In this document: positions 1 through 58,105 of the stretch, piece after piece
How the letters are laid out: every line of letters starts with the position of its first letter
Position numbering within the stretch: position 1 is the stretch's first letter
From: a virus
Taxonomy: Duplodnaviria > Caudoviricetes
DNA length: 58,105 bases
IMG/VR virus record: IMGVR_UViG_3300037991_001062
Coordinates: 1 to 58,105 of that record
Direction: 5' to 3' (one strand)
Notes under the pieces: generated by a model
The model's database searches: none
Told to the model about the DNA's origin: nothing
What the model saw: the letters and a program-made list of their open reading frames with translations, nothing else
Program-made: the position numbers and the translations under genes

Positions 1-918
1 GAAGGTGTAGTATCTAGTATACCTATGCCACAAGCTTTGGTTGATCGTATCTTTGAATCACTTGACAAAGGTGTAGATTTTCTACCGCTTGTAAAGATGT
101 GGATTAGATTCTTACGTAATCCTATTCTTCGTAAGAAGATGGATAGCTGTGACTGTGAGACAGGTGAGAAGTTTACTGAGAAGTTCTTTAACTTTGTAAA
201 CTTACAGTATGTACACCCTAAACTCAAAGAAGAGTTAATAGAAGTACACGGCTTGAGTGAAGAAGTTGCTGAGAGTAGAGCTACTATGTATCAGATGAAG
301 ATTACTAATGAAGGTTTACTTAATGGCTACAAGGTATCTACTGAGATTATGCATGCATATGACACAGAGACTGGTGAGCAGATAGATCGTTACAAGCGTA
401 CATTCAACCCTGATACAGGTGAGATTGAAGAAGGTGGATTGCCTGAGCATGTAGAAGATAGATTGTTTGAGCCAGCAGTTATGGGTAGTAGCGGTGATGC
501 ATTTTACTGTGAAGGCCCTAACGGATACGCTACCCCAGGACACTTTATCAAAGTTGGCTGTACACACAGATTACCAGATTGGTCTTATGTGAATACAAAC
601 GACAATCAATCTTGTGTTAAAGGTTTACACTTCGGTGGTCTTAAGTACATTGCATACTACACCGGTGAGATCCACAACATCTTTGTTGATCCTATGCATG
701 TTGGTGCAGTACCTGACGATGAGACTGGTGCAATCAGATGTCTACAATATTTTGTACATTCTTCGCTTGCAGGTGTAAATGGTAGTATTTATCATAGCTC
801 TACATATGCAGCTAAGACTGATGCTGAGTGGGAAGAAATGCGCAAAGAAGCAGTTCAAGATTACTCAGATATTAAAGTAGATATTGATCAAGAGATTGCA
901 GAGATAAACTCTCTGTAA
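1..918 (+). CDS. rIIB: rIIB-like protein, 5'-truncated by the window edge
   Basis: Frame 1 is open from base 1 (EGVVSSIP-MPQ...), so the gene starts upstream of the window. The C-terminal motifs SCVKGLHFGGLKY, VDPMHVGAVPDD and IRCLQY match my recollection of the T4 rIIB family (CSxGLH...V.P.D...VP.D...R.C.Y). Confidence 0.7.
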   Translation, partial: EGVVSSIPMPQALVDRIFESLDKGVDFLPLVKMWIRFLRNPILRKKMDSCDCETGEKFTEKFFNFVNLQYVHPKLKEELIEVHGLSEEVAESRATMYQMKITNEGLLNGYKVSTEIMHAYDTETGEQIDRYKRTFNPDTGEIEEGGLPEHVEDRLFEPAVMGSSGDAFYCEGPNGYATPGHFIKVGCTHRLPDWSYVNTNDNQSCVKGLHFGGLKYIAYYTGEIHNIFVDPMHVGAVPDDETGAIRCLQYFVHSSLAGVNGSIYHSSTYAAKTDAEWEEMRKEAVQDYSDIKVDIDQEIAEINSL

Positions 919-937
919 TGTTTGTTTATTCATGATT

Positions 938-968
938 ACTAATGGGGGGCTTCGGTCCCCTTATTAGT
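938..968 (+). terminator. Stem-loop with C(UUCG)G tetraloop, likely terminator or RNA-stability hairpin
   Basis: ACTAATGGGGGGC-TTCG-GTCCCCTTATTAGT lies in the gap between the rIIB-like and exonuclease genes. The stem is G/C-rich and the T-tract is weak. Confidence 0.65.
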
Positions 969-990
969 CTAACCTATTAAATTCTTAAAT

Positions 991-1731
991 ATGAAAACAG
1001 CATTAATAGATGCAGATAGCCTCCTGTATTTTGAAATGGGTAAAGATACCCTAGAAGAGGCAATAGAAGGGTTAAACAATAGAATACAAGAGATAATCAT
1101 ACAAACTGAAAGTGATAACTATATTGGATTTCTAACAAGAGGTAAATGTTTTAGATACAATATAGCAAGAAGTAAGCCATATAAACATAATAGAAAGTAC
1201 GGAAGTAAACCACCTATATACTATGCGCTTGACGCGTACATACAACAAGAACCTTGGAACTTTAGATCTTTTGCAGGTCTAGAGGCTGATGATCTTGTAG
1301 GTATGGCACGACACAGACTAGATGATAATTGTGTTATTTGTAGTCCTGATAAGGATGTACTACAACAACTTCCAGGTAAACATTATAACTATCAAAAAGG
1401 AGAGTTTCATGAAACAACAGATGACCAAGCTCGTGACTTCTTATGGAAGCAAGTTCTTATGGGCGATAGCACTGATGGTATCCCTGGTATTCCTGGATTG
1501 GGCCCTAAAACAGCTGATGCAATTATTGATAATATGCCCAGCGTATTGTCACACCATCAAGTTGTATTGTCTCAATATCTAGCAAAGTTTAGATTAGATG
1601 AAGGTATATCTAGATTTTATGAAACCTTTAAACTTGTGCGCATGCATACTGATATAGACATTGCAAAGCTAGATGTTGGTGATATACCAGATGACCTATT
1701 TGTTCCAACTGAGTTTGAGTTAGCGGTATGA
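991..1731 (+). CDS. 5'-3' exonuclease / flap endonuclease (T7 gp6 / T4 RNase H / PolA 5' nuclease family)
   Basis: Motifs LIDADSLLY, EADDL, SPDKD..Q.PG.HYN and the H3TH segment GDSTDGIPGIPGLGPKTA. Confidence 0.9.
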   Translation: MKTALIDADSLLYFEMGKDTLEEAIEGLNNRIQEIIIQTESDNYIGFLTRGKCFRYNIARSKPYKHNRKYGSKPPIYYALDAYIQQEPWNFRSFAGLEADDLVGMARHRLDDNCVICSPDKDVLQQLPGKHYNYQKGEFHETTDDQARDFLWKQVLMGDSTDGIPGIPGLGPKTADAIIDNMPSVLSHHQVVLSQYLAKFRLDEGISRFYETFKLVRMHTDIDIAKLDVGDIPDDLFVPTEFELAV

Positions 1732-2243
1732 AAGGTCTAGATAAAAATATTGTTAGTAGGAAGAATAAGTCTTCTGTGTTTCTCATGCCTATGCTTGGAG
1801 GGACGCAGAAGCTTTTCTTTTATAACTCATTGTTTATAGATTGTTATTGTTACAAGGAAGGATATGGTGAGTGTATAATTCTTAAGTATATAGATTCAGA
1901 AGATCAATTATTTGAAAAGTTTAAAATAGCTGTTCAAAAATTTAGAATGTATCTTAGTACGTTTTATGATGAGGATGAAGTATATTTTATGTTTGATATT
2001 CCTAGTGTATTTGTAAGTGATTATAATTTATTTAGGAAAGGTAAGTATTCAAAGTTTTCTTTACAGTTAAAGGATAATATACTTAAGTTTCATACAGAAA
2101 ATTATGACTACAGAGCATATGTATCAGAAGTTTTATATAAATCTGAAGACAGAAAAGAAGATATAGAAGACTTCTTAGATACAGTTTTACCTGCAGACTC
2201 TGAACTAGAATCAATACCTAATTTAAAAAAAGAATCAATATGA
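1728..2243 (+). CDS. Hypothetical phage protein (171 aa)
   Basis: ORF overlaps both neighbours by 4 nt (ATGA). No motif recognised. Confidence 0.75.
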   Translation: MKGLDKNIVSRKNKSSVFLMPMLGGTQKLFFYNSLFIDCYCYKEGYGECIILKYIDSEDQLFEKFKIAVQKFRMYLSTFYDEDEVYFMFDIPSVFVSDYNLFRKGKYSKFSLQLKDNILKFHTENYDYRAYVSEVLYKSEDRKEDIEDFLDTVLPADSELESIPNLKKESI

Positions 2244-2956
2244 GTGGAATACAAAAACAAGTGGGGGATTGGTATCCTTTACTTGAACCTATAGTTACCT
2301 CTGACAAGTTTAAACCAATAGCTTCTGAGATAAAAAGATGTAAACAAACATTTACTAAAATTTATCCTGAAACTACAAAAACTTTCAGAGCGTTTAAATT
2401 GTGCCAGCTGGCGGATACACGAGTAGTAATACTTGGACAAGATCCGTATCATGATGGTAGTGCTACCGGACTTGCATTTGCAAATAGTAACAAAGGTAGT
2501 AGGGTAAGTCCTAGCCTTGGATGGATAGTTAAAGCATTAGAGTATGAGTATAATACTGTATGTGTAGATTTTGACTATGATTTAGTAAGTTGGGCTTCGC
2601 AAGGCGTGTTATTACTTAATACAGCCTTGACTGTTGTGAAGGGGTATGCCGGATCTCACACAGAATTGTGGAGACCATTTACTGAGGAATTAATTACAAG
2701 TCTTTCTCTTCACAAAAATAATATTATATTTGTATTGTGGGGTAAAAAAGCACAAGAGTATGCCAGATTTATCAAAGGAGACAATAAAATTATTACTGCG
2801 CCGCATCCTGCTGCGGATGCTTACACTGGGGGCCGCGCTGGCTTTCATACTGCTGGCAGTTTTAGTACAGTTAATAGTTTTCTTGATGATCCAATTACAT
2901 GGAATACATATTGTGGTGAGCCCATACCTAGAGAAATTAATGAAGCACCTTTTTAA
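2240..2956 (+). CDS. ung: Uracil-DNA glycosylase (family 1)
   Basis: VVILGQDPYH, GLAF, WASQGVLLLNTALTV, FVLWG and a His-Pro motif (HPAA in place of HPSP). Confidence 0.93.
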   Translation: MSGIQKQVGDWYPLLEPIVTSDKFKPIASEIKRCKQTFTKIYPETTKTFRAFKLCQLADTRVVILGQDPYHDGSATGLAFANSNKGSRVSPSLGWIVKALEYEYNTVCVDFDYDLVSWASQGVLLLNTALTVVKGYAGSHTELWRPFTEELITSLSLHKNNIIFVLWGKKAQEYARFIKGDNKIITAPHPAADAYTGGRAGFHTAGSFSTVNSFLDDPITWNTYCGEPIPREINEAPF

Positions 2957-3478
2957 ATGAAACAATTAATAAGAATAATAACAGATTGTGGCCACCGAGG
3001 TAAGGTAGGTCATATATATGAAGTGATAGAAAAGAATCCAAGAGATGGATTTAGATTAGTAGTACCTGGTGAAAGTACATATACTTTTTGGTATCCTGCA
3101 GAATGTGTTGAAGAAGTACAGCCCGGTGCATGTACTGTGCCTACTTGGGCAGAAAAGGCAAAAGCTTTTGATGAAATTGCTACCGGACACACATGGAAAG
3201 TCCCTGAGAATGCAGATTTCGCATGGCATCTTGATAAAGTGGCCAAATCCGTTACTGATTTATTGAAGGAAAAGAACGCTGCGTATGGAAATACAGCTTT
3301 AAGTCCACTTGGTATCTTTAGTAAGCTTGGAGCGGCAGAAGCCATCAAAGCAAGGATAGATGATAAGTTAGCACGTATAGCTAACAAGGGATTGAATGAT
3401 GATACTGAGGATACAGCTAGAGATCTAGTTGGATATTTATTACTATTGCTTATGGCAATTGAAAGAAAGGGGGAGTAA
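2957..3478 (+). CDS. DUF1599 / nucleotide-modification-associated domain 1 protein with N-terminal extension
   Basis: C-terminal LLKEKNAAYGN...ARIDDKLARI...EDTARDLVGYLLLL pattern, typical of this all-helical MazG-like family. Confidence 0.75.
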   Translation: MKQLIRIITDCGHRGKVGHIYEVIEKNPRDGFRLVVPGESTYTFWYPAECVEEVQPGACTVPTWAEKAKAFDEIATGHTWKVPENADFAWHLDKVAKSVTDLLKEKNAAYGNTALSPLGIFSKLGAAEAIKARIDDKLARIANKGLNDDTEDTARDLVGYLLLLLMAIERKGE

Positions 3479-3496
3479 CACCCCCCTTTTCTCCCC
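3461..3496. terminator. Bidirectional intrinsic terminator between the convergent gene blocks
   Basis: GAAAGAAAGGGGG-AGTAACA-CCCCCCTTTTCTC inverted repeat at the point where the + block (ends 3478) meets the - block (ends 3507). Confidence 0.8.
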
Positions 3497-3506
3497 TCGT
3501 GCAAAC

Positions 3507-6500
3507 TTACTTCATCAAGCCATACGAATCAAGTTCATACTTGACAGATAAGAATGGCATATTCTTGACAAATTGTTTTTGACCTTTTAGGTCTCCTTTA
3601 GTATTTCTATCATTAGTTAGACCTGCAGCAAAGAACATTATACTAGAATCAAATACATTGTTTATGTGCGTGATAGATGCGAATGGATTCTTAATAGTTC
3701 TAAATATCTCAACCGGGTTGAACCCTTGTAGCATATCATTTCTTAGATAGTTTAATCTTATAGCTAGTCTATCATCTTCAAAGTCTTCTTCATCATACAT
3801 ACCCTGAACTAGTAGTGTACCTAACATATACATTATACCTCTAGCCATTACACCAGCTGCGCCAGCTTTCTCACGCTCACTTAGATTATTAAAAGCTTCT
3901 TTTAGATTAGTTGCATCTTTTAACAGGCTTAGTATTATTCTAGCTCTACCCATATGTTGTGAGGCATGCCACTCCATAACATTAGCTTCAACTGTATCTT
4001 CAATAGTTATAGGGTTACCTTGAGCGTCAACTGTTTTTCTTTTTATTACTACACTATCTTTAATCATATTACCATCTTTAGTACTGTTTTTAAAGTATCC
4101 TAAAAATGTATCATTCTGTTTAGATTGTCCTTCTTGAATAAGTAGTGCAGGTAAATACTTTTTAAACTGTAAGAAGAACTGTCCTATAGCATGGGCCTCC
4201 ATGGCAGACTTCTCGTCTGATCTATATGCACCGTGTATAGTTGTAGAAACTTTTAGCATTTTGTTTAGTTCTTCAGATGTTAGTTCCCCAACTGCAACAG
4301 ATTCTCCAGTTGGTAATTTTTTTACTCCCCTTATATTTGCTTTACCCTTCTTAGTTTCCATAAACGTACCATCAGTATTATAGTTATCGTATAAGCTAGT
4401 ACCATCTTGCATTTTTATTCTACGCATTTGAGCTGCTAGCAAAGCTAAGTGGCCGTGCTCCTCGTGTATAGCGTGGAACTTAAATAGCATATCAAATCTA
4501 GAGTTAGGATTTTTCAATGCAACTAGGTCAGAGTTATCTGTAGCATAGTCATAGTTGTCAGGTAGATATTGGTATCGGTCTGCAATATTATATAGTTTAT
4601 TATTCTTCTTGTTAAATGTTAGTATGTCTTTGTAATACTTAGCTACTTCTGCGTAAGCAAAACCTAAATCACTTAGAGTAAAGTCTATTGAGTCTCTGTC
4701 AACCCCAAGTCTTTTAGCTATACTACCACCTAGTGCTCTGGAAGTATTGAATGCTAATACAATAGCACCGTTAAATGTACCTGCTATAGGTTTTAACCAC
4801 ATTGATTTACCCGTGGTAAAGTTCTTAAGTCCTAGTAGCATTTTATAAAAACTAAATGTCATAGTTTCTTTGCCTCGTATACCTGATGCGCCTTTCTTAT
4901 AAAAAGGATTAGCTACTGTATATTTCTTTTTACTAAATCCTGCTGAATCTATATCTTGCTCACGTAAAACATTTAGTACTATTTGATTATCTAGAAACTT
5001 ATATAGTCCCTCATACTTTTTCTTTTCTCTACCTTTGGTTATAGCTTGTTTATTTGCATAGTAAGATGTTAAAGCATCACCGGCCATTACTACAGAATCC
5101 ATATGAAGCTTTTCTTTCATGTTAGCAAAAAACTTATTATGCATTTGCTCTAAATTAAAAGTATGTTCTTGCGTATTAATATTGAAGTGGCTTCCTAGTC
5201 CTTTTACTCTTACTTGTCTCATCTCATTACCTTCTAACGTTCTGCCAGAGAACTCTTCTTCAAAGAAGAATGTAAGTTGTTTAGTAAAGAACTGTTTAAA
5301 TCTAGTAAAAACACCTTTTGTTAATCTATCTAATCCTCTATAGTCTTCTAGATATTCGTTGTTTTCTTTTTGGAACCTAGGTAAGAATCTTTTATCCAGC
5401 TGTCCCTGATTAGTAACACCCTCTAGATTATCTCTAAACTGCAGAGCTTGTAAGTATGATACGTCTTCCCCTCTCATATTAGTATATGCAGTACGGTTCA
5501 TTGTTTTATTAAATGATGCCTCCCAAGTATTATCTAAATAATCTAGAAGATCGTATTGTGCTTTTGACATCTTACCCGCTTGGTATTCTGCAGTATACTC
5601 TTCTCTACTTTTCTTATAGTATCCCGGAACATATCCTTCATCATCTTTAAATACATATGCAAAACTATATAAATCTCTATAGTCAAACTTAGACCTTAAT
5701 CCAAGTGTTCCTTTAGTAACAATTTGGTTCAATGGATTCTTCTTATCATACTCATCTTTTACAGCCTTGAATAGTTTCTGTGACTTTTGTTTTTCAGAAA
5801 ATATATCATCCTTAACTTTTTGTGATTGCTGTTGATACATAGCAGTAAAGGCTTGTATCTTTTTATTATCTATATTCCACATAGAAGACACTAGTCTTTT
5901 CAAGCTTCCTATCTCTTCATCCTGAGTTATAACTTGTTTATCCTGACTTCTAAATTCTAATACAGTTTTAGTTACAAGGTCTAATTCTCTACGTAACTCA
6001 TTCTCATGTGCATTATCTCTGAACTGACCATTCTCTAATTTAAATGTAAGATCTGTTAAGTGTCGCTCTAGGTGTGCAAGTTTATCTTTTGAATCTAGCT
6101 CTAGCCCAGCTACAGGATCAAGTATTCTTTCAGATGGTATAAAAGTTTTAACATTAAATAGTCCTCTTTCATTTAACTTTCTATATGTATCTTTATCCTC
6201 AGATTTATAGTATGCTTCTAGTACACGTAGTATGTTAGATAGATCTATGTCCTTTGGTAGTTTACCTTGGTTAAACTTATCAAGGTGATGTACTATAATT
6301 TTATTAAATACTGCATCAGGCTGATGTTCTTTTACCATCATAGCTCTTAACACTAACTCTATCTCAGCAGCGGTTTGTCTATTATTAGGTATGTCTACAT
6401 TAGATGCTGCAGCCCACTTAAGTATTCTATTAGTATTTTTTAAGAAACCTTTACCGGTCTTCCAGTCTACCATAATCAAAGAGCCATCTTGTTTTTGTAT

Positions 6501-8279
6501 AAGGCCATCTATCTGTGTAGCTATACCAAGTAAATTACTATGTAGCATAAGCTCTGATGTCATCTTATCACCTGACTCGTATCCTGATAGCCTAACAAAG
6601 AACTCAGCACCTTTCCTAATCCAGTTTAGACTGTTAGCAGGTATAGCTTTTTGGTCAGGCTTTTCTTTCATTATCTCTGCCAACTCTCTATCTAGCCTAG
6701 CATTACCTGTTATGTACTTTTCTATAATCTTGTGTCCAGCTTTACCATATGCTCTGGCGTAGTTATAGTTTCTTTCAAAATGTTTTACTGTTTGATCAAA
6801 GCTAAACTCTTCATTATTTATCTTTACAACATCTTTATCTTTATCTTTATACTTAAACATTGCTTCTGCAGCCGAGGTAGCAGCATCTATGTCTACATTC
6901 TTACCAGTAATTTTTTTACCATAAGATGTAAGTCTTTCGTATGTACCATTGTTACCTACATACTCATTATTTTCTACATCTAAACGTATAGCTTCTTCAC
7001 GTGCAACATCTTGTAAAATCTTTATTGTATCTACTACAGGCTTAACTTCTGCTTGATCATCTAATACCATTTGATAAAGCGCTCCTTCTTCAGCTTCCGC
7101 TACATCAAAGTCCTTAGAGAATGTAACTATATACTCACCTGCACCATACTCAAAGATAGAATTGTTTTTCTCTATCTGTATCATACCAGGATAAGCAGCC
7201 TCTAGTTTACGTAGCGCTTCTAAACTCTCAGCTGTTTTTCTTGCTGAGAACTCAGGTGCTGCAAAGCCTGCATCTTGTACAAAGAATACACCTTTTCTTT
7301 CGTATATTATATCATCCTTTGCCAGCTGAGCTGCAAGTCCATTGACTGAAACAAACTTTCTATCTACTGTAAAGTCAGATATTTCTGTAGCTATCTCATT
7401 ATCCCCGGCTGCTACAATAGTGGCAAGCTCTTTGAGAGATAGGTTCTTAAGTTTTGCAGGATCTAGCCTTTTGTTTCTTAGAGCTCTCTTGAATGCATCA
7501 CCAAATCTTTTGATTAACTCTTTGATTCTAGTGATAAGTTTTTTATTTGGTCTACCTTGCTCGTCTATATTATCAGCTGCATACTCTCCTAACAATTGTG
7601 TAACAACTTCTTTTCTAAAGTCTTCACCTTGTAGATCCGGCTGAGTGTCACGTGTCTGAGCTATAACTCTGTTACCTTCTGGTGAGTTTAGGACATCTCT
7701 ATATAAACTTTCAAAGAACTTTCTGTTTTGATTATAGATAGCTTCTACAAATGGGTGCGCCATCTCATGGAACGCAGTATCTCTTCTAGCATATGCAGCA
7801 TTGATAACAGCAGTACCTGCAACAAACTTACCAGCCCACTTTTTAGATACATCGTTTATCATCTTATACTTGATACCCATTCTGTTACCAAGCTTGTCAA
7901 GCACCATCTTCAAACCTTCTTGACTTATACGTAGATAGTCAGATTTATTCTCAGTCTTACCATTATCTTCAGGGAAGTTAGCTACCTCTAGATCTAGGGC
8001 CTGTATCTTATTGCCGTCTATGTCAGTAAATACAGGAATATTATTCTCTATGTCTAGTTTAGGTTCACCGTCTTCTGTAACTCTAGCGCCCATCATCTCA
8101 GGCGCAGAGATCCAATCACCAAACCTTTCTATAAATCCTATAGAATAGATATTCTTATACGCTTCTTCCGCTATTACAGAGTCAGGCTGCAGGCTAAGCA
8201 TCTTTTGAAAAAGCTTACTCTCAACCCTCTTACCCTTGTTAGGTCCTACCTTTGGAATTCTTGTTATACTACATGCCAT
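3507..8279 (-). CDS. Large polyvalent virion/cargo protein with zincin (HExxH) and PD-(D/E)XK nuclease motifs (1590 aa)
   Basis: N-terminal F...FGDW...DGEP motif seen in large polyvalent proteins. HEMAH at 7755-7769. IDGLIQKQDGSLIMVDWKTG at about 6451-6515. Directly downstream of the virion RNAP gene. Confidence 0.75.
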   Translation of the reverse strand: MACSITRIPKVGPNKGKRVESKLFQKMLSLQPDSVIAEEAYKNIYSIGFIERFGDWISAPEMMGARVTEDGEPKLDIENNIPVFTDIDGNKIQALDLEVANFPEDNGKTENKSDYLRISQEGLKMVLDKLGNRMGIKYKMINDVSKKWAGKFVAGTAVINAAYARRDTAFHEMAHPFVEAIYNQNRKFFESLYRDVLNSPEGNRVIAQTRDTQPDLQGEDFRKEVVTQLLGEYAADNIDEQGRPNKKLITRIKELIKRFGDAFKRALRNKRLDPAKLKNLSLKELATIVAAGDNEIATEISDFTVDRKFVSVNGLAAQLAKDDIIYERKGVFFVQDAGFAAPEFSARKTAESLEALRKLEAAYPGMIQIEKNNSIFEYGAGEYIVTFSKDFDVAEAEEGALYQMVLDDQAEVKPVVDTIKILQDVAREEAIRLDVENNEYVGNNGTYERLTSYGKKITGKNVDIDAATSAAEAMFKYKDKDKDVVKINNEEFSFDQTVKHFERNYNYARAYGKAGHKIIEKYITGNARLDRELAEIMKEKPDQKAIPANSLNWIRKGAEFFVRLSGYESGDKMTSELMLHSNLLGIATQIDGLIQKQDGSLIMVDWKTGKGFLKNTNRILKWAAASNVDIPNNRQTAAEIELVLRAMMVKEHQPDAVFNKIIVHHLDKFNQGKLPKDIDLSNILRVLEAYYKSEDKDTYRKLNERGLFNVKTFIPSERILDPVAGLELDSKDKLAHLERHLTDLTFKLENGQFRDNAHENELRRELDLVTKTVLEFRSQDKQVITQDEEIGSLKRLVSSMWNIDNKKIQAFTAMYQQQSQKVKDDIFSEKQKSQKLFKAVKDEYDKKNPLNQIVTKGTLGLRSKFDYRDLYSFAYVFKDDEGYVPGYYKKSREEYTAEYQAGKMSKAQYDLLDYLDNTWEASFNKTMNRTAYTNMRGEDVSYLQALQFRDNLEGVTNQGQLDKRFLPRFQKENNEYLEDYRGLDRLTKGVFTRFKQFFTKQLTFFFEEEFSGRTLEGNEMRQVRVKGLGSHFNINTQEHTFNLEQMHNKFFANMKEKLHMDSVVMAGDALTSYYANKQAITKGREKKKYEGLYKFLDNQIVLNVLREQDIDSAGFSKKKYTVANPFYKKGASGIRGKETMTFSFYKMLLGLKNFTTGKSMWLKPIAGTFNGAIVLAFNTSRALGGSIAKRLGVDRDSIDFTLSDLGFAYAEVAKYYKDILTFNKKNNKLYNIADRYQYLPDNYDYATDNSDLVALKNPNSRFDMLFKFHAIHEEHGHLALLAAQMRRIKMQDGTSLYDNYNTDGTFMETKKGKANIRGVKKLPTGESVAVGELTSEELNKMLKVSTTIHGAYRSDEKSAMEAHAIGQFFLQFKKYLPALLIQEGQSKQNDTFLGYFKNSTKDGNMIKDSVVIKRKTVDAQGNPITIEDTVEANVMEWHASQHMGRARIILSLLKDATNLKEAFNNLSEREKAGAAGVMARGIMYMLGTLLVQGMYDEEDFEDDRLAIRLNYLRNDMLQGFNPVEIFRTIKNPFASITHINNVFDSSIMFFAAGLTNDRNTKGDLKGQKQFVKNMPFLSVKYELDSYGLMK

Positions 8280-8280
8280 A

Positions 8281-11200
8281 TTATCCTGTTTTACATTTGT
8301 CTGACAACTGTACAGAGTCGTTGTCCATATTAGCTTTCATAGCATCTTGCTCTTGCTTAGGCGTAGATTTGATGCTAGTTACAGTGCCTTTGAATTTGAT
8401 AGACAGGCCATCATTACTGATAGATTCTATAGTTCTTATCTTAGCATTAGTTCTTAGTGAGTCTCCTGCTAGTTTTACTATCATCTTGTCTCCCGGTTTG
8501 AGCGCTTGATTACCATCTTGATCTAATATTGGTTTTGACAAAGTTAAGTCTTTTTGTGAAAGTACATCTACAGTTCTTGTAACATATTGAGGATTAAAAT
8601 AATCTTTCTTATTGTACGTGTATGTAGTCTTAGCTTCTAGAATATCATTTGGTACAGTAAATGCAGATACCTGTGAGCTAGCTCTACCAACCTGCTGGTA
8701 TAATGTCTTAGTTACATTACCATCTATGTCGGCAACTTCATGTACTTTAGTGTACAATACACCTATATTATTATTCATTAAGTATTGTGCATGTCCTCCT
8801 CCAGGCACGGCGTAGTCAGTTACTATACCATTCTCTATAGTTGTACCATAAATACTATTGTTTCTTGTCAATGCTTTTATAAAGTTATCACTTTCATCTT
8901 TACCTAGTCTATAGTGATCTCTTACTCTAGTAGGATTATTTAAGTTATACTGTAACTCGAAGTGGTCCTTTACATTATCTAGTATGTCTAGAGATGATTG
9001 TTTTTGTAGTGACTCTCCTGTAGCAAATAATCTACTAAGCAATGCTTCTCTTTTCTTGCTTACATCTGTAAGAACGTTAGGCGGTAGTAGCAGTGTTATG
9101 TTACCCGGTGCAAACTCTAACCCTTCATTTACTATAGCATACTTAACTATCATGTCTTGATCCTCTTGATCTAACTTGTTAAAGCTATTATGTATATCAA
9201 TCATCTCATCCTGAGTAGGCGCTTTTGTATCAGCTGCTTTTATATACTTGTTACCAAATCTATCTTTCTCAGTTAGTATGTTAGATAAGAATGGATGAAC
9301 ATCTCCTAGTCTATCACCGCTATTATTTGTAGCATCCTGCATTTCTTTTACACGGATAGTTGCATTGTGTACAAACGCTCTGTTACCACGTAGCTTAAAC
9401 GAACCTGAATCAGTCTTAATAGTTACAGGCTTTTCATTGCTTGTATCTTCTAGTGAACTAGTTAGGTATCTAAGTATCTGAGATCTAAACTCTACTTGTA
9501 CTTGATTCTTATTCTCTAGGTCAGATCTATTTATATCACCACTAAAGCTATCCGCATATGCTGCTACTCTAGGACTAGCTAAGTGGAATACAGAAGACAT
9601 TGCACCACTTAAGAAGTTAAGTGCTACAAACGCCTGTGCTATGTGTGGATGTTTTAGTAGTATAGTACTGTTTAAGTTTCTATCTACATTAGAGTATGTA
9701 CCATCTTCATTCTGTTGGAACAACTCTCCCCACTGTTCTATCTTACCCTCTAGACTAGCTAGATCATTAGGCATTGCTTGTATAATACTTAGTGCATTAC
9801 TAACTTTTATAAGTTGTGACTGTGCTGACTTAAGATTTTTTAAGAAGTCTATAACCACTATCTGCTCAGTCAATTGGTCTTTTGTATAATTGTCAAAATC
9901 TTCTACTCTATCTTCAAACCTAGATATACCGCCCTCTAACTCTGTAGTATTGAGGCCTTGGTCTCTTGCCGCATCTATTATAGCAGCAACCTCTTCAGTT
10001 GCCATATCTAATCTATCTATCAGACTATCTTGGATGACGCCTAAGTTACCATCAAATGATCCTTCCATCTCAAACGCAGCTCTAATAGCAGGCTGACCAA
10101 CAACAGCTGCCGCAGTATTTAGTGGAACACCCTGAGCTAACATTAGCGCCATGTATCCAGCCGTGTTATTATTTAGGTTAAGTATGTTTAGTATCTGTTC
10201 GTTAGCATTATCAATTGCGGCATTGACTAAACCATCAAGTGCAACAAAGATAGCATTACCCTCTGTATCTATTCTTTGGAAGTCGCTGTACTCTTTGTTA
10301 TCTATCTTGTATGTTACCTTCTTAGCCTCTTGAGTATTGTCATCTCTTGTTATTACAGATGCTCCTTCTCTAGCGTCCTTATCATTTAGGTTATCGCCCA
10401 TTAAGTATGATATAGCTTTCATAGAGTTGGCAAATATACCCGTAAGCTTAGCACCTTGTTGATTACTTTGGTGCATGTACATCTCATCAAATGGATCAGA
10501 TAGATCCTTGCCTTCATAGAACCCACTATTCTTATAGTTCTTAGCGTTACTTGGAACTGATATTTTAGCATTCTTAGCATACATATCAAACACAGAGTTT
10601 ACATCTTTACCATTCAACACTTTAAGATTGATAGGTGTAAGCATAGACTCTCTGTTCTTATCAGCTGTTATAACATCTAAGTATATCTCAAGCATTCTAT
10701 TTTTTATAGCCGCTTCTCTTACATTGTTTAGTATAGCTATCTCTTTAGTAAGTCTCTTATCTAAGTCTTTGTTTATCTCAGATTGATTTCTAACCGCTGA
10801 CCTTTCCGCAACAGCTTGATCTATCACGTCTTCCATATTATTGATGTAGTTAGATGGATTTAGTAATGCATCTTGTACATCTATTCTAACGTCTACACCT
10901 TCAGCTGTAAAGATTCTTCTACCGCCTTTATCTCTATCAAAGATTGTAGCACGTCGTATGATAAACAATGAGTCAATATCAAAGTCACTACCATGTAGTG
11001 GTGATAACTCTTTTGGTGCTATCAAAGTACTAGTACCGGCCTCATTGCTGAACCCTACAACTCTCAATGGAATAGCGGAGTGTAGTTCTGTAGATGGTAT
11101 ACGGAAGCCCATACCGTATTTGTTAAAGAAGTCGTCTCCTATTTGGAACTGCCCTTTCAATGCTTCTGGTAGTATAACCTCAGCATAGTTATTGTTACCA

Positions 11201-14200
11201 TACATATGGCGTAGCGGTCTTTCGCTCCAGCTGTCATCAACTGTGATACCTTGAGCCTCTAACTCAGATCGTGTACCAACTAAATCTCCTTTCTCAAATA
11301 CTGTTACGCCCAAGTCTGACATAAGCGCTAGCTTCTGACCGGGGAACTTAGGTTTGATTACAGACTTCTCAAAGTTTGAACTTAGTAAGCTGATAGACTT
11401 AGCTACTATTGCAGGGAAGTTTACATCAATATCTCCTTCAGCTAACATTGCAGCTTCACGTAAAGAGTTCTCTCTCTTAGCTGCAGACTTAGCTAGTGTT
11501 TTCTGTATTGTATTCTTAAGTTTTTGTCTTTCTCCTCTAGAGTATTCTCTATTATTAGACTTTATGCCAAGCTCTCTGTATACTTTATCTAATCCTATTC
11601 TTTGTAGTTGTGCAAATAGACTGTAGTACTCTACTGACTCAGCTTTGTTTTTACCGTTAGAGTTTATAAAGTATCCTAGCTGTGTAGGGTTACTTACAAA
11701 TGTATCTATATCAGCTTCAGGATCTAACTGTATTCTAAAGTTGTTACTATCCATCTCGATTATAGATTGTTTAGCTATACGGAAGTTAGTCTCACCAGTC
11801 TCAAAGTTGTATCCTGTTTTAGATTGTACCTTTGGATTACCATTCTTTATAGCTGTATCCATAATAAACTCACCAACCTTAGCTCTTTCCATCTTAGTTC
11901 TAAGGTCCTTAAGTGCAGGGAATCTATTTACTAAGTCATCTGTTAGCACTACAGAAGAGTACTTAACTGCTACCGCATTACCATCTGCATGCACTCCATA
12001 GTATACAGGCTTTAAAACGTTACCTATATTAAGACCATTACCAAATCCTTTACGTATATCAGCTCTTCTACTTGGTAACATATATCCTTGAGCATCCGCT
12101 ATATCAAACTCTACGCCCATGATAGCTAGTTGATCCTTGAAAGCTTGTTTCTCAGCATTACTCATGTACTCAAAAGGATTGGCCTTTGGATCTTCTGATA
12201 CAGCAATGTTATACTTCTTAGGCATACCATACTTATCATTAACAAGTCCTCTGTATCCAGGTGCGTGAGCAACCTTTGCACGCTTAATAACTTTAAATGA
12301 ATCCTTAAGTGATGATGTATCACCCATTATAACTTGATTAGCAAAGAATGAGTTTACTGCATAGTTATACATAAATGCTTCATTGGCATTTTTAAATCCT
12401 AGATCCTGCTCTTTTAACATAGCATCCGCACTTCTTAAGGCTGTGTATTGAGGACCTATATTATTATCAGTTAGGAACTTACTAAGCTTTTCTATTCTTT
12501 CGCCTATTTTTTTCTCAGCTGCTTTAGCAAAAGAACTTGCGCTAGCTGCACTGTTAAACTCTTCTGTAAATACTAGCGGTGTTACTTCTTTAGCTTTAGA
12601 TTGTGTATAGATTGCTGCCAATGCTTTTCTTACAGCATTTTTACTAAGCACAGGAACTCTAACATTTCTTACGTTCTTAGTATCCGCCACAGTGTGTAGC
12701 TGTTGTATATACGATAGACCTTCAGATTCTTTTTGCATAGCTGTAGCAAACTGATAAACAAAGTTTCTCTCAAACCACTGCGATGGTTTTTCAAGGTTCA
12801 TAGTAGTAGGTGACTTTCTACCTTTTCTATCTGCATATGCATCATGATCAGCTATGTCTATAATCTTAGATGTGCCATTGGTAAATATATTATACTTGTA
12901 TAGTTTAGACCAGATTGGATCGTTGTTCTCTATGTGTACATCTTTTACAGGACCTTTACCTGCAAGCCCTAAGAGTGAGTCTATAGCAAATGAACTGTTG
13001 TGAAAAGTGTATACTGTCTTACCTTCAGCTGTTCTAATACTACCAGCCTTTTGATTTTGATCTATGTTGATAAGCGCTGAGCTCAGTGTCTTAATAAATC
13101 CTGCACTATCTTCTAATGCATCTTCAGGTGTTGCAGCCACAGTTACAGGCTGGCCTTTAACTTCACCTTTTGCTTTATTATTTCTTTTGTATACTACCGG
13201 GTTACCAAACTCATCTACTTGTTTCTTTCTCTTGTTAGTAGCTGCATAGACTTTACCTAGTACTTCAGATAATGCTGTCTTGACTTGATCCAGGTTTGAC
13301 TTATCAAAGCCTACTCTATCTTTTGGTACATATATACCTACAGCATCTAACATAGTAAAGTATGCTAGTTCTACTTTATTCTGTTTTAGTAAGCTGTCAA
13401 TAGCTCTTCTTTTCTTAAGCAGCTTCTTGTAGTTATCAAAGATTCTATCTTTTATATTAGCTTCGTTAGCAGCTTTAGATCCAAACTCTTTGTGCTGATA
13501 GTATCTAGTTTTAACTTGTCTTTCAGTTACACCAGATACAGGGTCAGCAACTGTGTCAATTGAGTAGTCACCCATGTGGAATCTTTCCTTACGCAGGCTA
13601 GCAGTATTAACATATAAGTTCTTAAATACATTTAGATTATAGAATTTCTTATACATAGGTTTAGCAGTCTCTACTTCTAGGCCAGACTCTCTAAGCGCTC
13701 TACCCACAAAAGATGCGGATGATTCCTTCTTATCTCTTCTTATAACTTTAGTACTATCATCTAACACATCGTTATCTACATCTATAAGAGATACATCTTT
13801 AGTTGGATGATATACAAATACTTCTTGATTGTTCTTAGTAACGTCAAACTTACTATTGTTAGGGAATGTCACACTAGATAGTACACCTTGACTATCTGTT
13901 ATATTTATCTCATTAGCTAATGATGTTTCTACTAGTCCTTTGATAGCTTGTATTATAGCACTACCAGGGCTACCAGGCTTATGACTCAACTCCTTTTCTC
14001 TAGATGCTATCTCTCTAAGCATTGCATCTGTATCTAGGCTAGAGTCTAATCCTGACAAGAGTTGCAGCGCCGTAAAATACGCATAATTGTACGACACTGT
14101 CTCCTTAGTCCCGTCAGCTTTTGTATAAGTTATATTGTTTAAAAAGTCTCTAACCTCTGATGAAAGATTATTTTTGTGATTTATTTCAGATGCATCTATT

Positions 14201-17200
14201 ATTTGATCCTGCATACTTTCAGCTTCTTTAGATTCAAGCTCAAACTCTGCAGCTTTCTGATTGTATAATTCTTTGTATAATCTATCAGCTGTTCTACCTG
14301 AAGTTAACTTATCAAGCGCAACCTTTAGTACTACCTGTTCTTCAGTTGGGTTCTTTATGTTTGCATACTTAGACTTTAGTGCTGGTAGAACTTGATCTTT
14401 AACATATGCAAACCTTTCATCTCTGTTAAAGAATACATTACTAACGTTACCTGCCTCATCGACTGTAGATGTCTGATCAGTCTTTGCTAGCAACGATCCA
14501 AGGCTTCTAACAAGTAAGTGTTTAGACGCTCTATACACATCAGTGTTGCCATACTCTTTATTTATATCTATAAAGTGTTTTGCATCAGAGTCAAGCGGCT
14601 CACCCTTGAAGCCGGTAAAGTATCCATTCTCTACATTGTCAAAGAACTTCTTAACGTTATTAGCATCTTTACTTATAATGTTGAAGAATCTAAGTACTTT
14701 CTTAAAGAACGCAGCTACCTTTTGAGTAAATGACTGAGGTGCTTGCTCGTATGTCATGAACTTGTCTGCTAAGAACTCTTCTACCTGTAGATCATTCATG
14801 TCTCTAGCTTCAGAGTACTGTTCTCTAGCAGCATTCAATAATGCTTTTCTTTCTGCTGCAGTTAGGAAGTAGGAAAATATCTTATGAAAAGTCTCGTGTC
14901 TAACTATGTTTTTATAGATACCACCCCTATCTTCTTTTATAAACATCATGTTGTCCATAAATACTCCAAGCGCTCCAGGCTTTTCAGTTAGCCTAAGCAT
15001 GTCTGCACCATTTATAAACGATATGTATCCTGTCTTGAGTGTTCCATCCTTCCTAAATGCATCAGGTAATATTCTTCTTAACTCTTTAAGAGCTTCAGGT
15101 TTTGTTACTAGTTTACCTTTCTTATCTGAGTAACCATCTTTATCTTCAAATAGTTTGAAGTCTCCTACTATATCATCTAAGTCAGACTCGTCTAGTTTTA
15201 AGCTGTCATCAACCGGATCAGCCTGTATATCTTCTTGAGTTTCTACAGGAGCTTGTTCTACTATCTCTCCTCTAGATAAGAATATTTGTGTTCTGTATAT
15301 CTCATCTGTAGGATCTTGCAGATGCATATCAATATACTGCTGCACCGCTTTACTAGAAAGTGATTGCTTTTTATTATCTTTTGGTAAGATTAGTGGTACA
15401 TATAATACTTGATTAACTCCATCTACATCTGTAAACAATGATTGTAGTTTTTGTATATTATAGAATAGGTACTCTAAGCCTGCATGCTTTTGTGGATCAG
15501 GCACCGCCATAAGTCCTCTAGCCTTATGTCCGGCCTTAACTATGTTGCCTGAATTATCTTTTATTTTATTTACTACCCTAAATCCATCAAACCCTGGACG
15601 TTTGTTGTTGGCTCTAGCTAGCTTATTCATTACGGACTGTGCTAGTCCTGGACCAGAAGTAATCATAGCTAGTCTACCATTCTCATCTCTTAGTAATGCA
15701 CCTGTCTCATCTCTTAGAACCTCAGCATACACACCACCTAGCATTGCATCTATACGCTCCATCTCTACTTGTGGTACGCCTAGTCTACCTACCTCTTCCA
15801 TTCTTTGTTGTAGAGACTCCATGTTCATGCCATATATAAAGTTTCTAAACTCAGGGGTTCCGTATGTGTATCCTATAATTCTTTCTACCTCTTGTACATT
15901 CTTTATAAACTCTTCTATTGGTTGGTAGTAGTTTCTAAAATCATCACGATTACTTCTGCGTAATTTTCTAGGTACAAGAGGAATCATTTGTATTCTATTC
16001 TTGTTGCCTTGTGTATTATCTATACCTTCTATTATTATGTAAGGTACACCCTTCTTAATCTCAAATCCTTCACCTATTCTAGATTGGTAAGATCGTACTT
16101 CTCTATTAGTCTTAAATATCTTGAAGCTAGATTTACGTTTTATGTCTTTCTCCGACGGCTTCTGCTTAGAGTCGTTGTAAAAGCTAGTAACAAACTTAGT
16201 TAGTAACTTATCTACAACTCCTCTCTTAATAGATACTCCCTCCTCATTAGAGTACTTTGTATTTTTATCTACTGAGTCTACGTCAGCTCTTTTCTTATAC
16301 TTATATGTAAGTCTTCTTATACCTCCTTGTGGTACTATAAGACCTGGTAACACGTTGTTAGCTGCTAAGTTTATATCTTTTATAAAGATACTCTTATCTC
16401 CAGGTATACCTGCCGATGTAAGAAGCGGTGCTTTACCACTATTTATTCTATCTTGTATTGCAGCTTTCTCTGCAGGTTTTATCCATGTTGCTTTTGCAAT
16501 ATCATTCTCACCAAACACCGCTAGTCTTCTAAACGCTCCAGGTATTGCGTTACCTTCTGCGTCAACTGCAGGCTGATAGATGACTAAACCTACCTTATCA
16601 CCTACCTTAGATACAACAGCAAATGCAGGCTGATTGTCTTGTGCCGGAGCTACTGTATAGGTTTGACCATTTATAATTACATCTGTTGTTTCAGAGGTAG
16701 CTGTAAACTCAGGAAAGTCTACTGATATAGCCTCAGAGTCTGTAACTTCTTCTACAGTGTCTTCTTCATAGTATTCATCTACAGGTGGAGTAGGATGTTG
16801 TGCTTCATTACCCTGATCATCTATTGGGTCCATGTTGGTATTTATCTCTTCTTCAACTCCACTATCATCTGCAATATCCTCCTGCTCTTCTATATCAACC
16901 TCTTGATTTTCTTCTAATTCTTTAGTCTTTTCTTTGGCTTGATCAGATACAGATAATGATGGTAGCTCTTTTATAAAGTCATAGTTATCTTGTACTTCTC
17001 TTAAGAACTCTACATCTCTTTCACGTATCTCAGAAGCAAGACCACTAGATATTTTATCTAAGTTTTCATCTACAGTATTCTCTATGTTTAGATTACCCGC
17101 AACAACTAAGTCAGACGCACGAGACGATGCTGTGTATAATGCATCATTGATTTGACTAGGCGACAGTTCATCACCGTTCATGTCTAAACCTTTAATATCC

Positions 17201-20200
17201 ATATAGACCTCAGTAATTGTTTGGCCTTGAGCTTCTATATAAGATAGTACTTCAACATGGTTAAATCCATTACCCTCTACAAAAGCTCTGTAATCTTCTA
17301 CTCTTGTTGGATCTGTAATAATTACTCTTCTCTTACCATCATTAGATTCTTTAGTCTTCTCTAATCTTTCTTTAATTCCTTCTTTAAAATTACCAGACAC
17401 ACCATATACACCTTTTATCGGATTAGTATTCTCATTGAACGTACCGATATTAAGATTAGTAACTTTTGTTACAATAGGAGTATTTTCTATAGGAGTTAGC
17501 CTTCTTCTAAATATGTTTTGGAAATCTACTAATGCAGGTATATCACTTCTATATACTGTAGATACAGGTGTAATAAATGTTTTTACTCTAGAAGATATAT
17601 TATTAAGTTGTAAAGCATCTATTCTCTCTGTAGTTATTTGACCAGGATCACCTAGCATAATAACTTTTAGTAGTGGTAGCTCTTGTTGTTTACGCTCTCT
17701 ATTAATATTTACTACAGCTTCATTCACATCTGACATTTGCTCATCACTAAAACCAAAAGCCTCGTCTATTATTAATAAGTTAGTAGTGGCAGGAAAGCCT
17801 TGTTCAGAATTAACTATTTGTAAAAAGTTTTCTACTGTATTATTATCTGTCTTTAGTGCGTCACTTAGTGTTTTTGAAGAACTAGCATTGTGTCCCATAG
17901 TAAATACACTACCCGTACCTAATCCTGACAATGTCATTGCCAGTTGTAATACTACCTTCGTCTTACCCGTACCAGCTGCACCTTGTAACACAGCAGTAAA
18001 ATCTCCTATGTTTGCATCAGCAGGTATCGTGTTAGCTTCAGGTAGCCCTAGATATAATAGTATCTCTCGCGCAGCATTCAACTGTTGTTTAGTTGGTTTT
18101 AGTGGGGCAGTTTGCGGATTATCTGCAATAAACTTTTCCGAATGTACTACGTCTATTGGAGTTGTTTCAGAGTCTAATATTAATTCTAGGTATGTTAGTT
18201 TACGTAAATCTAATTGATTAGTTAATAGCTTTACTAAGTCTTCTTTTTGTATACGTGTAACACCATCAGACTTTTCTATACTTAAGTTAGGTATAGCCGC
18301 TGAGGGAAGTTGTACATCAGCAGGTCTCTCAGAAGCTATTACATCTTCTAAATACTTAGATAAATTTTTGTGATCTTCATATCTAAATGTAGGAGAAGTT
18401 TGAGTTACTATATCAAAAGCATCATCTATGTTAGGTAATTGATACGTATCAAAGGTAGTCTCAGGATTATCTAGATACTCTGATCTATACTCTATAGAAG
18501 AATCTTTTGCATCTTCTTTTATTTTATTCTTTATAGATGTTTTAGTTTCTTTTAGTGTGTCTTGAAACTTAGTCTTGAATACTTGATCTTCTTGTAACCT
18601 AGTCTTAACTAAGTTTACCATAAGCATTGCAGCCATGGTTTTATCAGTAAGCTTCACATCCGGTCCTATAACAGCTTCTTTAATCTTGTTAAACTCTTTA
18701 GGATCTATAATACTTTTTGTAAGCTCAGCTATCTGCGCAAATGGACCTTCTTTGAAGAACTCAAAGTTAGAGTCAATACCTATACTGTTAAGTAAGTTTT
18801 CTGTTATTTGATTTTCAAACTCTGTTTGTGACGCTACTCTGCTAGCATTGTTTTCAGCTACAACTTGTGATAAATCAACTACTTCTCCATACAATGTTTC
18901 TAGAGTCTGTGCAATGTCTGAGAACAATTCATTACCGGTCTCAGCTGCACGTCTTTCAAATATTCTAGATCTACCTTCTATTTGTTCTAGTATAGATCTT
19001 ACATAATTTACATCAGCATAGTCAGGGTTAAGTTCTAGTTGAGCTCTTAAATAATTAGTGGCTCCAATCAAGTCATTGATAGCTGTATCTACTATAACCT
19101 CATCAGTGCTTTTTACTCTAAAATTATTATCATCTAGTAGAAAACTTTCTACTCCTCTGTTTAATATCTTCTGTCCTGCATCAGCTATACCATTTAGATT
19201 CTCTAGCTGCGAATCAAAATCATTATTCTGTTTCTGTAGCTCATTTATCTTATCTTGAGTCACAGCTCTTTCTCTTAGCTGTGCTAAGTCATTCTTTTGC
19301 GCAGGAGATAAGTTAGCCTCATCCTTTGTATATATCTCTAATGAATTTTGTTCTGTCTTACTTAGAGGAGTAAATGCTGTAAAGCCTCCAGCTGTAGGAT
19401 CAAAGTCTTTATCATTACCTGATATATCTTTAGAACCATTGAGTATACCTTCTATAAGAGCTGCATTCTCATCTTTCCTTTCTTGTATATCATTTCTTTC
19501 TTTTATAGCTCTATCAGCCTCAGACATAACAGTCTCAAGAGTTTCCTGATCTAACTGCATGCCCTTCTCTGCAATAGAGTTTAGTATAGAAGCAAGATGT
19601 TTCTTAGGATCTTTACCCATAAGAGCTATAGTCTGTCCAATAAACTGTAACATTGTAGCTCTACGAATGTTTGACTCATTGTAGTTCTTACTAATATTAT
19701 TGTATTCTACACCTGATGTCCATAGTATTTTTGCTAACTCAGTCTGTATATCTCTAAACTCTGCACGTTGTGCTTCAGTTAATTCTTTAGTCTCTCCTAG
19801 CTCCTTTGCTCTTTTCTGTAAGTCTGCATACTTCCTAAACTCTTGCATAGACATATACCCACCCATGTTACTGTAAACAAAATCACCAGTAGCTATATTC
19901 TTATTATCCGTTTTAAGCCTATTTAGCTCGTTTTTAAGCTCTTCTATCTGTACGTCAAAGGGAGTAGCTCTAATCCCTCTAGATTCTAGCTTAGATTGCA
20001 CGTCAGCCTTTTCTTCTCTTGATAGATCATCTAGTCCAAACATACTATTTAAACTAGATTCTTTACCGTTAGCAAACTCTAGCTGTTCTACTTCAAGATC
20101 CTTAAGCTGTTGCTCTTTATCTACAATCTCCATAGCATTTAAGAATGCCATCTTTTTATTTCTATCAAAAGCATTTGTACCAGCCTCATCTCTACCTATA

Positions 20201-22128
20201 CCAAACAAACCACGTTGTGGGTCTATAGCGCTTTCACCTGGTAATAAATCTATATTTATTCCTCCAAGGGCTATACTTAGTGGAGAACCTTTACCGTATA
20301 TGTCATCTAATAGTTTCTCAGCTTTTTCTATTTTCTTTATAGATTCCTTAGCCTCATCTAGAGTCATGCCCTCTATGTTAGGATTGCTGCCCATTCTATA
20401 GATACCTGCTTTTAGATTCTCTAAGTTACCTTTTAAGTATTGTTCTAAAATTACTTCGTTTTCTATACCAGCATATGCATCTTTATCTATAGCATCACCG
20501 CCCTTCAAACTTCTAATAGCTTGTCTGTATTTGTATAACTTAGACATACCTGCTAGAGTTCTACCACTACCAGTCATCATAGTAGCCATATCTTTACCTG
20601 ACTGCACTGCGTGTTTAAACCCTAGGTTGTTGTATAATGCTGGATCACCATCTTTTATACCAGCTCTTACAGCTGCGTAGTCTGCATAATCAGAAACAAA
20701 TCCAGACCTTTTGCCGTTTGAATTGTATAAAGCAGGATCTCCTGCAAGATATTCTTGTGTCCATCTAAATTGTAAACCTTCTTCCGCACCTTCTAACTCT
20801 CTAGATAATCCCACTCTAGCACCAAATCCTGCCAAGTTCGTACCTATCTTACCTACATTTCTACTAGTTACAGCTCTACCTAACTCACGTAAACTACCGC
20901 TACCAAATGTCTTAGCCATACCAGGAACCTTTGCAAAGGTTAGTGCAAACTGTAATGCATCACCCGCACCTAGTTTATAGTTTTTATTTTTAAGTTCTTC
21001 TACACCCTTATATGCTTCTATTGCAATATCGTTTCTTTCACGTTTAGTTAACTCTCCAGGTAAACCATCATCTAGTTTTTGTTGAATAGCTTCTTTTTCT
21101 AGTTGGTCCACTCTTTGCCAGTAAGTATCACCAGCCTCCATAGATGTTTCTAAATATCTACTAAGACCAATACCATATCCAACAGATGCAATGTTGGCAA
21201 GAGCTACAGCTCCTCTACCATAGGGATTACCTGAAAGAGCAGGGCTAGCAGCCTTAATACTATTCAAAACTAAAGGAACTCCTATACTATAAATCCATCC
21301 TTCAGCAGTAGATAATGTACCTGCTAAGTCTCCTGCTGCTTGATACCTAAAATAGTCTCCTGTATTAGCACCTATTCTATCATTTCTGTTCTCAGATATT
21401 TCTCCACGAAGTAACCAGTCTTCTGATATATTGTAATCACTTTCAAGACTGTCTTCTCTCTCTGCAATTTCTTTTAGTATATCTTCTTTACGAGCTAATA
21501 ATGATTGGTAATCTGTTTTATTACCACTCTTATATACAGCATCCATTAGATCGTTGGTAAGTCCATATTCTTTTGCCAACTGTTCTGCTCTAGCTACATC
21601 CTGTTCGTTAACACCAAGGTTACCGTATATCTGCATTAGATCATTCTCTGAGTCTTCCTCTATAAACTCTCCATTCTCTATTCTATTAGAGAGTAACGCA
21701 TGCTGCTGTCTACTAATTCTACCATCTTGTAGTAAAGCATCAACTTGCATCTTATTGTTTTCTATCTTAGCTAGATTAACATTAAGAGCTGCAAGCCTAT
21801 CTAGGTTTGAAGATAGTTTAAATTGCTTAATAGTTTTGGATAAATTAGAAAGGCTGTTTGAGAAATCACTTTTAAATACAGTTTTGTATGCATCAGGTCT
21901 AGCTTCTAGCGTAGGCATCTCTGCACCAAACCCAGCTCTAGTACTCTGCTCTGCAAATCCTACTGATTTTATAGTAGAATCTATTATACTTTGAGGAGGA
22001 GATAGGTTTAAATTTGTATCTTCCAATTTTAAATAGGAATACTCGTAAGGTACTGAACTAACTGTAGAAGAATTATTTACATCTTCTTGTTGCAGTAAAC
22101 CGCCTTCTTCTAATTTCTTCTTAGACAT
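8281..22128 (-). CDS. Giant virion-packaged RNA polymerase (crAss-like) fused to SF1 helicase-like and zincin domains (4615 aa)
   Basis: Catalytic-type GSDFDIDSL motif (DFDID at 10972-10986), preceded by GFRIPS and DAQGY. SF1 motifs GAAGTGKT, IIDEA, GDPGQ, VYR, AQGQT and YTASSRA at about 17100-18000. HETFH at about 14884-14898. Confidence 0.9.
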   Translation of the reverse strand: MSKKKLEEGGLLQQEDVNNSSTVSSVPYEYSYLKLEDTNLNLSPPQSIIDSTIKSVGFAEQSTRAGFGAEMPTLEARPDAYKTVFKSDFSNSLSNLSKTIKQFKLSSNLDRLAALNVNLAKIENNKMQVDALLQDGRISRQQHALLSNRIENGEFIEEDSENDLMQIYGNLGVNEQDVARAEQLAKEYGLTNDLMDAVYKSGNKTDYQSLLARKEDILKEIAEREDSLESDYNISEDWLLRGEISENRNDRIGANTGDYFRYQAAGDLAGTLSTAEGWIYSIGVPLVLNSIKAASPALSGNPYGRGAVALANIASVGYGIGLSRYLETSMEAGDTYWQRVDQLEKEAIQQKLDDGLPGELTKRERNDIAIEAYKGVEELKNKNYKLGAGDALQFALTFAKVPGMAKTFGSGSLRELGRAVTSRNVGKIGTNLAGFGARVGLSRELEGAEEGLQFRWTQEYLAGDPALYNSNGKRSGFVSDYADYAAVRAGIKDGDPALYNNLGFKHAVQSGKDMATMMTGSGRTLAGMSKLYKYRQAIRSLKGGDAIDKDAYAGIENEVILEQYLKGNLENLKAGIYRMGSNPNIEGMTLDEAKESIKKIEKAEKLLDDIYGKGSPLSIALGGINIDLLPGESAIDPQRGLFGIGRDEAGTNAFDRNKKMAFLNAMEIVDKEQQLKDLEVEQLEFANGKESSLNSMFGLDDLSREEKADVQSKLESRGIRATPFDVQIEELKNELNRLKTDNKNIATGDFVYSNMGGYMSMQEFRKYADLQKRAKELGETKELTEAQRAEFRDIQTELAKILWTSGVEYNNISKNYNESNIRRATMLQFIGQTIALMGKDPKKHLASILNSIAEKGMQLDQETLETVMSEADRAIKERNDIQERKDENAALIEGILNGSKDISGNDKDFDPTAGGFTAFTPLSKTEQNSLEIYTKDEANLSPAQKNDLAQLRERAVTQDKINELQKQNNDFDSQLENLNGIADAGQKILNRGVESFLLDDNNFRVKSTDEVIVDTAINDLIGATNYLRAQLELNPDYADVNYVRSILEQIEGRSRIFERRAAETGNELFSDIAQTLETLYGEVVDLSQVVAENNASRVASQTEFENQITENLLNSIGIDSNFEFFKEGPFAQIAELTKSIIDPKEFNKIKEAVIGPDVKLTDKTMAAMLMVNLVKTRLQEDQVFKTKFQDTLKETKTSIKNKIKEDAKDSSIEYRSEYLDNPETTFDTYQLPNIDDAFDIVTQTSPTFRYEDHKNLSKYLEDVIASERPADVQLPSAAIPNLSIEKSDGVTRIQKEDLVKLLTNQLDLRKLTYLELILDSETTPIDVVHSEKFIADNPQTAPLKPTKQQLNAAREILLYLGLPEANTIPADANIGDFTAVLQGAAGTGKTKVVLQLAMTLSGLGTGSVFTMGHNASSSKTLSDALKTDNNTVENFLQIVNSEQGFPATTNLLIIDEAFGFSDEQMSDVNEAVVNINRERKQQELPLLKVIMLGDPGQITTERIDALQLNNISSRVKTFITPVSTVYRSDIPALVDFQNIFRRRLTPIENTPIVTKVTNLNIGTFNENTNPIKGVYGVSGNFKEGIKERLEKTKESNDGKRRVIITDPTRVEDYRAFVEGNGFNHVEVLSYIEAQGQTITEVYMDIKGLDMNGDELSPSQINDALYTASSRASDLVVAGNLNIENTVDENLDKISSGLASEIRERDVEFLREVQDNYDFIKELPSLSVSDQAKEKTKELEENQEVDIEEQEDIADDSGVEEEINTNMDPIDDQGNEAQHPTPPVDEYYEEDTVEEVTDSEAISVDFPEFTATSETTDVIINGQTYTVAPAQDNQPAFAVVSKVGDKVGLVIYQPAVDAEGNAIPGAFRRLAVFGENDIAKATWIKPAEKAAIQDRINSGKAPLLTSAGIPGDKSIFIKDINLAANNVLPGLIVPQGGIRRLTYKYKKRADVDSVDKNTKYSNEEGVSIKRGVVDKLLTKFVTSFYNDSKQKPSEKDIKRKSSFKIFKTNREVRSYQSRIGEGFEIKKGVPYIIIEGIDNTQGNKNRIQMIPLVPRKLRRSNRDDFRNYYQPIEEFIKNVQEVERIIGYTYGTPEFRNFIYGMNMESLQQRMEEVGRLGVPQVEMERIDAMLGGVYAEVLRDETGALLRDENGRLAMITSGPGLAQSVMNKLARANNKRPGFDGFRVVNKIKDNSGNIVKAGHKARGLMAVPDPQKHAGLEYLFYNIQKLQSLFTDVDGVNQVLYVPLILPKDNKKQSLSSKAVQQYIDMHLQDPTDEIYRTQIFLSRGEIVEQAPVETQEDIQADPVDDSLKLDESDLDDIVGDFKLFEDKDGYSDKKGKLVTKPEALKELRRILPDAFRKDGTLKTGYISFINGADMLRLTEKPGALGVFMDNMMFIKEDRGGIYKNIVRHETFHKIFSYFLTAAERKALLNAAREQYSEARDMNDLQVEEFLADKFMTYEQAPQSFTQKVAAFFKKVLRFFNIISKDANNVKKFFDNVENGYFTGFKGEPLDSDAKHFIDINKEYGNTDVYRASKHLLVRSLGSLLAKTDQTSTVDEAGNVSNVFFNRDERFAYVKDQVLPALKSKYANIKNPTEEQVVLKVALDKLTSGRTADRLYKELYNQKAAEFELESKEAESMQDQIIDASEINHKNNLSSEVRDFLNNITYTKADGTKETVSYNYAYFTALQLLSGLDSSLDTDAMLREIASREKELSHKPGSPGSAIIQAIKGLVETSLANEINITDSQGVLSSVTFPNNSKFDVTKNNQEVFVYHPTKDVSLIDVDNDVLDDSTKVIRRDKKESSASFVGRALRESGLEVETAKPMYKKFYNLNVFKNLYVNTASLRKERFHMGDYSIDTVADPVSGVTERQVKTRYYQHKEFGSKAANEANIKDRIFDNYKKLLKKRRAIDSLLKQNKVELAYFTMLDAVGIYVPKDRVGFDKSNLDQVKTALSEVLGKVYAATNKRKKQVDEFGNPVVYKRNNKAKGEVKGQPVTVAATPEDALEDSAGFIKTLSSALINIDQNQKAGSIRTAEGKTVYTFHNSSFAIDSLLGLAGKGPVKDVHIENNDPIWSKLYKYNIFTNGTSKIIDIADHDAYADRKGRKSPTTMNLEKPSQWFERNFVYQFATAMQKESEGLSYIQQLHTVADTKNVRNVRVPVLSKNAVRKALAAIYTQSKAKEVTPLVFTEEFNSAASASSFAKAAEKKIGERIEKLSKFLTDNNIGPQYTALRSADAMLKEQDLGFKNANEAFMYNYAVNSFFANQVIMGDTSSLKDSFKVIKRAKVAHAPGYRGLVNDKYGMPKKYNIAVSEDPKANPFEYMSNAEKQAFKDQLAIMGVEFDIADAQGYMLPSRRADIRKGFGNGLNIGNVLKPVYYGVHADGNAVAVKYSSVVLTDDLVNRFPALKDLRTKMERAKVGEFIMDTAIKNGNPKVQSKTGYNFETGETNFRIAKQSIIEMDSNNFRIQLDPEADIDTFVSNPTQLGYFINSNGKNKAESVEYYSLFAQLQRIGLDKVYRELGIKSNNREYSRGERQKLKNTIQKTLAKSAAKRENSLREAAMLAEGDIDVNFPAIVAKSISLLSSNFEKSVIKPKFPGQKLALMSDLGVTVFEKGDLVGTRSELEAQGITVDDSWSERPLRHMYGNNNYAEVILPEALKGQFQIGDDFFNKYGMGFRIPSTELHSAIPLRVVGFSNEAGTSTLIAPKELSPLHGSDFDIDSLFIIRRATIFDRDKGGRRIFTAEGVDVRIDVQDALLNPSNYINNMEDVIDQAVAERSAVRNQSEINKDLDKRLTKEIAILNNVREAAIKNRMLEIYLDVITADKNRESMLTPINLKVLNGKDVNSVFDMYAKNAKISVPSNAKNYKNSGFYEGKDLSDPFDEMYMHQSNQQGAKLTGIFANSMKAISYLMGDNLNDKDAREGASVITRDDNTQEAKKVTYKIDNKEYSDFQRIDTEGNAIFVALDGLVNAAIDNANEQILNILNLNNNTAGYMALMLAQGVPLNTAAAVVGQPAIRAAFEMEGSFDGNLGVIQDSLIDRLDMATEEVAAIIDAARDQGLNTTELEGGISRFEDRVEDFDNYTKDQLTEQIVVIDFLKNLKSAQSQLIKVSNALSIIQAMPNDLASLEGKIEQWGELFQQNEDGTYSNVDRNLNSTILLKHPHIAQAFVALNFLSGAMSSVFHLASPRVAAYADSFSGDINRSDLENKNQVQVEFRSQILRYLTSSLEDTSNEKPVTIKTDSGSFKLRGNRAFVHNATIRVKEMQDATNNSGDRLGDVHPFLSNILTEKDRFGNKYIKAADTKAPTQDEMIDIHNSFNKLDQEDQDMIVKYAIVNEGLEFAPGNITLLLPPNVLTDVSKKREALLSRLFATGESLQKQSSLDILDNVKDHFELQYNLNNPTRVRDHYRLGKDESDNFIKALTRNNSIYGTTIENGIVTDYAVPGGGHAQYLMNNNIGVLYTKVHEVADIDGNVTKTLYQQVGRASSQVSAFTVPNDILEAKTTYTYNKKDYFNPQYVTRTVDVLSQKDLTLSKPILDQDGNQALKPGDKMIVKLAGDSLRTNAKIRTIESISNDGLSIKFKGTVTSIKSTPKQEQDAMKANMDNDSVQLSDKCKTG

Positions 22129-22133
22129 ACTTG

Positions 22134-22141
22134 CAAATATA
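22134..22141 (-). promoter_or_regulatory. Bacteroidota primary-sigma -7 box (TAnnTTTG) upstream of the RNAP gene
   Basis: The minus strand reads TATATTTG-CAAGT-ATG in the 20-nt intergenic gap. No clear -33 TTTG was found. Confidence 0.55.
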
Positions 22142-22148
22142 CTAATTA

Positions 22149-24008
22149 TTAGTTAAATGAATTTATAAACTGACTGAGTGTATCATTCTGTTCAGCTGCT
22201 TTTGCTTCTTTTAGGAATGCTTCAGGATCATTGTAATAAACTTGCGCAATCTTACTGTTAGCTGTCATGGCATTAGTAAGAGCTTTATTAGTTGCACCAG
22301 TTAAAGTTTCTGTAGCTTTTATACTAAAGTCTGCAACTGTCGCTTGATACTGCTGTCTTTGATTATGCTGAGCTCTAAGCTGTGGTTTTTGTTTATCATA
22401 GTTTGCTTGACCCATATCATATCTAGATACATTACTAAATACAGTCTCATCCATCATATTAATAGGTGCAGAATAACCATCAAACTCAAAGAAGGTTTCA
22501 CCATCTACCTCTACTTTAGTAAATATTCTATTACCTTGAGCATCTTCTAGCTTGTTAATATCTTTATTAAACATTTCAAAATTAACACCTACTTTACCTA
22601 GACCCATTTTACCTGCCATTCTATTTAACTCATCCTCAGTAACTCTATATCTACCAGGTTGTACTACAGTACCTACACCTGTTGTGATAGCTCTTTGGTT
22701 ATTATATGGTGTAAACTGACCAGAAAACCCAGTAGTAAACCCTGTACCCATATTTCTAAGTTTATCACTAAGTACATTATTTTTAACATTAGTAACAAGA
22801 GAGTTATATTGTTCTGGGTTTATTTTAACCCCAGTCTCTCTGTGTATAAATGCAGCTGCTTCTTTTGCCTCCATACCTGCACCACTAGCCATCATAAGAG
22901 TATTAGTTAATAATTTACTATCCATACCCTCTGCACCTATACCTAGATTAGAATATATTTGATTTAATTTATTCATCTCATTATCAGAATAGTTACCCGC
23001 AGCTGTAAGCATTATAGGTGTATCATCACCATATGTTACTGCAACAGAATTACTCTTAGGATCATAATTAGTTCCTGTAGCTGTAGCAAATGCTGCAGGA
23101 GGTAATGAACCTGCACCAGCCATTACCACTGTAGCTAATGAGTATGTTGAACCAGTACCATCTCCAGAACCTGCTGAGAATGCACCAGGTGCAAAGTCAT
23201 AGCTGTATTGAACATCTCTACCAACTTGTGGAGAACCAACAGCAGAGAATCTTCTTAATATATCTGCCTTAGCATCTGCAGGTTGTAGTTTTGATCCTGT
23301 CTGTGTAAGTCTTCTATAGTCTTGTGCTCCTTCAGCTGTACCTAAATATGTGTCGTATAATTTATTTACAACTCTATCTAGTTTTTGTTGAGACACACCA
23401 GACACTTTACCATATCGTATATAGTCATTAACTTGATCTGCATTAAGATCCCCAAACTCAGGACCTAGAGAACCACCATCACCAGCAATGTTACCAAGTA
23501 AACTTTGCATTCTACCTGCATAGTCTTTCATTACCTCCATCTGTGACTCATATTTATTCAAAGAACCATCTGGGTTTACAGTTTGAAATGTTGCACCTAA
23601 ACCATCGTTAAAGTCTACCACACCATCCATACCAAACTGCTGTATGTATTCTTTGTCTTTCTTTCTTTCAGCTGCGTTTCTTTGAGCTTGTATAATAGTC
23701 ATATCAGATGTCAAGTATCTATAGCTATTGTTAACAGCTAAACTTGCATCTTCATAGTTACCTTGCTCTATAACAGATCCTAACTGATCTGTAATGTTAC
23801 CTCTGATTGCGTCTCGTAGTCCAGCAGCATCATCGCCTTCTGTAAGCTCCATTTGGTTTACAGTTTTAAGCATAAGATTAGTAGCCTCTTCGTTTTTATC
23901 ATAGGTATCCCTATAGATCTTTGCTACATCTCTAAAGTTCTGCACCCCAGGATCTGTAAAAGTAGATTTATACTCAGACATTCCTGATATTATATCATAT
24001 TTACCCAT
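22149..24008 (-). CDS. Putative internal virion (cargo/ejection) protein (619 aa)
   Basis: Lies between the cargo-like gene and the RNAP gene, as in crAss-like genomes. Helical N-terminus; no enzyme motif seen. Confidence 0.55.
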   Translation of the reverse strand: MGKYDIISGMSEYKSTFTDPGVQNFRDVAKIYRDTYDKNEEATNLMLKTVNQMELTEGDDAAGLRDAIRGNITDQLGSVIEQGNYEDASLAVNNSYRYLTSDMTIIQAQRNAAERKKDKEYIQQFGMDGVVDFNDGLGATFQTVNPDGSLNKYESQMEVMKDYAGRMQSLLGNIAGDGGSLGPEFGDLNADQVNDYIRYGKVSGVSQQKLDRVVNKLYDTYLGTAEGAQDYRRLTQTGSKLQPADAKADILRRFSAVGSPQVGRDVQYSYDFAPGAFSAGSGDGTGSTYSLATVVMAGAGSLPPAAFATATGTNYDPKSNSVAVTYGDDTPIMLTAAGNYSDNEMNKLNQIYSNLGIGAEGMDSKLLTNTLMMASGAGMEAKEAAAFIHRETGVKINPEQYNSLVTNVKNNVLSDKLRNMGTGFTTGFSGQFTPYNNQRAITTGVGTVVQPGRYRVTEDELNRMAGKMGLGKVGVNFEMFNKDINKLEDAQGNRIFTKVEVDGETFFEFDGYSAPINMMDETVFSNVSRYDMGQANYDKQKPQLRAQHNQRQQYQATVADFSIKATETLTGATNKALTNAMTANSKIAQVYYNDPEAFLKEAKAAEQNDTLSQFINSFN

Positions 24009-27000
24009 TTTTCTTAGTATTTAATTCTTGATCAGTTTCGTTCTTCAACTCATCAGCCTCCTTTTTATTCATTCCAAGCTCTACTAGATTCTCAAAAAAC
24101 TGTTCATTAAGTGAGTTTCTTCCACCAGCCATTGCCTTAGCATATTGTTCCATCTGCTTATAGGCTAGTTCATATTTAGTGGCATCATTAAGAGATGTAC
24201 TAATAGCATTAGTAAACTTATCCATAAGCTGTATTCTACCTTTCTTAACAGCTGTTTGTATTTGTAGATTTTCTAGATCTGCAGTATACTTATTCTTAAC
24301 ATTTGTCATTTCAGCAACTAAAGCATTTTTAACATTCTCTTTGTCAACCTGCAAGTTAGCTTTTGTTTCTTGATTAATTTTAGCATTTTCAGATTTTTGT
24401 AACATCTCACCTTGTTTAGACAGTAGAGCTATCTTAGCAATAGGATCAGTGGTCTGACTAAGAGCTGCTTTAGTTCCCTCTTGAATCATCTTTCTTTCTG
24501 CCTCATTACTAATACGTATCTTACTAAGTCTTTCAGGAGTAATTCTGTCAGCTGTTACTTTCATATCCTCCAGCTCATTAAGATTTTTTCTACCTGCCAA
24601 TAGATTAGAACCATATGCTCCCATACCTAGTAATGTTCTAGCCTGTCTACTATTAAGTCCTAGCCTGTCTAGTATACCAGGATTTATATCACCATCATCT
24701 GTCGTAACATTATCTGTCTTTTTAAACTCTTCTTCAGAAATTGGTTTAGACATTGTAGGACCACCCTGAGGGAAAACGTCATCTATAGTCTTAAGAGGTA
24801 TCTCTCTAAACTCAAAGTTTGGATCAGGTTTTCTTTCTTCTACCTTTGGTTTTTTCTTTTCTGTAGTTGTAGTTGTTTCTTCTACTGGATCTTTCTTAAA
24901 TGGGTTTTCAATGACCTCCTCTCTATCTCCTACCACACCAAAGCCCTGTGTAATCATTCTATCAAAGTTATCAGCTAATGCTTTTTCTCCCATCTCAACT
25001 TGTTTTTTAAATCTAGCAACGTCATAAGGAGAAGCTCCCATCCCTGGTATCATAGCATTCTCTCTACTCTCAATAGTATTTGCAAGATTTTTCTTAGCCA
25101 TATCAACATTTCTTTGCAACTGATCATAAACATAAGGATTAGACAGATCACCAAGATATGCAGGATTAAACTTCGCCATTGGGTTATCTGCAGTTCCAAA
25201 CTGATTACCGAATTGAAGTGTTAAAGCTCTACCTATAGCAGACTTACCTCCAGTAAAAGGATCTGTCATAGCAGAGCCTGCTTGTATATTTGATCGGTCC
25301 ATGCCATAGTAATCAGGTCTTGGTATAAGTTCTCCAGTGTTTCCAAATAAAGGAGTACTTGCACCTGTACCAAAATAGTCTTGTTTATATGGAAGTTTAA
25401 AGTCTCCATTTTGATACATTTTATAACCACCCTTTGCTTTCTTCATAAGCTTCTTAGCTAACTTGCCAGTTTTCTTTGACTGTGCTGCATGCATTTGAGA
25501 GGCCTTAGTAAGTTGTTTAGATATTTCTTGAAGATCTTCTCCCATACCACCATCCTCAAAACGATCCTTTACTTGATCATATAGAGCTTTACCTACATCA
25601 TAAGTTCTTTTAAGTTTTCCAGGTAGTCCTCTAAAACTGGTAAAATCTGGAGCTTGCAGTTTTGTAGTCCTTAAACTTGATTCATACATACTAGGACTAA
25701 ATCCATAATTAAGTTTTTCTAATGCACTAAGACTACTATAAGGAGCATCATTCATAGGTGCAATCATAGCCTCGTCATAGTCAGGTGTAGCTGTTACTTG
25801 TGCCCTATTATCAGGCATTGGTATATTAAGATTAGGCATGTTTTGTAGAGTTGCAGGAACTCCACCTCCTGCACCCATACCTCCATCTCTAGCTATATTT
25901 GTTGGACTTCTATCTTTATCATTTCTGCCAGCTATCTTTTCTTGTAGCTTAGCAAACATTTGTTTTGCATTCATATTCATACCTCCTGATTTTCTATAGT
26001 CTTCAGCAAATGTATTGCCTGTACTAGGGTTCTTTAAATGGTCAGAGAAATAATACTCTCTCATAGAACCATTATTATCCATTACTTTTGTTATAACTTC
26101 GCCAGGCATAGCTACTCCGTTTTTCATACCCCCACCTTCTAATTCTGTATTAGCATCTCTCATTACTCCGCCTTGCTCATGTGTAGGACCATATACTATC
26201 ATATCTCCCTGATTATTCATAGGCTTAATACCGCCCATTTCACCTTGATATGTAGTACCAAACTGTGAAGATGCTGGTCCAACATTCTTCATAAAATCTT
26301 GTTTTCCACTAACAAATTCTGTATACTTATCTCTTGCATCCTGTTGCACTATTTGTTCTTCCTCTCTAGCTTCATTTCTATCTCTAATTCCTTTAAATAA
26401 AGATTTACCTAATCCATATACACCACCAATAGCTGCTCCAAGACCTGCACCTACTGGACCTAAAAGGCTTCCTATCATAGCTCCTGTACCCGCACCAGAG
26501 CCTGCGCCAGATAATATATCTCCACCAATCTCTCCAACATTATAGGTAGTTTCATCATCATCATCTGCAAGATACCCTATACCTTCACCTACTAGATAGG
26601 CAGGTAGTGCATAAGGACTTATAGTATTACCAACATTTGCTATTCCTGACAATGTGTTACTTCCAGCTACCGCACTAGTAAGAGCTTGAGTTGCTTTACC
26701 TGGTGCAGCTTTTCCTAATACCTCAAATCCTTCAGGTACTGCTTCTCCTGGATTAAGAGACATTCCTTGTCCTGTAGTAGGATTAAATATAGATTGAGTA
26801 CCTTTTTCTACCGTACCAACAAAAGCTTTACCTCCTCCAGGTAGTGTAGGGTTTATAGCTTCTGCAAAGGTACCCACATCAGGGCCTTCTTTAAATACAT
26901 CTTTAGCTTTATCCTTTAGATTTTTACCTTCTGCAGATCTAAACTTGTTTAATAACTTTGAAGTACCTTTCTGTAAATTAGCTTTATTTTCAGCCTCATT

Positions 27001-27279
27001 CATAGCAGCTATGTCAGCAAGATAACTTTCTCTTTGCTGTTTTTCCATATCTGCCTGTTGTTGATATTGAGCGCCATAAGCTTGCATATATACTGATTGG
27101 TTCTCATTTAAACCTGTAGCTTCTAAAATATTTGGACCATACTCTTGCTGTCCATATCCTGCATCTTTATATTTTTTCAATAAACTATGACCACCACGCT
27201 TAAGTTTTTTCTTAGGCTTCTTGCCTTTCTTCTTCATGTCTATTGCTATTGCTGCTTGTTGTGCTCTATTCTTTGCCAT
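24001..27279 (-). CDS. Putative cargo/ejection protein with glycine-zipper hydrophobic segment (1092 aa)
   Basis: Basic N-terminus (QAAIAIDMKKKGKKPKK), glycine zipper GAGSGAGTGAMIGSLLGPVGAGLGAAIGGVYGLG, GPTHEQGGV..ELEGG motif, coiled-coil C-terminus. Follows the muzzle-like gene. Confidence 0.65.
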   Translation of the reverse strand: MAKNRAQQAAIAIDMKKKGKKPKKKLKRGGHSLLKKYKDAGYGQQEYGPNILEATGLNENQSVYMQAYGAQYQQQADMEKQQRESYLADIAAMNEAENKANLQKGTSKLLNKFRSAEGKNLKDKAKDVFKEGPDVGTFAEAINPTLPGGGKAFVGTVEKGTQSIFNPTTGQGMSLNPGEAVPEGFEVLGKAAPGKATQALTSAVAGSNTLSGIANVGNTISPYALPAYLVGEGIGYLADDDDETTYNVGEIGGDILSGAGSGAGTGAMIGSLLGPVGAGLGAAIGGVYGLGKSLFKGIRDRNEAREEEQIVQQDARDKYTEFVSGKQDFMKNVGPASSQFGTTYQGEMGGIKPMNNQGDMIVYGPTHEQGGVMRDANTELEGGGMKNGVAMPGEVITKVMDNNGSMREYYFSDHLKNPSTGNTFAEDYRKSGGMNMNAKQMFAKLQEKIAGRNDKDRSPTNIARDGGMGAGGGVPATLQNMPNLNIPMPDNRAQVTATPDYDEAMIAPMNDAPYSSLSALEKLNYGFSPSMYESSLRTTKLQAPDFTSFRGLPGKLKRTYDVGKALYDQVKDRFEDGGMGEDLQEISKQLTKASQMHAAQSKKTGKLAKKLMKKAKGGYKMYQNGDFKLPYKQDYFGTGASTPLFGNTGELIPRPDYYGMDRSNIQAGSAMTDPFTGGKSAIGRALTLQFGNQFGTADNPMAKFNPAYLGDLSNPYVYDQLQRNVDMAKKNLANTIESRENAMIPGMGASPYDVARFKKQVEMGEKALADNFDRMITQGFGVVGDREEVIENPFKKDPVEETTTTTEKKKPKVEERKPDPNFEFREIPLKTIDDVFPQGGPTMSKPISEEEFKKTDNVTTDDGDINPGILDRLGLNSRQARTLLGMGAYGSNLLAGRKNLNELEDMKVTADRITPERLSKIRISNEAERKMIQEGTKAALSQTTDPIAKIALLSKQGEMLQKSENAKINQETKANLQVDKENVKNALVAEMTNVKNKYTADLENLQIQTAVKKGRIQLMDKFTNAISTSLNDATKYELAYKQMEQYAKAMAGGRNSLNEQFFENLVELGMNKKEADELKNETDQELNTKKNG

Positions 27280-30200
27280 TATCTATAACTTTTTCTTTTA
27301 GATGTATCTGTAAGATACAAAGATATAATATTTAATCTTTGTGTGTTCCTGTCTATCAGCCTAACTCCCATATATTTATCAATAAACTTCTTTCTTGTAT
27401 CAAAAGATTTTGCAACATCTAAATATCCAGCGTTCTGAGTTATCTCCATGCCGTCACTATTAAACTGCAAAGAGGTATTATCAGCTTCAATTGTAGCGCC
27501 TGCAACATTTGTTAAATCTGCATCATCTCTAAAGTTATTAAAATACCATCCTCTTTCATTTCTCCTTGTATTTGCTCCTAAAATATATGAACCACTAAAA
27601 GGTACTATAGGGACTTCTCTAGACATCTGTTCTGAATTGTAAACAAATATATGAGTAAATCCTGGATTATGTAATAAACTTCCTGTTGCAGCAACGGCAT
27701 CATTGTATGCTTCAGACGCTTCTACATCTACAGTCCAGTTTACAGATGAAAAAAGTTTATTGTCTGAAGGACCAGCATTATCTATAAATTCAAATATAAA
27801 TGGTGCAGTTCCACCCGAACCTGTAAAAAGCCCTGGTGTTCCCTTTTGGTGCTGCAAATTAGCAGCAGCATATAAACTAACATTATCCTCTAGTTTATAC
27901 ATCTTTGTATTTGTATATGGATAAAATATAGAGCCGTAATCATGAAAAGATCCCCAAGCCTTTAACGCGGGGTAATAAGAAATAGTCCAATACTTAGCTG
28001 TAAAATATGTTAAATTAGTTATAGCTATAGATTTTTGATCGGGCTGACTTAGTGTTTTAGGTTCAAAACTATAAGTACCAGTGTCTCGATTAAAAGTATA
28101 ATTATAATCGTTAAATATATCTATCATATCCTTAGAAGGTGCTAGATAATGATATGTAAGAACAATTCTATCTAGTTGTGCATCATACCCTGCTGTAGCA
28201 CCTATATTTATAGTAGGCTTATCATAATCTATAGGCAGGGCATATTCCCACAAAGGCTGCGTCATGTTCTCCTGAAACCAACCAAACATACCCATAGTTA
28301 TATCCTCTAGCTTATCAGTAAACAAAAAGCATCTTTTAGAAGCAACATCAACATAAAAATATCCATTAGTAGTAACAACTCCTGACCACTGTGATTGTGT
28401 ACCACCTTGTCCTCTTTCAGTTGTTATAACTTCAGATGGATCTCTTTCAAAAAAGTCACCGCTACCTAATGATGCAGCCACTGCTCCAACAGCTAGTTCT
28501 TCTTTACCTCTTGTAAGCATAAGACTTCTTTCCATATGAGGTATAAGTAAAGATCTCATAGCTTCTAATCTCCAAAGCTCTCCACGGTGTCTAGGTAAAT
28601 CTCTAAACTGTCCAGGTTTAAATACTCTAAAGTTATCTGTAAGACCTGATTGATTATACTTAACGCTTCTTATAATTCTAGTAGGAAAATCTTCTAGTGT
28701 AGATATAGGATCTTTATAGTTGTAAGGAATTATAAGTTTTATATCTCCTTCTGCATTATAGTCATCATTAAAGTCATAATCTCTTTGATAAAAAGTATCT
28801 GCTCCAGTTTGTAATAATCTACTTCTAAAAGGCACTGCTGGAAAAAATGCACTGCTCTTATCTTCAGGATCTCTTTCACGCATAGCTACGTGACTTCTAC
28901 TACTTGTAGGAAACAAATGTGTAGCATGATCATATATTGGATTTAAGTCATCTCCAAAATAAAGAGATGTACCGTGTCCTGGATGTATTCCCACTTGATT
29001 TATTCCTCCTTCTGGTCCAAATGCTTCTACATCAACTACGTTAGACATTTTCATCTTTGTGATACCAACCATACCTAAGAAAGTATCTCCTCCCATAACA
29101 GTTTCAGCTGTCGCTGCCGTAGGATTTATAATCTGTGCCTCAACTAATCCTGAGGTTCTATATAAATGTCCTGTATATACAAGCTCATTTTGTTCTTCAA
29201 AGTTATTATATACATCATCTCTAATAGCATATAAATTACCAAATACACTACTGATTCTAGTATCAAGTGCAGCATTCCAACCTGCTCCTCCACCAGCATT
29301 AAAGGATGGTTCTACAGTATCAAATGGTATAGCATCATGAACCTCTTCTACATGATATATATTCGCATCATCAACAAGACCATTAAAATTAAGATTATCA
29401 CTTAAAATTAAATATCTATCTATAGGATATACATTTAATATTATAGTTTGAGTACCATTTTCATTTTGCACAGAACTTCCAGGCACAGTTACATTATCTG
29501 CACCTCCTGCTGGTAAGTATGATTTACCTGCTAAAGGAACTACATAGTTACCAAAACTACCGAAAAAACTATAGTTTTGCAATCTAGCTCCTGTAGTATA
29601 CGCTCTGTAATCATAAGGAGCTAAATACTCACTAGGTCTAAGTCTACACCAATCTATAAATAATCTAGTAGCTCTGCTACTTCCCATAAAAGTACCAGTA
29701 TCATCATCTGCTACAACAGTTATACCTTTATGAAAACCATTATCTAAATATCCTGAAGCAGAACCTCCAGATCTATCACATAAGTTATGATACCTACATC
29801 CCTTAAACACATTAGCAGCTTCTATACTATCTCCTGTAATTAAACTGTGATACCCATCGAATACAGGATGATTACCTGTTTGTTTGTTGCCAGGAGTATT
29901 AAAACTTACATCACTAAAAGTACTTGTAGGCATTGGTATAATAATAGAATTACTGTCACTATTATTTCTACCTGGTTCAGAAATCATACCATGATCTATA
30001 ACAGTAGCATTTTCAGACGATCTGTTTGCATAATATATTTTATAGCCTAATACTAATTCTCTAATTTCTTCTGGGAATGGTATGTTATAAGCTTTAAATC
30101 CCATAGGATTAAAATACACAGTAGTATATCCCATACCTGTATACGCACCATCCCATATAAATCCTCCACCTTGATCTGCTCTAGCTCCCATACAGCTAGC

Positions 30201-31895
30201 TCCTGCAGCTGCGTTAAGATTTTCATTACCATCAGGAACAGGAAGTTGTACTTGTGCTTGAGAGCTTATAGACTCTGCAGGAAAATGATGATGTCTAACT
30301 GGTGTATTATGTAATGAGTTGCCAGTATACACAGAATTACCATCTGCATCTACTGTCCATATTTGAAAGTCATTATTAGGATCATTAGCAACTGTAGGAT
30401 AATTTTCATTATCATTTTGCCAGTATCCCATACCATTAGAACCCGGCGCTGTAGAACCTTCTGTAGTTAGATGATACATTCTAGCTGTAAGTCCTGAAGC
30501 GTTATACGCCACATTAGGTCCTAAATAAGGTTGATCATCAGGATTATCTACATCATCATAAAAGTCTGTTTCTGAAGCACCATTCTGCATAAGAGTGTTT
30601 ACTGCAGCTCTTCCAGGGATATGATATGCCATAGATTCAGAACCATCTTTTAATACCCAAGTAATATAAAAAGCATAAACCTCATCTCTATCGTATCCTT
30701 TAAAAAAATAATTATCATATGCAGATCTACCAAACCCTTGATTATTATTTGTTGTTCTAAATAATCCGTCTACAGTTATACCTGCAAAGTCTCTTTGATG
30801 TGATGCATTAGCATTATCATTAGTACCTGCATTTGGGTCAAGTTGTACTGATTCTATTATAATACTATTTGCATACTTCTGATACCCTAAATCTATCTTA
30901 GTTCTTACAAGGTTACCAAGATATAATACATCATCTACTTGAGCTATTGTTTTTGCTTTTTTATAAGCTGCTCTAGGAACTTGTGCATCAGCTAGAGTAA
31001 ATGGTTCAGCAGTCTCATATCCTGTATACTGAACAGTCATTGTAGTACCAGTAATAGGTTTATCTGGAAGTTGAACAGCAGTTCTAACTCCTGATACCTG
31101 CTTTATAAATATAGGTCTAACTGCTGCATAGGAGACATCAATATGTCTAATATCCATAAGTATTTTCTTACCGCTACTAGTTCCTGCATCTGCGCCCATA
31201 TAACCATTAGCAGAATAATTTTCTGCTGCACCAAAAGGAGTATCTGCTAAACCTTCCGATACAGCATTAATATATATAGGATTACTTACATCCAAGACAT
31301 TTGTAGTAGCACCAGTTTCACTTACAAACTGTAATGTAAAATAGTATGTACCTACATTTAGTGTACCACCACTACTTACTTTATTAAGAATTACCTTTGG
31401 ATAAGATGCTATTTTTGGAAATATATCAAAAGTAACTTCTATATCTAAACCAGCTACAGGTACAGGAGGATTAGTAAGATTCATAAATCTAGGAGGATTG
31501 TTGTCATCCGTCCAATATACTGTTACATCATCTGTAGCATTTATTTTATATTCTCCTTCAATAGGAAATAATACATCAAAATTTAACTTATCGTTACATA
31601 CAGTATCATCAAATAGTACAGTATATGTCCCTAAGCCAGAAGTAGCAGAAGTCCATCTACCTATTCTAGAGCTGCCTAAATTATCAATAGTAAATATTAC
31701 AATATCATTATCATCTAGAACTATATACCCAACTACACTCTCATCGTTATTTCCAAGTTTTTGTTGTACATCCCCTTTCTCAGAAACAATACACATTTTC
31801 TTTATATCGATAACAGCATTTTTTGCATACCGATATGTTCCAGCAGGCTGATCTATTGGACTAGTGTCCCTATTTAATCCATTTACTCTCTTCAT
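27279..31895 (-). CDS. Tail stabilisation / muzzle-like protein (1538 aa)
   Basis: N-terminal GLNRDTSP..QP.GTYRYAKN, VYWTDDNNPPRFMN, LYLGN, GY.RDEVYAFYI.W and C-terminal WTISY...W.SFHDY, all resembling crAss-like stabilisation proteins. Syntenic between a ring gene and cargo genes. Confidence 0.75.
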   Translation of the reverse strand: MKRVNGLNRDTSPIDQPAGTYRYAKNAVIDIKKMCIVSEKGDVQQKLGNNDESVVGYIVLDDNDIVIFTIDNLGSSRIGRWTSATSGLGTYTVLFDDTVCNDKLNFDVLFPIEGEYKINATDDVTVYWTDDNNPPRFMNLTNPPVPVAGLDIEVTFDIFPKIASYPKVILNKVSSGGTLNVGTYYFTLQFVSETGATTNVLDVSNPIYINAVSEGLADTPFGAAENYSANGYMGADAGTSSGKKILMDIRHIDVSYAAVRPIFIKQVSGVRTAVQLPDKPITGTTMTVQYTGYETAEPFTLADAQVPRAAYKKAKTIAQVDDVLYLGNLVRTKIDLGYQKYANSIIIESVQLDPNAGTNDNANASHQRDFAGITVDGLFRTTNNNQGFGRSAYDNYFFKGYDRDEVYAFYITWVLKDGSESMAYHIPGRAAVNTLMQNGASETDFYDDVDNPDDQPYLGPNVAYNASGLTARMYHLTTEGSTAPGSNGMGYWQNDNENYPTVANDPNNDFQIWTVDADGNSVYTGNSLHNTPVRHHHFPAESISSQAQVQLPVPDGNENLNAAAGASCMGARADQGGGFIWDGAYTGMGYTTVYFNPMGFKAYNIPFPEEIRELVLGYKIYYANRSSENATVIDHGMISEPGRNNSDSNSIIIPMPTSTFSDVSFNTPGNKQTGNHPVFDGYHSLITGDSIEAANVFKGCRYHNLCDRSGGSASGYLDNGFHKGITVVADDDTGTFMGSSRATRLFIDWCRLRPSEYLAPYDYRAYTTGARLQNYSFFGSFGNYVVPLAGKSYLPAGGADNVTVPGSSVQNENGTQTIILNVYPIDRYLILSDNLNFNGLVDDANIYHVEEVHDAIPFDTVEPSFNAGGGAGWNAALDTRISSVFGNLYAIRDDVYNNFEEQNELVYTGHLYRTSGLVEAQIINPTAATAETVMGGDTFLGMVGITKMKMSNVVDVEAFGPEGGINQVGIHPGHGTSLYFGDDLNPIYDHATHLFPTSSRSHVAMRERDPEDKSSAFFPAVPFRSRLLQTGADTFYQRDYDFNDDYNAEGDIKLIIPYNYKDPISTLEDFPTRIIRSVKYNQSGLTDNFRVFKPGQFRDLPRHRGELWRLEAMRSLLIPHMERSLMLTRGKEELAVGAVAASLGSGDFFERDPSEVITTERGQGGTQSQWSGVVTTNGYFYVDVASKRCFLFTDKLEDITMGMFGWFQENMTQPLWEYALPIDYDKPTINIGATAGYDAQLDRIVLTYHYLAPSKDMIDIFNDYNYTFNRDTGTYSFEPKTLSQPDQKSIAITNLTYFTAKYWTISYYPALKAWGSFHDYGSIFYPYTNTKMYKLEDNVSLYAAANLQHQKGTPGLFTGSGGTAPFIFEFIDNAGPSDNKLFSSVNWTVDVEASEAYNDAVAATGSLLHNPGFTHIFVYNSEQMSREVPIVPFSGSYILGANTRRNERGWYFNNFRDDADLTNVAGATIEADNTSLQFNSDGMEITQNAGYLDVAKSFDTRKKFIDKYMGVRLIDRNTQRLNIISLYLTDTSKRKSYR

Positions 31896-32803
31896 TAGTA
31901 ATCGATACTACGTGTTAATCGTTCTCTTGTGTTAAGGTTTTCAAATGCTGTATTGTGTCTGTTCATGTTTGGTATCATACGTACCCACTGATTCAAGAAT
32001 GACTCCCATCTATCAATGTCTGGATATACAGCAGCATTTCTAGCTTGCGAGCAGTAGTATCTCCACTTCTCATCTGCAAACTGATAGTTTATACCATTAA
32101 CACTGTGAGTTATTAACCCACCTAATAATAATTTTTTATATATGTACCAGAACATAGCCTCTTTGAAACTAACGTCATCTGGTATCATTGGATAGCCGTC
32201 CTCATCACAAGGAAAAGCTTTATAACTTAAACATACTTTACCTGATACAAAAGATGTTTTTATAACACCTTCATCTACAAAATATGTTTCTTTATGTTTA
32301 GCTACTTCATTTACACAATCATCACAGTGTAAGGCTTTAGGAAACGTTCCAGTAGCATAAGACAGTGGCTGTAAACCATTACCATCAGCAAGGTATATAT
32401 TTTCTAATACAATTATTCTATTGTTTAAATCTCTAAGATCTCTTATCAAAGTTCCTGTAGGATCTTCACAGTCTTCACAAAGAGATGCAGTATCTTGTAG
32501 TTTAAGATTTATAGCATCTACCTTTGTTATAAGCTCTGTAAGCTCGTTTTCTATAGAAGGGGATATTGTAGTGTTTATTGCTACCTGATTTATGTAATAC
32601 AAATCAGAAGGTAAAGTAGCTCTATAGTTGCTAATAGTCAATACACATCCTTTTTCTACTAACTGTGCTGATGCACCAATATGCTCAAGAGCTTCTCCTA
32701 TCCATTCCACAGCATCAATAACCCAGTTACCATCAGATGTCTGCAGATCTCTCATAACTTTACTTATGATAGCTCTACTAGTTATATTTTTATATACTGC
32801 CAT
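31895..32803 (-). CDS. Tail ring / tubular protein
   Basis: VEWIGEAL..IG, LPSDLYYI, IKTSF..G.V.LSY.AFP.DEDGYPMIPD and EA..WYI motifs. Immediately upstream of the muzzle-like gene. Confidence 0.65.
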   Translation of the reverse strand: MAVYKNITSRAIISKVMRDLQTSDGNWVIDAVEWIGEALEHIGASAQLVEKGCVLTISNYRATLPSDLYYINQVAINTTISPSIENELTELITKVDAINLKLQDTASLCEDCEDPTGTLIRDLRDLNNRIIVLENIYLADGNGLQPLSYATGTFPKALHCDDCVNEVAKHKETYFVDEGVIKTSFVSGKVCLSYKAFPCDEDGYPMIPDDVSFKEAMFWYIYKKLLLGGLITHSVNGINYQFADEKWRYYCSQARNAAVYPDIDRWESFLNQWVRMIPNMNRHNTAFENLNTRERLTRSIDY

Positions 32804-33272
32804 TCTTTTTAAATCTTAAATAGGCTAAGTCATCATTCCGCAATAGCCTTGTTAGTTTTTCCTTATTGCCCTTTATACCTCTACTAGCATCAAATCTATA
32901 TACAGATTTATTTTTTACTTTGCATCTACCTTTATACCAATAGTATTTACAGTAGTATTCATCTGTATAATATATGTGCCATTTAGTTCCTTCACCTGTA
33001 GAAGCATCATACAATTTTATTTTGTTTTTTACAAGTTCTGACTTGTATTTATTTGACTCTATCCAATCTATAACTTTACGCTGAGGATCTCTATCCATTC
33101 TAAGTATAGAAATTGTAGATAAATTATTACCCATATTAAACTCTCCGCCTTCTAAGATCATATCAATAACCATCTCATTGAAGTCAAAACAAAGTTCTTT
33201 AAAAAGGTTTTTATCTATATCTTCTACATTAGAGTTGTAATCCTCATATATATTAGTTATAGTGTGGTTCAC
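32790..33272 (-). CDS. Conserved crAss-like protein, possibly IHF/HU-like DNA-binding fold
   Basis: Helix followed by 'ILEGGEFNMGNNLSTISI', which resembles the HU/IHF 'L..G..V.L..FG.F' segment. Position matches IHF-like genes in crAss tail blocks. Confidence 0.5.
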   Translation of the reverse strand: MNHTITNIYEDYNSNVEDIDKNLFKELCFDFNEMVIDMILEGGEFNMGNNLSTISILRMDRDPQRKVIDWIESNKYKSELVKNKIKLYDASTGEGTKWHIYYTDEYYCKYYWYKGRCKVKNKSVYRFDASRGIKGNKEKLTRLLRNDDLAYLRFKKNGSI

Positions 33273-33610
33273 TTCTTCTTAGCTTTCTTCTTTAGGCCTC
33301 CGTACATTTTGTATCCCATCTTGTTACGTACAGATTTAGGCAACTTCTGTAGACCTTTCTGATCTTCTGTAGGAGTTTTTAATCCTCCTGGCTGCATCTT
33401 CTTATAACCGCCTATCATTTTCTTCATACTTCCGTATTTATACTTCATAGTCTTCATAAGCTTATTAGCCATTCCGCCACCTTTCATCTTTCCTTTGCCA
33501 TCAGCTGCATAGAAAGGAACCATTTTACCAGTCTTAGGATCTTTTACCATCTTAAGTCCTTTTTTGTTCTTTAAGCCTCCAGGCTTCATTTTAATTTTAC
33601 CGTATCCCAT
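33269..33610 (-). CDS. Small highly basic Lys/Met/Gly-rich protein
   Basis: 113-aa ORF with repeated KMxxGG units and a MVPFYAADGKG motif. Confidence 0.7.
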   Translation of the reverse strand: MGYGKIKMKPGGLKNKKGLKMVKDPKTGKMVPFYAADGKGKMKGGGMANKLMKTMKYKYGSMKKMIGGYKKMQPGGLKTPTEDQKGLQKLPKSVRNKMGYKMYGGLKKKAKKK

Positions 33611-33621
33611 AATTGTATAGT

Positions 33622-33930
33622 TTAACGCCAGTTACTGCAACTACCGCAGTTCCAAGCTCTTAATGATTTATTAATTCTTGATTGTGGATCTCTAGCCGTC
33701 TTACTAGATGTACGTCTTCTTTTCATTCCGCACATTCTACTACAGAAACTTGATCTCCTTTTATTACCTTTCTTTTTGCTAGGAGCTTTTAGGTTACCTC
33801 CTGTTGCTCTATTATACGACGCACGACCTTTTGCATTCAATCCTCCTTTTGGATTCTTGCCTGCTTTTCTTTGCCATGCTGGAGACTTAGCTCCTCCTCT
33901 TGCGTATTCTAAAATATCTTTTGCTGTCAT
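33622..33930 (-). CDS. Small basic phage protein (DUF6321-like)
   Basis: SPAWQRKAGKNPKGGLNAKGRASYN...RRSSFCSRM.GM...SRINKSLRAWNC is a widespread phage protein pattern. Confidence 0.65.
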   Translation of the reverse strand: MTAKDILEYARGGAKSPAWQRKAGKNPKGGLNAKGRASYNRATGGNLKAPSKKKGNKRRSSFCSRMCGMKRRRTSSKTARDPQSRINKSLRAWNCGSCSNWR

Positions 33931-33933
33931 ATC

Positions 33934-34794
33934 TTATTGTGTTGGTGGATCTTGCAATCTATCTAATTCTGTATCATTCATTACAGGATTAGCAAGCATC
34001 ATCATACTACCACTAATTAAACCTTGCGTAATAGCCTCAGTCATATCTGCAGGCATAGGGAACAAGTGATTATCATCATAACAATTAGAACCATTACAAT
34101 CATAATATTTCAATGCCTCAGGATCTTCAAATACCCCTCTAACATTTATAAGCTCCATACCACCTGGATTAAAGACATATAAATAGTCTTCTATAAAAAA
34201 TGCTTTCTTAGTATCTTTAGTATACTTATCATATGGTAAATATTGTATTCTATTTACATCTACTAAAGGTATTCTCTCAAAACCATCAACAGCTCCAACG
34301 AAAGTTATAAGCTCCTTAAAATTAGCTCTAACAGATCTAGGTATAGTCATTTCAGTTCTAGCTATGATACAGTTTGTGCCATCAAATGTAGGTTTTAATC
34401 TTCCAGCATACTGATAGTTCTCTTGTATAAATGCATTAAGCTGTCCTTCTGTAGCTCCTGCTTCTTGCATAGCAGTATATTCGTCTGACATTTTATCAAA
34501 TATCTTATCAGTCATTTCTGCTTGTTCCATACTAAGACCTTCACTAGGTACAATATTTAAATTATATTCACCGCAACACCTACTTGCATCTACAGGTATA
34601 AGTCTTAAACATTTTAAATCTTGTTCTATATGTCTAGACATAAAATTATTACGAGCTAGATCTCTACGAATCATCATAGCTCTGTAATGTTTTATATTAA
34701 ACTTTACTTGACTAAGAGATATATGATCATCATTATTAGATCTACCTCCTCTAACAATGTTTAAAATATTATATGCAATTTCATTTAATGTCAT
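33934..34794 (-). CDS. Tail ring protein
   Basis: MTLNEIAYNIL...D.IS..Q..F.I..YR at the N-terminus and YLY...INVRGVFEDP...FPMP at the C-terminus, as in crAss-like ring proteins. Confidence 0.65.
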   Translation of the reverse strand: MTLNEIAYNILNIVRGGRSNNDDHISLSQVKFNIKHYRAMMIRRDLARNNFMSRHIEQDLKCLRLIPVDASRCCGEYNLNIVPSEGLSMEQAEMTDKIFDKMSDEYTAMQEAGATEGQLNAFIQENYQYAGRLKPTFDGTNCIIARTEMTIPRSVRANFKELITFVGAVDGFERIPLVDVNRIQYLPYDKYTKDTKKAFFIEDYLYVFNPGGMELINVRGVFEDPEALKYYDCNGSNCYDDNHLFPMPADMTEAITQGLISGSMMMLANPVMNDTELDRLQDPPTQ

Positions 34795-34797
34795 GTT

Positions 34798-35928
34798 TTA
34801 TATATTTGTTTGTAAATACCCTTCATATCCGCGCTCTTTACTCCATATATGTGCCTGTCCTGTTCTCTTTGCTTCATACCCCATCATCTTATGCCAAGCA
34901 TCGTTAGCACAGATAGAAGGTATAAATCTTACTTTTATTCCTCTATACTCATCAACCTGTTCCTTATGTTTATGTCCGCAGTGTACTTCTCTAAACTTAG
35001 ACTGAGCAAACAACATAGGCTGTTCTGTTGCCATTATCAGTGGCATCTCAGCAGGTTTTTCTTTATCTCCGTGTGTAAACATAATTAAGTTAACTCCGTA
35101 TTTATAATATTTTCTAGAGTCAAAGTTGTTATCAACATCAACTCTTTCATCATTTTTAAAGAATGCTCTTAGGTATTCACCTGCATAAAACATTCTCTCG
35201 TAGTCATGATTACCTTGTACAACAACCACATCTACAGGTGCAGCATTGGCTAAGTAGTTTATTGCTCTTACCATAAGATTACAATATCCTACAAATGTTT
35301 CTTGCCACTCTGCTGAATCTTGCTGAGGTGTACCTTTTGTGGTAGCACGGGAATACCCCTCAGAGTTCATACCATCATTACCTATTGGTAATAAGATTTT
35401 TTCTATGTTTAAGCCTTCTGCCTTAGACAATAAATCTTTTACAGTATTCATATACTCCTCCTCAGCTTCGTCAAGTGTCTGTCCAGTATACTTACCATAG
35501 TGAATATCTGGTAAGGAGATCTCATATACAACTGGGTCTTGAACAGTATTATAGTCTTTTTCAACCTTTGGGCTGTAGGATTCTAATAAAGCAATCATTT
35601 CTTCTTTTGCTGCTTTCATTATATTATCCTCTCCTTTGACCACTACAGAGAATCTATTGTCTCCTTGCATATTCTGCCAAAACTTTACAGACTTGACATC
35701 TGTTTCATTTATTCCATTTTCTTTTAAGAACGTTTTGAACTCACTTATCTCTGAAGTACTTACGTTGTCCAAATCAAAGTCAGATCCTTTTGCGTCTATC
35801 CTTGCTTCCGTCAATGCGTGTCTGCAAGTTTCCACGCTACAATTTAGCTTCTCTGATAACCTGGCTGCACCTTCTTTCAAGTAACCAGGCTTCTCTCTTA
35901 GAAAAGCTTTAATTTCATCTTTAGTCAT
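34798..35928 (-). CDS. Calcineurin-like metallophosphoesterase
   Basis: All five motifs are present: PDIHYG, GND, QGNHD, THGD and GHKH. Confidence 0.88.
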   Translation of the reverse strand: MTKDEIKAFLREKPGYLKEGAARLSEKLNCSVETCRHALTEARIDAKGSDFDLDNVSTSEISEFKTFLKENGINETDVKSVKFWQNMQGDNRFSVVVKGEDNIMKAAKEEMIALLESYSPKVEKDYNTVQDPVVYEISLPDIHYGKYTGQTLDEAEEEYMNTVKDLLSKAEGLNIEKILLPIGNDGMNSEGYSRATTKGTPQQDSAEWQETFVGYCNLMVRAINYLANAAPVDVVVVQGNHDYERMFYAGEYLRAFFKNDERVDVDNNFDSRKYYKYGVNLIMFTHGDKEKPAEMPLIMATEQPMLFAQSKFREVHCGHKHKEQVDEYRGIKVRFIPSICANDAWHKMMGYEAKRTGQAHIWSKERGYEGYLQTNI

Positions 35929-35942
35929 ATATCTAGGTTTAG

Positions 35943-36362
35943 TTAGTTTTTCTGTGTATCATTTTTCTTTGAGCTACCGCCGAAAAAGAAGTCAACAATT
36001 GTGTTAACTTTTGCACTCATGGCCCCAAAGATAGTAGAAATAAAACTAATTTCAAACTCTCCTAAATTTATATCTCCTAGAACAAAGTGATTAAACATCA
36101 CAAAACTAATACCAAAGTACGCAACTGTGAACAAAGTTGCTAACACTTTTTGTATGATAGCATCGTCTTTATACATGTCACGTGCAGACTTTCTATCTTC
36201 TACTTCTTTAGCAAAAGCTTCACGCTCTGCTTCAAGCATTATCTTTTGTAATTCTATCTTAGCCTGATCTCTTTCTTTATCAGTTGTAATTACTTTGTCT
36301 AATATTCCTTCGGCGTTGTCTAGAACCTTGCCAAACAGTCCGCCCATTACTTTTTGTATCAT
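35943..36362 (-). CDS. Putative holin (3TM/GTA holin-like)
   Basis: ILDKVITTDKERDQAK, DRKSAR, then two hydrophobic helices ending FFFGGS with a basic tail. Confidence 0.7.
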   Translation of the reverse strand: MIQKVMGGLFGKVLDNAEGILDKVITTDKERDQAKIELQKIMLEAEREAFAKEVEDRKSARDMYKDDAIIQKVLATLFTVAYFGISFVMFNHFVLGDINLGEFEISFISTIFGAMSAKVNTIVDFFFGGSSKKNDTQKN

Positions 36363-36710
36363 TTAATTCTCTGTTATAGTATCTGCTTCTATTAATAAAT
36401 CTACCTCTCCAGTATGTGCAGTAGCAAATAATCTTACTGATAGTGGCACTGGATTTGGTATATTAGCTCCTGTATATGCTGGCCCCTGTTTATAGCCATC
36501 CAGTTCTATTGTTACACCTACAGGTATATTTACTTGTGATAAAATCTTAACATCTACTAGTCCTGAACCAATACCAGTTTGCATTAACTGTAAAGTAAAT
36601 ATAGCATTATCACCTACTATGGTACTTGGGTTAGTTATATACATTTTATTAAATGAGCTTATACCTAAGTTATTAGCATTATTTGTATTTATTGTTCTAA
36701 GTATTAACAT
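36363..36710 (-). CDS. Hypothetical protein, predicted beta-rich (115 aa)
   Basis: ORF abuts both neighbours. No motif recognised. Confidence 0.6.
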   Translation of the reverse strand: MLILRTINTNNANNLGISSFNKMYITNPSTIVGDNAIFTLQLMQTGIGSGLVDVKILSQVNIPVGVTIELDGYKQGPAYTGANIPNPVPLSVRLFATAHTGEVDLLIEADTITEN

Positions 36711-36711
36711 A

Positions 36712-37755
36712 CTATATAGTAAATATTGGTGTTCCTATTATTATATTAAAGTTTCCTTGCATAGATACAGTTGAGCTACCTGTACTATTACACACTGCTG
36801 GCATAATAAGATCTCCTGCAGATAAACTAAAAGGAGTTCCAAGTACAGTATTAACTTTATATATCTTGCTATTAGAAGTACCTCCGTCATCATCACCAGC
36901 AGCAAAAAGCCTTTGAGTATATGTTGATGCATTACTTGTTCCTATATCAGGTGTACCTACAAATATAGCTACATCTCTAGGATTAGACTCACTACCGTTA
37001 TTTCTAAACGACCCACTAACTGCAACTAGCTTACAGGCATGTGGCACAAACCAACCTTGTTGTTGCAAATTACTAGCTAGTGACATAGTAACAGTACCAT
37101 CAATAGCTGTGTCTCTAGCTAAACCACTGTTTATAGTAAAGCTGTCAGAACCAAAACCTCCATTAGCTGCAGGTAACTCATAGTTCGTGCCAGTAAAACT
37201 ATTAGTGTTAACTTCCCAGTTTAGGTATTGATAAGCATATAAATCACTTGTAGGTATATTTGCTGCTACGATCTCACCTCTTATAGTTGCTGATGATTTG
37301 TTTTCAACATTGCTTAATCCCAAAGATGTTCTAGCTCCAGGAGCGTTAACTGCCCCAGTTCCACCATTTGCAATAGGTAAAAATCCACTAACATCTGTAG
37401 CTAAGTCAATAGCATTCCTAGTTATTTCTTGTCCTGATAAAGTTATATAATCTAAGCTTCCTGCTAATGTTACATTAGTAGAGTTATCAGTTCCTGCTGC
37501 ATCAACACCTAATGCCGTTCTAGCACTTGCTGCTGAGTTTGAGTTTGTACCTCCATTAGCTATAGGTAACACTCCTGTTACATCACTAGTTAAATCTGTT
37601 GTACCACCACTTACAGTGTTCTTTACTATCTTGTTGTTTGAGTCTAGGCCTAAGTTAGCACCACTAGCAATAGTACCCGTGCTTATATCTTCTAAATAAA
37701 CATCGTTTCTAAATCTAGCAATTAAATCTTGTATGTACTGACCTATAAACCTCAT
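36712..37755 (-). CDS. Tail fibre-like protein with LPIANGGT repeats
   Basis: Two copies of DL..DV.G.LPIANGGT.A..A..AR..LG, a typical fibre shaft repeat, followed by a beta-rich C-terminal domain. Confidence 0.75.
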   Translation of the reverse strand: MRFIGQYIQDLIARFRNDVYLEDISTGTIASGANLGLDSNNKIVKNTVSGGTTDLTSDVTGVLPIANGGTNSNSAASARTALGVDAAGTDNSTNVTLAGSLDYITLSGQEITRNAIDLATDVSGFLPIANGGTGAVNAPGARTSLGLSNVENKSSATIRGEIVAANIPTSDLYAYQYLNWEVNTNSFTGTNYELPAANGGFGSDSFTINSGLARDTAIDGTVTMSLASNLQQQGWFVPHACKLVAVSGSFRNNGSESNPRDVAIFVGTPDIGTSNASTYTQRLFAAGDDDGGTSNSKIYKVNTVLGTPFSLSAGDLIMPAVCNSTGSSTVSMQGNFNIIIGTPIFTI

Positions 37756-38222
37756 TAAGCAAAATCAATGTATTCTATTGTTACTTCTTCTCCTTGTTCT
37801 ATAGCCTTCGCAATAGCTGGATAAATCCTTTTATACGCATTAACGCTCTTACCAACGAACCCATCACGGAGAATAAGATTGTTTTCTTGACTGTCTCCAA
37901 CGATAAGACAACCAGCAGTATGCTCGTCAGTATTTCCAGTATGAATAAGAATATATTCAAAACCAGGTACATCAGTAACATGAAGCATACCACGGTGTAT
38001 ACCAGGATATTTCTTATCGTATCTCGCATGAAAACCTCCTTCTTTTCTTAGTTCTATTTTGTATGTTCCTGCAGGTATTCTTGTTTCACCTTTTACTTTT
38101 AAGACTCTATGCTCATCCTCTAAGGTATAACACAAGAAATGTTTTTTTATATCACTTACTTCAAATAATGCACCATGCGTACAGTCTGACTGTGAACTAA
38201 ATCTTAATACTTCTAATTTCAT
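37755..38222 (-). CDS. DUF5675-like protein (L,D-transpeptidase-like fold, putative endolysin)
   Basis: CYTLED, ETRIPAGTY and ILIHTGNTDEHTAGCLIVG (His...Cys catalytic-type motif). Lies near the holin. Confidence 0.8.
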   Translation of the reverse strand: MKLEVLRFSSQSDCTHGALFEVSDIKKHFLCYTLEDEHRVLKVKGETRIPAGTYKIELRKEGGFHARYDKKYPGIHRGMLHVTDVPGFEYILIHTGNTDEHTAGCLIVGDSQENNLILRDGFVGKSVNAYKRIYPAIAKAIEQGEEVTIEYIDFA

Positions 38223-40042
38223 TCTATAATTAGTTTTGTTGTTATAGTTAAGTTTTCCTTAGAAATCTTAATTAGATATATACCTTTGTTAAGTTTTATT
38301 CTGTTTGTTTTATCTTCTAATATTAATTTACCAATAATATTGTATACCTGTAAATCTACCTTAGATACAAAGTTTACTACACCTGTTGATGGGTTTGGGT
38401 ATGGAAGTACACCTAATCTTTCAAACATAGTAACATCTGTAGGACCACTCCAACCTTCTTCGCAATAGTTATATAACTCATAACAAGTATTATCCCATGT
38501 ATTATCACAGCAATATTGGTCAACTTGTATCACCCACTCAAAACATGAGTTAGGTATATAGTACGGTACACTTGCAGCACATCCTGATTCATAGTAGCAA
38601 CTACTATCAGGTATGTTTGCATCTACATTATAATTAACAGCAGTTATATCAGTACAACCAGCTAATGGTAATATACAAGAACCATTATCTACATTTGCTA
38701 AAGGATCATAGTTAAGTGCTAAACTATCCATACAACCATTTACAACATCTATACAACTACCATTATCTGTGTTGCATGTATCGCAATAATTAAATGCTGC
38801 AGGATCTATACATCCAAAGATAAGTGGTATACAGCTACCATCATCTACATTAGCATTAGGATTATAGTTAAATGCACCATCATCCATACATCCTTCTACA
38901 ACTTCTATACAAGATCCTTCAAGCTCTACATTTGCCTCAGGATTATAATTCAAGGCTGTAGAATCCATACAACCAAGAACGATTGGTGTTAAACACGAGC
39001 CGTCATCAAAATCTGCTTCTTCATTATACTCGATGTAGCTTGGATTCATGCATCCAGCAATATAGTAACAGCTTCCGTCGTCTGTGTTTACACTATCATT
39101 ATAATTAAGTGCTGTACTATCTATACAGCCATATGTTCTATCTATACAATTGTTTCCACAATTAGGCTCACCAAATATGTAAACAAAAGGTGGTATTGGA
39201 TTTACAAATCCTCCTTCAATATCTATAGCTACATACTCTTCAGAATATATACTATATCCACATTGAACTGCAGTAAAATCTGATTGCTGAGTTATATTAA
39301 ACTGTACTCTTACAGGTTCCGATATACTTAACTCAAATGTAAATGTAGTGTCAAACCCTTCTTCTAGGGTAAATTGACCTATAAAATTATCACCTTGATA
39401 AACGTTTAAATATGAACCAGCCCAACCATTGCCAGCTAAATCTGTTAACTCTAATGTGTGCATGCAGCTGTCTATAGACTCATCTATGTTTGCCATAGGG
39501 TCATAGTTAAATGCTAGCGAATCAGTACAACCAAATAGTTTTGGAGTAAAACACATACCTGTATCTACTGTTGCTTCTGGTAAAAACTCTAAAAAGCTAT
39601 CATTCATACAGCCATATACGGGCGGTGGTGGTGCACAGTCTTCTAATGTAAATCCATGAAAAGCAGCATAACCAAAGTCTGCAGAGTCTGGACTTACTAA
39701 AGTATCACCACAATGAACTATATAGTATGATCCATCTTGACCTCCCCACAAACTACCAGCCATACCATCACCATATTGATCAGCTATATTAAATAAGTAA
39801 TCACCATTAGGTATGCATATTTGTACTACTTGAGGCTGATAATCTACTATATCAACATACGGTCCACCAGTAGCAATAGTGTCTTCTAAAGGCGTAATAA
39901 TAGCCCAAGAAGTTTCTTCTGGATATTGGTCAGGATTAATAATTATATTTACATACGTTCCATTAGGACATTGTGCATTTGCAACACATGATACTATCAT
40001 TGCAAAAAATAAAACTATATATATGTATGCTATTTTTTTCAT
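38219..40042 (-). CDS. Secreted Cys-repeat protein with a type IX secretion (T9SS) type-A C-terminal sorting domain
   Basis: True start is likely the ATG at 40042 (MKKIAYIYIVLFFAMIVSCVANA|Q signal peptide), 1 nt after the upstream stop. Nine GCxD..A.NY...A..DDGSC-like repeats. C-terminus YPNPSTG...VYNIIGK...KGIYLIKI...TTKLIIE. Confidence 0.85.
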   Translation of the reverse strand: MKKIAYIYIVLFFAMIVSCVANAQCPNGTYVNIIINPDQYPEETSWAIITPLEDTIATGGPYVDIVDYQPQVVQICIPNGDYLFNIADQYGDGMAGSLWGGQDGSYYIVHCGDTLVSPDSADFGYAAFHGFTLEDCAPPPPVYGCMNDSFLEFLPEATVDTGMCFTPKLFGCTDSLAFNYDPMANIDESIDSCMHTLELTDLAGNGWAGSYLNVYQGDNFIGQFTLEEGFDTTFTFELSISEPVRVQFNITQQSDFTAVQCGYSIYSEEYVAIDIEGGFVNPIPPFVYIFGEPNCGNNCIDRTYGCIDSTALNYNDSVNTDDGSCYYIAGCMNPSYIEYNEEADFDDGSCLTPIVLGCMDSTALNYNPEANVELEGSCIEVVEGCMDDGAFNYNPNANVDDGSCIPLIFGCIDPAAFNYCDTCNTDNGSCIDVVNGCMDSLALNYDPLANVDNGSCILPLAGCTDITAVNYNVDANIPDSSCYYESGCAASVPYYIPNSCFEWVIQVDQYCCDNTWDNTCYELYNYCEEGWSGPTDVTMFERLGVLPYPNPSTGVVNFVSKVDLQVYNIIGKLILEDKTNRIKLNKGIYLIKISKENLTITTKLIIE

Positions 40043-40043
40043 A

Positions 40044-40607
40044 TTATTGTATTGTAAGTTGAATACTACCAAAGACTCTACTGCCGTCTGTACTATTACA
40101 TTTTATATTTATTACTTGACCTCTTGATTTAGGCAGTGATTGAACTCTATTAATGCTACCTGTTGTACTTTGCAACCTTGCATAAGGTGAGTCAATACTC
40201 CAATGAAATTTTGTTTTTTCTGTAGCGTCACTTGGTTGTACAACCGCCGCAACATCTATAGTACCACCATTATCTACAAGCACTGCACCCTTTGGTATTG
40301 TTAAATCTAAACGAGTAAGTTTTTTAAAACCATGATTATCTACTTGTTCTATAGAAAGTAATAGTTTTGCTTTTTCTTTATCTTCGTTTTCAAAATTTCT
40401 AGTAGCTAATACTTTAGTTTTTTCACTTGTGCTTAGAGCATTTTTTTGTGTACCTGTTTTTACTACAACCTCATATACATCATTTGCAGCATCAATAGGA
40501 TAAGGTATATCAATACTAGTGCTACCTCCATAGCCTAATGCAGTATTAGCTTTTGCTATAACTGCGTTGCACTCTGCTTGTGTTCCTGTAAAAATTTCTC
40601 TAGCCAT
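40044..40607 (-). CDS. Protein with C-terminal Ig-like (Big_2-like) domain
   Basis: AVVQPSDATEKTKFHWSIDS...INIKCNSTDGS.V.GSIQLTIQ resembles bacterial Ig group 2. Confidence 0.6.
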   Translation of the reverse strand: MAREIFTGTQAECNAVIAKANTALGYGGSTSIDIPYPIDAANDVYEVVVKTGTQKNALSTSEKTKVLATRNFENEDKEKAKLLLSIEQVDNHGFKKLTRLDLTIPKGAVLVDNGGTIDVAAVVQPSDATEKTKFHWSIDSPYARLQSTTGSINRVQSLPKSRGQVINIKCNSTDGSRVFGSIQLTIQ

Positions 40608-41398
40608 TATGTCATATTATGTCTTGCCTTTAAATCGGCTATTACTTTTGTTAATTCTGTTCCATCTATGTCTCTGTTCCATACGCACATTTCATCCATA
40701 TAACCATCTATAAATTGTGTAGTACTATTAAAACCTACTGTAGTACCATTTAACACAGCATCACTAGTATTAGTTAAATTTACAACACTTTTTGCTGTAG
40801 TTAAGCTACCACCATCTGCAACAGTTTCTACTTTAAATGTTGTATCGCCTGCAGTAGTACCCCCACCATATCTATAAGATATTATAGTTTTTTGATTATT
40901 TACAAGTTTACCTGTGGCGCTAGTTAAAGATACTCTAGTTGTTGTATCACCAAATCCATTTATAACAGCTTGCCAAGTTTGATTTGTATTAAAAGATGAT
41001 GTTCCCCATGAAATAGTATCTTGTATAACGCCAGATGATGGATCATTTAAATATCTACTAATTCTGTTAACTTGTGCTACAGGATGTTCAACAACTACAA
41101 TAACAGTATATGCACTAGAGTTTGGTATTGGCCCATTAGAAATATTCATAAAACTACTACTAACATCACCCCAATCTACTCTACCACTAGCCTCAACAGT
41201 AGGGCGTTTATTAGTTGCTATTGTATTAGTTAAAGTGCGATTATTACCACTGCTATCACCCCATTCTTCTAAATCGTTTCCATCAAGGGTATGTAGCGTA
41301 TTAAACTTATACCAAGCTTGTAAACCTGATATGTCTTTAATACTAAACCCTCCAGTATAAGGGGAACTGTATACTCCTAATCCTAATCCTAATCCCAT
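40607..41398 (-). CDS. LamG / concanavalin A-like domain protein with N-terminal GLGLGL motif (virion-associated lectin-like)
   Basis: MGLGLGLG start, LQAWYKF...WGDSSGNN, and C-terminal GYMDEMCVWNRDI...L.ARH. Confidence 0.7.
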   Translation of the reverse strand: MGLGLGLGVYSSPYTGGFSIKDISGLQAWYKFNTLHTLDGNDLEEWGDSSGNNRTLTNTIATNKRPTVEASGRVDWGDVSSSFMNISNGPIPNSSAYTVIVVVEHPVAQVNRISRYLNDPSSGVIQDTISWGTSSFNTNQTWQAVINGFGDTTTRVSLTSATGKLVNNQKTIISYRYGGGTTAGDTTFKVETVADGGSLTTAKSVVNLTNTSDAVLNGTTVGFNSTTQFIDGYMDEMCVWNRDIDGTELTKVIADLKARHNMT

Positions 41399-41399
41399 A

Positions 41400-41738
41400 T
41401 TAAAATTTACTCATTATTAATTCATCAATATAATTCTGTATCTCTTTTCTTGTAGCCACCATTTCAAAACTAAGATCTGCTTGAAATCTTTTAACTTCTT
41501 CTCCTTCATCAAACACTATAATAGTAGGTACAATAGCAATAGCATATTCTTTTTGTATATCTTTATCATCTATACTTAAACTTTTTTTACCAGCGTCTGA
41601 TAATTTATCAAACCACTCAACATCATTAGCTTCGTTCCAGCCTGCATTAAAGTGTATCACTGTGATCTGTGAAAAAGCAGTATACGAGACCGTACAAAAA
41701 AATAATAATAATAGATGTTTGTATAAAACTTTCCACAT
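41400..41738 (-). CDS. Secreted thioredoxin-fold protein lacking CxxC
   Basis: Signal peptide ending TAFS|Q. VIHFNAGWNEAN aligns with Trx V.F.A.WC..C. The cis-Pro motif IAIVPTIIVF..GEEVKRF is retained. Confidence 0.72.
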   Translation of the reverse strand: MWKVLYKHLLLLFFCTVSYTAFSQITVIHFNAGWNEANDVEWFDKLSDAGKKSLSIDDKDIQKEYAIAIVPTIIVFDEGEEVKRFQADLSFEMVATRKEIQNYIDELIMSKF

Positions 41739-42016
41739 TATTGATATATTTTTTGCTCTATCTTTTCAAGCGTTTCCTTTATTTCTTTAACATCTTCCTG
41801 CGTATTCATAATAGTATTACGAATCATTTGATCTTTCATATCAAACTCCATACGTGTAACTTCTGGATCTGGTGGAGCTGGTAATTCTTTTGCTTCAGCT
41901 ATCTCACCTTTCAGTGTAAACCACATACCTGTCATAGTTACTAGTACAAAACCTAAGGATATAATTGTTTCTAAGCTTAATTTAATTTTAGTGTCTTTAC
42001 CTATTTCAGTTGCCAT
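41738..42016 (-). CDS. Single-pass membrane protein with Pro-rich linker and C-terminal coiled coil
   Basis: Hydrophobic IISLGFVLVTMTGMWFTL, then LPAPPDP, then the heptad-rich QEDVKEIKETLEKIEQKIY. Confidence 0.7.
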   Translation of the reverse strand: MATEIGKDTKIKLSLETIISLGFVLVTMTGMWFTLKGEIAEAKELPAPPDPEVTRMEFDMKDQMIRNTIMNTQEDVKEIKETLEKIEQKIYQ

Positions 42017-42018
42017 TT

Positions 42019-43050
42019 TTAAAATATAACGTAGTTAATTCCTAATTTAAAGTCGTACCATTCTTTGTTCCAATACTTATTGTATTTACCTTCAATGAAA
42101 CAACCTAGGTGCTTAGTCGCTTTTAGTCCAAATATCAGTCCTCCTGAGTAATCATACCATTGTTCTCCATCATTGAAGTTGTGATATGAGTATATGCCAC
42201 CATCATCATAATGGTAAGGCATTAGGTTACCCCAGGAATGTAACCAAAAGTTTTTCTTATAGTGATAGAAATCAAAACCTATAACTAATGAGTGTTGCCA
42301 CTGATTAGCTAGTTCATTTCTTTTCTTCTCTACATAGTTTTCTAGAACCTGTGGTATAATTACTTGATTCCATACCTCAGCACTAGTTGCTACAATAGCA
42401 CCATCTGGTGCTCTGTATTCTGATTCATATACATCTATACTATAACCTTCTTCAATAGCTAGTTGTGTATAGTGTATATCACCAGTAGTCATTGTCCACT
42501 CTTCTAGCGGATCATAACCATATGGTTCTGCTAGTCTTTGTACGGCACCTATATTGAATGATAGCTTTTTACTACCATTCAATCTTAGTCTATGTGTTCC
42601 TTCAAAGTACTCTATGTCTGCAAAACCATCTTTAATATATTCTGCTTTTGTAAACCACTTAGATCTAGCATATCTTATAAAGTGATGCTGATCAAGATAC
42701 TCTACACCTTCTTGTCTTCTATATTCTATCTCAAATAGATACTCAAAAGGGTTTCTTCCTATACTGGCAGCATCACTAAATGAAGACTCTGTACCATCTT
42801 TAAATGGTGATGAGCCTTCATACTGAAACCTTTGTATCTTACGAATACCCATAGATAATGAGTAGTCATAAGGAGTAATGATAGTATCATATAGCAAGGT
42901 ACTGCCATCTACAGAGTATATCTCCTGATCAGATAGTGATGTACCACCATTAGCAGCCACATAGAATGTAGAAAACTTTATAGCCTTCTTAAACTGTGCA
43001 GAACTAATTAGTGAACACAGTAAAAATAATATTAAAAATTTTATTCTCAT
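42019..43050 (-). CDS. Predicted outer-membrane beta-barrel protein
   Basis: Signal peptide MRIKFLILFLLCSLISSA|Q, aromatic-rich alternating strands, and C-terminal YDFKLGINYVIF ending in Phe (BAM beta-signal-like). Confidence 0.7.
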   Translation of the reverse strand: MRIKFLILFLLCSLISSAQFKKAIKFSTFYVAANGGTSLSDQEIYSVDGSTLLYDTIITPYDYSLSMGIRKIQRFQYEGSSPFKDGTESSFSDAASIGRNPFEYLFEIEYRRQEGVEYLDQHHFIRYARSKWFTKAEYIKDGFADIEYFEGTHRLRLNGSKKLSFNIGAVQRLAEPYGYDPLEEWTMTTGDIHYTQLAIEEGYSIDVYESEYRAPDGAIVATSAEVWNQVIIPQVLENYVEKKRNELANQWQHSLVIGFDFYHYKKNFWLHSWGNLMPYHYDDGGIYSYHNFNDGEQWYDYSGGLIFGLKATKHLGCFIEGKYNKYWNKEWYDFKLGINYVIF

Positions 43051-43370
43051 TATGAAGCAGCTACAGTTACATCTCCGTCAGCATATGCTAAAACAGATCC
43101 ACTATCTAATTCAATACTTGTAAAGCTTCCATAAATAGTAGCTCCTTTTGGAATAGTAAAATTTCTAGTAATAGCTTGTAAAACTCCATTACCAGTATTA
43201 TTTTCTAATATATTTGTACTACACTCAGATACATCTACCACAGCATCTTCTAATGCCGTTACAGCATAGAAAGGTCCTGTATGTTCTACTTGATCTTGTA
43301 TGTATACAACTCTGTTGGGTCTACCATTTATAGCCTTTAATAATTTTTCTTGATTGTTACGAATATCCAT
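43050..43370 (-). CDS. Hypothetical beta-rich phage protein (106 aa)
   Basis: TAATG overlap with the barrel gene. IPKGATIYGSFTSIELDSGSVLAY resembles small virion spike-base-like proteins. Confidence 0.6.
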   Translation of the reverse strand: MDIRNNQEKLLKAINGRPNRVVYIQDQVEHTGPFYAVTALEDAVVDVSECSTNILENNTGNGVLQAITRNFTIPKGATIYGSFTSIELDSGSVLAYADGDVTVAAS

Positions 43371-43387
43371 ATTATTAATTTTTAATA

Positions 43388-43774
43388 TTATTGATCTGTT
43401 CCAAATACACCATACTCTAGCATAGTGCCAGTTGTGGTAGCATATACTTTGTAAGTCTTATCAGCATTGTTTGGTAAAAAAGCCCAATCTCCACCTGCTA
43501 GCTTAGCTATGATAGGATCTCCTGTAGACGTATCGTCAATTACCCAAAGAAAATCTGAAGCAGTAGTATCTAAATTTTTAAGATATAAATACATAGGTGC
43601 TGCAAAATCATCTGCGGTATAAATTAAGTTAGCAGTCCCTGCATTAGTGCCAGTTATTTTTACAGTTTTAACTCCACCTCCAGTTATAGTTATAGGCTTA
43701 GTTACAGCTAATGAAAGATTGCTAGTACCAAGATCACTTGATGATAGTGTTACTTTTGCATTTAATGTTGCCAT
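43388..43774 (-). CDS. Hypothetical virion-associated protein (128 aa)
   Basis: MATLNAKVTLSS..., YLYLKN and LAGGDWAFLP. Beta-rich and located in the structural block. Confidence 0.55.
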   Translation of the reverse strand: MATLNAKVTLSSSDLGTSNLSLAVTKPITITGGGVKTVKITGTNAGTANLIYTADDFAAPMYLYLKNLDTTASDFLWVIDDTSTGDPIIAKLAGGDWAFLPNNADKTYKVYATTTGTMLEYGVFGTDQ

Positions 43775-43786
43775 GTTTATTTAATT

Positions 43787-44197
43787 TTAATTGTTCACTA
43801 TTTTAATTATAGCACTTAACTGTTTAGCAGTAATATCGTGAGGCAAATTCTTTTCAGACATAGTAACTAGATCTAGTTCAACTGTCTCCTCTAAAATATC
43901 ATTAACTTCTTCCAATTGTGCTTTTCTTTTATCTATAAGTTCTTTATTCTCTTTTTCAAGCTTCTTAATTAATTTTTCAGACTCTTCAGACTTTTCAATC
44001 TTGTCAGCCTCTTGTAATAACTTTTCAAACTCTGGAGAAGGTTTTGAAGCCTCATCAATATGCTTTAATTCATTCCTAAGCTTTTCTATATTCTTAGAAA
44101 CTGCTACCGCAAATTTTACTCCTTTCAAATCTTGAACTGCATACAGTCCATGTAATGTTTCTAACATTTCTTTGTTAGTTGCTTTAATCTTTGTCAT
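43787..44197 (-). CDS. Charged helical protein, possible fibre assembly chaperone
   Basis: Lys/Glu-rich coiled coil directly downstream of a fibre gene. The pattern KFAVAVSKN...L.E.VE.....I resembles DUF1617-like proteins. Confidence 0.5.
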   Translation of the reverse strand: MTKIKATNKEMLETLHGLYAVQDLKGVKFAVAVSKNIEKLRNELKHIDEASKPSPEFEKLLQEADKIEKSEESEKLIKKLEKENKELIDKRKAQLEEVNDILEETVELDLVTMSEKNLPHDITAKQLSAIIKIVNN

Positions 44198-44231
44198 TGT
44201 CTATTTGGTTTTAAAATTTAATAATTAATTA

Positions 44232-45698
44232 TTATACACTATTGTTGACAATCAAAAAGTGTATTTTTCTTGCATTAGTATCTGTTGCAGAATCTCCAAC
44301 ATTTTTTAATACTATATCAAAATGTCCGTTTGATTTAGCTCCTACCTGCGCTATTATGACAGAATCATCTGTACTACTTGATATTGTTACAGATTCTACT
44401 GTAAGTAATATTAATGAATCTATCTGAGCTGCAGCATTAGTTACTCTAAATTCTGCCTCAGCTCCTGACGCTAATGACACAGCTGCTAAAGTAATAATAC
44501 CTGCCATGGCATTAGACGAAACACCTGTACTATGATTAGTTAACTGGGTAACATCTCCCCTATTAGTATACACTATACCTTTGGTAGCTGTGTGAAATAT
44601 TGCATTACCGTACTTTATAGTTATATCCAAGTTTTCATCAGCTACTAAAGCCTCAGCATTGGCTCCTGTAGAAATACTGCTATTAGTATCATTTACAGGT
44701 TGAAGTGATACAGAACCAGAAACCCCGCCACCTTCTTTTGCTCCACCTTGAATAGCTATACTACCTCCATTACCACCACCTCCAGTACTAGAACCAGCCT
44801 TAATGACTATACTACCTCCAGCTCCATTTGAACTGCTACCTCCTATAAGTTGTGTTAAACTTCCTGCTCCTGATGTAACAGCTTTTGTTGTAATATCAGT
44901 AGCACCTACTAAAGTAATTCCACCTTTTACATTGAATGCAGAATCAAAAGTATTACCACCAGCAGTAGTATCTCCTGTAAAAAGATTACCAGAGGCATCA
45001 AACTGAATACCTTTTGTAGCAGAACCGTCTCCATTGATTCTACCATTAGTACCCATATCTATATTATTATTATTTACATCTAGATTAGAAGTAAGTGCAG
45101 CATTTACAGCAGCAACTTTCCATGCTAGTCCAGTAGCTGTAGAAGAGTCTGCTGTAAGTACATAATCATTTGTACCAACTGCAAGAGCTTGAGGAACAGA
45201 ACCAGTTCCAGCTAGAAGCATACCTTTAGTAGCAAAGGCTATAGATCCTAGTGATGCTGTATCTCTTCCATATAATAAACTATTTCCTGTAACTGACGCA
45301 ACTCCTGTACCCCCGTTTGCTACAGGTAATATAGTTGCTCCCACATTTGATGTTAAATTTACTGTGCTTAAAAATCCAGAAGTACTATTATTACAGTTAC
45401 TAAGATCTAAGCTAGCTTCTACTAAACTTAATAATACATGACCATCTGTATGTAGTGTCGAAGTTAGTGCTCCACTTGATGTACTTGTAGCTGCAATTTT
45501 TCTTAAATTTAATTGAGTTGTATTAGTTAAGCCGTTGTGAGATTTTACACCTGCACTACCTGTATCACTAATAGTAGGAAATATAGAATTTAATTGAAAT
45601 CTAAAGTCTGATGAAGTAGCAATATTTTGTACATACACATAATGACTATTTGTAGTAGTACTCTTTGATAAATTTGCTAGATTTTTTATTTGTGCCAT
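44232..45698 (-). CDS. Tail/head fibre-like protein (Gly/Ser/Thr-rich)
   Basis: LPVANGGTG, KGMLLAG...LAVGTNDYVLTADS..ATGLAW and GG.I.I..G repeats, all typical of trimeric fibres. Confidence 0.75.
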   Translation of the reverse strand: MAQIKNLANLSKSTTTNSHYVYVQNIATSSDFRFQLNSIFPTISDTGSAGVKSHNGLTNTTQLNLRKIAATSTSSGALTSTLHTDGHVLLSLVEASLDLSNCNNSTSGFLSTVNLTSNVGATILPVANGGTGVASVTGNSLLYGRDTASLGSIAFATKGMLLAGTGSVPQALAVGTNDYVLTADSSTATGLAWKVAAVNAALTSNLDVNNNNIDMGTNGRINGDGSATKGIQFDASGNLFTGDTTAGGNTFDSAFNVKGGITLVGATDITTKAVTSGAGSLTQLIGGSSSNGAGGSIVIKAGSSTGGGGNGGSIAIQGGAKEGGGVSGSVSLQPVNDTNSSISTGANAEALVADENLDITIKYGNAIFHTATKGIVYTNRGDVTQLTNHSTGVSSNAMAGIITLAAVSLASGAEAEFRVTNAAAQIDSLILLTVESVTISSSTDDSVIIAQVGAKSNGHFDIVLKNVGDSATDTNARKIHFLIVNNSV

Positions 45699-45718
45699 TT
45701 TATTTTATTTTTTAATTT

Positions 45719-48700
45719 TTAATCTGAGACGTCTAAAGATTCTCCTCCTCCTAAACTTATTCCTCCAGGTCCACCTAAATTTAATATTGGAGTTCCTGTA
45801 TAAGTAGTAGTCCCAGGCATATACGTTACATCTTGGAATGCTCCATAAGGAGATTTAAGTATACCACTTCTCTCTCTACAATCCTCACAGTATGTTAAAA
45901 CTATTTTTATAAACTCTCTTAATCTTGCGTTTGAAGCGTCTTCACCATCAAATAAACATGCAGCCGCTTTCTTTCTTAAAAGATCGTTTATCATAGATAA
46001 ATGTAAATATCTATCCTCGTCTACTGTCTTACCTGTTAACATAGCACTAAAGTATTTTTCACCCTTATACTGCAAGCAGTGTTGCAAATATACTAAAAAT
46101 GCCTCAAAGTCTGGTATCTCTGGTGGTACTACTGGTCCTTCAGGTTCTCCATCAACTAAACATGTACCATTATCAATACTAGCTAATGGATTATAATTTG
46201 ATGCTTCAGGGTCTGTACAACCAAATATTACTATATACTGGCATAGTGTATTATCTGCTAATATGTATGGAGGATTAACTTCACTCACATAATTTATAGC
46301 ATCAGGATCTGTACACACAAATTCTGGATATTGACAACTTCCATTATCAACATTAGCGTTTTCATTAAAGTTTATAGCTGTAGGATCAATACAACCAGGT
46401 ATCTCCCCACACTCTCCATATATATTAAATGTAGCCTGAGGATTATAATTTTCTGCAGTTTGAATCATACATCCACATATTTCAACATCATTCTCTGTTA
46501 AATTATATGTATAAGTTAGTGGACACTCTGTAGCATCTGCAGATCCAATCAAAGGTATTAAGTTATCAAAAGTATCGTTAAATGTATTTAAACTAATATA
46601 AAAAGTAAAATTAAAAGTATACTCTCCAAATGCATAAGGGCTTCCAGTTATAGCTGCTATCTCTTCTAGTGTAAAAGTCATACCAGTGCTACCAAGTACA
46701 TCTCCTGTATCTGGGATGATAGAAAAGTTTGTACCAGACATTCCTGTTAGATAATGATCAAATATTTGACCAGTATTAGTACTAACACTAACTGAGAATA
46801 TCATGCCTGGAGTTCCTGAAACTTGAATATCAAAGTATCCTGAGCAGTTTACTGTCTCTCCTTCTGGAGATGTATATAGTTCAGTACCTATAAAATTAAC
46901 AGATCCGTTAGTTGCAAAGTCATCACAATTAGTTGATGTAGTACATAAATCATTATTAGCAAATTGTGTAATAGGATCTAATACTTCTACACAATTAGTA
47001 ATTCCTATACCGCAATCATTACATACACCCTCTTGTAAAACAAACGATCCATTTGTTACACACCCACCAAGTGCAAAATTAGCTAGCATCAATCCTGAAG
47101 ATCTAGCACTGTCTGATATTGGATATACATAAAAGAAATATCCATTATGACTTGTAGTATTTACTGTCCATGGATGATCTAAACTAAAAGTTTGAACATT
47201 ATCATTAGCAGAAGTGTTTAAAGCAGTAATAGTATTTGTAAATATTACATTAGCGTTATAAGGATCTGCACTAATAATATCACCTATATATTCAGTAAAT
47301 GCAGCATCAGCTTGAGCGCCGTTTGTTACAGTAGCTGGATCAAATACTACTATACCAAAATTTTGAGTATCTATCATAGATGCTGCCGGTTGATTCAATG
47401 TTAAGTATAAAGTAACATTATAGCCATCAGGAATAAGATCTCCAGCTGCTAATTGTAAATCTGCGTATTCGTTAGGAGTAAGAGCTACATTATTAGAATG
47501 TGCTACACTAATAAAACTACTTCCAAGTCCATTAGCATTATTACAATATACACATAAACTATTATCAGTAATGTTAGCATCAGGATTATAATTTAGAGCA
47601 GTATTATCAGTACATCCTGTAATATCTGTACTAGTTACTTCTACATAAAAGTTGTTTTGTACTGAACACAATGTGTTTACCTCAGCCCAACTTGCTGAAG
47701 CAATTTCTACAGCTACTATATTTATTTGAGTAATACCGTCTTCTTCAACAGGAAATGCCAGATCTACTATACCAATTGTAAGCTCTCCTCCAGTAGAAGC
47801 TTCTTCAAACGATCCGTCGTTAACTGTTATAGTTACATTAGGCAGAACCTCTTGAGATACTGGATTATAAGCTTGAAAAGCATTAGGGCCTGTTTGAAAT
47901 ATTCTTAGGTTAAAATTAGATACATCTCCACCACTTACAACTTCTATATATACCATTAGTGAAGTTGCAGTAGAACCATTGTAAAAAGGATTATTAGTAC
48001 CCTCATAAGGATCTAATTCTGCATTATCTCCAAAGGCTATTGAAAAAGTTGTTTCTACTAACATAGAACTTCCTGATGACCCTTGTATATTGAAGCTCTG
48101 GTTAGTATCTGATTCATATATATAAAACTCTGGAAAAGTACAAGACAGATCATCAACGTTAGCTTCAGGATTATAGTTACAAGCTGCAACATGTGTACAA
48201 CCTAAAACCTCAGGATCTCCAACTGGGTCAGTTACTTGATTATCCTGATATGAATAATAGATGGCTTGAAAACCCATAGTTTCTACATAGTTATCACTAT
48301 TAAATGGATCTAACTTTCCAGCATTTGGATTTGCTGCAACACCACCTTCTTGACTGTGCGTGCCATATTTATATGCTAGCATTCCATACTCACTAGGAGT
48401 ATTGAATACTAAAACTTTTTCAGCAGATCTTTTCCACCATCCTGCAGGGTTAAAGTATTCATCTACTGCAACGGCTGGTGCTCCTGCTACTGGTATTGCA
48501 AATCCTGAGCCATCTGCATCTTCAACACCCCAATTATAACCTGAAAAAAATAGATTTTGCAGTGGATCAGAATCATCTATGTTAGCACTAGGTACTGTGC
48601 TGTAAAGTGTTCCTACTGGAGAAGCAGTACTTCCTTCAAATATATCCACAGCAAATGGCCCTGTAAAAGCATCATGATAACCTTGAATATTACTACCACC

Positions 48701-49693
48701 AAAACTTAAAGTATTCCAGGCAAATCTACTGGTGTCTTTATTCATTACATAACCAGTTTCACCACTTGTATCAGTAGGTAACTTTCTAGCACTAGCTGCA
48801 AAATTATCATTAGTCCTTGCTTTTTTAGGAACATATAATGCAGCATATATTTTTTTTGTTTCGTTTGTTACACCATACCCTTCACCTTGAAATGGAATTG
48901 AACTTCTTACCATTCCAGGTTTTAAAAATTGAAAAACAGCTGCTTGCAATGAGGTGCCCGTTCCAAATGTAGTACCATCTGCATTATTTGTATTAGGTCC
49001 TAAATTATTAGGGTCGGTATCTATAGCTCCTATAGCTTGCCCATATATATTTCCTACTTGAACTCCAATTGGGTGTGGCAGATCTATAGGCTTTCTACAC
49101 CATGCTACCTCCTCATCAGCATTTATATACATTTTGTAAAAAACCTGAATGTTTATGTAAGTGTCAAGACCATTATTGTTATATGGATTAGTACCATTTA
49201 TAAAATCTCTTATAACATCTGAACCACCACCACGAGTAATATATATAGCATATGAAGATCCTCCATATATTTCTGCACCCACTGGCGCCATAATATAGTT
49301 AACATCAGCAGAAGGTATGCTAAAACCTGCAACACCTTTACTACCTATAACAACTTCAAAAGGATTAGAATTATCACCATCTCCAATACTAAAAGCATCT
49401 TGACCAGTAGGAGCTCCGTCTACAATACCCTGAGCAAAGTTTAAAGCAGCCATAATATTACCAGTCAATATTGATCCTACGCTTTCTGGACCATCTTCAG
49501 TATAAAAATCATTTATAAGTATTACATATTTAATATATCCTGGTACAACCTGTTTTACATCTTCATATAGAAATTGACCAGCTGGACCTGCTGCTGAATT
49601 ATCAAAATTATCACTACCACCATGTCTTGGCGTGCGCATTCTTCTAATATCAATTATTTGACCTGTTAAAGTTAATCTTGTAGTACTAGACAT
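45719..49693 (-). CDS. Large acidic structural protein with six Cys repeats, possible tail hub / adhesin-like appendage (1324 aa)
   Basis: Six GCTD..A.NY...A..D..SC-like repeats, no N-terminal signal peptide, and a helical Cys-containing C-terminal domain. Confidence 0.6.
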   Translation of the reverse strand: MSSTTRLTLTGQIIDIRRMRTPRHGGSDNFDNSAAGPAGQFLYEDVKQVVPGYIKYVILINDFYTEDGPESVGSILTGNIMAALNFAQGIVDGAPTGQDAFSIGDGDNSNPFEVVIGSKGVAGFSIPSADVNYIMAPVGAEIYGGSSYAIYITRGGGSDVIRDFINGTNPYNNNGLDTYINIQVFYKMYINADEEVAWCRKPIDLPHPIGVQVGNIYGQAIGAIDTDPNNLGPNTNNADGTTFGTGTSLQAAVFQFLKPGMVRSSIPFQGEGYGVTNETKKIYAALYVPKKARTNDNFAASARKLPTDTSGETGYVMNKDTSRFAWNTLSFGGSNIQGYHDAFTGPFAVDIFEGSTASPVGTLYSTVPSANIDDSDPLQNLFFSGYNWGVEDADGSGFAIPVAGAPAVAVDEYFNPAGWWKRSAEKVLVFNTPSEYGMLAYKYGTHSQEGGVAANPNAGKLDPFNSDNYVETMGFQAIYYSYQDNQVTDPVGDPEVLGCTHVAACNYNPEANVDDLSCTFPEFYIYESDTNQSFNIQGSSGSSMLVETTFSIAFGDNAELDPYEGTNNPFYNGSTATSLMVYIEVVSGGDVSNFNLRIFQTGPNAFQAYNPVSQEVLPNVTITVNDGSFEEASTGGELTIGIVDLAFPVEEDGITQINIVAVEIASASWAEVNTLCSVQNNFYVEVTSTDITGCTDNTALNYNPDANITDNSLCVYCNNANGLGSSFISVAHSNNVALTPNEYADLQLAAGDLIPDGYNVTLYLTLNQPAASMIDTQNFGIVVFDPATVTNGAQADAAFTEYIGDIISADPYNANVIFTNTITALNTSANDNVQTFSLDHPWTVNTTSHNGYFFYVYPISDSARSSGLMLANFALGGCVTNGSFVLQEGVCNDCGIGITNCVEVLDPITQFANNDLCTTSTNCDDFATNGSVNFIGTELYTSPEGETVNCSGYFDIQVSGTPGMIFSVSVSTNTGQIFDHYLTGMSGTNFSIIPDTGDVLGSTGMTFTLEEIAAITGSPYAFGEYTFNFTFYISLNTFNDTFDNLIPLIGSADATECPLTYTYNLTENDVEICGCMIQTAENYNPQATFNIYGECGEIPGCIDPTAINFNENANVDNGSCQYPEFVCTDPDAINYVSEVNPPYILADNTLCQYIVIFGCTDPEASNYNPLASIDNGTCLVDGEPEGPVVPPEIPDFEAFLVYLQHCLQYKGEKYFSAMLTGKTVDEDRYLHLSMINDLLRKKAAACLFDGEDASNARLREFIKIVLTYCEDCRERSGILKSPYGAFQDVTYMPGTTTYTGTPILNLGGPGGISLGGGESLDVSD

Positions 49694-49702
49694 TTATTAA
49701 TA

Positions 49703-50254
49703 TTAGCATCCACAGTCACAACTGGACGTGCATAGGTTAATAGCTTTATTGTATTTTTCTGTGGCTCTTCCAGCATTTATAAAAAAGCCTTCTAAATCTG
49801 CTCTTGCAGCAGTTTGTAATAAATAAATTTTCATTGCTTTTTCTAACTTTGGAGACTTTGCTGGGTCACATGGACAAGCTAAATAGTCATCCATTGCGTC
49901 TCCTAAACAGCAATCTAAAGCGCATCCAGCAAGAACTGCTGTGCTAAAACTGTGCTCTCCTTGGTTAAAAGCAAACACATATACACCTGCAAATGGTTGT
50001 GCTTGATTTAATGTTAATGTTGTATTACCTGCAGTTAATTGGTCAGGAGTAAAAACATTATCATTTATTTCAACAGCATTGTTATTCACAAAGCCTGTTA
50101 TAATTACATCTTCGTCAAAGTTTTTTGGAACGAAGGTTATTGTTATAGTCTTGCAGTCTCTGGTTATTGTGGCATTGAAACCTGCATTTATGTTTGTCAG
50201 CATTGCATTCTGCATTCCTCCTGCAATACCTGTAAGGCTTGGAATATTAGGCAT
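49703..50254 (-). CDS. Cys-rich structural protein, possible tail hub subunit
   Basis: C-terminal helical domain with CALDCC...CPC...CTSSCDCGC. Position corresponds to crAss-like tail hub genes. Confidence 0.5.
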   Translation of the reverse strand: MPNIPSLTGIAGGMQNAMLTNINAGFNATITRDCKTITITFVPKNFDEDVIITGFVNNNAVEINDNVFTPDQLTAGNTTLTLNQAQPFAGVYVFAFNQGEHSFSTAVLAGCALDCCLGDAMDDYLACPCDPAKSPKLEKAMKIYLLQTAARADLEGFFINAGRATEKYNKAINLCTSSCDCGC

Positions 50255-50266
50255 ATCTTAAATTTT

Positions 50267-50304
50267 TAAAAATAAAAAATCATCCCCATATTTCAGGGGA
50301 TGAT
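50267..50304 (-). terminator. Intrinsic terminator
   Basis: The minus strand reads ATCATCCCC-TGAAATAT-GGGGATGAT followed by TTTTTATTTTT, just after the stop codon at 50317. Confidence 0.85.
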
Positions 50305-50316
50305 ATTAATTAGTTA

Positions 50317-51363
50317 TTATCCAACGTAACGGTTATGCTTGTTGTAAATTTCAGCATCAGTAGTACCGATATTGAGATTACCAAAAGCATTGTTCCAATT
50401 TGTTTCAGTTGAAAGTCCATCAGGAACTGCAATAAGAATAGAATTCTCACCAGTAAATAACCATGGATTAGCATGTCCTTTGTTAGACTGATCCCAAGTT
50501 AACGTGATTGTGAAGTAATCATCTGCAGCATCTGCATAAAGAGTTTCCTCCATTGGTAAATAGATATTGTTGTGACGTCCGAAATATGCTCTAGACATTT
50601 TTTCGTAACCAGCAATAATTCTACCATCACCATTACCTAAAACAAATCCAGTATTAGTTATGGTTGTTGAAGTAGGAGCCGCTGTTAAACCTGAAAAATC
50701 ACCAAGTAATTTAAAGTTTACACCCTCTTGATCAGCTGTAAATGTTAATGTATCAGTACCACCAACATAAGCAGCTGTGAAAGGCATGTTATCAATTGCA
50801 TTGAACTCAGCAACTAAAGCATCAAATTCAGTATCTAATACAGCTGAAGTAGCAACACGCTCGTAGTTAATTACTTGTCCTACATATGATGGTCTTTCAT
50901 CATTTGAAGGATCAATGAATCCTTGATATTCAGTATCTAAACTTGTAATCACAAACTTGTAGCTGTGAATTTCACCTACAGCAATATTAGCACCTGTAGC
51001 AACAAAAGAAGCTGTAGCAGCAGCTGATGAAGTATCAGGGTGCATATTGATTTTAATTACATCATCAGAATAGATAATTGGTGAACACTTAGGATTTCCA
51101 GTAGCTTGTCCTTGAACAATTTGAAATCTTTTAGGTACGATAGCTGATGGTAATGCTACGTTTACAGCACCTGCATCCGCTTGAGATGTTGCTGATACAA
51201 AGTTATTTACCAAGAAAGATTCAGATGCGGATAAGTATGTGGCTGCGTCTACATCCCAAATACCTATTGTTCCTGAAGCAATCGCTCCATAAGCTGTTGC
51301 AGCTGAAGCTAAATCGTTATCGTTACCAACAAAAGTTAGTCGTTGTATTCCACTATGACTCAT
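50317..51363 (-). CDS. Structural protein, possible auxiliary capsid protein (348 aa)
   Basis: Ala/Thr-rich beta protein located after the MCP and ring genes and followed by its own terminator, consistent with high expression. The call is by synteny. Confidence 0.5.
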   Translation of the reverse strand: MSHSGIQRLTFVGNDNDLASAATAYGAIASGTIGIWDVDAATYLSASESFLVNNFVSATSQADAGAVNVALPSAIVPKRFQIVQGQATGNPKCSPIIYSDDVIKINMHPDTSSAAATASFVATGANIAVGEIHSYKFVITSLDTEYQGFIDPSNDERPSYVGQVINYERVATSAVLDTEFDALVAEFNAIDNMPFTAAYVGGTDTLTFTADQEGVNFKLLGDFSGLTAAPTSTTITNTGFVLGNGDGRIIAGYEKMSRAYFGRHNNIYLPMEETLYADAADDYFTITLTWDQSNKGHANPWLFTGENSILIAVPDGLSTETNWNNAFGNLNIGTTDAEIYNKHNRYVG

Positions 51364-51378
51364 AGTTTTAAAATTTGT

Positions 51379-51394
51379 GTAGTCATATGACTAC
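51379..51394. repeat. Perfect 16-bp palindrome GTAGTCATATGACTAC
   Basis: Intergenic, 15 nt upstream of the ATG at 51363. Self-complementarity verified by hand. Confidence 0.9.
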
Positions 51395-51407
51395 GTTAAT
51401 AATTAGG

Positions 51408-52547
51408 TTATTCAGACTGTAGACGTTCTACAGATCCGATCTGGTACCTAGGATCTGAGATATTACCCAAGATCGTAGCTACCGTCATGTCTACAATCTC
51501 CTGATGTACATTATCAGGAAGATCGCAGTTTACCTGCAAAGATAATGAAACCGTTGCAGGTTTTCTTATGTATAACATTTTTATGTTATCTATTATAAAT
51601 ATATCATTACTATATAATTCTAACTTGTTATCTGTAATTGTGTATAATGGCGCCTTATGACTGGTTTTATTAAAAGGGTCTCCTAACATTTTATATATAT
51701 CATCATGCTGAGAAAACTTAGCAGCATATACTCCTGGAGTCATATCTGCTAAAGTATAATTAGATGATGGATCAATTACTCTTTTGTAATCTGAAGGAGA
51801 AGCTGCTACATATGCTAAAGAAGTTGTATCTCCCAATACAGTATGAATTATAGTATTGGCATTTAGTACGCCAGCAGTATCTGCTAGACTTTCAAATGTA
51901 TTAGGATTAGCTATAATAATAAAATTATTAGCTGCAAATACTTGATTATACTGTTGCCAATATACTTCTATACCTGGTACTAAATTTACAGGATCAGTTA
52001 AATAAGTAATAACTGCATCTAAATTTTCAAAATCAGGAACTTCATCTACAGCAGTTAGAATAGATGTTCCTAATTCTAAATATGTATCATCTGATGCTAT
52101 ATTAACAGTTGTTGCAAAACCATTGGCTGCATTATACAAAGCGGTAGAAGGAACTGCAATGTATTGAAATCCATCTATCTCTTCAGTTGAAGTTAGTATT
52201 CTTCTACACTTATATACATTTGTTCGAGCACTTACTCTTATCAAATGATAATAATCTATTGGAAAGGCTACAGTATCTACAAATATATTACTTAATATTT
52301 GTTCTTTATATAAAGGTAAGAGATCCACTTCAGTAAGTAAAGTTCTAAGGTCATCAATTCTTTTTTGACTTTCCTCAAATCCTACTCCATACTTATTACC
52401 TTTTGAATTAAATCTTTGACTGATAAATCTATGTATATTTTTATTCAGTTCTATATCTATTTCTTCAGGTAAAATTAAGTCGGCCTGAAAGGAGTGGATT
52501 TTATCCACCCCTTGATTGACCGCAATATGCATCTCTTGTACATTCAT
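51408..52547 (-). CDS. Tail ring / head-tail connector protein
   Basis: MNVQEMH...LPEEID..LN, GFEESQKRIDDLRTL, and C-terminal YIRKP...CDLP...HQEIVDMTV, as in crAss-like ring proteins. Confidence 0.7.
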   Translation of the reverse strand: MNVQEMHIAVNQGVDKIHSFQADLILPEEIDIELNKNIHRFISQRFNSKGNKYGVGFEESQKRIDDLRTLLTEVDLLPLYKEQILSNIFVDTVAFPIDYYHLIRVSARTNVYKCRRILTSTEEIDGFQYIAVPSTALYNAANGFATTVNIASDDTYLELGTSILTAVDEVPDFENLDAVITYLTDPVNLVPGIEVYWQQYNQVFAANNFIIIANPNTFESLADTAGVLNANTIIHTVLGDTTSLAYVAASPSDYKRVIDPSSNYTLADMTPGVYAAKFSQHDDIYKMLGDPFNKTSHKAPLYTITDNKLELYSNDIFIIDNIKMLYIRKPATVSLSLQVNCDLPDNVHQEIVDMTVATILGNISDPRYQIGSVERLQSE

Positions 52548-53359
52548 TAAGCTCTAGCGTCTTTTAGTTTAGCTCTTAGTTCCATAAGCTTTCCAGAGTT
52601 CTTCTTATCATTCAGCTTAATTACAGCATCATTCATAGTATCACCTAAAATCTCATCAATATAAATGATCTGGTTACCAATCTTACGTAAGATCTCTAAA
52701 CTAACCATCTCTTCTAATTGTGCCTTTAATTCTAAGTTCTTATCAGTTGCATACTTCAAAAACTTAGCAGGCTCAGAGTTTTTAAGTTCGTAAAGCATAT
52801 TCTCTAATTCTTCTTTTGTTAGAGTATCAGGATTAGTTGTGTTAGACATCAGTCGCGCAATATGCTTCATCTTATCTAAACTTCCTGAAGCTTTAATAAA
52901 CTCCTTATCAGCATCTTTAAGAACTTGTATTTTATTGTTCTTAGTTCTTATCTCCTTCTGATTATCCAAAATGTAAAACCTTTTTGTAAAGTCTTTTTCC
53001 ATTTCGTCTTTACTAGATGCTACTTGTGGATGTCTTAACGCCCACTTGTATTTAATCCAATCTTCCATAACAATTGGATTGCCATCTTCATCTTCAGAGA
53101 TGTCTAATTCTACTCCCGCAAAGGGAACACTTAGTGTCATTTCTGCCCAATAGTTTTTTTCATACTTTGGCCAGTCAACGTGATCAGCTCCTACATCTAG
53201 AAGCCCATCTAAATATTTTTTGCAATCTGCCGGGCTAAAGCCTCTTAGCGGTTGCCTATCTTTGTATACACTACTTAGATACATTCTTGATTCTAATTGA
53301 ATCTCCTTAGGTAAGAAACTCTTAGTCTCTTGTCTCCTAATAACTATTTTTCTTGTCAT
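52547..53359 (-). CDS. Conserved crAss-like protein downstream of the major capsid gene
   Basis: YW.EM.L.VP..GVELDI...GNP...DWI.Y...L.HP.VA pattern and synteny with the MCP. Function unknown. Confidence 0.55.
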   Translation of the reverse strand: MTRKIVIRRQETKSFLPKEIQLESRMYLSSVYKDRQPLRGFSPADCKKYLDGLLDVGADHVDWPKYEKNYWAEMTLSVPFAGVELDISEDEDGNPIVMEDWIKYKWALRHPQVASSKDEMEKDFTKRFYILDNQKEIRTKNNKIQVLKDADKEFIKASGSLDKMKHIARLMSNTTNPDTLTKEELENMLYELKNSEPAKFLKYATDKNLELKAQLEEMVSLEILRKIGNQIIYIDEILGDTMNDAVIKLNDKKNSGKLMELRAKLKDARA

Positions 53360-53431
53360 TTTTTAAGTTCTTTAAATTAATTTTCCATTCGGGCTTGTAA
53401 GAATACTCAACCCTACTTTCTTATATAAATA

Positions 53432-53465
53432 GAGATTTGGGGGGCTTTGACACCCCCCTCATCTC
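53432..53465 (-). terminator. Stem-loop downstream of the major capsid gene (terminator or attenuator)
   Basis: The minus strand reads GAGAT-GA-GGGGGG-TGTCAAAG-CCCCCC-AA-ATCTC followed by an AT-rich tract. Confidence 0.7.
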
Positions 53466-53501
53466 AGAGAAACCAGATATATAGACTGCGATTAACGCCT
53501 C

Positions 53502-54911
53502 TTACGAACGTACACACTCAATGTCTAGTGAAGTATCAAATCTCTTTAATACAATACCACCAGTTTTTAACATGTGTACGGACGCCCCGTCTACATCAGA
53601 TGCACGTAAATCTGACTCTGCAAAACCTTTAGGTACTACAGATCCAGCTACTGCCCATCTTAAATACTCACGACCTTTTTTGTTGATCATCTGAATGTTG
53701 GCTTGGCCATCATAATTAGAGTTGTCAACAAATACCATACGGTAAGATTCTAATGAATATCCTGTAACAGGGTGTTTTGCACGAGCTTGTGCTACTGGAC
53801 CGTGATCAAACATATCATGTTTAACAACGTTTACTACGTGTCCATCCACGTGCTCGTATGTTGTAAAGTAACCAGTCAATCCTAATGAACGACCAGTACC
53901 CGTGATGAATCTATTCTCACCACCTACTTTAAAAGTATTAGTTGAGAAGTGATTCTTTAATGCTTCATCAAATTCTCTCATACCACCTGTTCCAGTGTAA
54001 AGAGTAATTTGCTTTTGAGATGCATCAGTCATTCCGTAGAATAAGTCACCGATTACATTTTTAAGTTTAGTTTCAGTCAATGTAGAATAAGTATCCTTAT
54101 TGATAATTTGCTGTAATAAACCAGGACCAGAGATAACAGGCTGTCCGTTCTCATCTGTCATAGTAGTTACACCATTATTATCATAAGTCTTCTCACCATA
54201 CATGTACATCAACTCACATTCTTGTTTGAAGTGTAACATGTGCTGATACTCTTCATAGTCCATCCATAACTTAGTAGTTGAACCTTCTTTAGTTGGTAAT
54301 TCAAACTCTGCAACATAATCTTTTGCATTACCAGACATGTGATAAGATTTACGTACTGTACCAATTTTGTTACGTACTAAACCTGGCGCTGTCCAGTTAG
54401 AAGCATTACCTCTTGAGAAGTCAACACCTACGTTAGCGTACAATTGACCAAACATTGCACCTGCTGCTAAATCAGCTGCTGGTACTTGTAAAGTTGTACT
54501 TGGGTTAACTAGTTTTACATCATACTGATAACCTCCCTCAACTGGAGTTGGCTCACTCATGATTCTCACTAATACACCTGATTGAGAAACCAATGTGTAA
54601 GGGAATATGAACCACTTGTCTGGGAAAGTAATTTGAAATACAGCACCTCCAAGGCCGTTACCAGCGCTTGCTACTACAGGACGAATATGCTGAGTATGAG
54701 ACTTCACTCGGTACTCGTATTCAAATCTATCAATAGATACGGTGTTACCGACACCCTCTGTTAACATAGTTAGAGGAAACTTTCTGTCCTCACGTCCTGC
54801 GAGATGTGTAATAATTGGAGAAAGCTCAGTAGGCTTTTCCATTAACGCATTAACTAACGAGTTAGTGTCAGTCATTTGCGAATCATTGTAATAAGTTTTT
54901 AATACTCGCAT
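53502..54911 (-). CDS. Major capsid protein (crAss-like)
   Basis: 469 aa. MTDTNSL, RKSY..SG, KLWMD..E, GPGLLQQI, LYTGTGG..EFD and F.TY..VDGH.V.V motifs. Preceded by an acidic scaffold-like gene and followed by a hairpin. Confidence 0.82.
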   Translation of the reverse strand: MRVLKTYYNDSQMTDTNSLVNALMEKPTELSPIITHLAGREDRKFPLTMLTEGVGNTVSIDRFEYEYRVKSHTQHIRPVVASAGNGLGGAVFQITFPDKWFIFPYTLVSQSGVLVRIMSEPTPVEGGYQYDVKLVNPSTTLQVPAADLAAGAMFGQLYANVGVDFSRGNASNWTAPGLVRNKIGTVRKSYHMSGNAKDYVAEFELPTKEGSTTKLWMDYEEYQHMLHFKQECELMYMYGEKTYDNNGVTTMTDENGQPVISGPGLLQQIINKDTYSTLTETKLKNVIGDLFYGMTDASQKQITLYTGTGGMREFDEALKNHFSTNTFKVGGENRFITGTGRSLGLTGYFTTYEHVDGHVVNVVKHDMFDHGPVAQARAKHPVTGYSLESYRMVFVDNSNYDGQANIQMINKKGREYLRWAVAGSVVPKGFAESDLRASDVDGASVHMLKTGGIVLKRFDTSLDIECVRS

Positions 54912-54942
54912 TTTAAAAAAATTTAATTGCTATAGATTCGTC

Positions 54943-56064
54943 CTATAGACTTGTTAGGCTAAGATCTAAGTTATCTAAATCTGTTGACTTAGTTTTACCT
55001 ACACCTTTTGCACCTTTTACAGATGTGGTCTTGTTAGACCTAATCTGCTTTCTCAAAGTTTTGGCTGTTTCTGTTTTAGCCTTAGCTTTGATAATATCGT
55101 TTAATTTAAACCCTTTGAACATTAGATAGTCAATTGCTAATCTAACATCCATATCTGCATCGCCGTGATCTAGATCTCTTTTGGTATTACCCTGAGAATC
55201 TACTGGCTTAGAGATATAATCAAAGAATTTTTTCTTATCTCTTTCTTGTACTACTATTCCTGAAAACTCTCTTGAGTCTTGTATAGTACTATTTACATTT
55301 TCCCAGAACTCTCTAGCCTCTTCTTGCTGCTGTTCTTGAGATTGTTTCTGTTGCTCCATAATCTCGCTTTGACGAGCATTTTCATATTTTACTAGAGCTT
55401 CTTTTGCTTTTACGGACTGAGCATATAGTTTGTCTCCAGCCTCGTAGTCATTTAATAAGTCAGCTATAAAGTCATCTTCATGGCCTTTTACTCTAAAGTA
55501 TTCTGTTAATACTGCTTTTTGCATAAGTGCATTGTCTTCTGTAATATTAGCATTACTAATACTTTGCATTCTGCTACCCATTTGGTAGAATTGAGTTGAA
55601 TCTCCGCCTGACAATACATACTCTAAATGTTTTTGTATTTCAGGAAACTGATCAAATAAATTGTCAAGTTGTTCTTCTGCCATTGTAGATGCAACATCTT
55701 TTGTAAGAGTTGTCAATCCATCAACAGTATCATCATACTCACCATCCATTTCATAACCAAGATTTGAAAGAACTTCGCTAACTACTGCTGTCTCTGCTGG
55801 TTCTGTAGTTGTAGCCTCTACCTCATCTTCTGAAGCTGAAACTGTTTCTTCTACTTTTTCTTCTTCAATCTCGTCTATCTCTTCTTCTGTTTCTTCTATG
55901 TCCTCAATCTCTTCAGACTTAGGCTCTTCCTCAATATTTTTGTCTTGAGGTTCTTCTACTGCAAGTTCACTAGCTACTTGCTCTTCACTAGTTGTTGCTA
56001 CACCACTATCAATGAAGTCATCAAAAGTAATGTCATCTAAATTAAGTTTCTCTTTATTGTCCAT
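54943..56064 (-). CDS. Acidic scaffolding-like protein
   Basis: Glu/Asp-rich disordered N-terminus, coiled-coil middle and basic C-terminus. Immediately upstream of the MCP. Confidence 0.6.
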   Translation of the reverse strand: MDNKEKLNLDDITFDDFIDSGVATTSEEQVASELAVEEPQDKNIEEEPKSEEIEDIEETEEEIDEIEEEKVEETVSASEDEVEATTTEPAETAVVSEVLSNLGYEMDGEYDDTVDGLTTLTKDVASTMAEEQLDNLFDQFPEIQKHLEYVLSGGDSTQFYQMGSRMQSISNANITEDNALMQKAVLTEYFRVKGHEDDFIADLLNDYEAGDKLYAQSVKAKEALVKYENARQSEIMEQQKQSQEQQQEEAREFWENVNSTIQDSREFSGIVVQERDKKKFFDYISKPVDSQGNTKRDLDHGDADMDVRLAIDYLMFKGFKLNDIIKAKAKTETAKTLRKQIRSNKTTSVKGAKGVGKTKSTDLDNLDLSLTSL

Positions 56065-56071
56065 ATCTTTG

Positions 56072-56079
56072 CAAAATTA
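56072..56079 (-). promoter_or_regulatory. Bacteroidota primary-sigma -7 box (TAnnTTTG) upstream of the scaffold-capsid operon
   Basis: The minus strand reads TAATTTTG-CAAAGAT-ATG in the intergenic gap. Confidence 0.55.
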
Positions 56080-56106
56080 TAATTATTATGTTAAATTTTA
56101 TAGTTC

Positions 56107-58105
56107 CTATTCTGTTTCCTTACGCGTTTTATTATATAGCACTTTATAGCTATTCACTAATTTCCTGTACTCACTTCTAGTATATACTTTATCATTTTCA
56201 ACATGATAGTACAGATTATCTTTATCTGTCTTACCAGATGATGATCTTCCATAAGGACTATGATGTAGTGATACATGACCTTTACCTGGTTTTTTATTTG
56301 CATTACTATCTCCAAAAACTATATCACCACTAAATCTTTCTCCAGTCTCAAGATCATAAGCTATCCCTTTATCATCAAACCTTAGTTGATCCACAGTTCT
56401 TGCTGCTGTTTGAAGTTGATCTACTAAAGGATCATTTTTCTGAATTATAGTACTGTCACTTTTTGTAGAAAGTCCACCATCTTCCATTCTATTTCTAGCA
56501 GATGCTTTTGATTCAGCTATTGTTTTGTCATATTTATCTGCGGCCTTTTTAAATGCCTCTGCAGACTTCTTAGCCAGATCAATTGTAGTTCCTAGTGCTC
56601 TTGCTTCTGGCGTACTCTTAAGAGCTTCATTAACAAATTTTAATGTATCTTCTAACGCTGTGTCATCCCCGGTTGTTAATTCTTTAACTGCTCTTGGATC
56701 ATTTTTAAGTGCATCAAATACTTGTTGCGGTGTTGTTACTCCTAATGCTGTATACTTAGATTGATCTAGTCCAAAAGCTTTACATGTTTGATCTGCACAG
56801 TTATTAAATAAAAAATTATAATCACCTTTTTGAGCTGCATCCAAGTAAGTTTCTAAATCTTTTTTATTTAAGTTTAAAACAGTTGTTTCAACACCTGGAG
56901 CATAATTACGCTCTGGGCTATAATAGACTCTTTGATTTCCTTCAGGCCATGGATTTAATTCCTTTGTTACATTACCATACTCTTCTGGCAAATCCTCTAC
57001 ATTTAATATTCTAGACTCAATATGGCCAGGCGGCATATTTTTATAACCAAGTGGATATTTAATTACTTCTACTTGATATTGCTGAGAATCAGAATCTTTC
57101 ATACCACCCTCTTCAAAATTTTTCATAGGAGGCATATGCTCTTGTTTCATAAATCTTTGTAAAGACTGAGACATTGTTGGTTTAGAGTCAGGATCAGGTA
57201 AGTTAGCAAAACCTCCAGCTCTTTTAAATCTAGTAATACCAGGATCATAATCTGGTCTATATCTTTGAGGATCACCTCCCACAGTTCCTTGATTATACAT
57301 AGGAAAATTATATTGTCCTATAGTAGGCTTCCTAGTAACCATGTCATATTGATCCATACCATATCTATCAGCTAATTGATTCACTGCACTATTTGGTGAG
57401 TTGTGAGTATGATATTCATAATCAAACCTAGAACTATAATTAGAAGCATCAGGATAACTCCCTTCTTTAATAGCCCTACGTAGTCTATCTACTTGTGTAA
57501 TACCTTGTCCTATAAAGTTCTGCATAGGATGAACGGTATCATCATCTGCATGCGCATACTCTTCAAAGTACGTACTAAGAGTTTCTGATCTAGCCTTATC
57601 TCTCTGCGCTGAAGTAGGACCACGTTTTAGATTCTCTATCATTTGGGCCTTTCTAGCAGGATCACTTTCAAGATATTCTCTTTGACTTGGACGGTGGGGA
57701 CTATAACTATAAAGTTCACCACTACTGTGAAACTTTCTTAGATCTTCAGGCTTACCTAAATTCATATCTGTAACAATATTCTTGTCCCTATCAATCACAA
57801 CAAATTTATTAATATTACTTACGTTCTTTAAATTAGCAGCAAGTCCAGGACTATGAATGTTATCAGTTGCTGGATAATAATGCGCTCTAAAGTCTCCAAC
57901 ATCATCCATTTCATAATCATCCACAAAAGGTCTATCAAGAGGAGTATTGTATATTTGAGTTGTAGGATTTCTAGCAGCTAAATTTAAAGCATCTAGGTAA
58001 TGTATATCTTGCGTAACCCTTCTATCTCTTCCGACATCAATAGGTATAGTCTGTTTAGTGCCTTGTGGAGTCTCATATAAATCATATAACTTTTTCTGTG
58101 CTTGA
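56107..58105 (-). CDS. Polyvalent protein, 5'-truncated, with a zincin-like segment and a permuted papain-like (PPPDE/LRAT-type) peptidase domain
   Basis: The frame stays open from the tracked GTG at 57924 to the window end, so the start is outside the window. EEYAH...YEYHTH. GHIE (about 57016-57027) followed by GDYNFLFNNCADQT (about 56785-56826). Domains are separated by FEEGG, MEDGG and KRAGG. Confidence 0.7.
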   Translation of the reverse strand, partial: QAQKKLYDLYETPQGTKQTIPIDVGRDRRVTQDIHYLDALNLAARNPTTQIYNTPLDRPFVDDYEMDDVGDFRAHYYPATDNIHSPGLAANLKNVSNINKFVVIDRDKNIVTDMNLGKPEDLRKFHSSGELYSYSPHRPSQREYLESDPARKAQMIENLKRGPTSAQRDKARSETLSTYFEEYAHADDDTVHPMQNFIGQGITQVDRLRRAIKEGSYPDASNYSSRFDYEYHTHNSPNSAVNQLADRYGMDQYDMVTRKPTIGQYNFPMYNQGTVGGDPQRYRPDYDPGITRFKRAGGFANLPDPDSKPTMSQSLQRFMKQEHMPPMKNFEEGGMKDSDSQQYQVEVIKYPLGYKNMPPGHIESRILNVEDLPEEYGNVTKELNPWPEGNQRVYYSPERNYAPGVETTVLNLNKKDLETYLDAAQKGDYNFLFNNCADQTCKAFGLDQSKYTALGVTTPQQVFDALKNDPRAVKELTTGDDTALEDTLKFVNEALKSTPEARALGTTIDLAKKSAEAFKKAADKYDKTIAESKASARNRMEDGGLSTKSDSTIIQKNDPLVDQLQTAARTVDQLRFDDKGIAYDLETGERFSGDIVFGDSNANKKPGKGHVSLHHSPYGRSSSGKTDKDNLYYHVENDKVYTRSEYRKLVNSYKVLYNKTRKETE

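Follow-up and report, generated by a model that had tools for sequence, protein, structure and literature searches.

Do seven tightly packed genes in a crAss-like phage, several of them encoding secreted proteins, form one system acting on the envelope of the host cell, or does a smaller unit among them carry the function? The genes lie in IMGVR_UViG_3300037991_001062, a record of Caudoviricetes analysed here over a stretch of 58,105 nucleotides (the window), whose host is inferred from crAss-like capsid similarity to belong to the Bacteroidota. An initial annotation had described them as a single cassette remodelling the envelope of the infected cell, and had offered three possible roles: superinfection exclusion or receptor masking, adhesion or anti-grazing display, and a non-canonical outer-membrane lysis apparatus. 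The genes and their neighbours are as follows.

43050-43370: gene upstream of the barrel gene, with one base common to both
42019..43050, minus strand: outer-membrane beta-barrel protein, 343 aa (core member 3; predicted from AF2 model, Foldseek and VIA-align)
41738..42016, minus strand: bitopic inner-membrane anchor, 92 aa (core member 1; predicted from hydropathy and heptads)
41400..41738, minus strand: secreted thioredoxin-fold (Trx-like) protein, 112 aa (core member 2; profile against PDB)
40607..41398, minus strand: variable insert, "LamG" gene, 263 aa (weak match to phrog_10356, virion structural protein, E 2.4e-5)
40044..40607, minus strand: variable insert, "Ig-like" gene, 187 aa (weak match to phrog_41, major tail protein, E 0.0055)
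38219..40042, minus strand: T9SS type A cargo, 607 aa from the ATG at 40042 (PF18962, TIGR04183)
37755..38222, minus strand: DUF5675 protein, 155 aa (PF18925; phrog_1501)
36712-37755: fibre gene, with one base common to the DUF5675 gene
35943..36362, minus strand: holin-like protein, 139 aa (phrog_3427 holin, E 1.9e-4)

The seven minus-strand ORFs were found exactly where they had been placed (37755..43050), and the junctions from the barrel gene to the DUF5675 gene (+2, -1, +1, -1, +1 and -4 nt) bear out the description of consecutive genes joined by overlaps or by gaps of 2 nt or less. Packing is equally tight beyond both ends of the septet, and hence sets no boundaries for a cassette. The segment is not a chimera, as the GC level is even across the window, the same gene order is seen again on independent contigs, and most gene junctions are bridged by contigs from runs of three studies; the possible chimeric host insertion raised earlier was thus not seen. 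The exported or membrane proteins of the window are the holin-like protein, the anchor, Trx-like and barrel proteins, and the T9SS cargo only. Signal peptides and lipoboxes were called by crude regular expressions, the former as a hydrophobic stretch followed by [ASGCT]-Q; 66 of 68 distinct barrels show this heuristic pattern, as do all 55 Trx-like proteins and 45/45 distinct cargo homologues (with an A-Q site), versus 5 of 485 other ORFs, in support of the three Sec signal peptides proposed before.

Comparison with other phages identifies the anchor, Trx-like and barrel genes as the conserved core: a trio, not a septet. The barrel is present in 79 of 79 related crAss-like loci and the anchor in 64 of them, and among the 31 loci with at least 7 kb on either side of the barrel the anchor and the Trx-like gene each lie within 7 kb of it in 28. 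The trio is also found in a second, unrelated lineage of ~30-kb phages (three checked: 33-35 kb), marked by a barrel 31-47% identical, Terminase_3 and the portal phrog_33693; here 69 of 80 loci carry all three genes, with a contig end breaking off most of the remaining 11 beside the trio, and the trio fills ~5% of the coding space in ~33-kb genomes. The viral contigs contain at least 102 and at least 549 relatives in the two lineages, all family members being annotated solely as "hypothetical protein". The impression that there was no characterised equivalent is strengthened: literature searches found none, and the trio families have no match among 50,697 GenBank phage records.

The co-occurrence anticipated in other phages thus holds for the trio but not for the LamG-like and Ig-like genes, which tblastn found in 2 and 1 of the 79 crAss-like loci, respectively. 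These two are non-secreted inserts unrelated to the trio: neither product has a signal peptide, and the labels that they had been given were not sustained, there being no Pfam match at E<=0.1 and a single chance-level row each in the PDB sequence search (E 0.47 and 0.81). The "LamG" product, with the N-terminus MGLGLGLG, is probably a virion or accessory protein outside the conserved module. Distant relatives of it are encoded by four ORFs of the same slot, and the N-terminal ~70 aa of the "Ig-like" protein recur in two more slot ORFs.

The barrel protein combines a signal peptide (ending SSA-Q), a closed beta-barrel fold in a model of moderate confidence (AF2, pLDDT 67) and a C-terminal aromatic residue, Phe, found likewise in 63 of 74 homologues. 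It is predicted to have ~12-14 strands (13 in the AF2 model). Foldseek returned 45 matches at E<=1e-3, all of them outer-membrane barrels among the matches listed, with low TM-scores (0.16-0.30), and VIA-align gave Z 11.7 for CymA, 11.3 for PelBC and 11.2 for OmpG; the earlier prediction of an outer-membrane barrel is supported by these matches. A Pfam search at E<=0.1 found no family, including Ail_Lom, PorP/SprF and other OMP families, and no Pfam domain was found in the 120 listed of its 3484 homologues in a clustered protein collection. Membership of the Ail/Lom family (8-stranded, ~200 aa) is ruled out by the length of 343 aa, the 13 modelled strands and the lack of a Pfam Ail_Lom match.

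The anchor, as previously described, appears to be a TM plus coiled-coil protein: a short N-terminus is followed by one hydrophobic span (residues ~13-35), a linker rich in Pro (ELPAPPDPE) and, at the C-terminus, a coiled coil, in which 8 of 10 a/d heptad positions are hydrophobic (heptad score 0.69 versus 0.38 +/- 0.10 in shuffles, 27 homologues). Homologues in the second lineage are 32-39% identical. A weak charge bias suggests an N-in, C-out orientation, which would leave ~16 residues in the cytoplasm and a short periplasmic part of ~55 aa; so oriented, the protein has the N-terminal TM and periplasmic coiled coil of an i-spanin, whose layout it resembles.

The Trx-like gene starts on base 41738, which it shares with the end of the anchor gene. 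Its single sequence falls below Pfam cut-offs; the family profile matches PDB thioredoxins at E 3.1e-6 (127 sequences at E<=1), and a homologue at another locus (L088) exceeds the Pfam Thioredoxin cut-off (27.3 vs 23.5 bits). The canonical thioredoxin active site is WCGPC; the CxxC is absent from all 27 aligned homologues, and the corresponding position reads W-N-E-A-N. The cis-Pro is invariant in the alignment, as is a C-terminal Phe (60/60 and 69/69). The call of a secreted Cys-less thioredoxin fold is therefore upheld by the PDB profile match, the missing CxxC and the signal-peptide pattern; a redox-active thioredoxin is rejected, the fold being present but the CxxC missing.

The T9SS call was likewise correct, both type A sorting-domain models scoring above their cut-offs (PF18962, 36.7 vs 27 bits; TIGR04183, 37.8 vs 23 bits). 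The cargo consists of a signal peptide, a pair of beta-sandwich domains, a stalk in which ~37-aa Cys repeats occur in varying number, a Cys-rich knob and a CTD that resembles 8glj_D; the N-terminal model (pLDDT 78, generic fold, best Z 6.7) suggests that the heads are non-enzymatic beta-sandwiches. The gene is present in 63 of 79 crAss-like loci, lies within 7 kb of the barrel in 29 of the 31 with full flanks, and in some loci stands directly between the Trx-like and barrel genes. It occurs in 0 of 80 second-lineage loci; the cargo is thus conserved, but as an addition specific to the crAss-like lineage.

What the trio adjoins differs in tightness between the two lineages. The commonest order in the second is anchor, Trx-like, barrel, lysin, holin: of its 80 loci, 72 have a downstream ORF, and in 52 the immediate neighbour of the trio is a lysin (Peptidase_M15_3 or Amidase_2). 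A lysin lies within two ORFs in 57 and a holin-like gene within three ORFs in 48. Pfam assigned 44 of 122 distinct flanking ORFs to Peptidase_M15_3 and 2 to Amidase_2, trio and lysin are a median of 0.5 nt apart, and the two overlap in 26 of 52 cases. The lysin family varies (M15_3, Amidase_2, DUF5675) beside a constant trio. The trio is equally tight against the upstream gene, often a tail-fibre gene (median gap 1 nt), so that adjacency is not a pointer to lysis alone. Of the 79 crAss-like loci, 30 have a lysin or DUF5675 gene no more than 1.5 kb downstream of the core and only 8 have one abutting it, and 10 of the 31 full-flank loci have no recognisable lysin.

In the window the trio is ~3.2 kb from the DUF5675 gene and 5 kb from the holin gene, the intervening genes being those for the T9SS cargo, the LamG-like and Ig-like proteins and the fibre. 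The DUF5675 assignment is firm (PF18925, 100.3 bits vs a cut-off of 26.7, E 7.6e-29); the cell-wall enzyme named before stands as a candidate only, namely a cytoplasmic endolysin with a predicted C82 / L,D-transpeptidase-like fold, the protein having a weak Tlde1 match and no signal peptide. The available text of bioRxiv 10.64898/2026.04.11.717860 places DUF5675 together with C82 peptidases and treats it as a candidate lysin. The holin-like protein falls below the PF11351 cut-off (0.0017); it belongs to the same family as the holins downstream of the endolysin in the second lineage, and its homologues match phrog_3427 at E 6e-20 to 7e-29.

Since the trio could reach from inner to outer membrane and adjoins lysis genes, it may break the host outer membrane, and we hypothesize, with a probability of about 0.5 and on the basis of gene context, that it is a module for outer-membrane disruption, spanin-like in role but new in architecture. 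Among the three roles suggested initially, the non-canonical lysis apparatus (anchor plus barrel) fits the evidence best, for three of the seven genes only; of the proposed envelope-remodelling cassette the three-gene core stands, and the septet as a single system does not. The trio would belong to the phage lysis gene set and could together span the envelope. Late in infection the three proteins would be exported and would build a tether that crosses the peptidoglycan, running from the inner membrane via the Trx-like protein, a small periplasmic adaptor incapable of redox chemistry, to the barrel. Once the endolysin (in this phage DUF5675, in its relatives Peptidase_M15_3 or Amidase_2) had been released by the holin and had cut the wall, the complex would break or open the outer membrane, replacing in function the spanins of proteobacterial phages; the crAss-like lineage would have added a non-enzymatic, T9SS-secreted surface protein to the gene cluster.

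Like the two-component spanins (lambda Rz/Rz1, T4 PseT.3/PseT.2), the trio has genes that lie beside endolysin and holin (in a lysis cassette in the second lineage, more loosely in the window's) and are tightly packed or overlapping, a predicted bitopic inner-membrane subunit with a periplasmic coiled coil, and a second subunit in the outer membrane, such that the whole could span the periplasm. It differs in that the outer-membrane subunit is a 343-aa beta-barrel instead of a ~40-60-aa lipoprotein, in an obligatory third, soluble Trx-fold subunit, and in a shorter anchor (92 aa) without Cys; there is no sequence similarity between the two, and the role of the trio is a predicted one. A canonical two-component spanin is rejected, as no small lipobox lipoprotein is found at the i-spanin-like anchor gene: by regular expression, 74 of 80 second-lineage loci have no lipobox ORF near the trio (6 have one) and none of the 80 has one nested within the anchor gene. 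In two genomes of 92-94% completeness, 418 and 402 ORF starts yielded 0 lipobox matches and 1 spurious match, respectively, and the sole match in the window is the T9SS signal peptide, by chance. At one locus (L166) the trio has as its neighbour a true lipoprotein whose tail is Pro-rich and which could be a real spanin. In the available text of PMC6139136, 91 of 677 phages of Gram-negative hosts are without a spanin, including phages of Bacteroides and Croceibacter, and most North Sea flavophages have no annotated spanin in that of PMC8776804. As a separate observation against a spanin-like role, slow BAM-dependent barrel assembly would be odd for a lysis effector.

Rather unlikely, in our view, is that the barrel, together with the T9SS protein in crAss-like phages, occupies or hides the phage receptor on the infected cell and on its debris, protecting cell and progeny in the manner of lambda Lom or T5 Llp. 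The trio mostly comes right after tail or fibre genes, which llp and lom likewise directly follow, and the cargo has non-enzymatic beta-sandwich heads and a stalk common to a 1324-aa late protein (47% identity over 110 aa). Lom binds LamB and blocks superinfection according to work cited in the available text of bioRxiv 10.64898/2026.10.24.761521, and superinfection roles are proposed for phage T9SS cargo in that of PMC7468147. A masking OMP, however, needs no inner-membrane coiled-coil partner or periplasmic adaptor, yet the trio co-occurs nearly always; exclusion genes are typically sporadic, whereas the trio is near-universal in two lineages, even in ~33-kb genomes, and its genes lie in a late operon beside lysin and holin. 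That same lysis-cassette context, shared with the spanin-like reading, would also accommodate control of lysis timing, the trio being a trans-envelope sensor or antiholin like T4 RI/T that relays a periplasmic or surface signal (for example, superinfection) to the holin. A reach from outer to inner membrane suits signalling, and the pairing of a protein that has one membrane span and a periplasmic domain with a small secreted protein is reminiscent of holin T and antiholin RI of T4; but the cytoplasmic part of the anchor is just ~16 residues, the trio has no similarity to RI, RIII or T, such regulators are usually dispensable and patchy, which the trio is not, and the genomes would remain without any outer-membrane disruption function, all of which makes this role improbable.

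T9SS cargo depends on partner barrels, and crAss-like phages have the cargo gene inside or beside the trio; in line with the envelope remodelling proposed initially, barrel, anchor and Trx-like protein might anchor or export the cargo (in a PorV-, PorQ- or PorP-like manner) for adhesion or anti-grazing display. Against such surface display, to which we give little credence, the trio is without cargo in 80 of 80 second-lineage loci, so the cargo is an accessory and does not account for the existence of the trio. The barrel, moreover, has no Pfam match to PorP/SprF at E<=0.1, structure searches gave only generic barrel matches, and FadL, with a PorV-like fold, ranks 37th (Z 7.6).

Returning to the spanin-like module, we also put forward, tentatively and with the odds somewhat against it, a joint reading as a new third class, a "barrel spanin", that includes a Trx-like Phe handle and T9SS coupling. 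Such a class would be used by abundant spanin-less marine Bacteroidota phages; the C-terminal Phe of the Trx-like protein could be a beta-signal-like handle on the barrel or host BAM, and the T9SS partner in crAss-like phages would couple lysis to the host SprA translocon or cell surface. The trio is a widespread, testable candidate answer to the still open question of how phages lacking spanins get through the outer membrane, and lysis is almost unstudied in crAss-like and marine flavobacterial phages. If confirmed, the module would be a new architecture in phage lysis biology, would improve annotation for thousands of marine viral contigs, and would be a case of a phage making an outer-membrane barrel of its own for use late in infection; if a rival is true, a three-part exclusion or sensing device would also be new.

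Precedents exist for two parts of the locus, namely phage barrel OMPs (1,603 in 1,303 huge phages, in the available text of bioRxiv 10.64898/2026.10.24.761521) and phage-encoded T9SS cargo (already described for "Cryophage" in that of PMC7468147). The lambda Lom and huge-phage barrels (the same preprint) are, like the window's, Sec-exported, and their genes too lie among late or tail genes. Whereas Lom, of the Ail/Lom family, is a single-gene moron with 8 strands, the window barrel has a predicted ~12-14 strands and no Pfam family, and is always found with two partner genes, beside lysis genes, in phages of ~30-130 kb. Disruptin (phiKT gp28) is a non-spanin solution to outer-membrane disruption in a spanin-less phage, as far as the available text of bioRxiv 10.1101/515445 describes it; it is a single cationic peptide, and the trio is an exported three-protein set. 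The "Cryophage" cargo shares with the window's a Sec signal peptide and a type A sorting domain, and both are presumably exported via the host T9SS (PMC7468147, available text). The cryoconite cargo genes are described there as variable island genes with enzyme or PA14 domains; the window cargo, by contrast, is lineage-conserved, apparently non-enzymatic, and embedded in the trio/lysis region.

Our main finding is that two lineages of marine Bacteroidota-type phages carry, in their lysis region, a conserved envelope module of three proteins that has no name; its architecture is new, and we propose for it a spanin-like role. This finding is smaller and sharper than the single seven-gene host-envelope cassette (37755-43050) suggested by the initial annotation, whose observation is confirmed in part and whose interpretation is supported in part. 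The three proteins (the trio) and the neighbouring genes are:

42019-43050, minus strand: predicted outer-membrane beta-barrel (trio)
41738-42016, minus strand: anchor (trio)
41400-41738, minus strand: thioredoxin-like (Trx-like) protein (trio)
40607-41398, minus strand: LamG-like protein
40044-40607, minus strand: Ig-like protein
38219-40042, minus strand: T9SS cargo
37755-38222, minus strand: DUF5675 protein
36712-37755: fibre gene, adjoining the DUF5675 gene with one shared base
35943-36362: holin-like gene, phrog_3427 family
53502-54911, minus strand: major capsid protein (phrog_11589, E 9.8e-86)

The IMG/VR record is linear, 58,105 bp long and of an estimated completeness of 67%. The capsid proteins of crAss-like phages are about 30% identical to that of the window (tblastn; 143 records matched, all below 60% identity), and a single long late block on the minus strand takes in nearly every gene. 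All seven ORFs of the proposed cassette were recovered at the coordinates listed here, with junctions of +2, -1, +1, -1, +1 and -4 nt; because the neighbours on both sides are as closely packed (43050-43370 and the fibre gene each share one base with the set), this packing defines no cassette. A chimeric host insertion, raised earlier as an objection, is rejected: GC stays even along the window (0.32-0.38) and does not shift at the proposed cassette, many independent contigs show this gene order again, and near-identical contigs obtained in runs of three studies bridge most gene junctions. A metatranscriptomic library, run X20, has contigs on parts of 35900-44300, and one of 190 nt crosses the anchor/barrel junction with one mismatch; they are not counted as evidence of expression, because DNA carry-over is possible and a level of expression cannot be read from contigs. 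Downstream of the lysis region lie giant late ORFs of a kind known from crAss-like phages (8281-22128, 4615 aa; 3507-8279, 1590 aa; 27279-31895, 1538 aa), of which only the 1538-aa ORF has a PHROG match (virion structural protein). Directly downstream of the holin, also in the late block, is a metallophosphoesterase or DNA-repair-exonuclease-like gene (34798-35928; phrog_704, E 6e-59) that co-occurs with the holin in related loci.

The barrel has no match in Pfam, PHROG or NCBIfam, and its assignment as an outer-membrane barrel is supported by structural modelling. The AF2 model (pLDDT 67, with a 24-sequence alignment as input) has 13 strands; Foldseek gave 45 matches at E<=1e-3, and among the matches listed all are outer-membrane barrels, at low TM-scores of 0.16-0.30; and VIA-align against 48,161 chains placed 19 at Z>=8, led by CymA (Z 11.7, 213 residues aligned, rmsd 5.2), PelBC (11.3) and OmpG (11.2). 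As a single sequence the Trx-like protein stays under the Pfam cut-offs (E 0.013-0.096), and a 27-sequence profile of it matches PDB thioredoxins (E 3.1e-6), which make up nearly all of the 60 matches listed. WCGPC is the active-site motif of thioredoxins; the phage protein reads WNEAN at that position, which agrees with the Cys-less thioredoxin fold noticed at the outset, and the cis-Pro (P71) and the final residue (F112) are invariant in the alignment. The C-terminal Phe is found in 60/60 and 69/69 homologues, mostly as K/R/Q-F, and such an invariant aromatic terminus on a soluble periplasmic Trx-like protein resembles OMP beta-signals or PDZ ligands. The anchor, described earlier as a transmembrane plus coiled-coil protein, indeed has a single hydrophobic span and a heptad pattern in its tail, hydrophobic at 8/10 a/d positions in the window protein; across 27 homologues the heptad mean is 0.69, against 0.38 +/- 0.10 for shuffles, 0.7% of which reach the observed mean. 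A complex prediction with barrel (20-343), anchor (36-92) and Trx-like (24-112) residues scored 0.00 and says nothing for or against interaction.

Export was assessed with a simple heuristic, not SignalP: a hydrophobic 10-mer followed by [ASGCT]-Q. By this rule the three Sec signal peptides initially proposed, on the barrel, Trx-like and T9SS proteins, are predicted in nearly all homologues of the window's lineage (66/68 distinct barrels, 55/55 Trx-like and 45/45 T9SS proteins) and in none of 30 DUF5675 proteins; the rule likewise picks out 63/72 barrels and 67/69 Trx-like proteins of the second lineage, and among other ORFs of at least 100 aa, taken as a control, 5/485. The +1 Gln seen here agrees with the 'Q-rule' that describes signal peptidase I substrates in Bacteroidetes.

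Within the crAss-like lineage, 102 barrel relatives were found in viral contigs and 79 loci kept, many of them cut by contig ends. By tblastn these 79 hold the barrel in 79, the anchor in 64, the Trx-like protein in 61, the T9SS cargo in 63 (mostly full length), DUF5675 in 36 and the holin in 18. Where at least 7 kb is available on each side of the barrel (31 loci), the anchor and the Trx-like gene each lie within 7 kb of it in 28 and the cargo in 29. The genes occur in two orders, either barrel, anchor, Trx, (insert), T9SS or anchor, Trx, T9SS, barrel. Of the 79 loci, 40 contain a lysin, which is nearly always DUF5675; it lies no more than 1.5 kb downstream of the core in 30/79 and abuts it in 8/79, and downstream sequence of 600 nt or more is available in 66. 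The link to lysis genes is looser in the window's own lineage than in the second.

The farthest barrel relatives (31-35% identity), at loci L075-L079 in viral contigs and L088 from a MAG, belong to phages of another kind, with Terminase_3 and the portal phrog_33693. In these phages a tail fibre gene is followed in turn by the anchor, Trx-like, barrel, endolysin and holin genes; the endolysin is an Amidase_2 in L075 and a Peptidase_M15_3 in L077, L079 and L088, and the holin (phrog_3427) is of the same family as that of the window. With a profile of these barrels, relatives in viral contigs numbered at least 549, and the best 80 loci, mostly on contigs of about 30 kb, were kept. Of these, 69 have all three genes of the trio, and in most of the remaining 11 a contig end cuts the locus beside it; the arrangement seen most often is upstream ORF, anchor, Trx-like, barrel, lysin, holin. 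A lysin directly adjoins the trio in 52/80 loci (72 have a downstream ORF) and lies within two ORFs in 57/80, while a holin-like gene lies within three ORFs in 48/80; the gap between trio and lysin has a median of 0.5 nt, with overlap in 26/52. Pfam identified 44 Peptidase_M15_3 and 2 Amidase_2 among 122 distinct flanking ORFs, roughly half of them upstream, and in a sample of 32, additional lysins and holins were confirmed by PHROGs. No T9SS cargo homologue was found in any of the 80. Of the seven genes initially proposed as one system, the three of the trio recur together in both lineages; the cargo is a lineage-specific addition confined to crAss-like loci, and the LamG-like (2/79) and Ig-like (1/79) genes are variable inserts. 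In some loci a small secreted glycine-rich protein (phrog_26616, labelled 'lipoprotein') stands between the Trx-like gene and the barrel, and it could be an optional fourth component of the module:

L135, 4435-4806: glycine-rich insert
L113, 4792-5010: glycine-rich insert
L163, 4699-5001: glycine-rich insert
G001, 19612-19992: glycine-rich insert

In the window, the only real genes with a transmembrane span or signal peptide are the holin, T9SS cargo, Trx-like protein, anchor and barrel. Lipoboxes were sought in every reading frame, with ORFs as short as 25 aa included, over a span reaching 1.5 kb upstream and 2.5 kb downstream of the trio; 6/80 loci gave matches, none of them embedded in the anchor gene. 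Two second-lineage genomes that are 92% and 94% complete (33.3 and 35.4 kb) yielded a lipobox at 0/418 ORF starts and at one, implausible, of 402; their exported proteins comprise only the trio and the holin, plus a small glycine-rich protein in one. Phages without spanins include Bacteroides and Croceibacter phages (PMC6139136), and North Sea flavophages mostly lack annotated spanins (PMC8776804).

Spanins disrupt the outer membrane after holin and endolysin have acted. From the observed gene content, export signals, folds, co-occurrence, position in the lysis cassette and want of lipoprotein spanins, we propose that the three proteins would form a tether from the inner membrane through the periplasm to the outer membrane, and that this tether, once holin and endolysin had acted, would disrupt the outer membrane; we give this spanin-like action a probability of about 0.5. 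The trio may thus resemble spanins in role; unlike them it contains no o-spanin lipoprotein, and because this defining feature is lacking we do not class it as a spanin. Several observations weaken this reading: the trio is packed equally tightly against the upstream tail genes, the periplasmic arm of the anchor is short, and DUF5675 lies about 3.2 kb away from the trio in the window. Against the idea that the trio replaces spanins stands one case: locus L166 encodes, at 7840-8262, a true lipobox protein (...LASC...) whose C-terminal tail is Pro-rich. Its gene lies directly after the M15 endolysin and beside the trio, and the protein may be a real spanin (unimolecular or o-spanin) coexisting with the trio.

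The main rival, that the barrel masks a phage receptor, we consider rather unlikely. A 2026 preprint reporting 1,603 barrel OMPs in huge phages favours Lom-like interference at the receptor level (bioRxiv 10.64898/2026.10.24.761521), which strengthens this rival, and a word search of it found no mention of spanin, T9SS or thioredoxin; yet masking fits poorly with obligatory inner-membrane and periplasmic partners and with near-universal conservation in small, lytic-looking genomes. Control of lysis timing by the trio is improbable in our estimate, and we rate a role in T9SS display just as low; the cargo is kept in the crAss-like lineage and absent from the second, and therefore supplements the trio without being its purpose.

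Matches to the barrel family number 3484 in a clustered protein collection, with no Pfam domain in any of the 120 listed, and exhaustive profile searching at E<=0.001 yielded 441 cluster representatives, of which 150 were listed, many of these being fragments. The only name found for it is 'hypothetical protein', also in ten NCBI-sourced homologues; in the ESM Atlas the nearest clusters are all virus-only and unnamed, and the closest named ones are barrel families (0.92-0.93), to be read as leads only. Neither the region, three versions of the barrel nor the Trx-like protein matched any of 50,697 GenBank phage records (blastn, tblastn), and so no cultured phage can serve as a model. Of 185,579 species genomes, only MAGs assigned to scattered taxa (Parvibaculum, Nitrosopelagicus, Rickettsiales, Maricaulis, Winogradskyella and others) contain the barrel family, at 8 loci in all; the contigs concerned are probably mis-binned phage DNA, and a recent host origin is rejected. 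In the titles, abstract openings and passages covered by our literature search, no description was found of a phage lysis cassette that combines a barrel, a Trx-like protein and an anchor.

The T9SS cargo proved correctly named: it exceeds the cut-offs of both PF18962 (36.7 bits against 27) and TIGR04183 (37.8 against 23), and its CTD aligns with solved T9SS CTDs (e.g. 8glj_D, E 0.0057). We took ATG 40042 as its start (the ORF caller chose TTG 40072), which yields the MKK... signal peptide shared by homologues. There follow two beta-sandwich domains, a stalk of Cys repeats of about 37 aa, a Cys-rich knob and the CTD. Residues 24-300 were modelled by AF2 at pLDDT 78, and the N-terminal domains gave no Foldseek match at E<=1e-3 and a best VIA Z of 6.7, within noise; an enzymatic role is thus unsupported, and the cargo looks like a non-enzymatic surface binder. 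The Cys repeat (consensus GC.D..A.NYN..A..DDGSC), covered by no Pfam family, varies in copy number among homologues, as in an extensible stalk, and recurs in a 1324-aa late protein (45719-49693; 47% identity over 110 aa, E 1e-21) that is probably a virion protein. A phage-encoded T9SS cargo has been reported once, in variable islands of a cryoconite phage (PMC7468147). DUF5675 was likewise correctly identified (PF18925, E 7.6e-29), and a preprint places it, among candidate lysins, in one structural group with C82 (L,D-transpeptidase-like) peptidases (10.64898/2026.04.11.717860). Within its gene, in another frame, lies a strongly hydrophobic 76-aa ORF (37799-38029, minus strand), which may encode an embedded membrane protein or may exist by chance because the DNA is AT-rich.

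The labels 'LamG' and 'Ig-like' could not be confirmed: neither protein has a Pfam match at E<=0.1, each has one chance-level PDB sequence hit (E 0.47 and 0.81), and their weak PHROG matches are only to virion and tail proteins. Both lack a signal peptide. Of the 46 loci holding both the Trx-like and the T9SS gene, 29 have an empty slot between the two and 17 a filled one, and the fillers are mostly divergent genes that begin M-x-LGLGLG and encode no signal peptide; phmmer ties four slot ORFs to the LamG-like protein of the window and three to its Ig-like protein. Since the slot is variable and its fillers lack signal peptides, we regard the LamG-like and Ig-like genes as encoding variable, non-exported inserts. 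The M-x-LGLGLG N-terminus is common to 40607-41398 and to slot genes in L002, L017, L024, L044, L046 and other loci, and may serve exchangeable accessory proteins of the virion as a shared attachment motif.

Follow-up and report, generated by a model that had tools for sequence, protein, structure and literature searches.

The secretion system of type IX (T9SS) is limited to Bacteroidota and their relatives and builds their cell surface, with its adhesins, gliding proteins and enzymes that degrade polymers. The locus analysed here raises the question of whether a phage gene encodes a protein addressed to this system and, if so, what such a protein would do at the envelope of the infected cell. 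The gene in question (P0001) is carried by a 58,105-base virus record with a CheckV completeness of 67%, hereafter the window, i.e. the whole stretch of DNA that was analysed, and a sequence-only reading had proposed that this phage gene encodes a T9SS substrate.

The phage origin assumed in that reading was confirmed by the other genes of the window. These include a capsid protein (Crass_capsid PF23898, 272 bits) and two ring proteins (CrAss_Ring_1 PF24228, 203 bits; CrAss_Ring_2 PF25702, 100 bits; cut-off 27 each). The capsid is ~30% identical to those of crAss-like phages (143 records), including phages of Bacteroides and Flavobacterium, and the known hosts of these matched phages are all Bacteroidota. 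The source is an uncultured marine crAss-like phage of lytic type. Sequencing runs from 10 studies contain parts of the stretch (20 rows, with at least half of its words in 4 of them), and every row bears a marine, seawater or coral-reef metagenome label. A run labelled as a metatranscriptome provided 11 short contigs on the region, with 215 nt inside the cargo gene (8 differences), a hint of cargo transcription at most, as the library may contain DNA; stretches left uncovered by these contigs carry no information. On the host side, SprA was detected above cut-off in all five tested Flavobacteriales MAGs sharing the passenger modules described below.

The gene is a single intact open reading frame with a product of 607 residues, hereafter the cargo protein (Table 1). 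Its ATG at 40042 matches the N-termini of 41 aligned homologues, a TTG at 40072 being also possible, and lies 1 nt downstream of the stop of the previous gene, while the stop of the cargo gene and the ATG of the DUF5675 gene share bases as ATGA, read directly. This 1-nt gap and this overlap suggest that the cargo gene is co-expressed late with its neighbours. It is located in the late block holding the virion and lysis genes, close to tail-fibre-like genes that match tail-fibre PHROGs (36712-37755) and a virion structural PHROG (40607-41398). No signal came from terminator-like sites (4 versus 3.4 expected) or from promoter-like sites (29 versus 48.3 expected), the latter scored with a sigma-70 consensus, which is ill-suited to Bacteroidota. 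The cargo protein was assigned to no PHROGs family, and Pfam recognized no domain besides its tail; megablast of the 8-kb region against the GenBank phage collection and tblastn of the cargo protein against 50,697 GenBank phage records returned no match.

Are the labels of a T9SS substrate present? At the N-terminus, MKK precedes a hydrophobic stretch (Kyte-Doolittle mean 3.03 over 12 residues) and then ANA followed by Gln, and the signal peptide claimed by the sequence-only reading was assigned from this hydrophobicity and cleavage-site pattern. Gln24 is invariant in the 42 aligned cargo sequences, and a Gln after the cleavage site fits the Q-rule described for Bacteroidetes (PMC5837995). Among 64 distinct full-size viral homologues, the hydrophobic leader is kept in 61 and the small-x-small-Q pattern in 53. 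Within the window, an N-terminus of this type was found in just 3 of 38 ORFs, one further ORF having an internal membrane segment, and the leader-bearing ORFs are its three envelope-directed genes only.

At the other end of the protein, the tail motifs quoted earlier were located at residues 548-551 (YPNP), 566-572 (VYNIIGK), 586-593 (KGIYLIKI) and 603-607 (KLIIE). The HMM search that had been suggested as a check passed both curated cut-offs, with 37.8 bits against 23 for TIGR04183 (E 1.4e-9) and 36.7 bits against 27 for PF18962 (E 5.1e-9), these matches spanning residues 548-607 of 607, i.e. the extreme C-terminus. When the window was searched in all six frames, the cargo tail was the sole such match (42.2 bits), and a profile of 42 homologues matched 8glk_D (E 2.8e-5) and 8glj_D (E 1.3e-4), two solved cargo tails of F. 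johnsoniae. In the AlphaFold model of the cargo (mean pLDDT 78.6), the tail is predicted to adopt the Ig-like beta-sandwich fold of solved cargo tails. Residues 543-607 matched the CTD of RgpB at Z 7.9-8.1, those of NucA, FspA and RemA at Z 6.9 (rmsd 2.1-2.2 Å over 63-64 residues, 23-31% identity), that of mirolase at Z 5.9 and 9x1i_B, at its C-terminal end, at Z 8.4, with a Foldseek probability of 1.00 against 8glk_D. Gly571, which all 42 aligned sequences share, was equated by its position in the motif with G699 of RgpB, a protein in which the glycine of the strand 3-4 loop is described as functionally required, a lysine in the last strand being described as well (PMC11285876). Lys603, in strand 7, is present in the cargo tail, and several sister alleles have no Lys there.

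The earlier remark that this domain looks short was equally borne out: the tail counts ~60 residues against models of 72-75 positions, and 64 aligned columns against 70-77 for bacterial tails, while sister phage alleles have 3 extra residues in one tail loop. Its identity to the tails of the sampled Flavobacteriales MAGs does not exceed 40%. At E ≤ 0.01, TIGR04183 matched 30 of the 42 aligned members and missed 12; with a custom HMM, the tail was detected in 55 of the 64 distinct viral homologues, the other nine bearing a different, shorter tail matched by no library. Taken together, the curated HMMs, the profile match, the predicted fold and the 64 distinct viral homologues support the proposal that the gene product bears the two export labels by which a type A cargo of the Bacteroidota T9SS is marked.

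Table 1. Coordinates of the cargo gene, its predicted modules and the neighbouring genes in the window
Feature	Position	Strand	Basis
Weak holin-like gene, 139 aa	35943..36362	-	phrog_3427 holin, E 1.9e-4; PF11351, E 0.0017, under cut-off
DUF5675 gene, candidate cell-wall lysin	37755..38222	-	PF18925, 100.3 bits
Cargo gene P0001	38219..40042	-	607 codons + stop; ORF list, translation
Linker + T9SS type A C-terminal sorting domain, residues 541-607, pI 9.6 (basic)	38222..38422	-	PF18962, TIGR04183, PDB profile, fold
Cys-rich helical mini-domain, residues 487-540, holding DQYCCDNTWDNTC	38423..38584	-	Helices 499-507, 509-512, 518-528
Cys repeats 3-9 (stalk), residues 296-486	38585..39157	-	Repeat list; model: short hairpins
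Beta-sandwich D2, residues 196-295, motif DLAGNGWAG	39158..39457	-	Model
Cys repeats 1-2, residues 140-195	39458..39625	-	Repeat list; Cys invariant
Beta-sandwich D1, residues 24-139, motif DQYGDGMAG	39626..39973	-	Model: strands within residues 30-133
Sec signal peptide, residues 1-23, predicted cleavage between ANA and Q24	39974..40042	-	Hydrophobic core 3.03; invariant Gln24
sp112: signal peptide, thioredoxin fold without CxxC	41400..41738	-	PDB profile 2vim_A, E 6.3e-7
tm92: 92 residues, one membrane segment, periplasm-side coiled-coil-like tail	41738..42016	-	Hydrophobic segment from ~residue 18
Outer-membrane beta-barrel, signal peptide, 343 aa, ending ...GINYVIF	42019..43050	-	Model pLDDT 75.6, 14 strands

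The passenger between these labels (residues 24-540) is strongly acidic, with 79 Asp+Glu against 3 Lys+Arg, and holds 33 of the 34 Cys of the protein. The two beta-sandwich-like domains, the nine Cys repeats and the CC-containing mini-domain previously read from the sequence were all recovered, respectively as sandwiches D1 and D2 in the predicted model, by counting the units, and as a Cys-rich helical module; the quoted motifs lie at residues 88-96 (D1), 201-209 (D2) and 508-520 (mini-domain). Fold matches of the predicted D1 were middling (PLAT/C2-like sandwiches, Z 5.4-6.4), and its best Protein Atlas scores (0.77-0.79 for residues 24-139) fell under the lead level; D38, E43, T44, D88, G91, D92 and G93 are invariant in this domain. 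The D2 model likewise gave middling matches, to vCBM60 2xfd (Z 7.6, rmsd 2.7 Å, 87 residues), to PLAT domains of lipoxygenases (Z ~7) and to 2xhh, a permuted CBM (Z 6.8). Since all these matches stay at Z < 8 and possibly reflect a common sandwich arrangement only, they argue weakly for calcium or ligand binding. A common origin of D1 and D2 is not shown, hhalign having aligned only 16 columns around D-x-x-G-D/N-G with a probability of 34%.

The GC...C repeats, of 25-27 residues each, start at residues 144, 171, 305, 330, 357, 384, 410, 436 and 462. This repeat is shared by thousands of proteins, with sizes up to 6618 aa, and by a 1324-residue protein of the same phage that has no signal peptide; the repeat alone is therefore no sign of export. 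With the stretch of seven repeats as query, the PDB yielded no sequence hit at E ≤ 10, and a likeness to perforin-2 (whole-family profile, E 0.27 over 24 residues) was not relied on. In the mini-domain, C500, W503, D508, C511, C512, W516, D517, C520, Y524 and C527 are invariant, and residues 529-539 were modelled with low confidence. Searching 10 longer phage variants revealed no catalytic domain, the tip of one of them being formed by a MAM adhesion domain. We infer that the passenger is an adhesin-like binding fibre without enzyme activity, because its predicted architecture combines a stiff stalk of nine hairpin repeats with two N-terminal sandwiches of the calcium-dependent binding kind.

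Relatives were found in 50 distinct viral loci. Whole-gene dN/dS ranged from 0.08 to 0.24 in 12 pairs, indicating purifying selection, these values being rough because dS exceeds 1 in many pairs; together with the 64 distinct intact homologues, they ruled out a non-functional gene. In D1 and D2, dN/dS was 0.04-0.17 in 11 of the 12 pairs and 0.27 in the near-identical twelfth, against 0.09-0.97 in the tail, so that the passenger is under stronger constraint than the tail. Among 26 close homologues, 39 of 325 pairs combined passengers at least 75% identical with tails at most 40% identical (e.g. 92% versus 38%), and the opposite pattern, similar tails with divergent passengers, was seen in 0 of the 325. 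Phages with near-identical passengers exchange the sorting tail in the manner of a cassette. CTDs are reportedly non-interchangeable between species (PMC11285876), and the exchange is most simply read as a matching of the tail to the T9SS of a particular host. Tail and barrel do co-vary (partial Mantel r 0.30, p 0.001), but the tail gave 0.21 with sp112 and 0.15 with tm92; these values are explained by relatedness and are no evidence of contact.

The neighbouring genes place the cargo in an envelope-directed context. DUF5675 has been proposed as a C82-like peptidase lysin in a preprint (10.64898/2026.04.11.717860). In sp112 (112 aa), a gap or other residues (WNEAN in this phage) take the place of CGPC, and CxxC occurs there in 0 of 42 aligned homologues; despite its good fold match, a redox-active thioredoxin was thus rejected. 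The layout of tm92 was read from an alignment of 37 homologues. The barrel was assigned to no family by Pfam, NCBIfam and PDB profile searches and had no tblastn match in the GenBank phage collection. Foldseek returned 141 matches to its model at E ≤ 0.001, all outer-membrane barrels among the matches listed, and the best VIA matches were the 12-stranded EstA (Z 15.2), KdgM (14.5) and Tsx (14.3). These autotransporter, KdgM and Tsx types fit better than FadL (Z 7.8, rank 47), and the fold searches point to them instead of to a private PorV/FadL-like T9SS shuttle. In the Protein Atlas, the barrel matched phage-only clusters at 0.98-0.99 and named barrel families at 0.92-0.93, the latter as leads only. 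In a survey of 45 viral loci anchored on the barrel and flanked by 4 kb or more both left and right, barrel, tm92, sp112 and cargo occurred together in 40, sp112 being present in 40/40 loci with cargo and in 0/5 without; the DUF5675 or holin-like gene lay within the stretch in 29 of the 45. As five loci hold the barrel without cargo, the barrel at least has a role of its own.

We consider that the gene probably encodes a phage-made T9SS cargo, an adhesin-like fibre displayed on the surface or released, whose tail is matched to the T9SS of the host. With both a Sec signal and a T9SS tail present, the infected cell very probably exports the protein. The precursor would pass the inner membrane via Sec, cleavage leaving Gln at its N-terminus, and would fold in the periplasm, where its disulfides would form. 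The SprA/PorV translocon of the host would then read the tail, the passenger would traverse the outer membrane, and a PorU-type sortase would cut off the tail, the passenger either staying on the cell surface or being set free. Our best guess for its function, from sequence and predicted structure, is that of a surface-displayed or released binding fibre, which would probably alter binding by the infected cell and later by its debris, for example by masking the phage's own receptor or by attaching the cell to neighbours or particles.

A part in lysis was also considered: cargo, barrel, tm92 and sp112 could together form its envelope-disrupting step, in which the acidic, cation-binding cargo, brought to the outer membrane by the T9SS, weakens this membrane after the DUF5675 lysin has cut the wall. 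The co-occurrence of the four genes in 40 of the 45 loci and of the DUF5675 or holin-like gene in 29, the overlap of the cargo stop with the start of a proposed C82-like lysin, the acidity of the passenger and the resemblance of tm92 to an inner-membrane spanin (N-terminal membrane segment, coiled-coil-like tail) agree with such a step. It nevertheless appears unlikely, as we know of no lysis system that employs a secretion-system cargo and as a 584-residue disulfide-stapled fibre with tip modules resembles a binding protein and not a membrane disruptor; moreover, the holin assignment is weak (E 1.9e-4), five loci hold the barrel without cargo, and gene neighbourhood by itself is weak evidence. 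It is decidedly unlikely that the four proteins form one envelope machine that replaces spanins in the outer-membrane step of lysis or release in these Bacteroidota phages, with the tail allele, by setting which hosts' T9SS can be used, as host-range determinant for this late function.

A decoy role was also considered, the cargo occupying or slowing the T9SS, or coating the surface, with the result that receptors for competing phages vanish. T9SS-dependent surface proteins serve as phage receptors in Flavobacterium, and the tail is genuine, conserved and swapped between alleles as though following the host machinery. The tail alone would however suffice for this purpose, yet the long passenger and its tip modules are more constrained than the tail, and an early exclusion role is disfavoured by the position of the gene, which is found in the late block with structural and lysis genes and not among the early genes. 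We regard this role as very unlikely, and nothing in the sequence of the cargo speaks for a jamming of the translocon, which the sequence-only reading had also raised. Finally, the protein might be a tail fibre or decoration of the virion with an unused leader and an Ig-like end that merely resembles a sorting domain, in line with its position between tail-fibre-like genes, with the sharing of its Cys repeat with the leaderless 1324-residue protein and with the frequency of Ig-like sandwiches on phages. This is highly improbable given that the leader is kept in 61 of 64 homologues and the following Gln in 53, that such leaders are restricted to the window's three envelope-directed genes, that the tail passes two curated cut-offs and has true cargo tails as its best PDB sequence matches, that the cargo matches no PHROG family, and that the 33 Cys of the mature protein suit an oxidising compartment.

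These marine crAss-like phages are a widespread group, and with their cargo gene under purifying selection and accompanied by three envelope-directed genes in 40 of 45 loci, abundant marine Flavobacteriales very probably have their surface remodelled by infection just ahead of lysis. Phage adsorption to debris, superinfection, the attachment of cells to particles and the fate of lysed carbon could all be affected. The cassette-like exchange of tails would also offer a handle on the specificity of T9SS recognition between hosts. Earlier publications describe T9SS cargo genes in phages (Bellas 2020; de Jonge 2019), and viral relatives already carry automatic labels in UniProt; the concept is not new, and the value of this gene lies in providing a well-documented candidate.

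In the glacier Cryophage, the genes described with type A sorting domains encode an endoglucanase, a GH39 and a PA14 protein; they were read as hijacking the host T9SS and differ between phage variants (Bellas 2020, PMC7468147). Compared with the cargoes described there, the present one lacks any enzyme domain; its gene comes from a marine crAss-like clade, is conserved in a core-like manner and varies mainly in the tail. The gut crAss-like 'cluster 2' contigs have ORFs with T9SS sorting domains near structural genes (de Jonge 2019, PMC6949934); as described, those ORFs are tied to BACON repeats in gut phages, and tblastn against the 50,697 GenBank phage records found no sequence kinship with the cargo family. 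D1 and D2, which both have an Asp/Gly-rich loop motif, recall CBM60/CBM36 (2xfd, 2xhh) and PLAT/C2-like sandwiches by fold resemblance only, and with identity of at most 14%, no Pfam match and the Z of common arrangements, the cargo is not counted as a member of these families. With cellular T9SS type A cargo, such as NucA, FspA and RemA of Flavobacterium johnsoniae (PDB 8glk, 8glj, 8gl6) and RgpB of Porphyromonas gingivalis, it shares a Sec leader and a C-terminal Ig-like sorting domain, its modelled tail superposing on solved tails at rmsd 2.0-2.3 Å; it differs in being phage-encoded and in a tail ~10 residues below the models. Architectural parallels are giant surface proteins of marine Flavobacteriales MAGs (L072, L073, L089, L102 and L121), which have in common with the cargo, at 25-36% identity, D1-like modules and the 25-27-residue GC...NY...DDGSC repeat. 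A type A tail ends four of these five (L072, L073, L102, L121), none having been found for L089. Those proteins reach 1473-2180 residues with other added domains, whereas the phage cargo is a compact protein of 607 residues set in a phage-only gene cassette.

[quoted passage not shown] An alternative TTG start at 40072 is possible and would give a longer protein; the ATG at 40042 agrees with the N-termini of the aligned homologues. The Sec signal peptide proposed by the sequence-only reading was recovered as an MKK start, a hydrophobic core and an ANA/Q junction, and all the motifs it had quoted were found (residues 88–96, 201–209, 508–520, 548–551, 566–572, 586–593 and 603–607). Gln24 is invariant in an alignment of 42 homologues, consistent with the Q-rule of Bacteroidetes as given in the available excerpt of PMC5837995. 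Among the 38 window ORFs examined, such a leader was restricted to the cargo and two neighbours, and one further ORF contained an internal membrane segment.

Coordinates of the cargo gene, its genomic surroundings and variant homologues
Feature	Position	Strand	Description
Cargo gene	38219-40042	-	Single open frame, 607 codons plus stop
Trio (barrel, tm92, sp112)	41400-43050	-	Envelope-directed, upstream of the cargo, same strand
DUF5675 gene	37755-38222	-	Downstream; its ATG overlaps the cargo stop as ATGA
Cys-repeat protein	45719-49693	-	1324 residues, no signal peptide, 29 Cys
Giant ORF	8281-22128	-	4615 codons; sole Pfam match AAA_30/helicase-type P-loop, residues 1375-1497
Short-tail homologue	L044:9932-11797		Shorter C-terminal tail
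Short-tail homologue	L046:9566-11998		Shorter C-terminal tail
Short-tail homologue	L088:6712-7788		Shorter C-terminal tail
Short-tail homologue	L119:5778-9017		Shorter C-terminal tail
Phage cargo variant	L043:9668-12253		MAM domain at N-terminal tip

At the other end of the protein, profile searches bore out the predicted type A tail, with TIGR04183 matching residues 548–607 (37.8 bits against a cut-off of 23, E 1.4e-9) and PF18962 residues 548–606 (36.7 bits against 27, E 5.1e-9). The tail is indeed short (~60 residues against 72–75 model positions), and a six-frame search made it the sole tail match in the whole record. A profile of the 42 homologues matched two cargo tails of known structure from Flavobacterium johnsoniae, 8glk_D (E 2.8e-5) and 8glj_D (E 1.3e-4), and gingipain tails more weakly, with no match found among solved structures for the cargo outside its tail. 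In an AlphaFold model built on the homologue alignment (mean pLDDT 78.6; pTM 0.38, as expected from a beads-on-a-string architecture), residues 543–607 superposed on the RgpB tail (Z 7.9–8.1), on the tails of NucA, FspA and RemA from T9SS complexes (Z 6.9, rmsd 2.1–2.2 Å over 63–64 residues), on the C-terminus of 9x1i_B (Z 8.4, rmsd 1.8 Å) and on the PorZ, HBP35 and mirolase tails. Gly571, within VYNIIGK, is invariant (42/42 sequences) and corresponds, by its position in the motif, to a loop glycine that is functionally required in RgpB, according to the part of PMC11285876 available.

Of the 517 residues of the passenger (24–540), 79 are acidic (Asp+Glu), 3 basic (Lys+Arg) and 33 Cys, and the tail region is basic (pI 9.6). 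Such an extreme acidic bias would leave trypsin-like proteases almost no cut sites. The two beta-sandwiches anticipated from sequence, D1 (residues 24–139) and D2 (residues 196–295), were modelled at about 30–133 and 193–291. The nine Cys repeats are GC...C units of 25–27 residues, two between these modules and seven after, modelled as short hairpins; the CC mini-domain was modelled as a small helical Cys-rich module (499–528) preceding a low-confidence linker. The D2 model resembled the calcium-dependent vCBM60 (2xfd; Z 7.6, 87 residues, rmsd 2.7 Å), the circularly permuted form of that module, 2xhh (Z 6.8), and the PLAT domains of lipoxygenases (about Z 7), and the D1 model PLAT/C2-like sandwiches (Z 5.4–6.4); aligned with each other by hhalign, D1 and D2 had a 16-column motif in common and nothing more. 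Since these Z scores lie in the range of common arrangements, we limit the claim to binding-type sandwiches, which on the models are perhaps calcium-dependent. Neither the cargo nor any of 10 longer phage variants yielded a catalytic Pfam domain; one of these longer variants carries a MAM adhesion domain at its N-terminal tip (PF00629, E 1.9e-22), while other long variants bear extra D1-type sandwich copies, so that, judging by sequence, the cargo tip is modular. The passenger is thus probably an adhesin-like fibre, perhaps stiffened by calcium.

The cargo is accompanied by a recurrent gene cassette. Upstream, beyond two variable leaderless genes, lies a trio formed by the barrel, tm92 and sp112. 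The barrel (343 residues, signal peptide, C-terminal end GINYVIF) models as an outer-membrane beta-barrel, with 12-stranded proteins as best matches (EstA Z 15.2, KdgM 14.5, Tsx 14.3) and FadL reaching Z 7.8 only. Its homologues (L126, L136, L152, L183 and others) start with either a plain leader ending in AQ or a lipoprotein-like ...SCAAPKKCCSQ, so anchoring may differ between phages. The 92-residue tm92 has a single membrane segment and a coiled-coil-like tail, and the 112-residue sp112 has a signal peptide and a thioredoxin fold without CxxC (2vim_A, E 6.3e-7). A barrel query returned 79 viral loci; a barrel ORF was called in 76, and 45 of those had flanks of 4 kb or more on each side. In 40 of these 45, the barrel was accompanied by the cargo, tm92 and sp112, and the five that lacked the cargo were the same five that lacked sp112.

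Downstream, the DUF5675 gene, followed by a weakly matching holin-like gene, probably encodes the phage's cell-wall lysin. Its product contains an H...GC motif (HTGNTDEHTAGC) that we take to be reminiscent of YkuD/C82 enzymes. In the available portion of a 2026 preprint (10.64898/2026.04.11.717860), DUF5675 is grouped with C82-like peptidase lysins. One or other of these two genes fell within the stretch in 29 of the 45 well-flanked loci. Beside such neighbours, an action of the cargo in the outer-membrane step of lysis has to be weighed and fits less well than an adhesin-like fibre, as does a decoy or exclusion role. The cargo might also be a virion fibre: the leaderless 1324-residue protein, located where crAss-like tail/fibre genes stand, contains scattered copies of the cargo's GC...NY...DDGSC repeat, which therefore also serves in a cytoplasm-assembled protein. 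For the cargo, with its leader and sorting tail, this role again fits less well. As an adhesin-like fibre, it would be made late, exported through Sec and then through the host T9SS, where the tail would be removed and the passenger displayed on the surface or released.

Word-based searching yielded 7144 proteins at E <= 0.001 of 8000 scored, the best 120 of which were 53–83% identical, many from marine surveys; a full scan gave 10597 representatives at E <= 0.001, most matching through the Cys repeat alone, in proteins as long as 6618 residues. PF18962 reached its cut-off in 22/26 representatives scanned, with one more slightly under. A relative is encoded at 50 distinct IMG/VR loci. The full-size viral homologues comprised 64 distinct ones, of which 61 had a hydrophobic leader (the other three being ORF-caller artefacts of start codon or contig end), 53 a small-x-small-Q and 55 a type A tail (custom HMM from 32 sequences). 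Whole-gene dN/dS was 0.08–0.24 over 12 pairs and tail dN/dS 0.09–0.97 over nine computable pairs, both rough as dS exceeds 1 in many pairs, with constraint strongest in D1 and D2 and weakest in the tail.

The tail also appears to be exchanged. In 39 of 325 pairs among 26 close homologues, passengers were at least 75% identical and tails at most 40% (87% and 32% for the window and locus L003; 92% and 38% for L024 and L026), the reverse pattern occurred in 0/325 pairs, and the alignment displayed at least four discrete tail types. Porphyromonas and Tannerella sorting domains are reported as not interchangeable in the available part of PMC11285876, so the simplest reading is a tail swapped to fit the current host's T9SS. 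The window tail shared 63–84% identity with other tails of phage or metagenome origin and at most 40% with sampled bacterial MAG tails. In 9/64 phage homologues, a different tail of about 35 residues (...LGR...LFYIYDDGTVEKK...) replaces the type A domain; unmatched in the domain libraries searched, it also terminates two ORFs in Flavobacteriales genome loci and could represent a sorting signal that is truncated or not yet catalogued.

By its gene content the window is a phage, carrying genes for a capsid of crAss type (272 bits) and for ring proteins 1 and 2, along with tail-fibre-like genes, and is entered as a linear virus of 67% CheckV completeness. ORFs of 4615, 1590 and 1538 codons share one strand, and the largest, flanked by ORFs of 1590, 619, 1092 and 1538 codons, presumably forms with them a crAss-like block of giant virion-packaged proteins. 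The capsid is ~30% identical to those of crAss-like phages of Bacteroides and Flavobacterium and matched 143 records, every one below 60% identity; no carrier of the cargo or barrel was found among cultured or deposited phages of the GenBank phage collection. Parts of the stretch occurred in 20 run rows from 10 studies, all labelled marine, seawater or reef metagenome; in one run labelled as a metatranscriptome, a small number of short contigs matched the cargo, DUF5675 and barrel genes, a contig presence that does not equate to transcription. A genome scan matched nearly exclusively marine Flavobacteriales MAGs, the top three "bacterial" matches (L052–L054) being phage contigs binned into MAGs, because they carry the trio. 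Giant tail-bearing proteins of these marine Flavobacteriales MAGs have the Cys repeat and D1-like modules in common with the cargo (25–36% identity), and SprA was above cut-off in 5/5 tested MAGs sharing these modules. Marine Flavobacteriales are the likely candidate hosts on sequence grounds.

Viral relatives are automatically named [quoted passage not shown] in UniProt (seen via BFVD). Beyond two precedents, no other mention or experimental test of a phage T9SS cargo was found in the literature searched, most subscription journals lying outside it. In the available parts of these sources, phage genes with T9SS sorting domains are described in "Cryophage" (PMC7468147) and in gut crAss-like contigs (PMC6949934).
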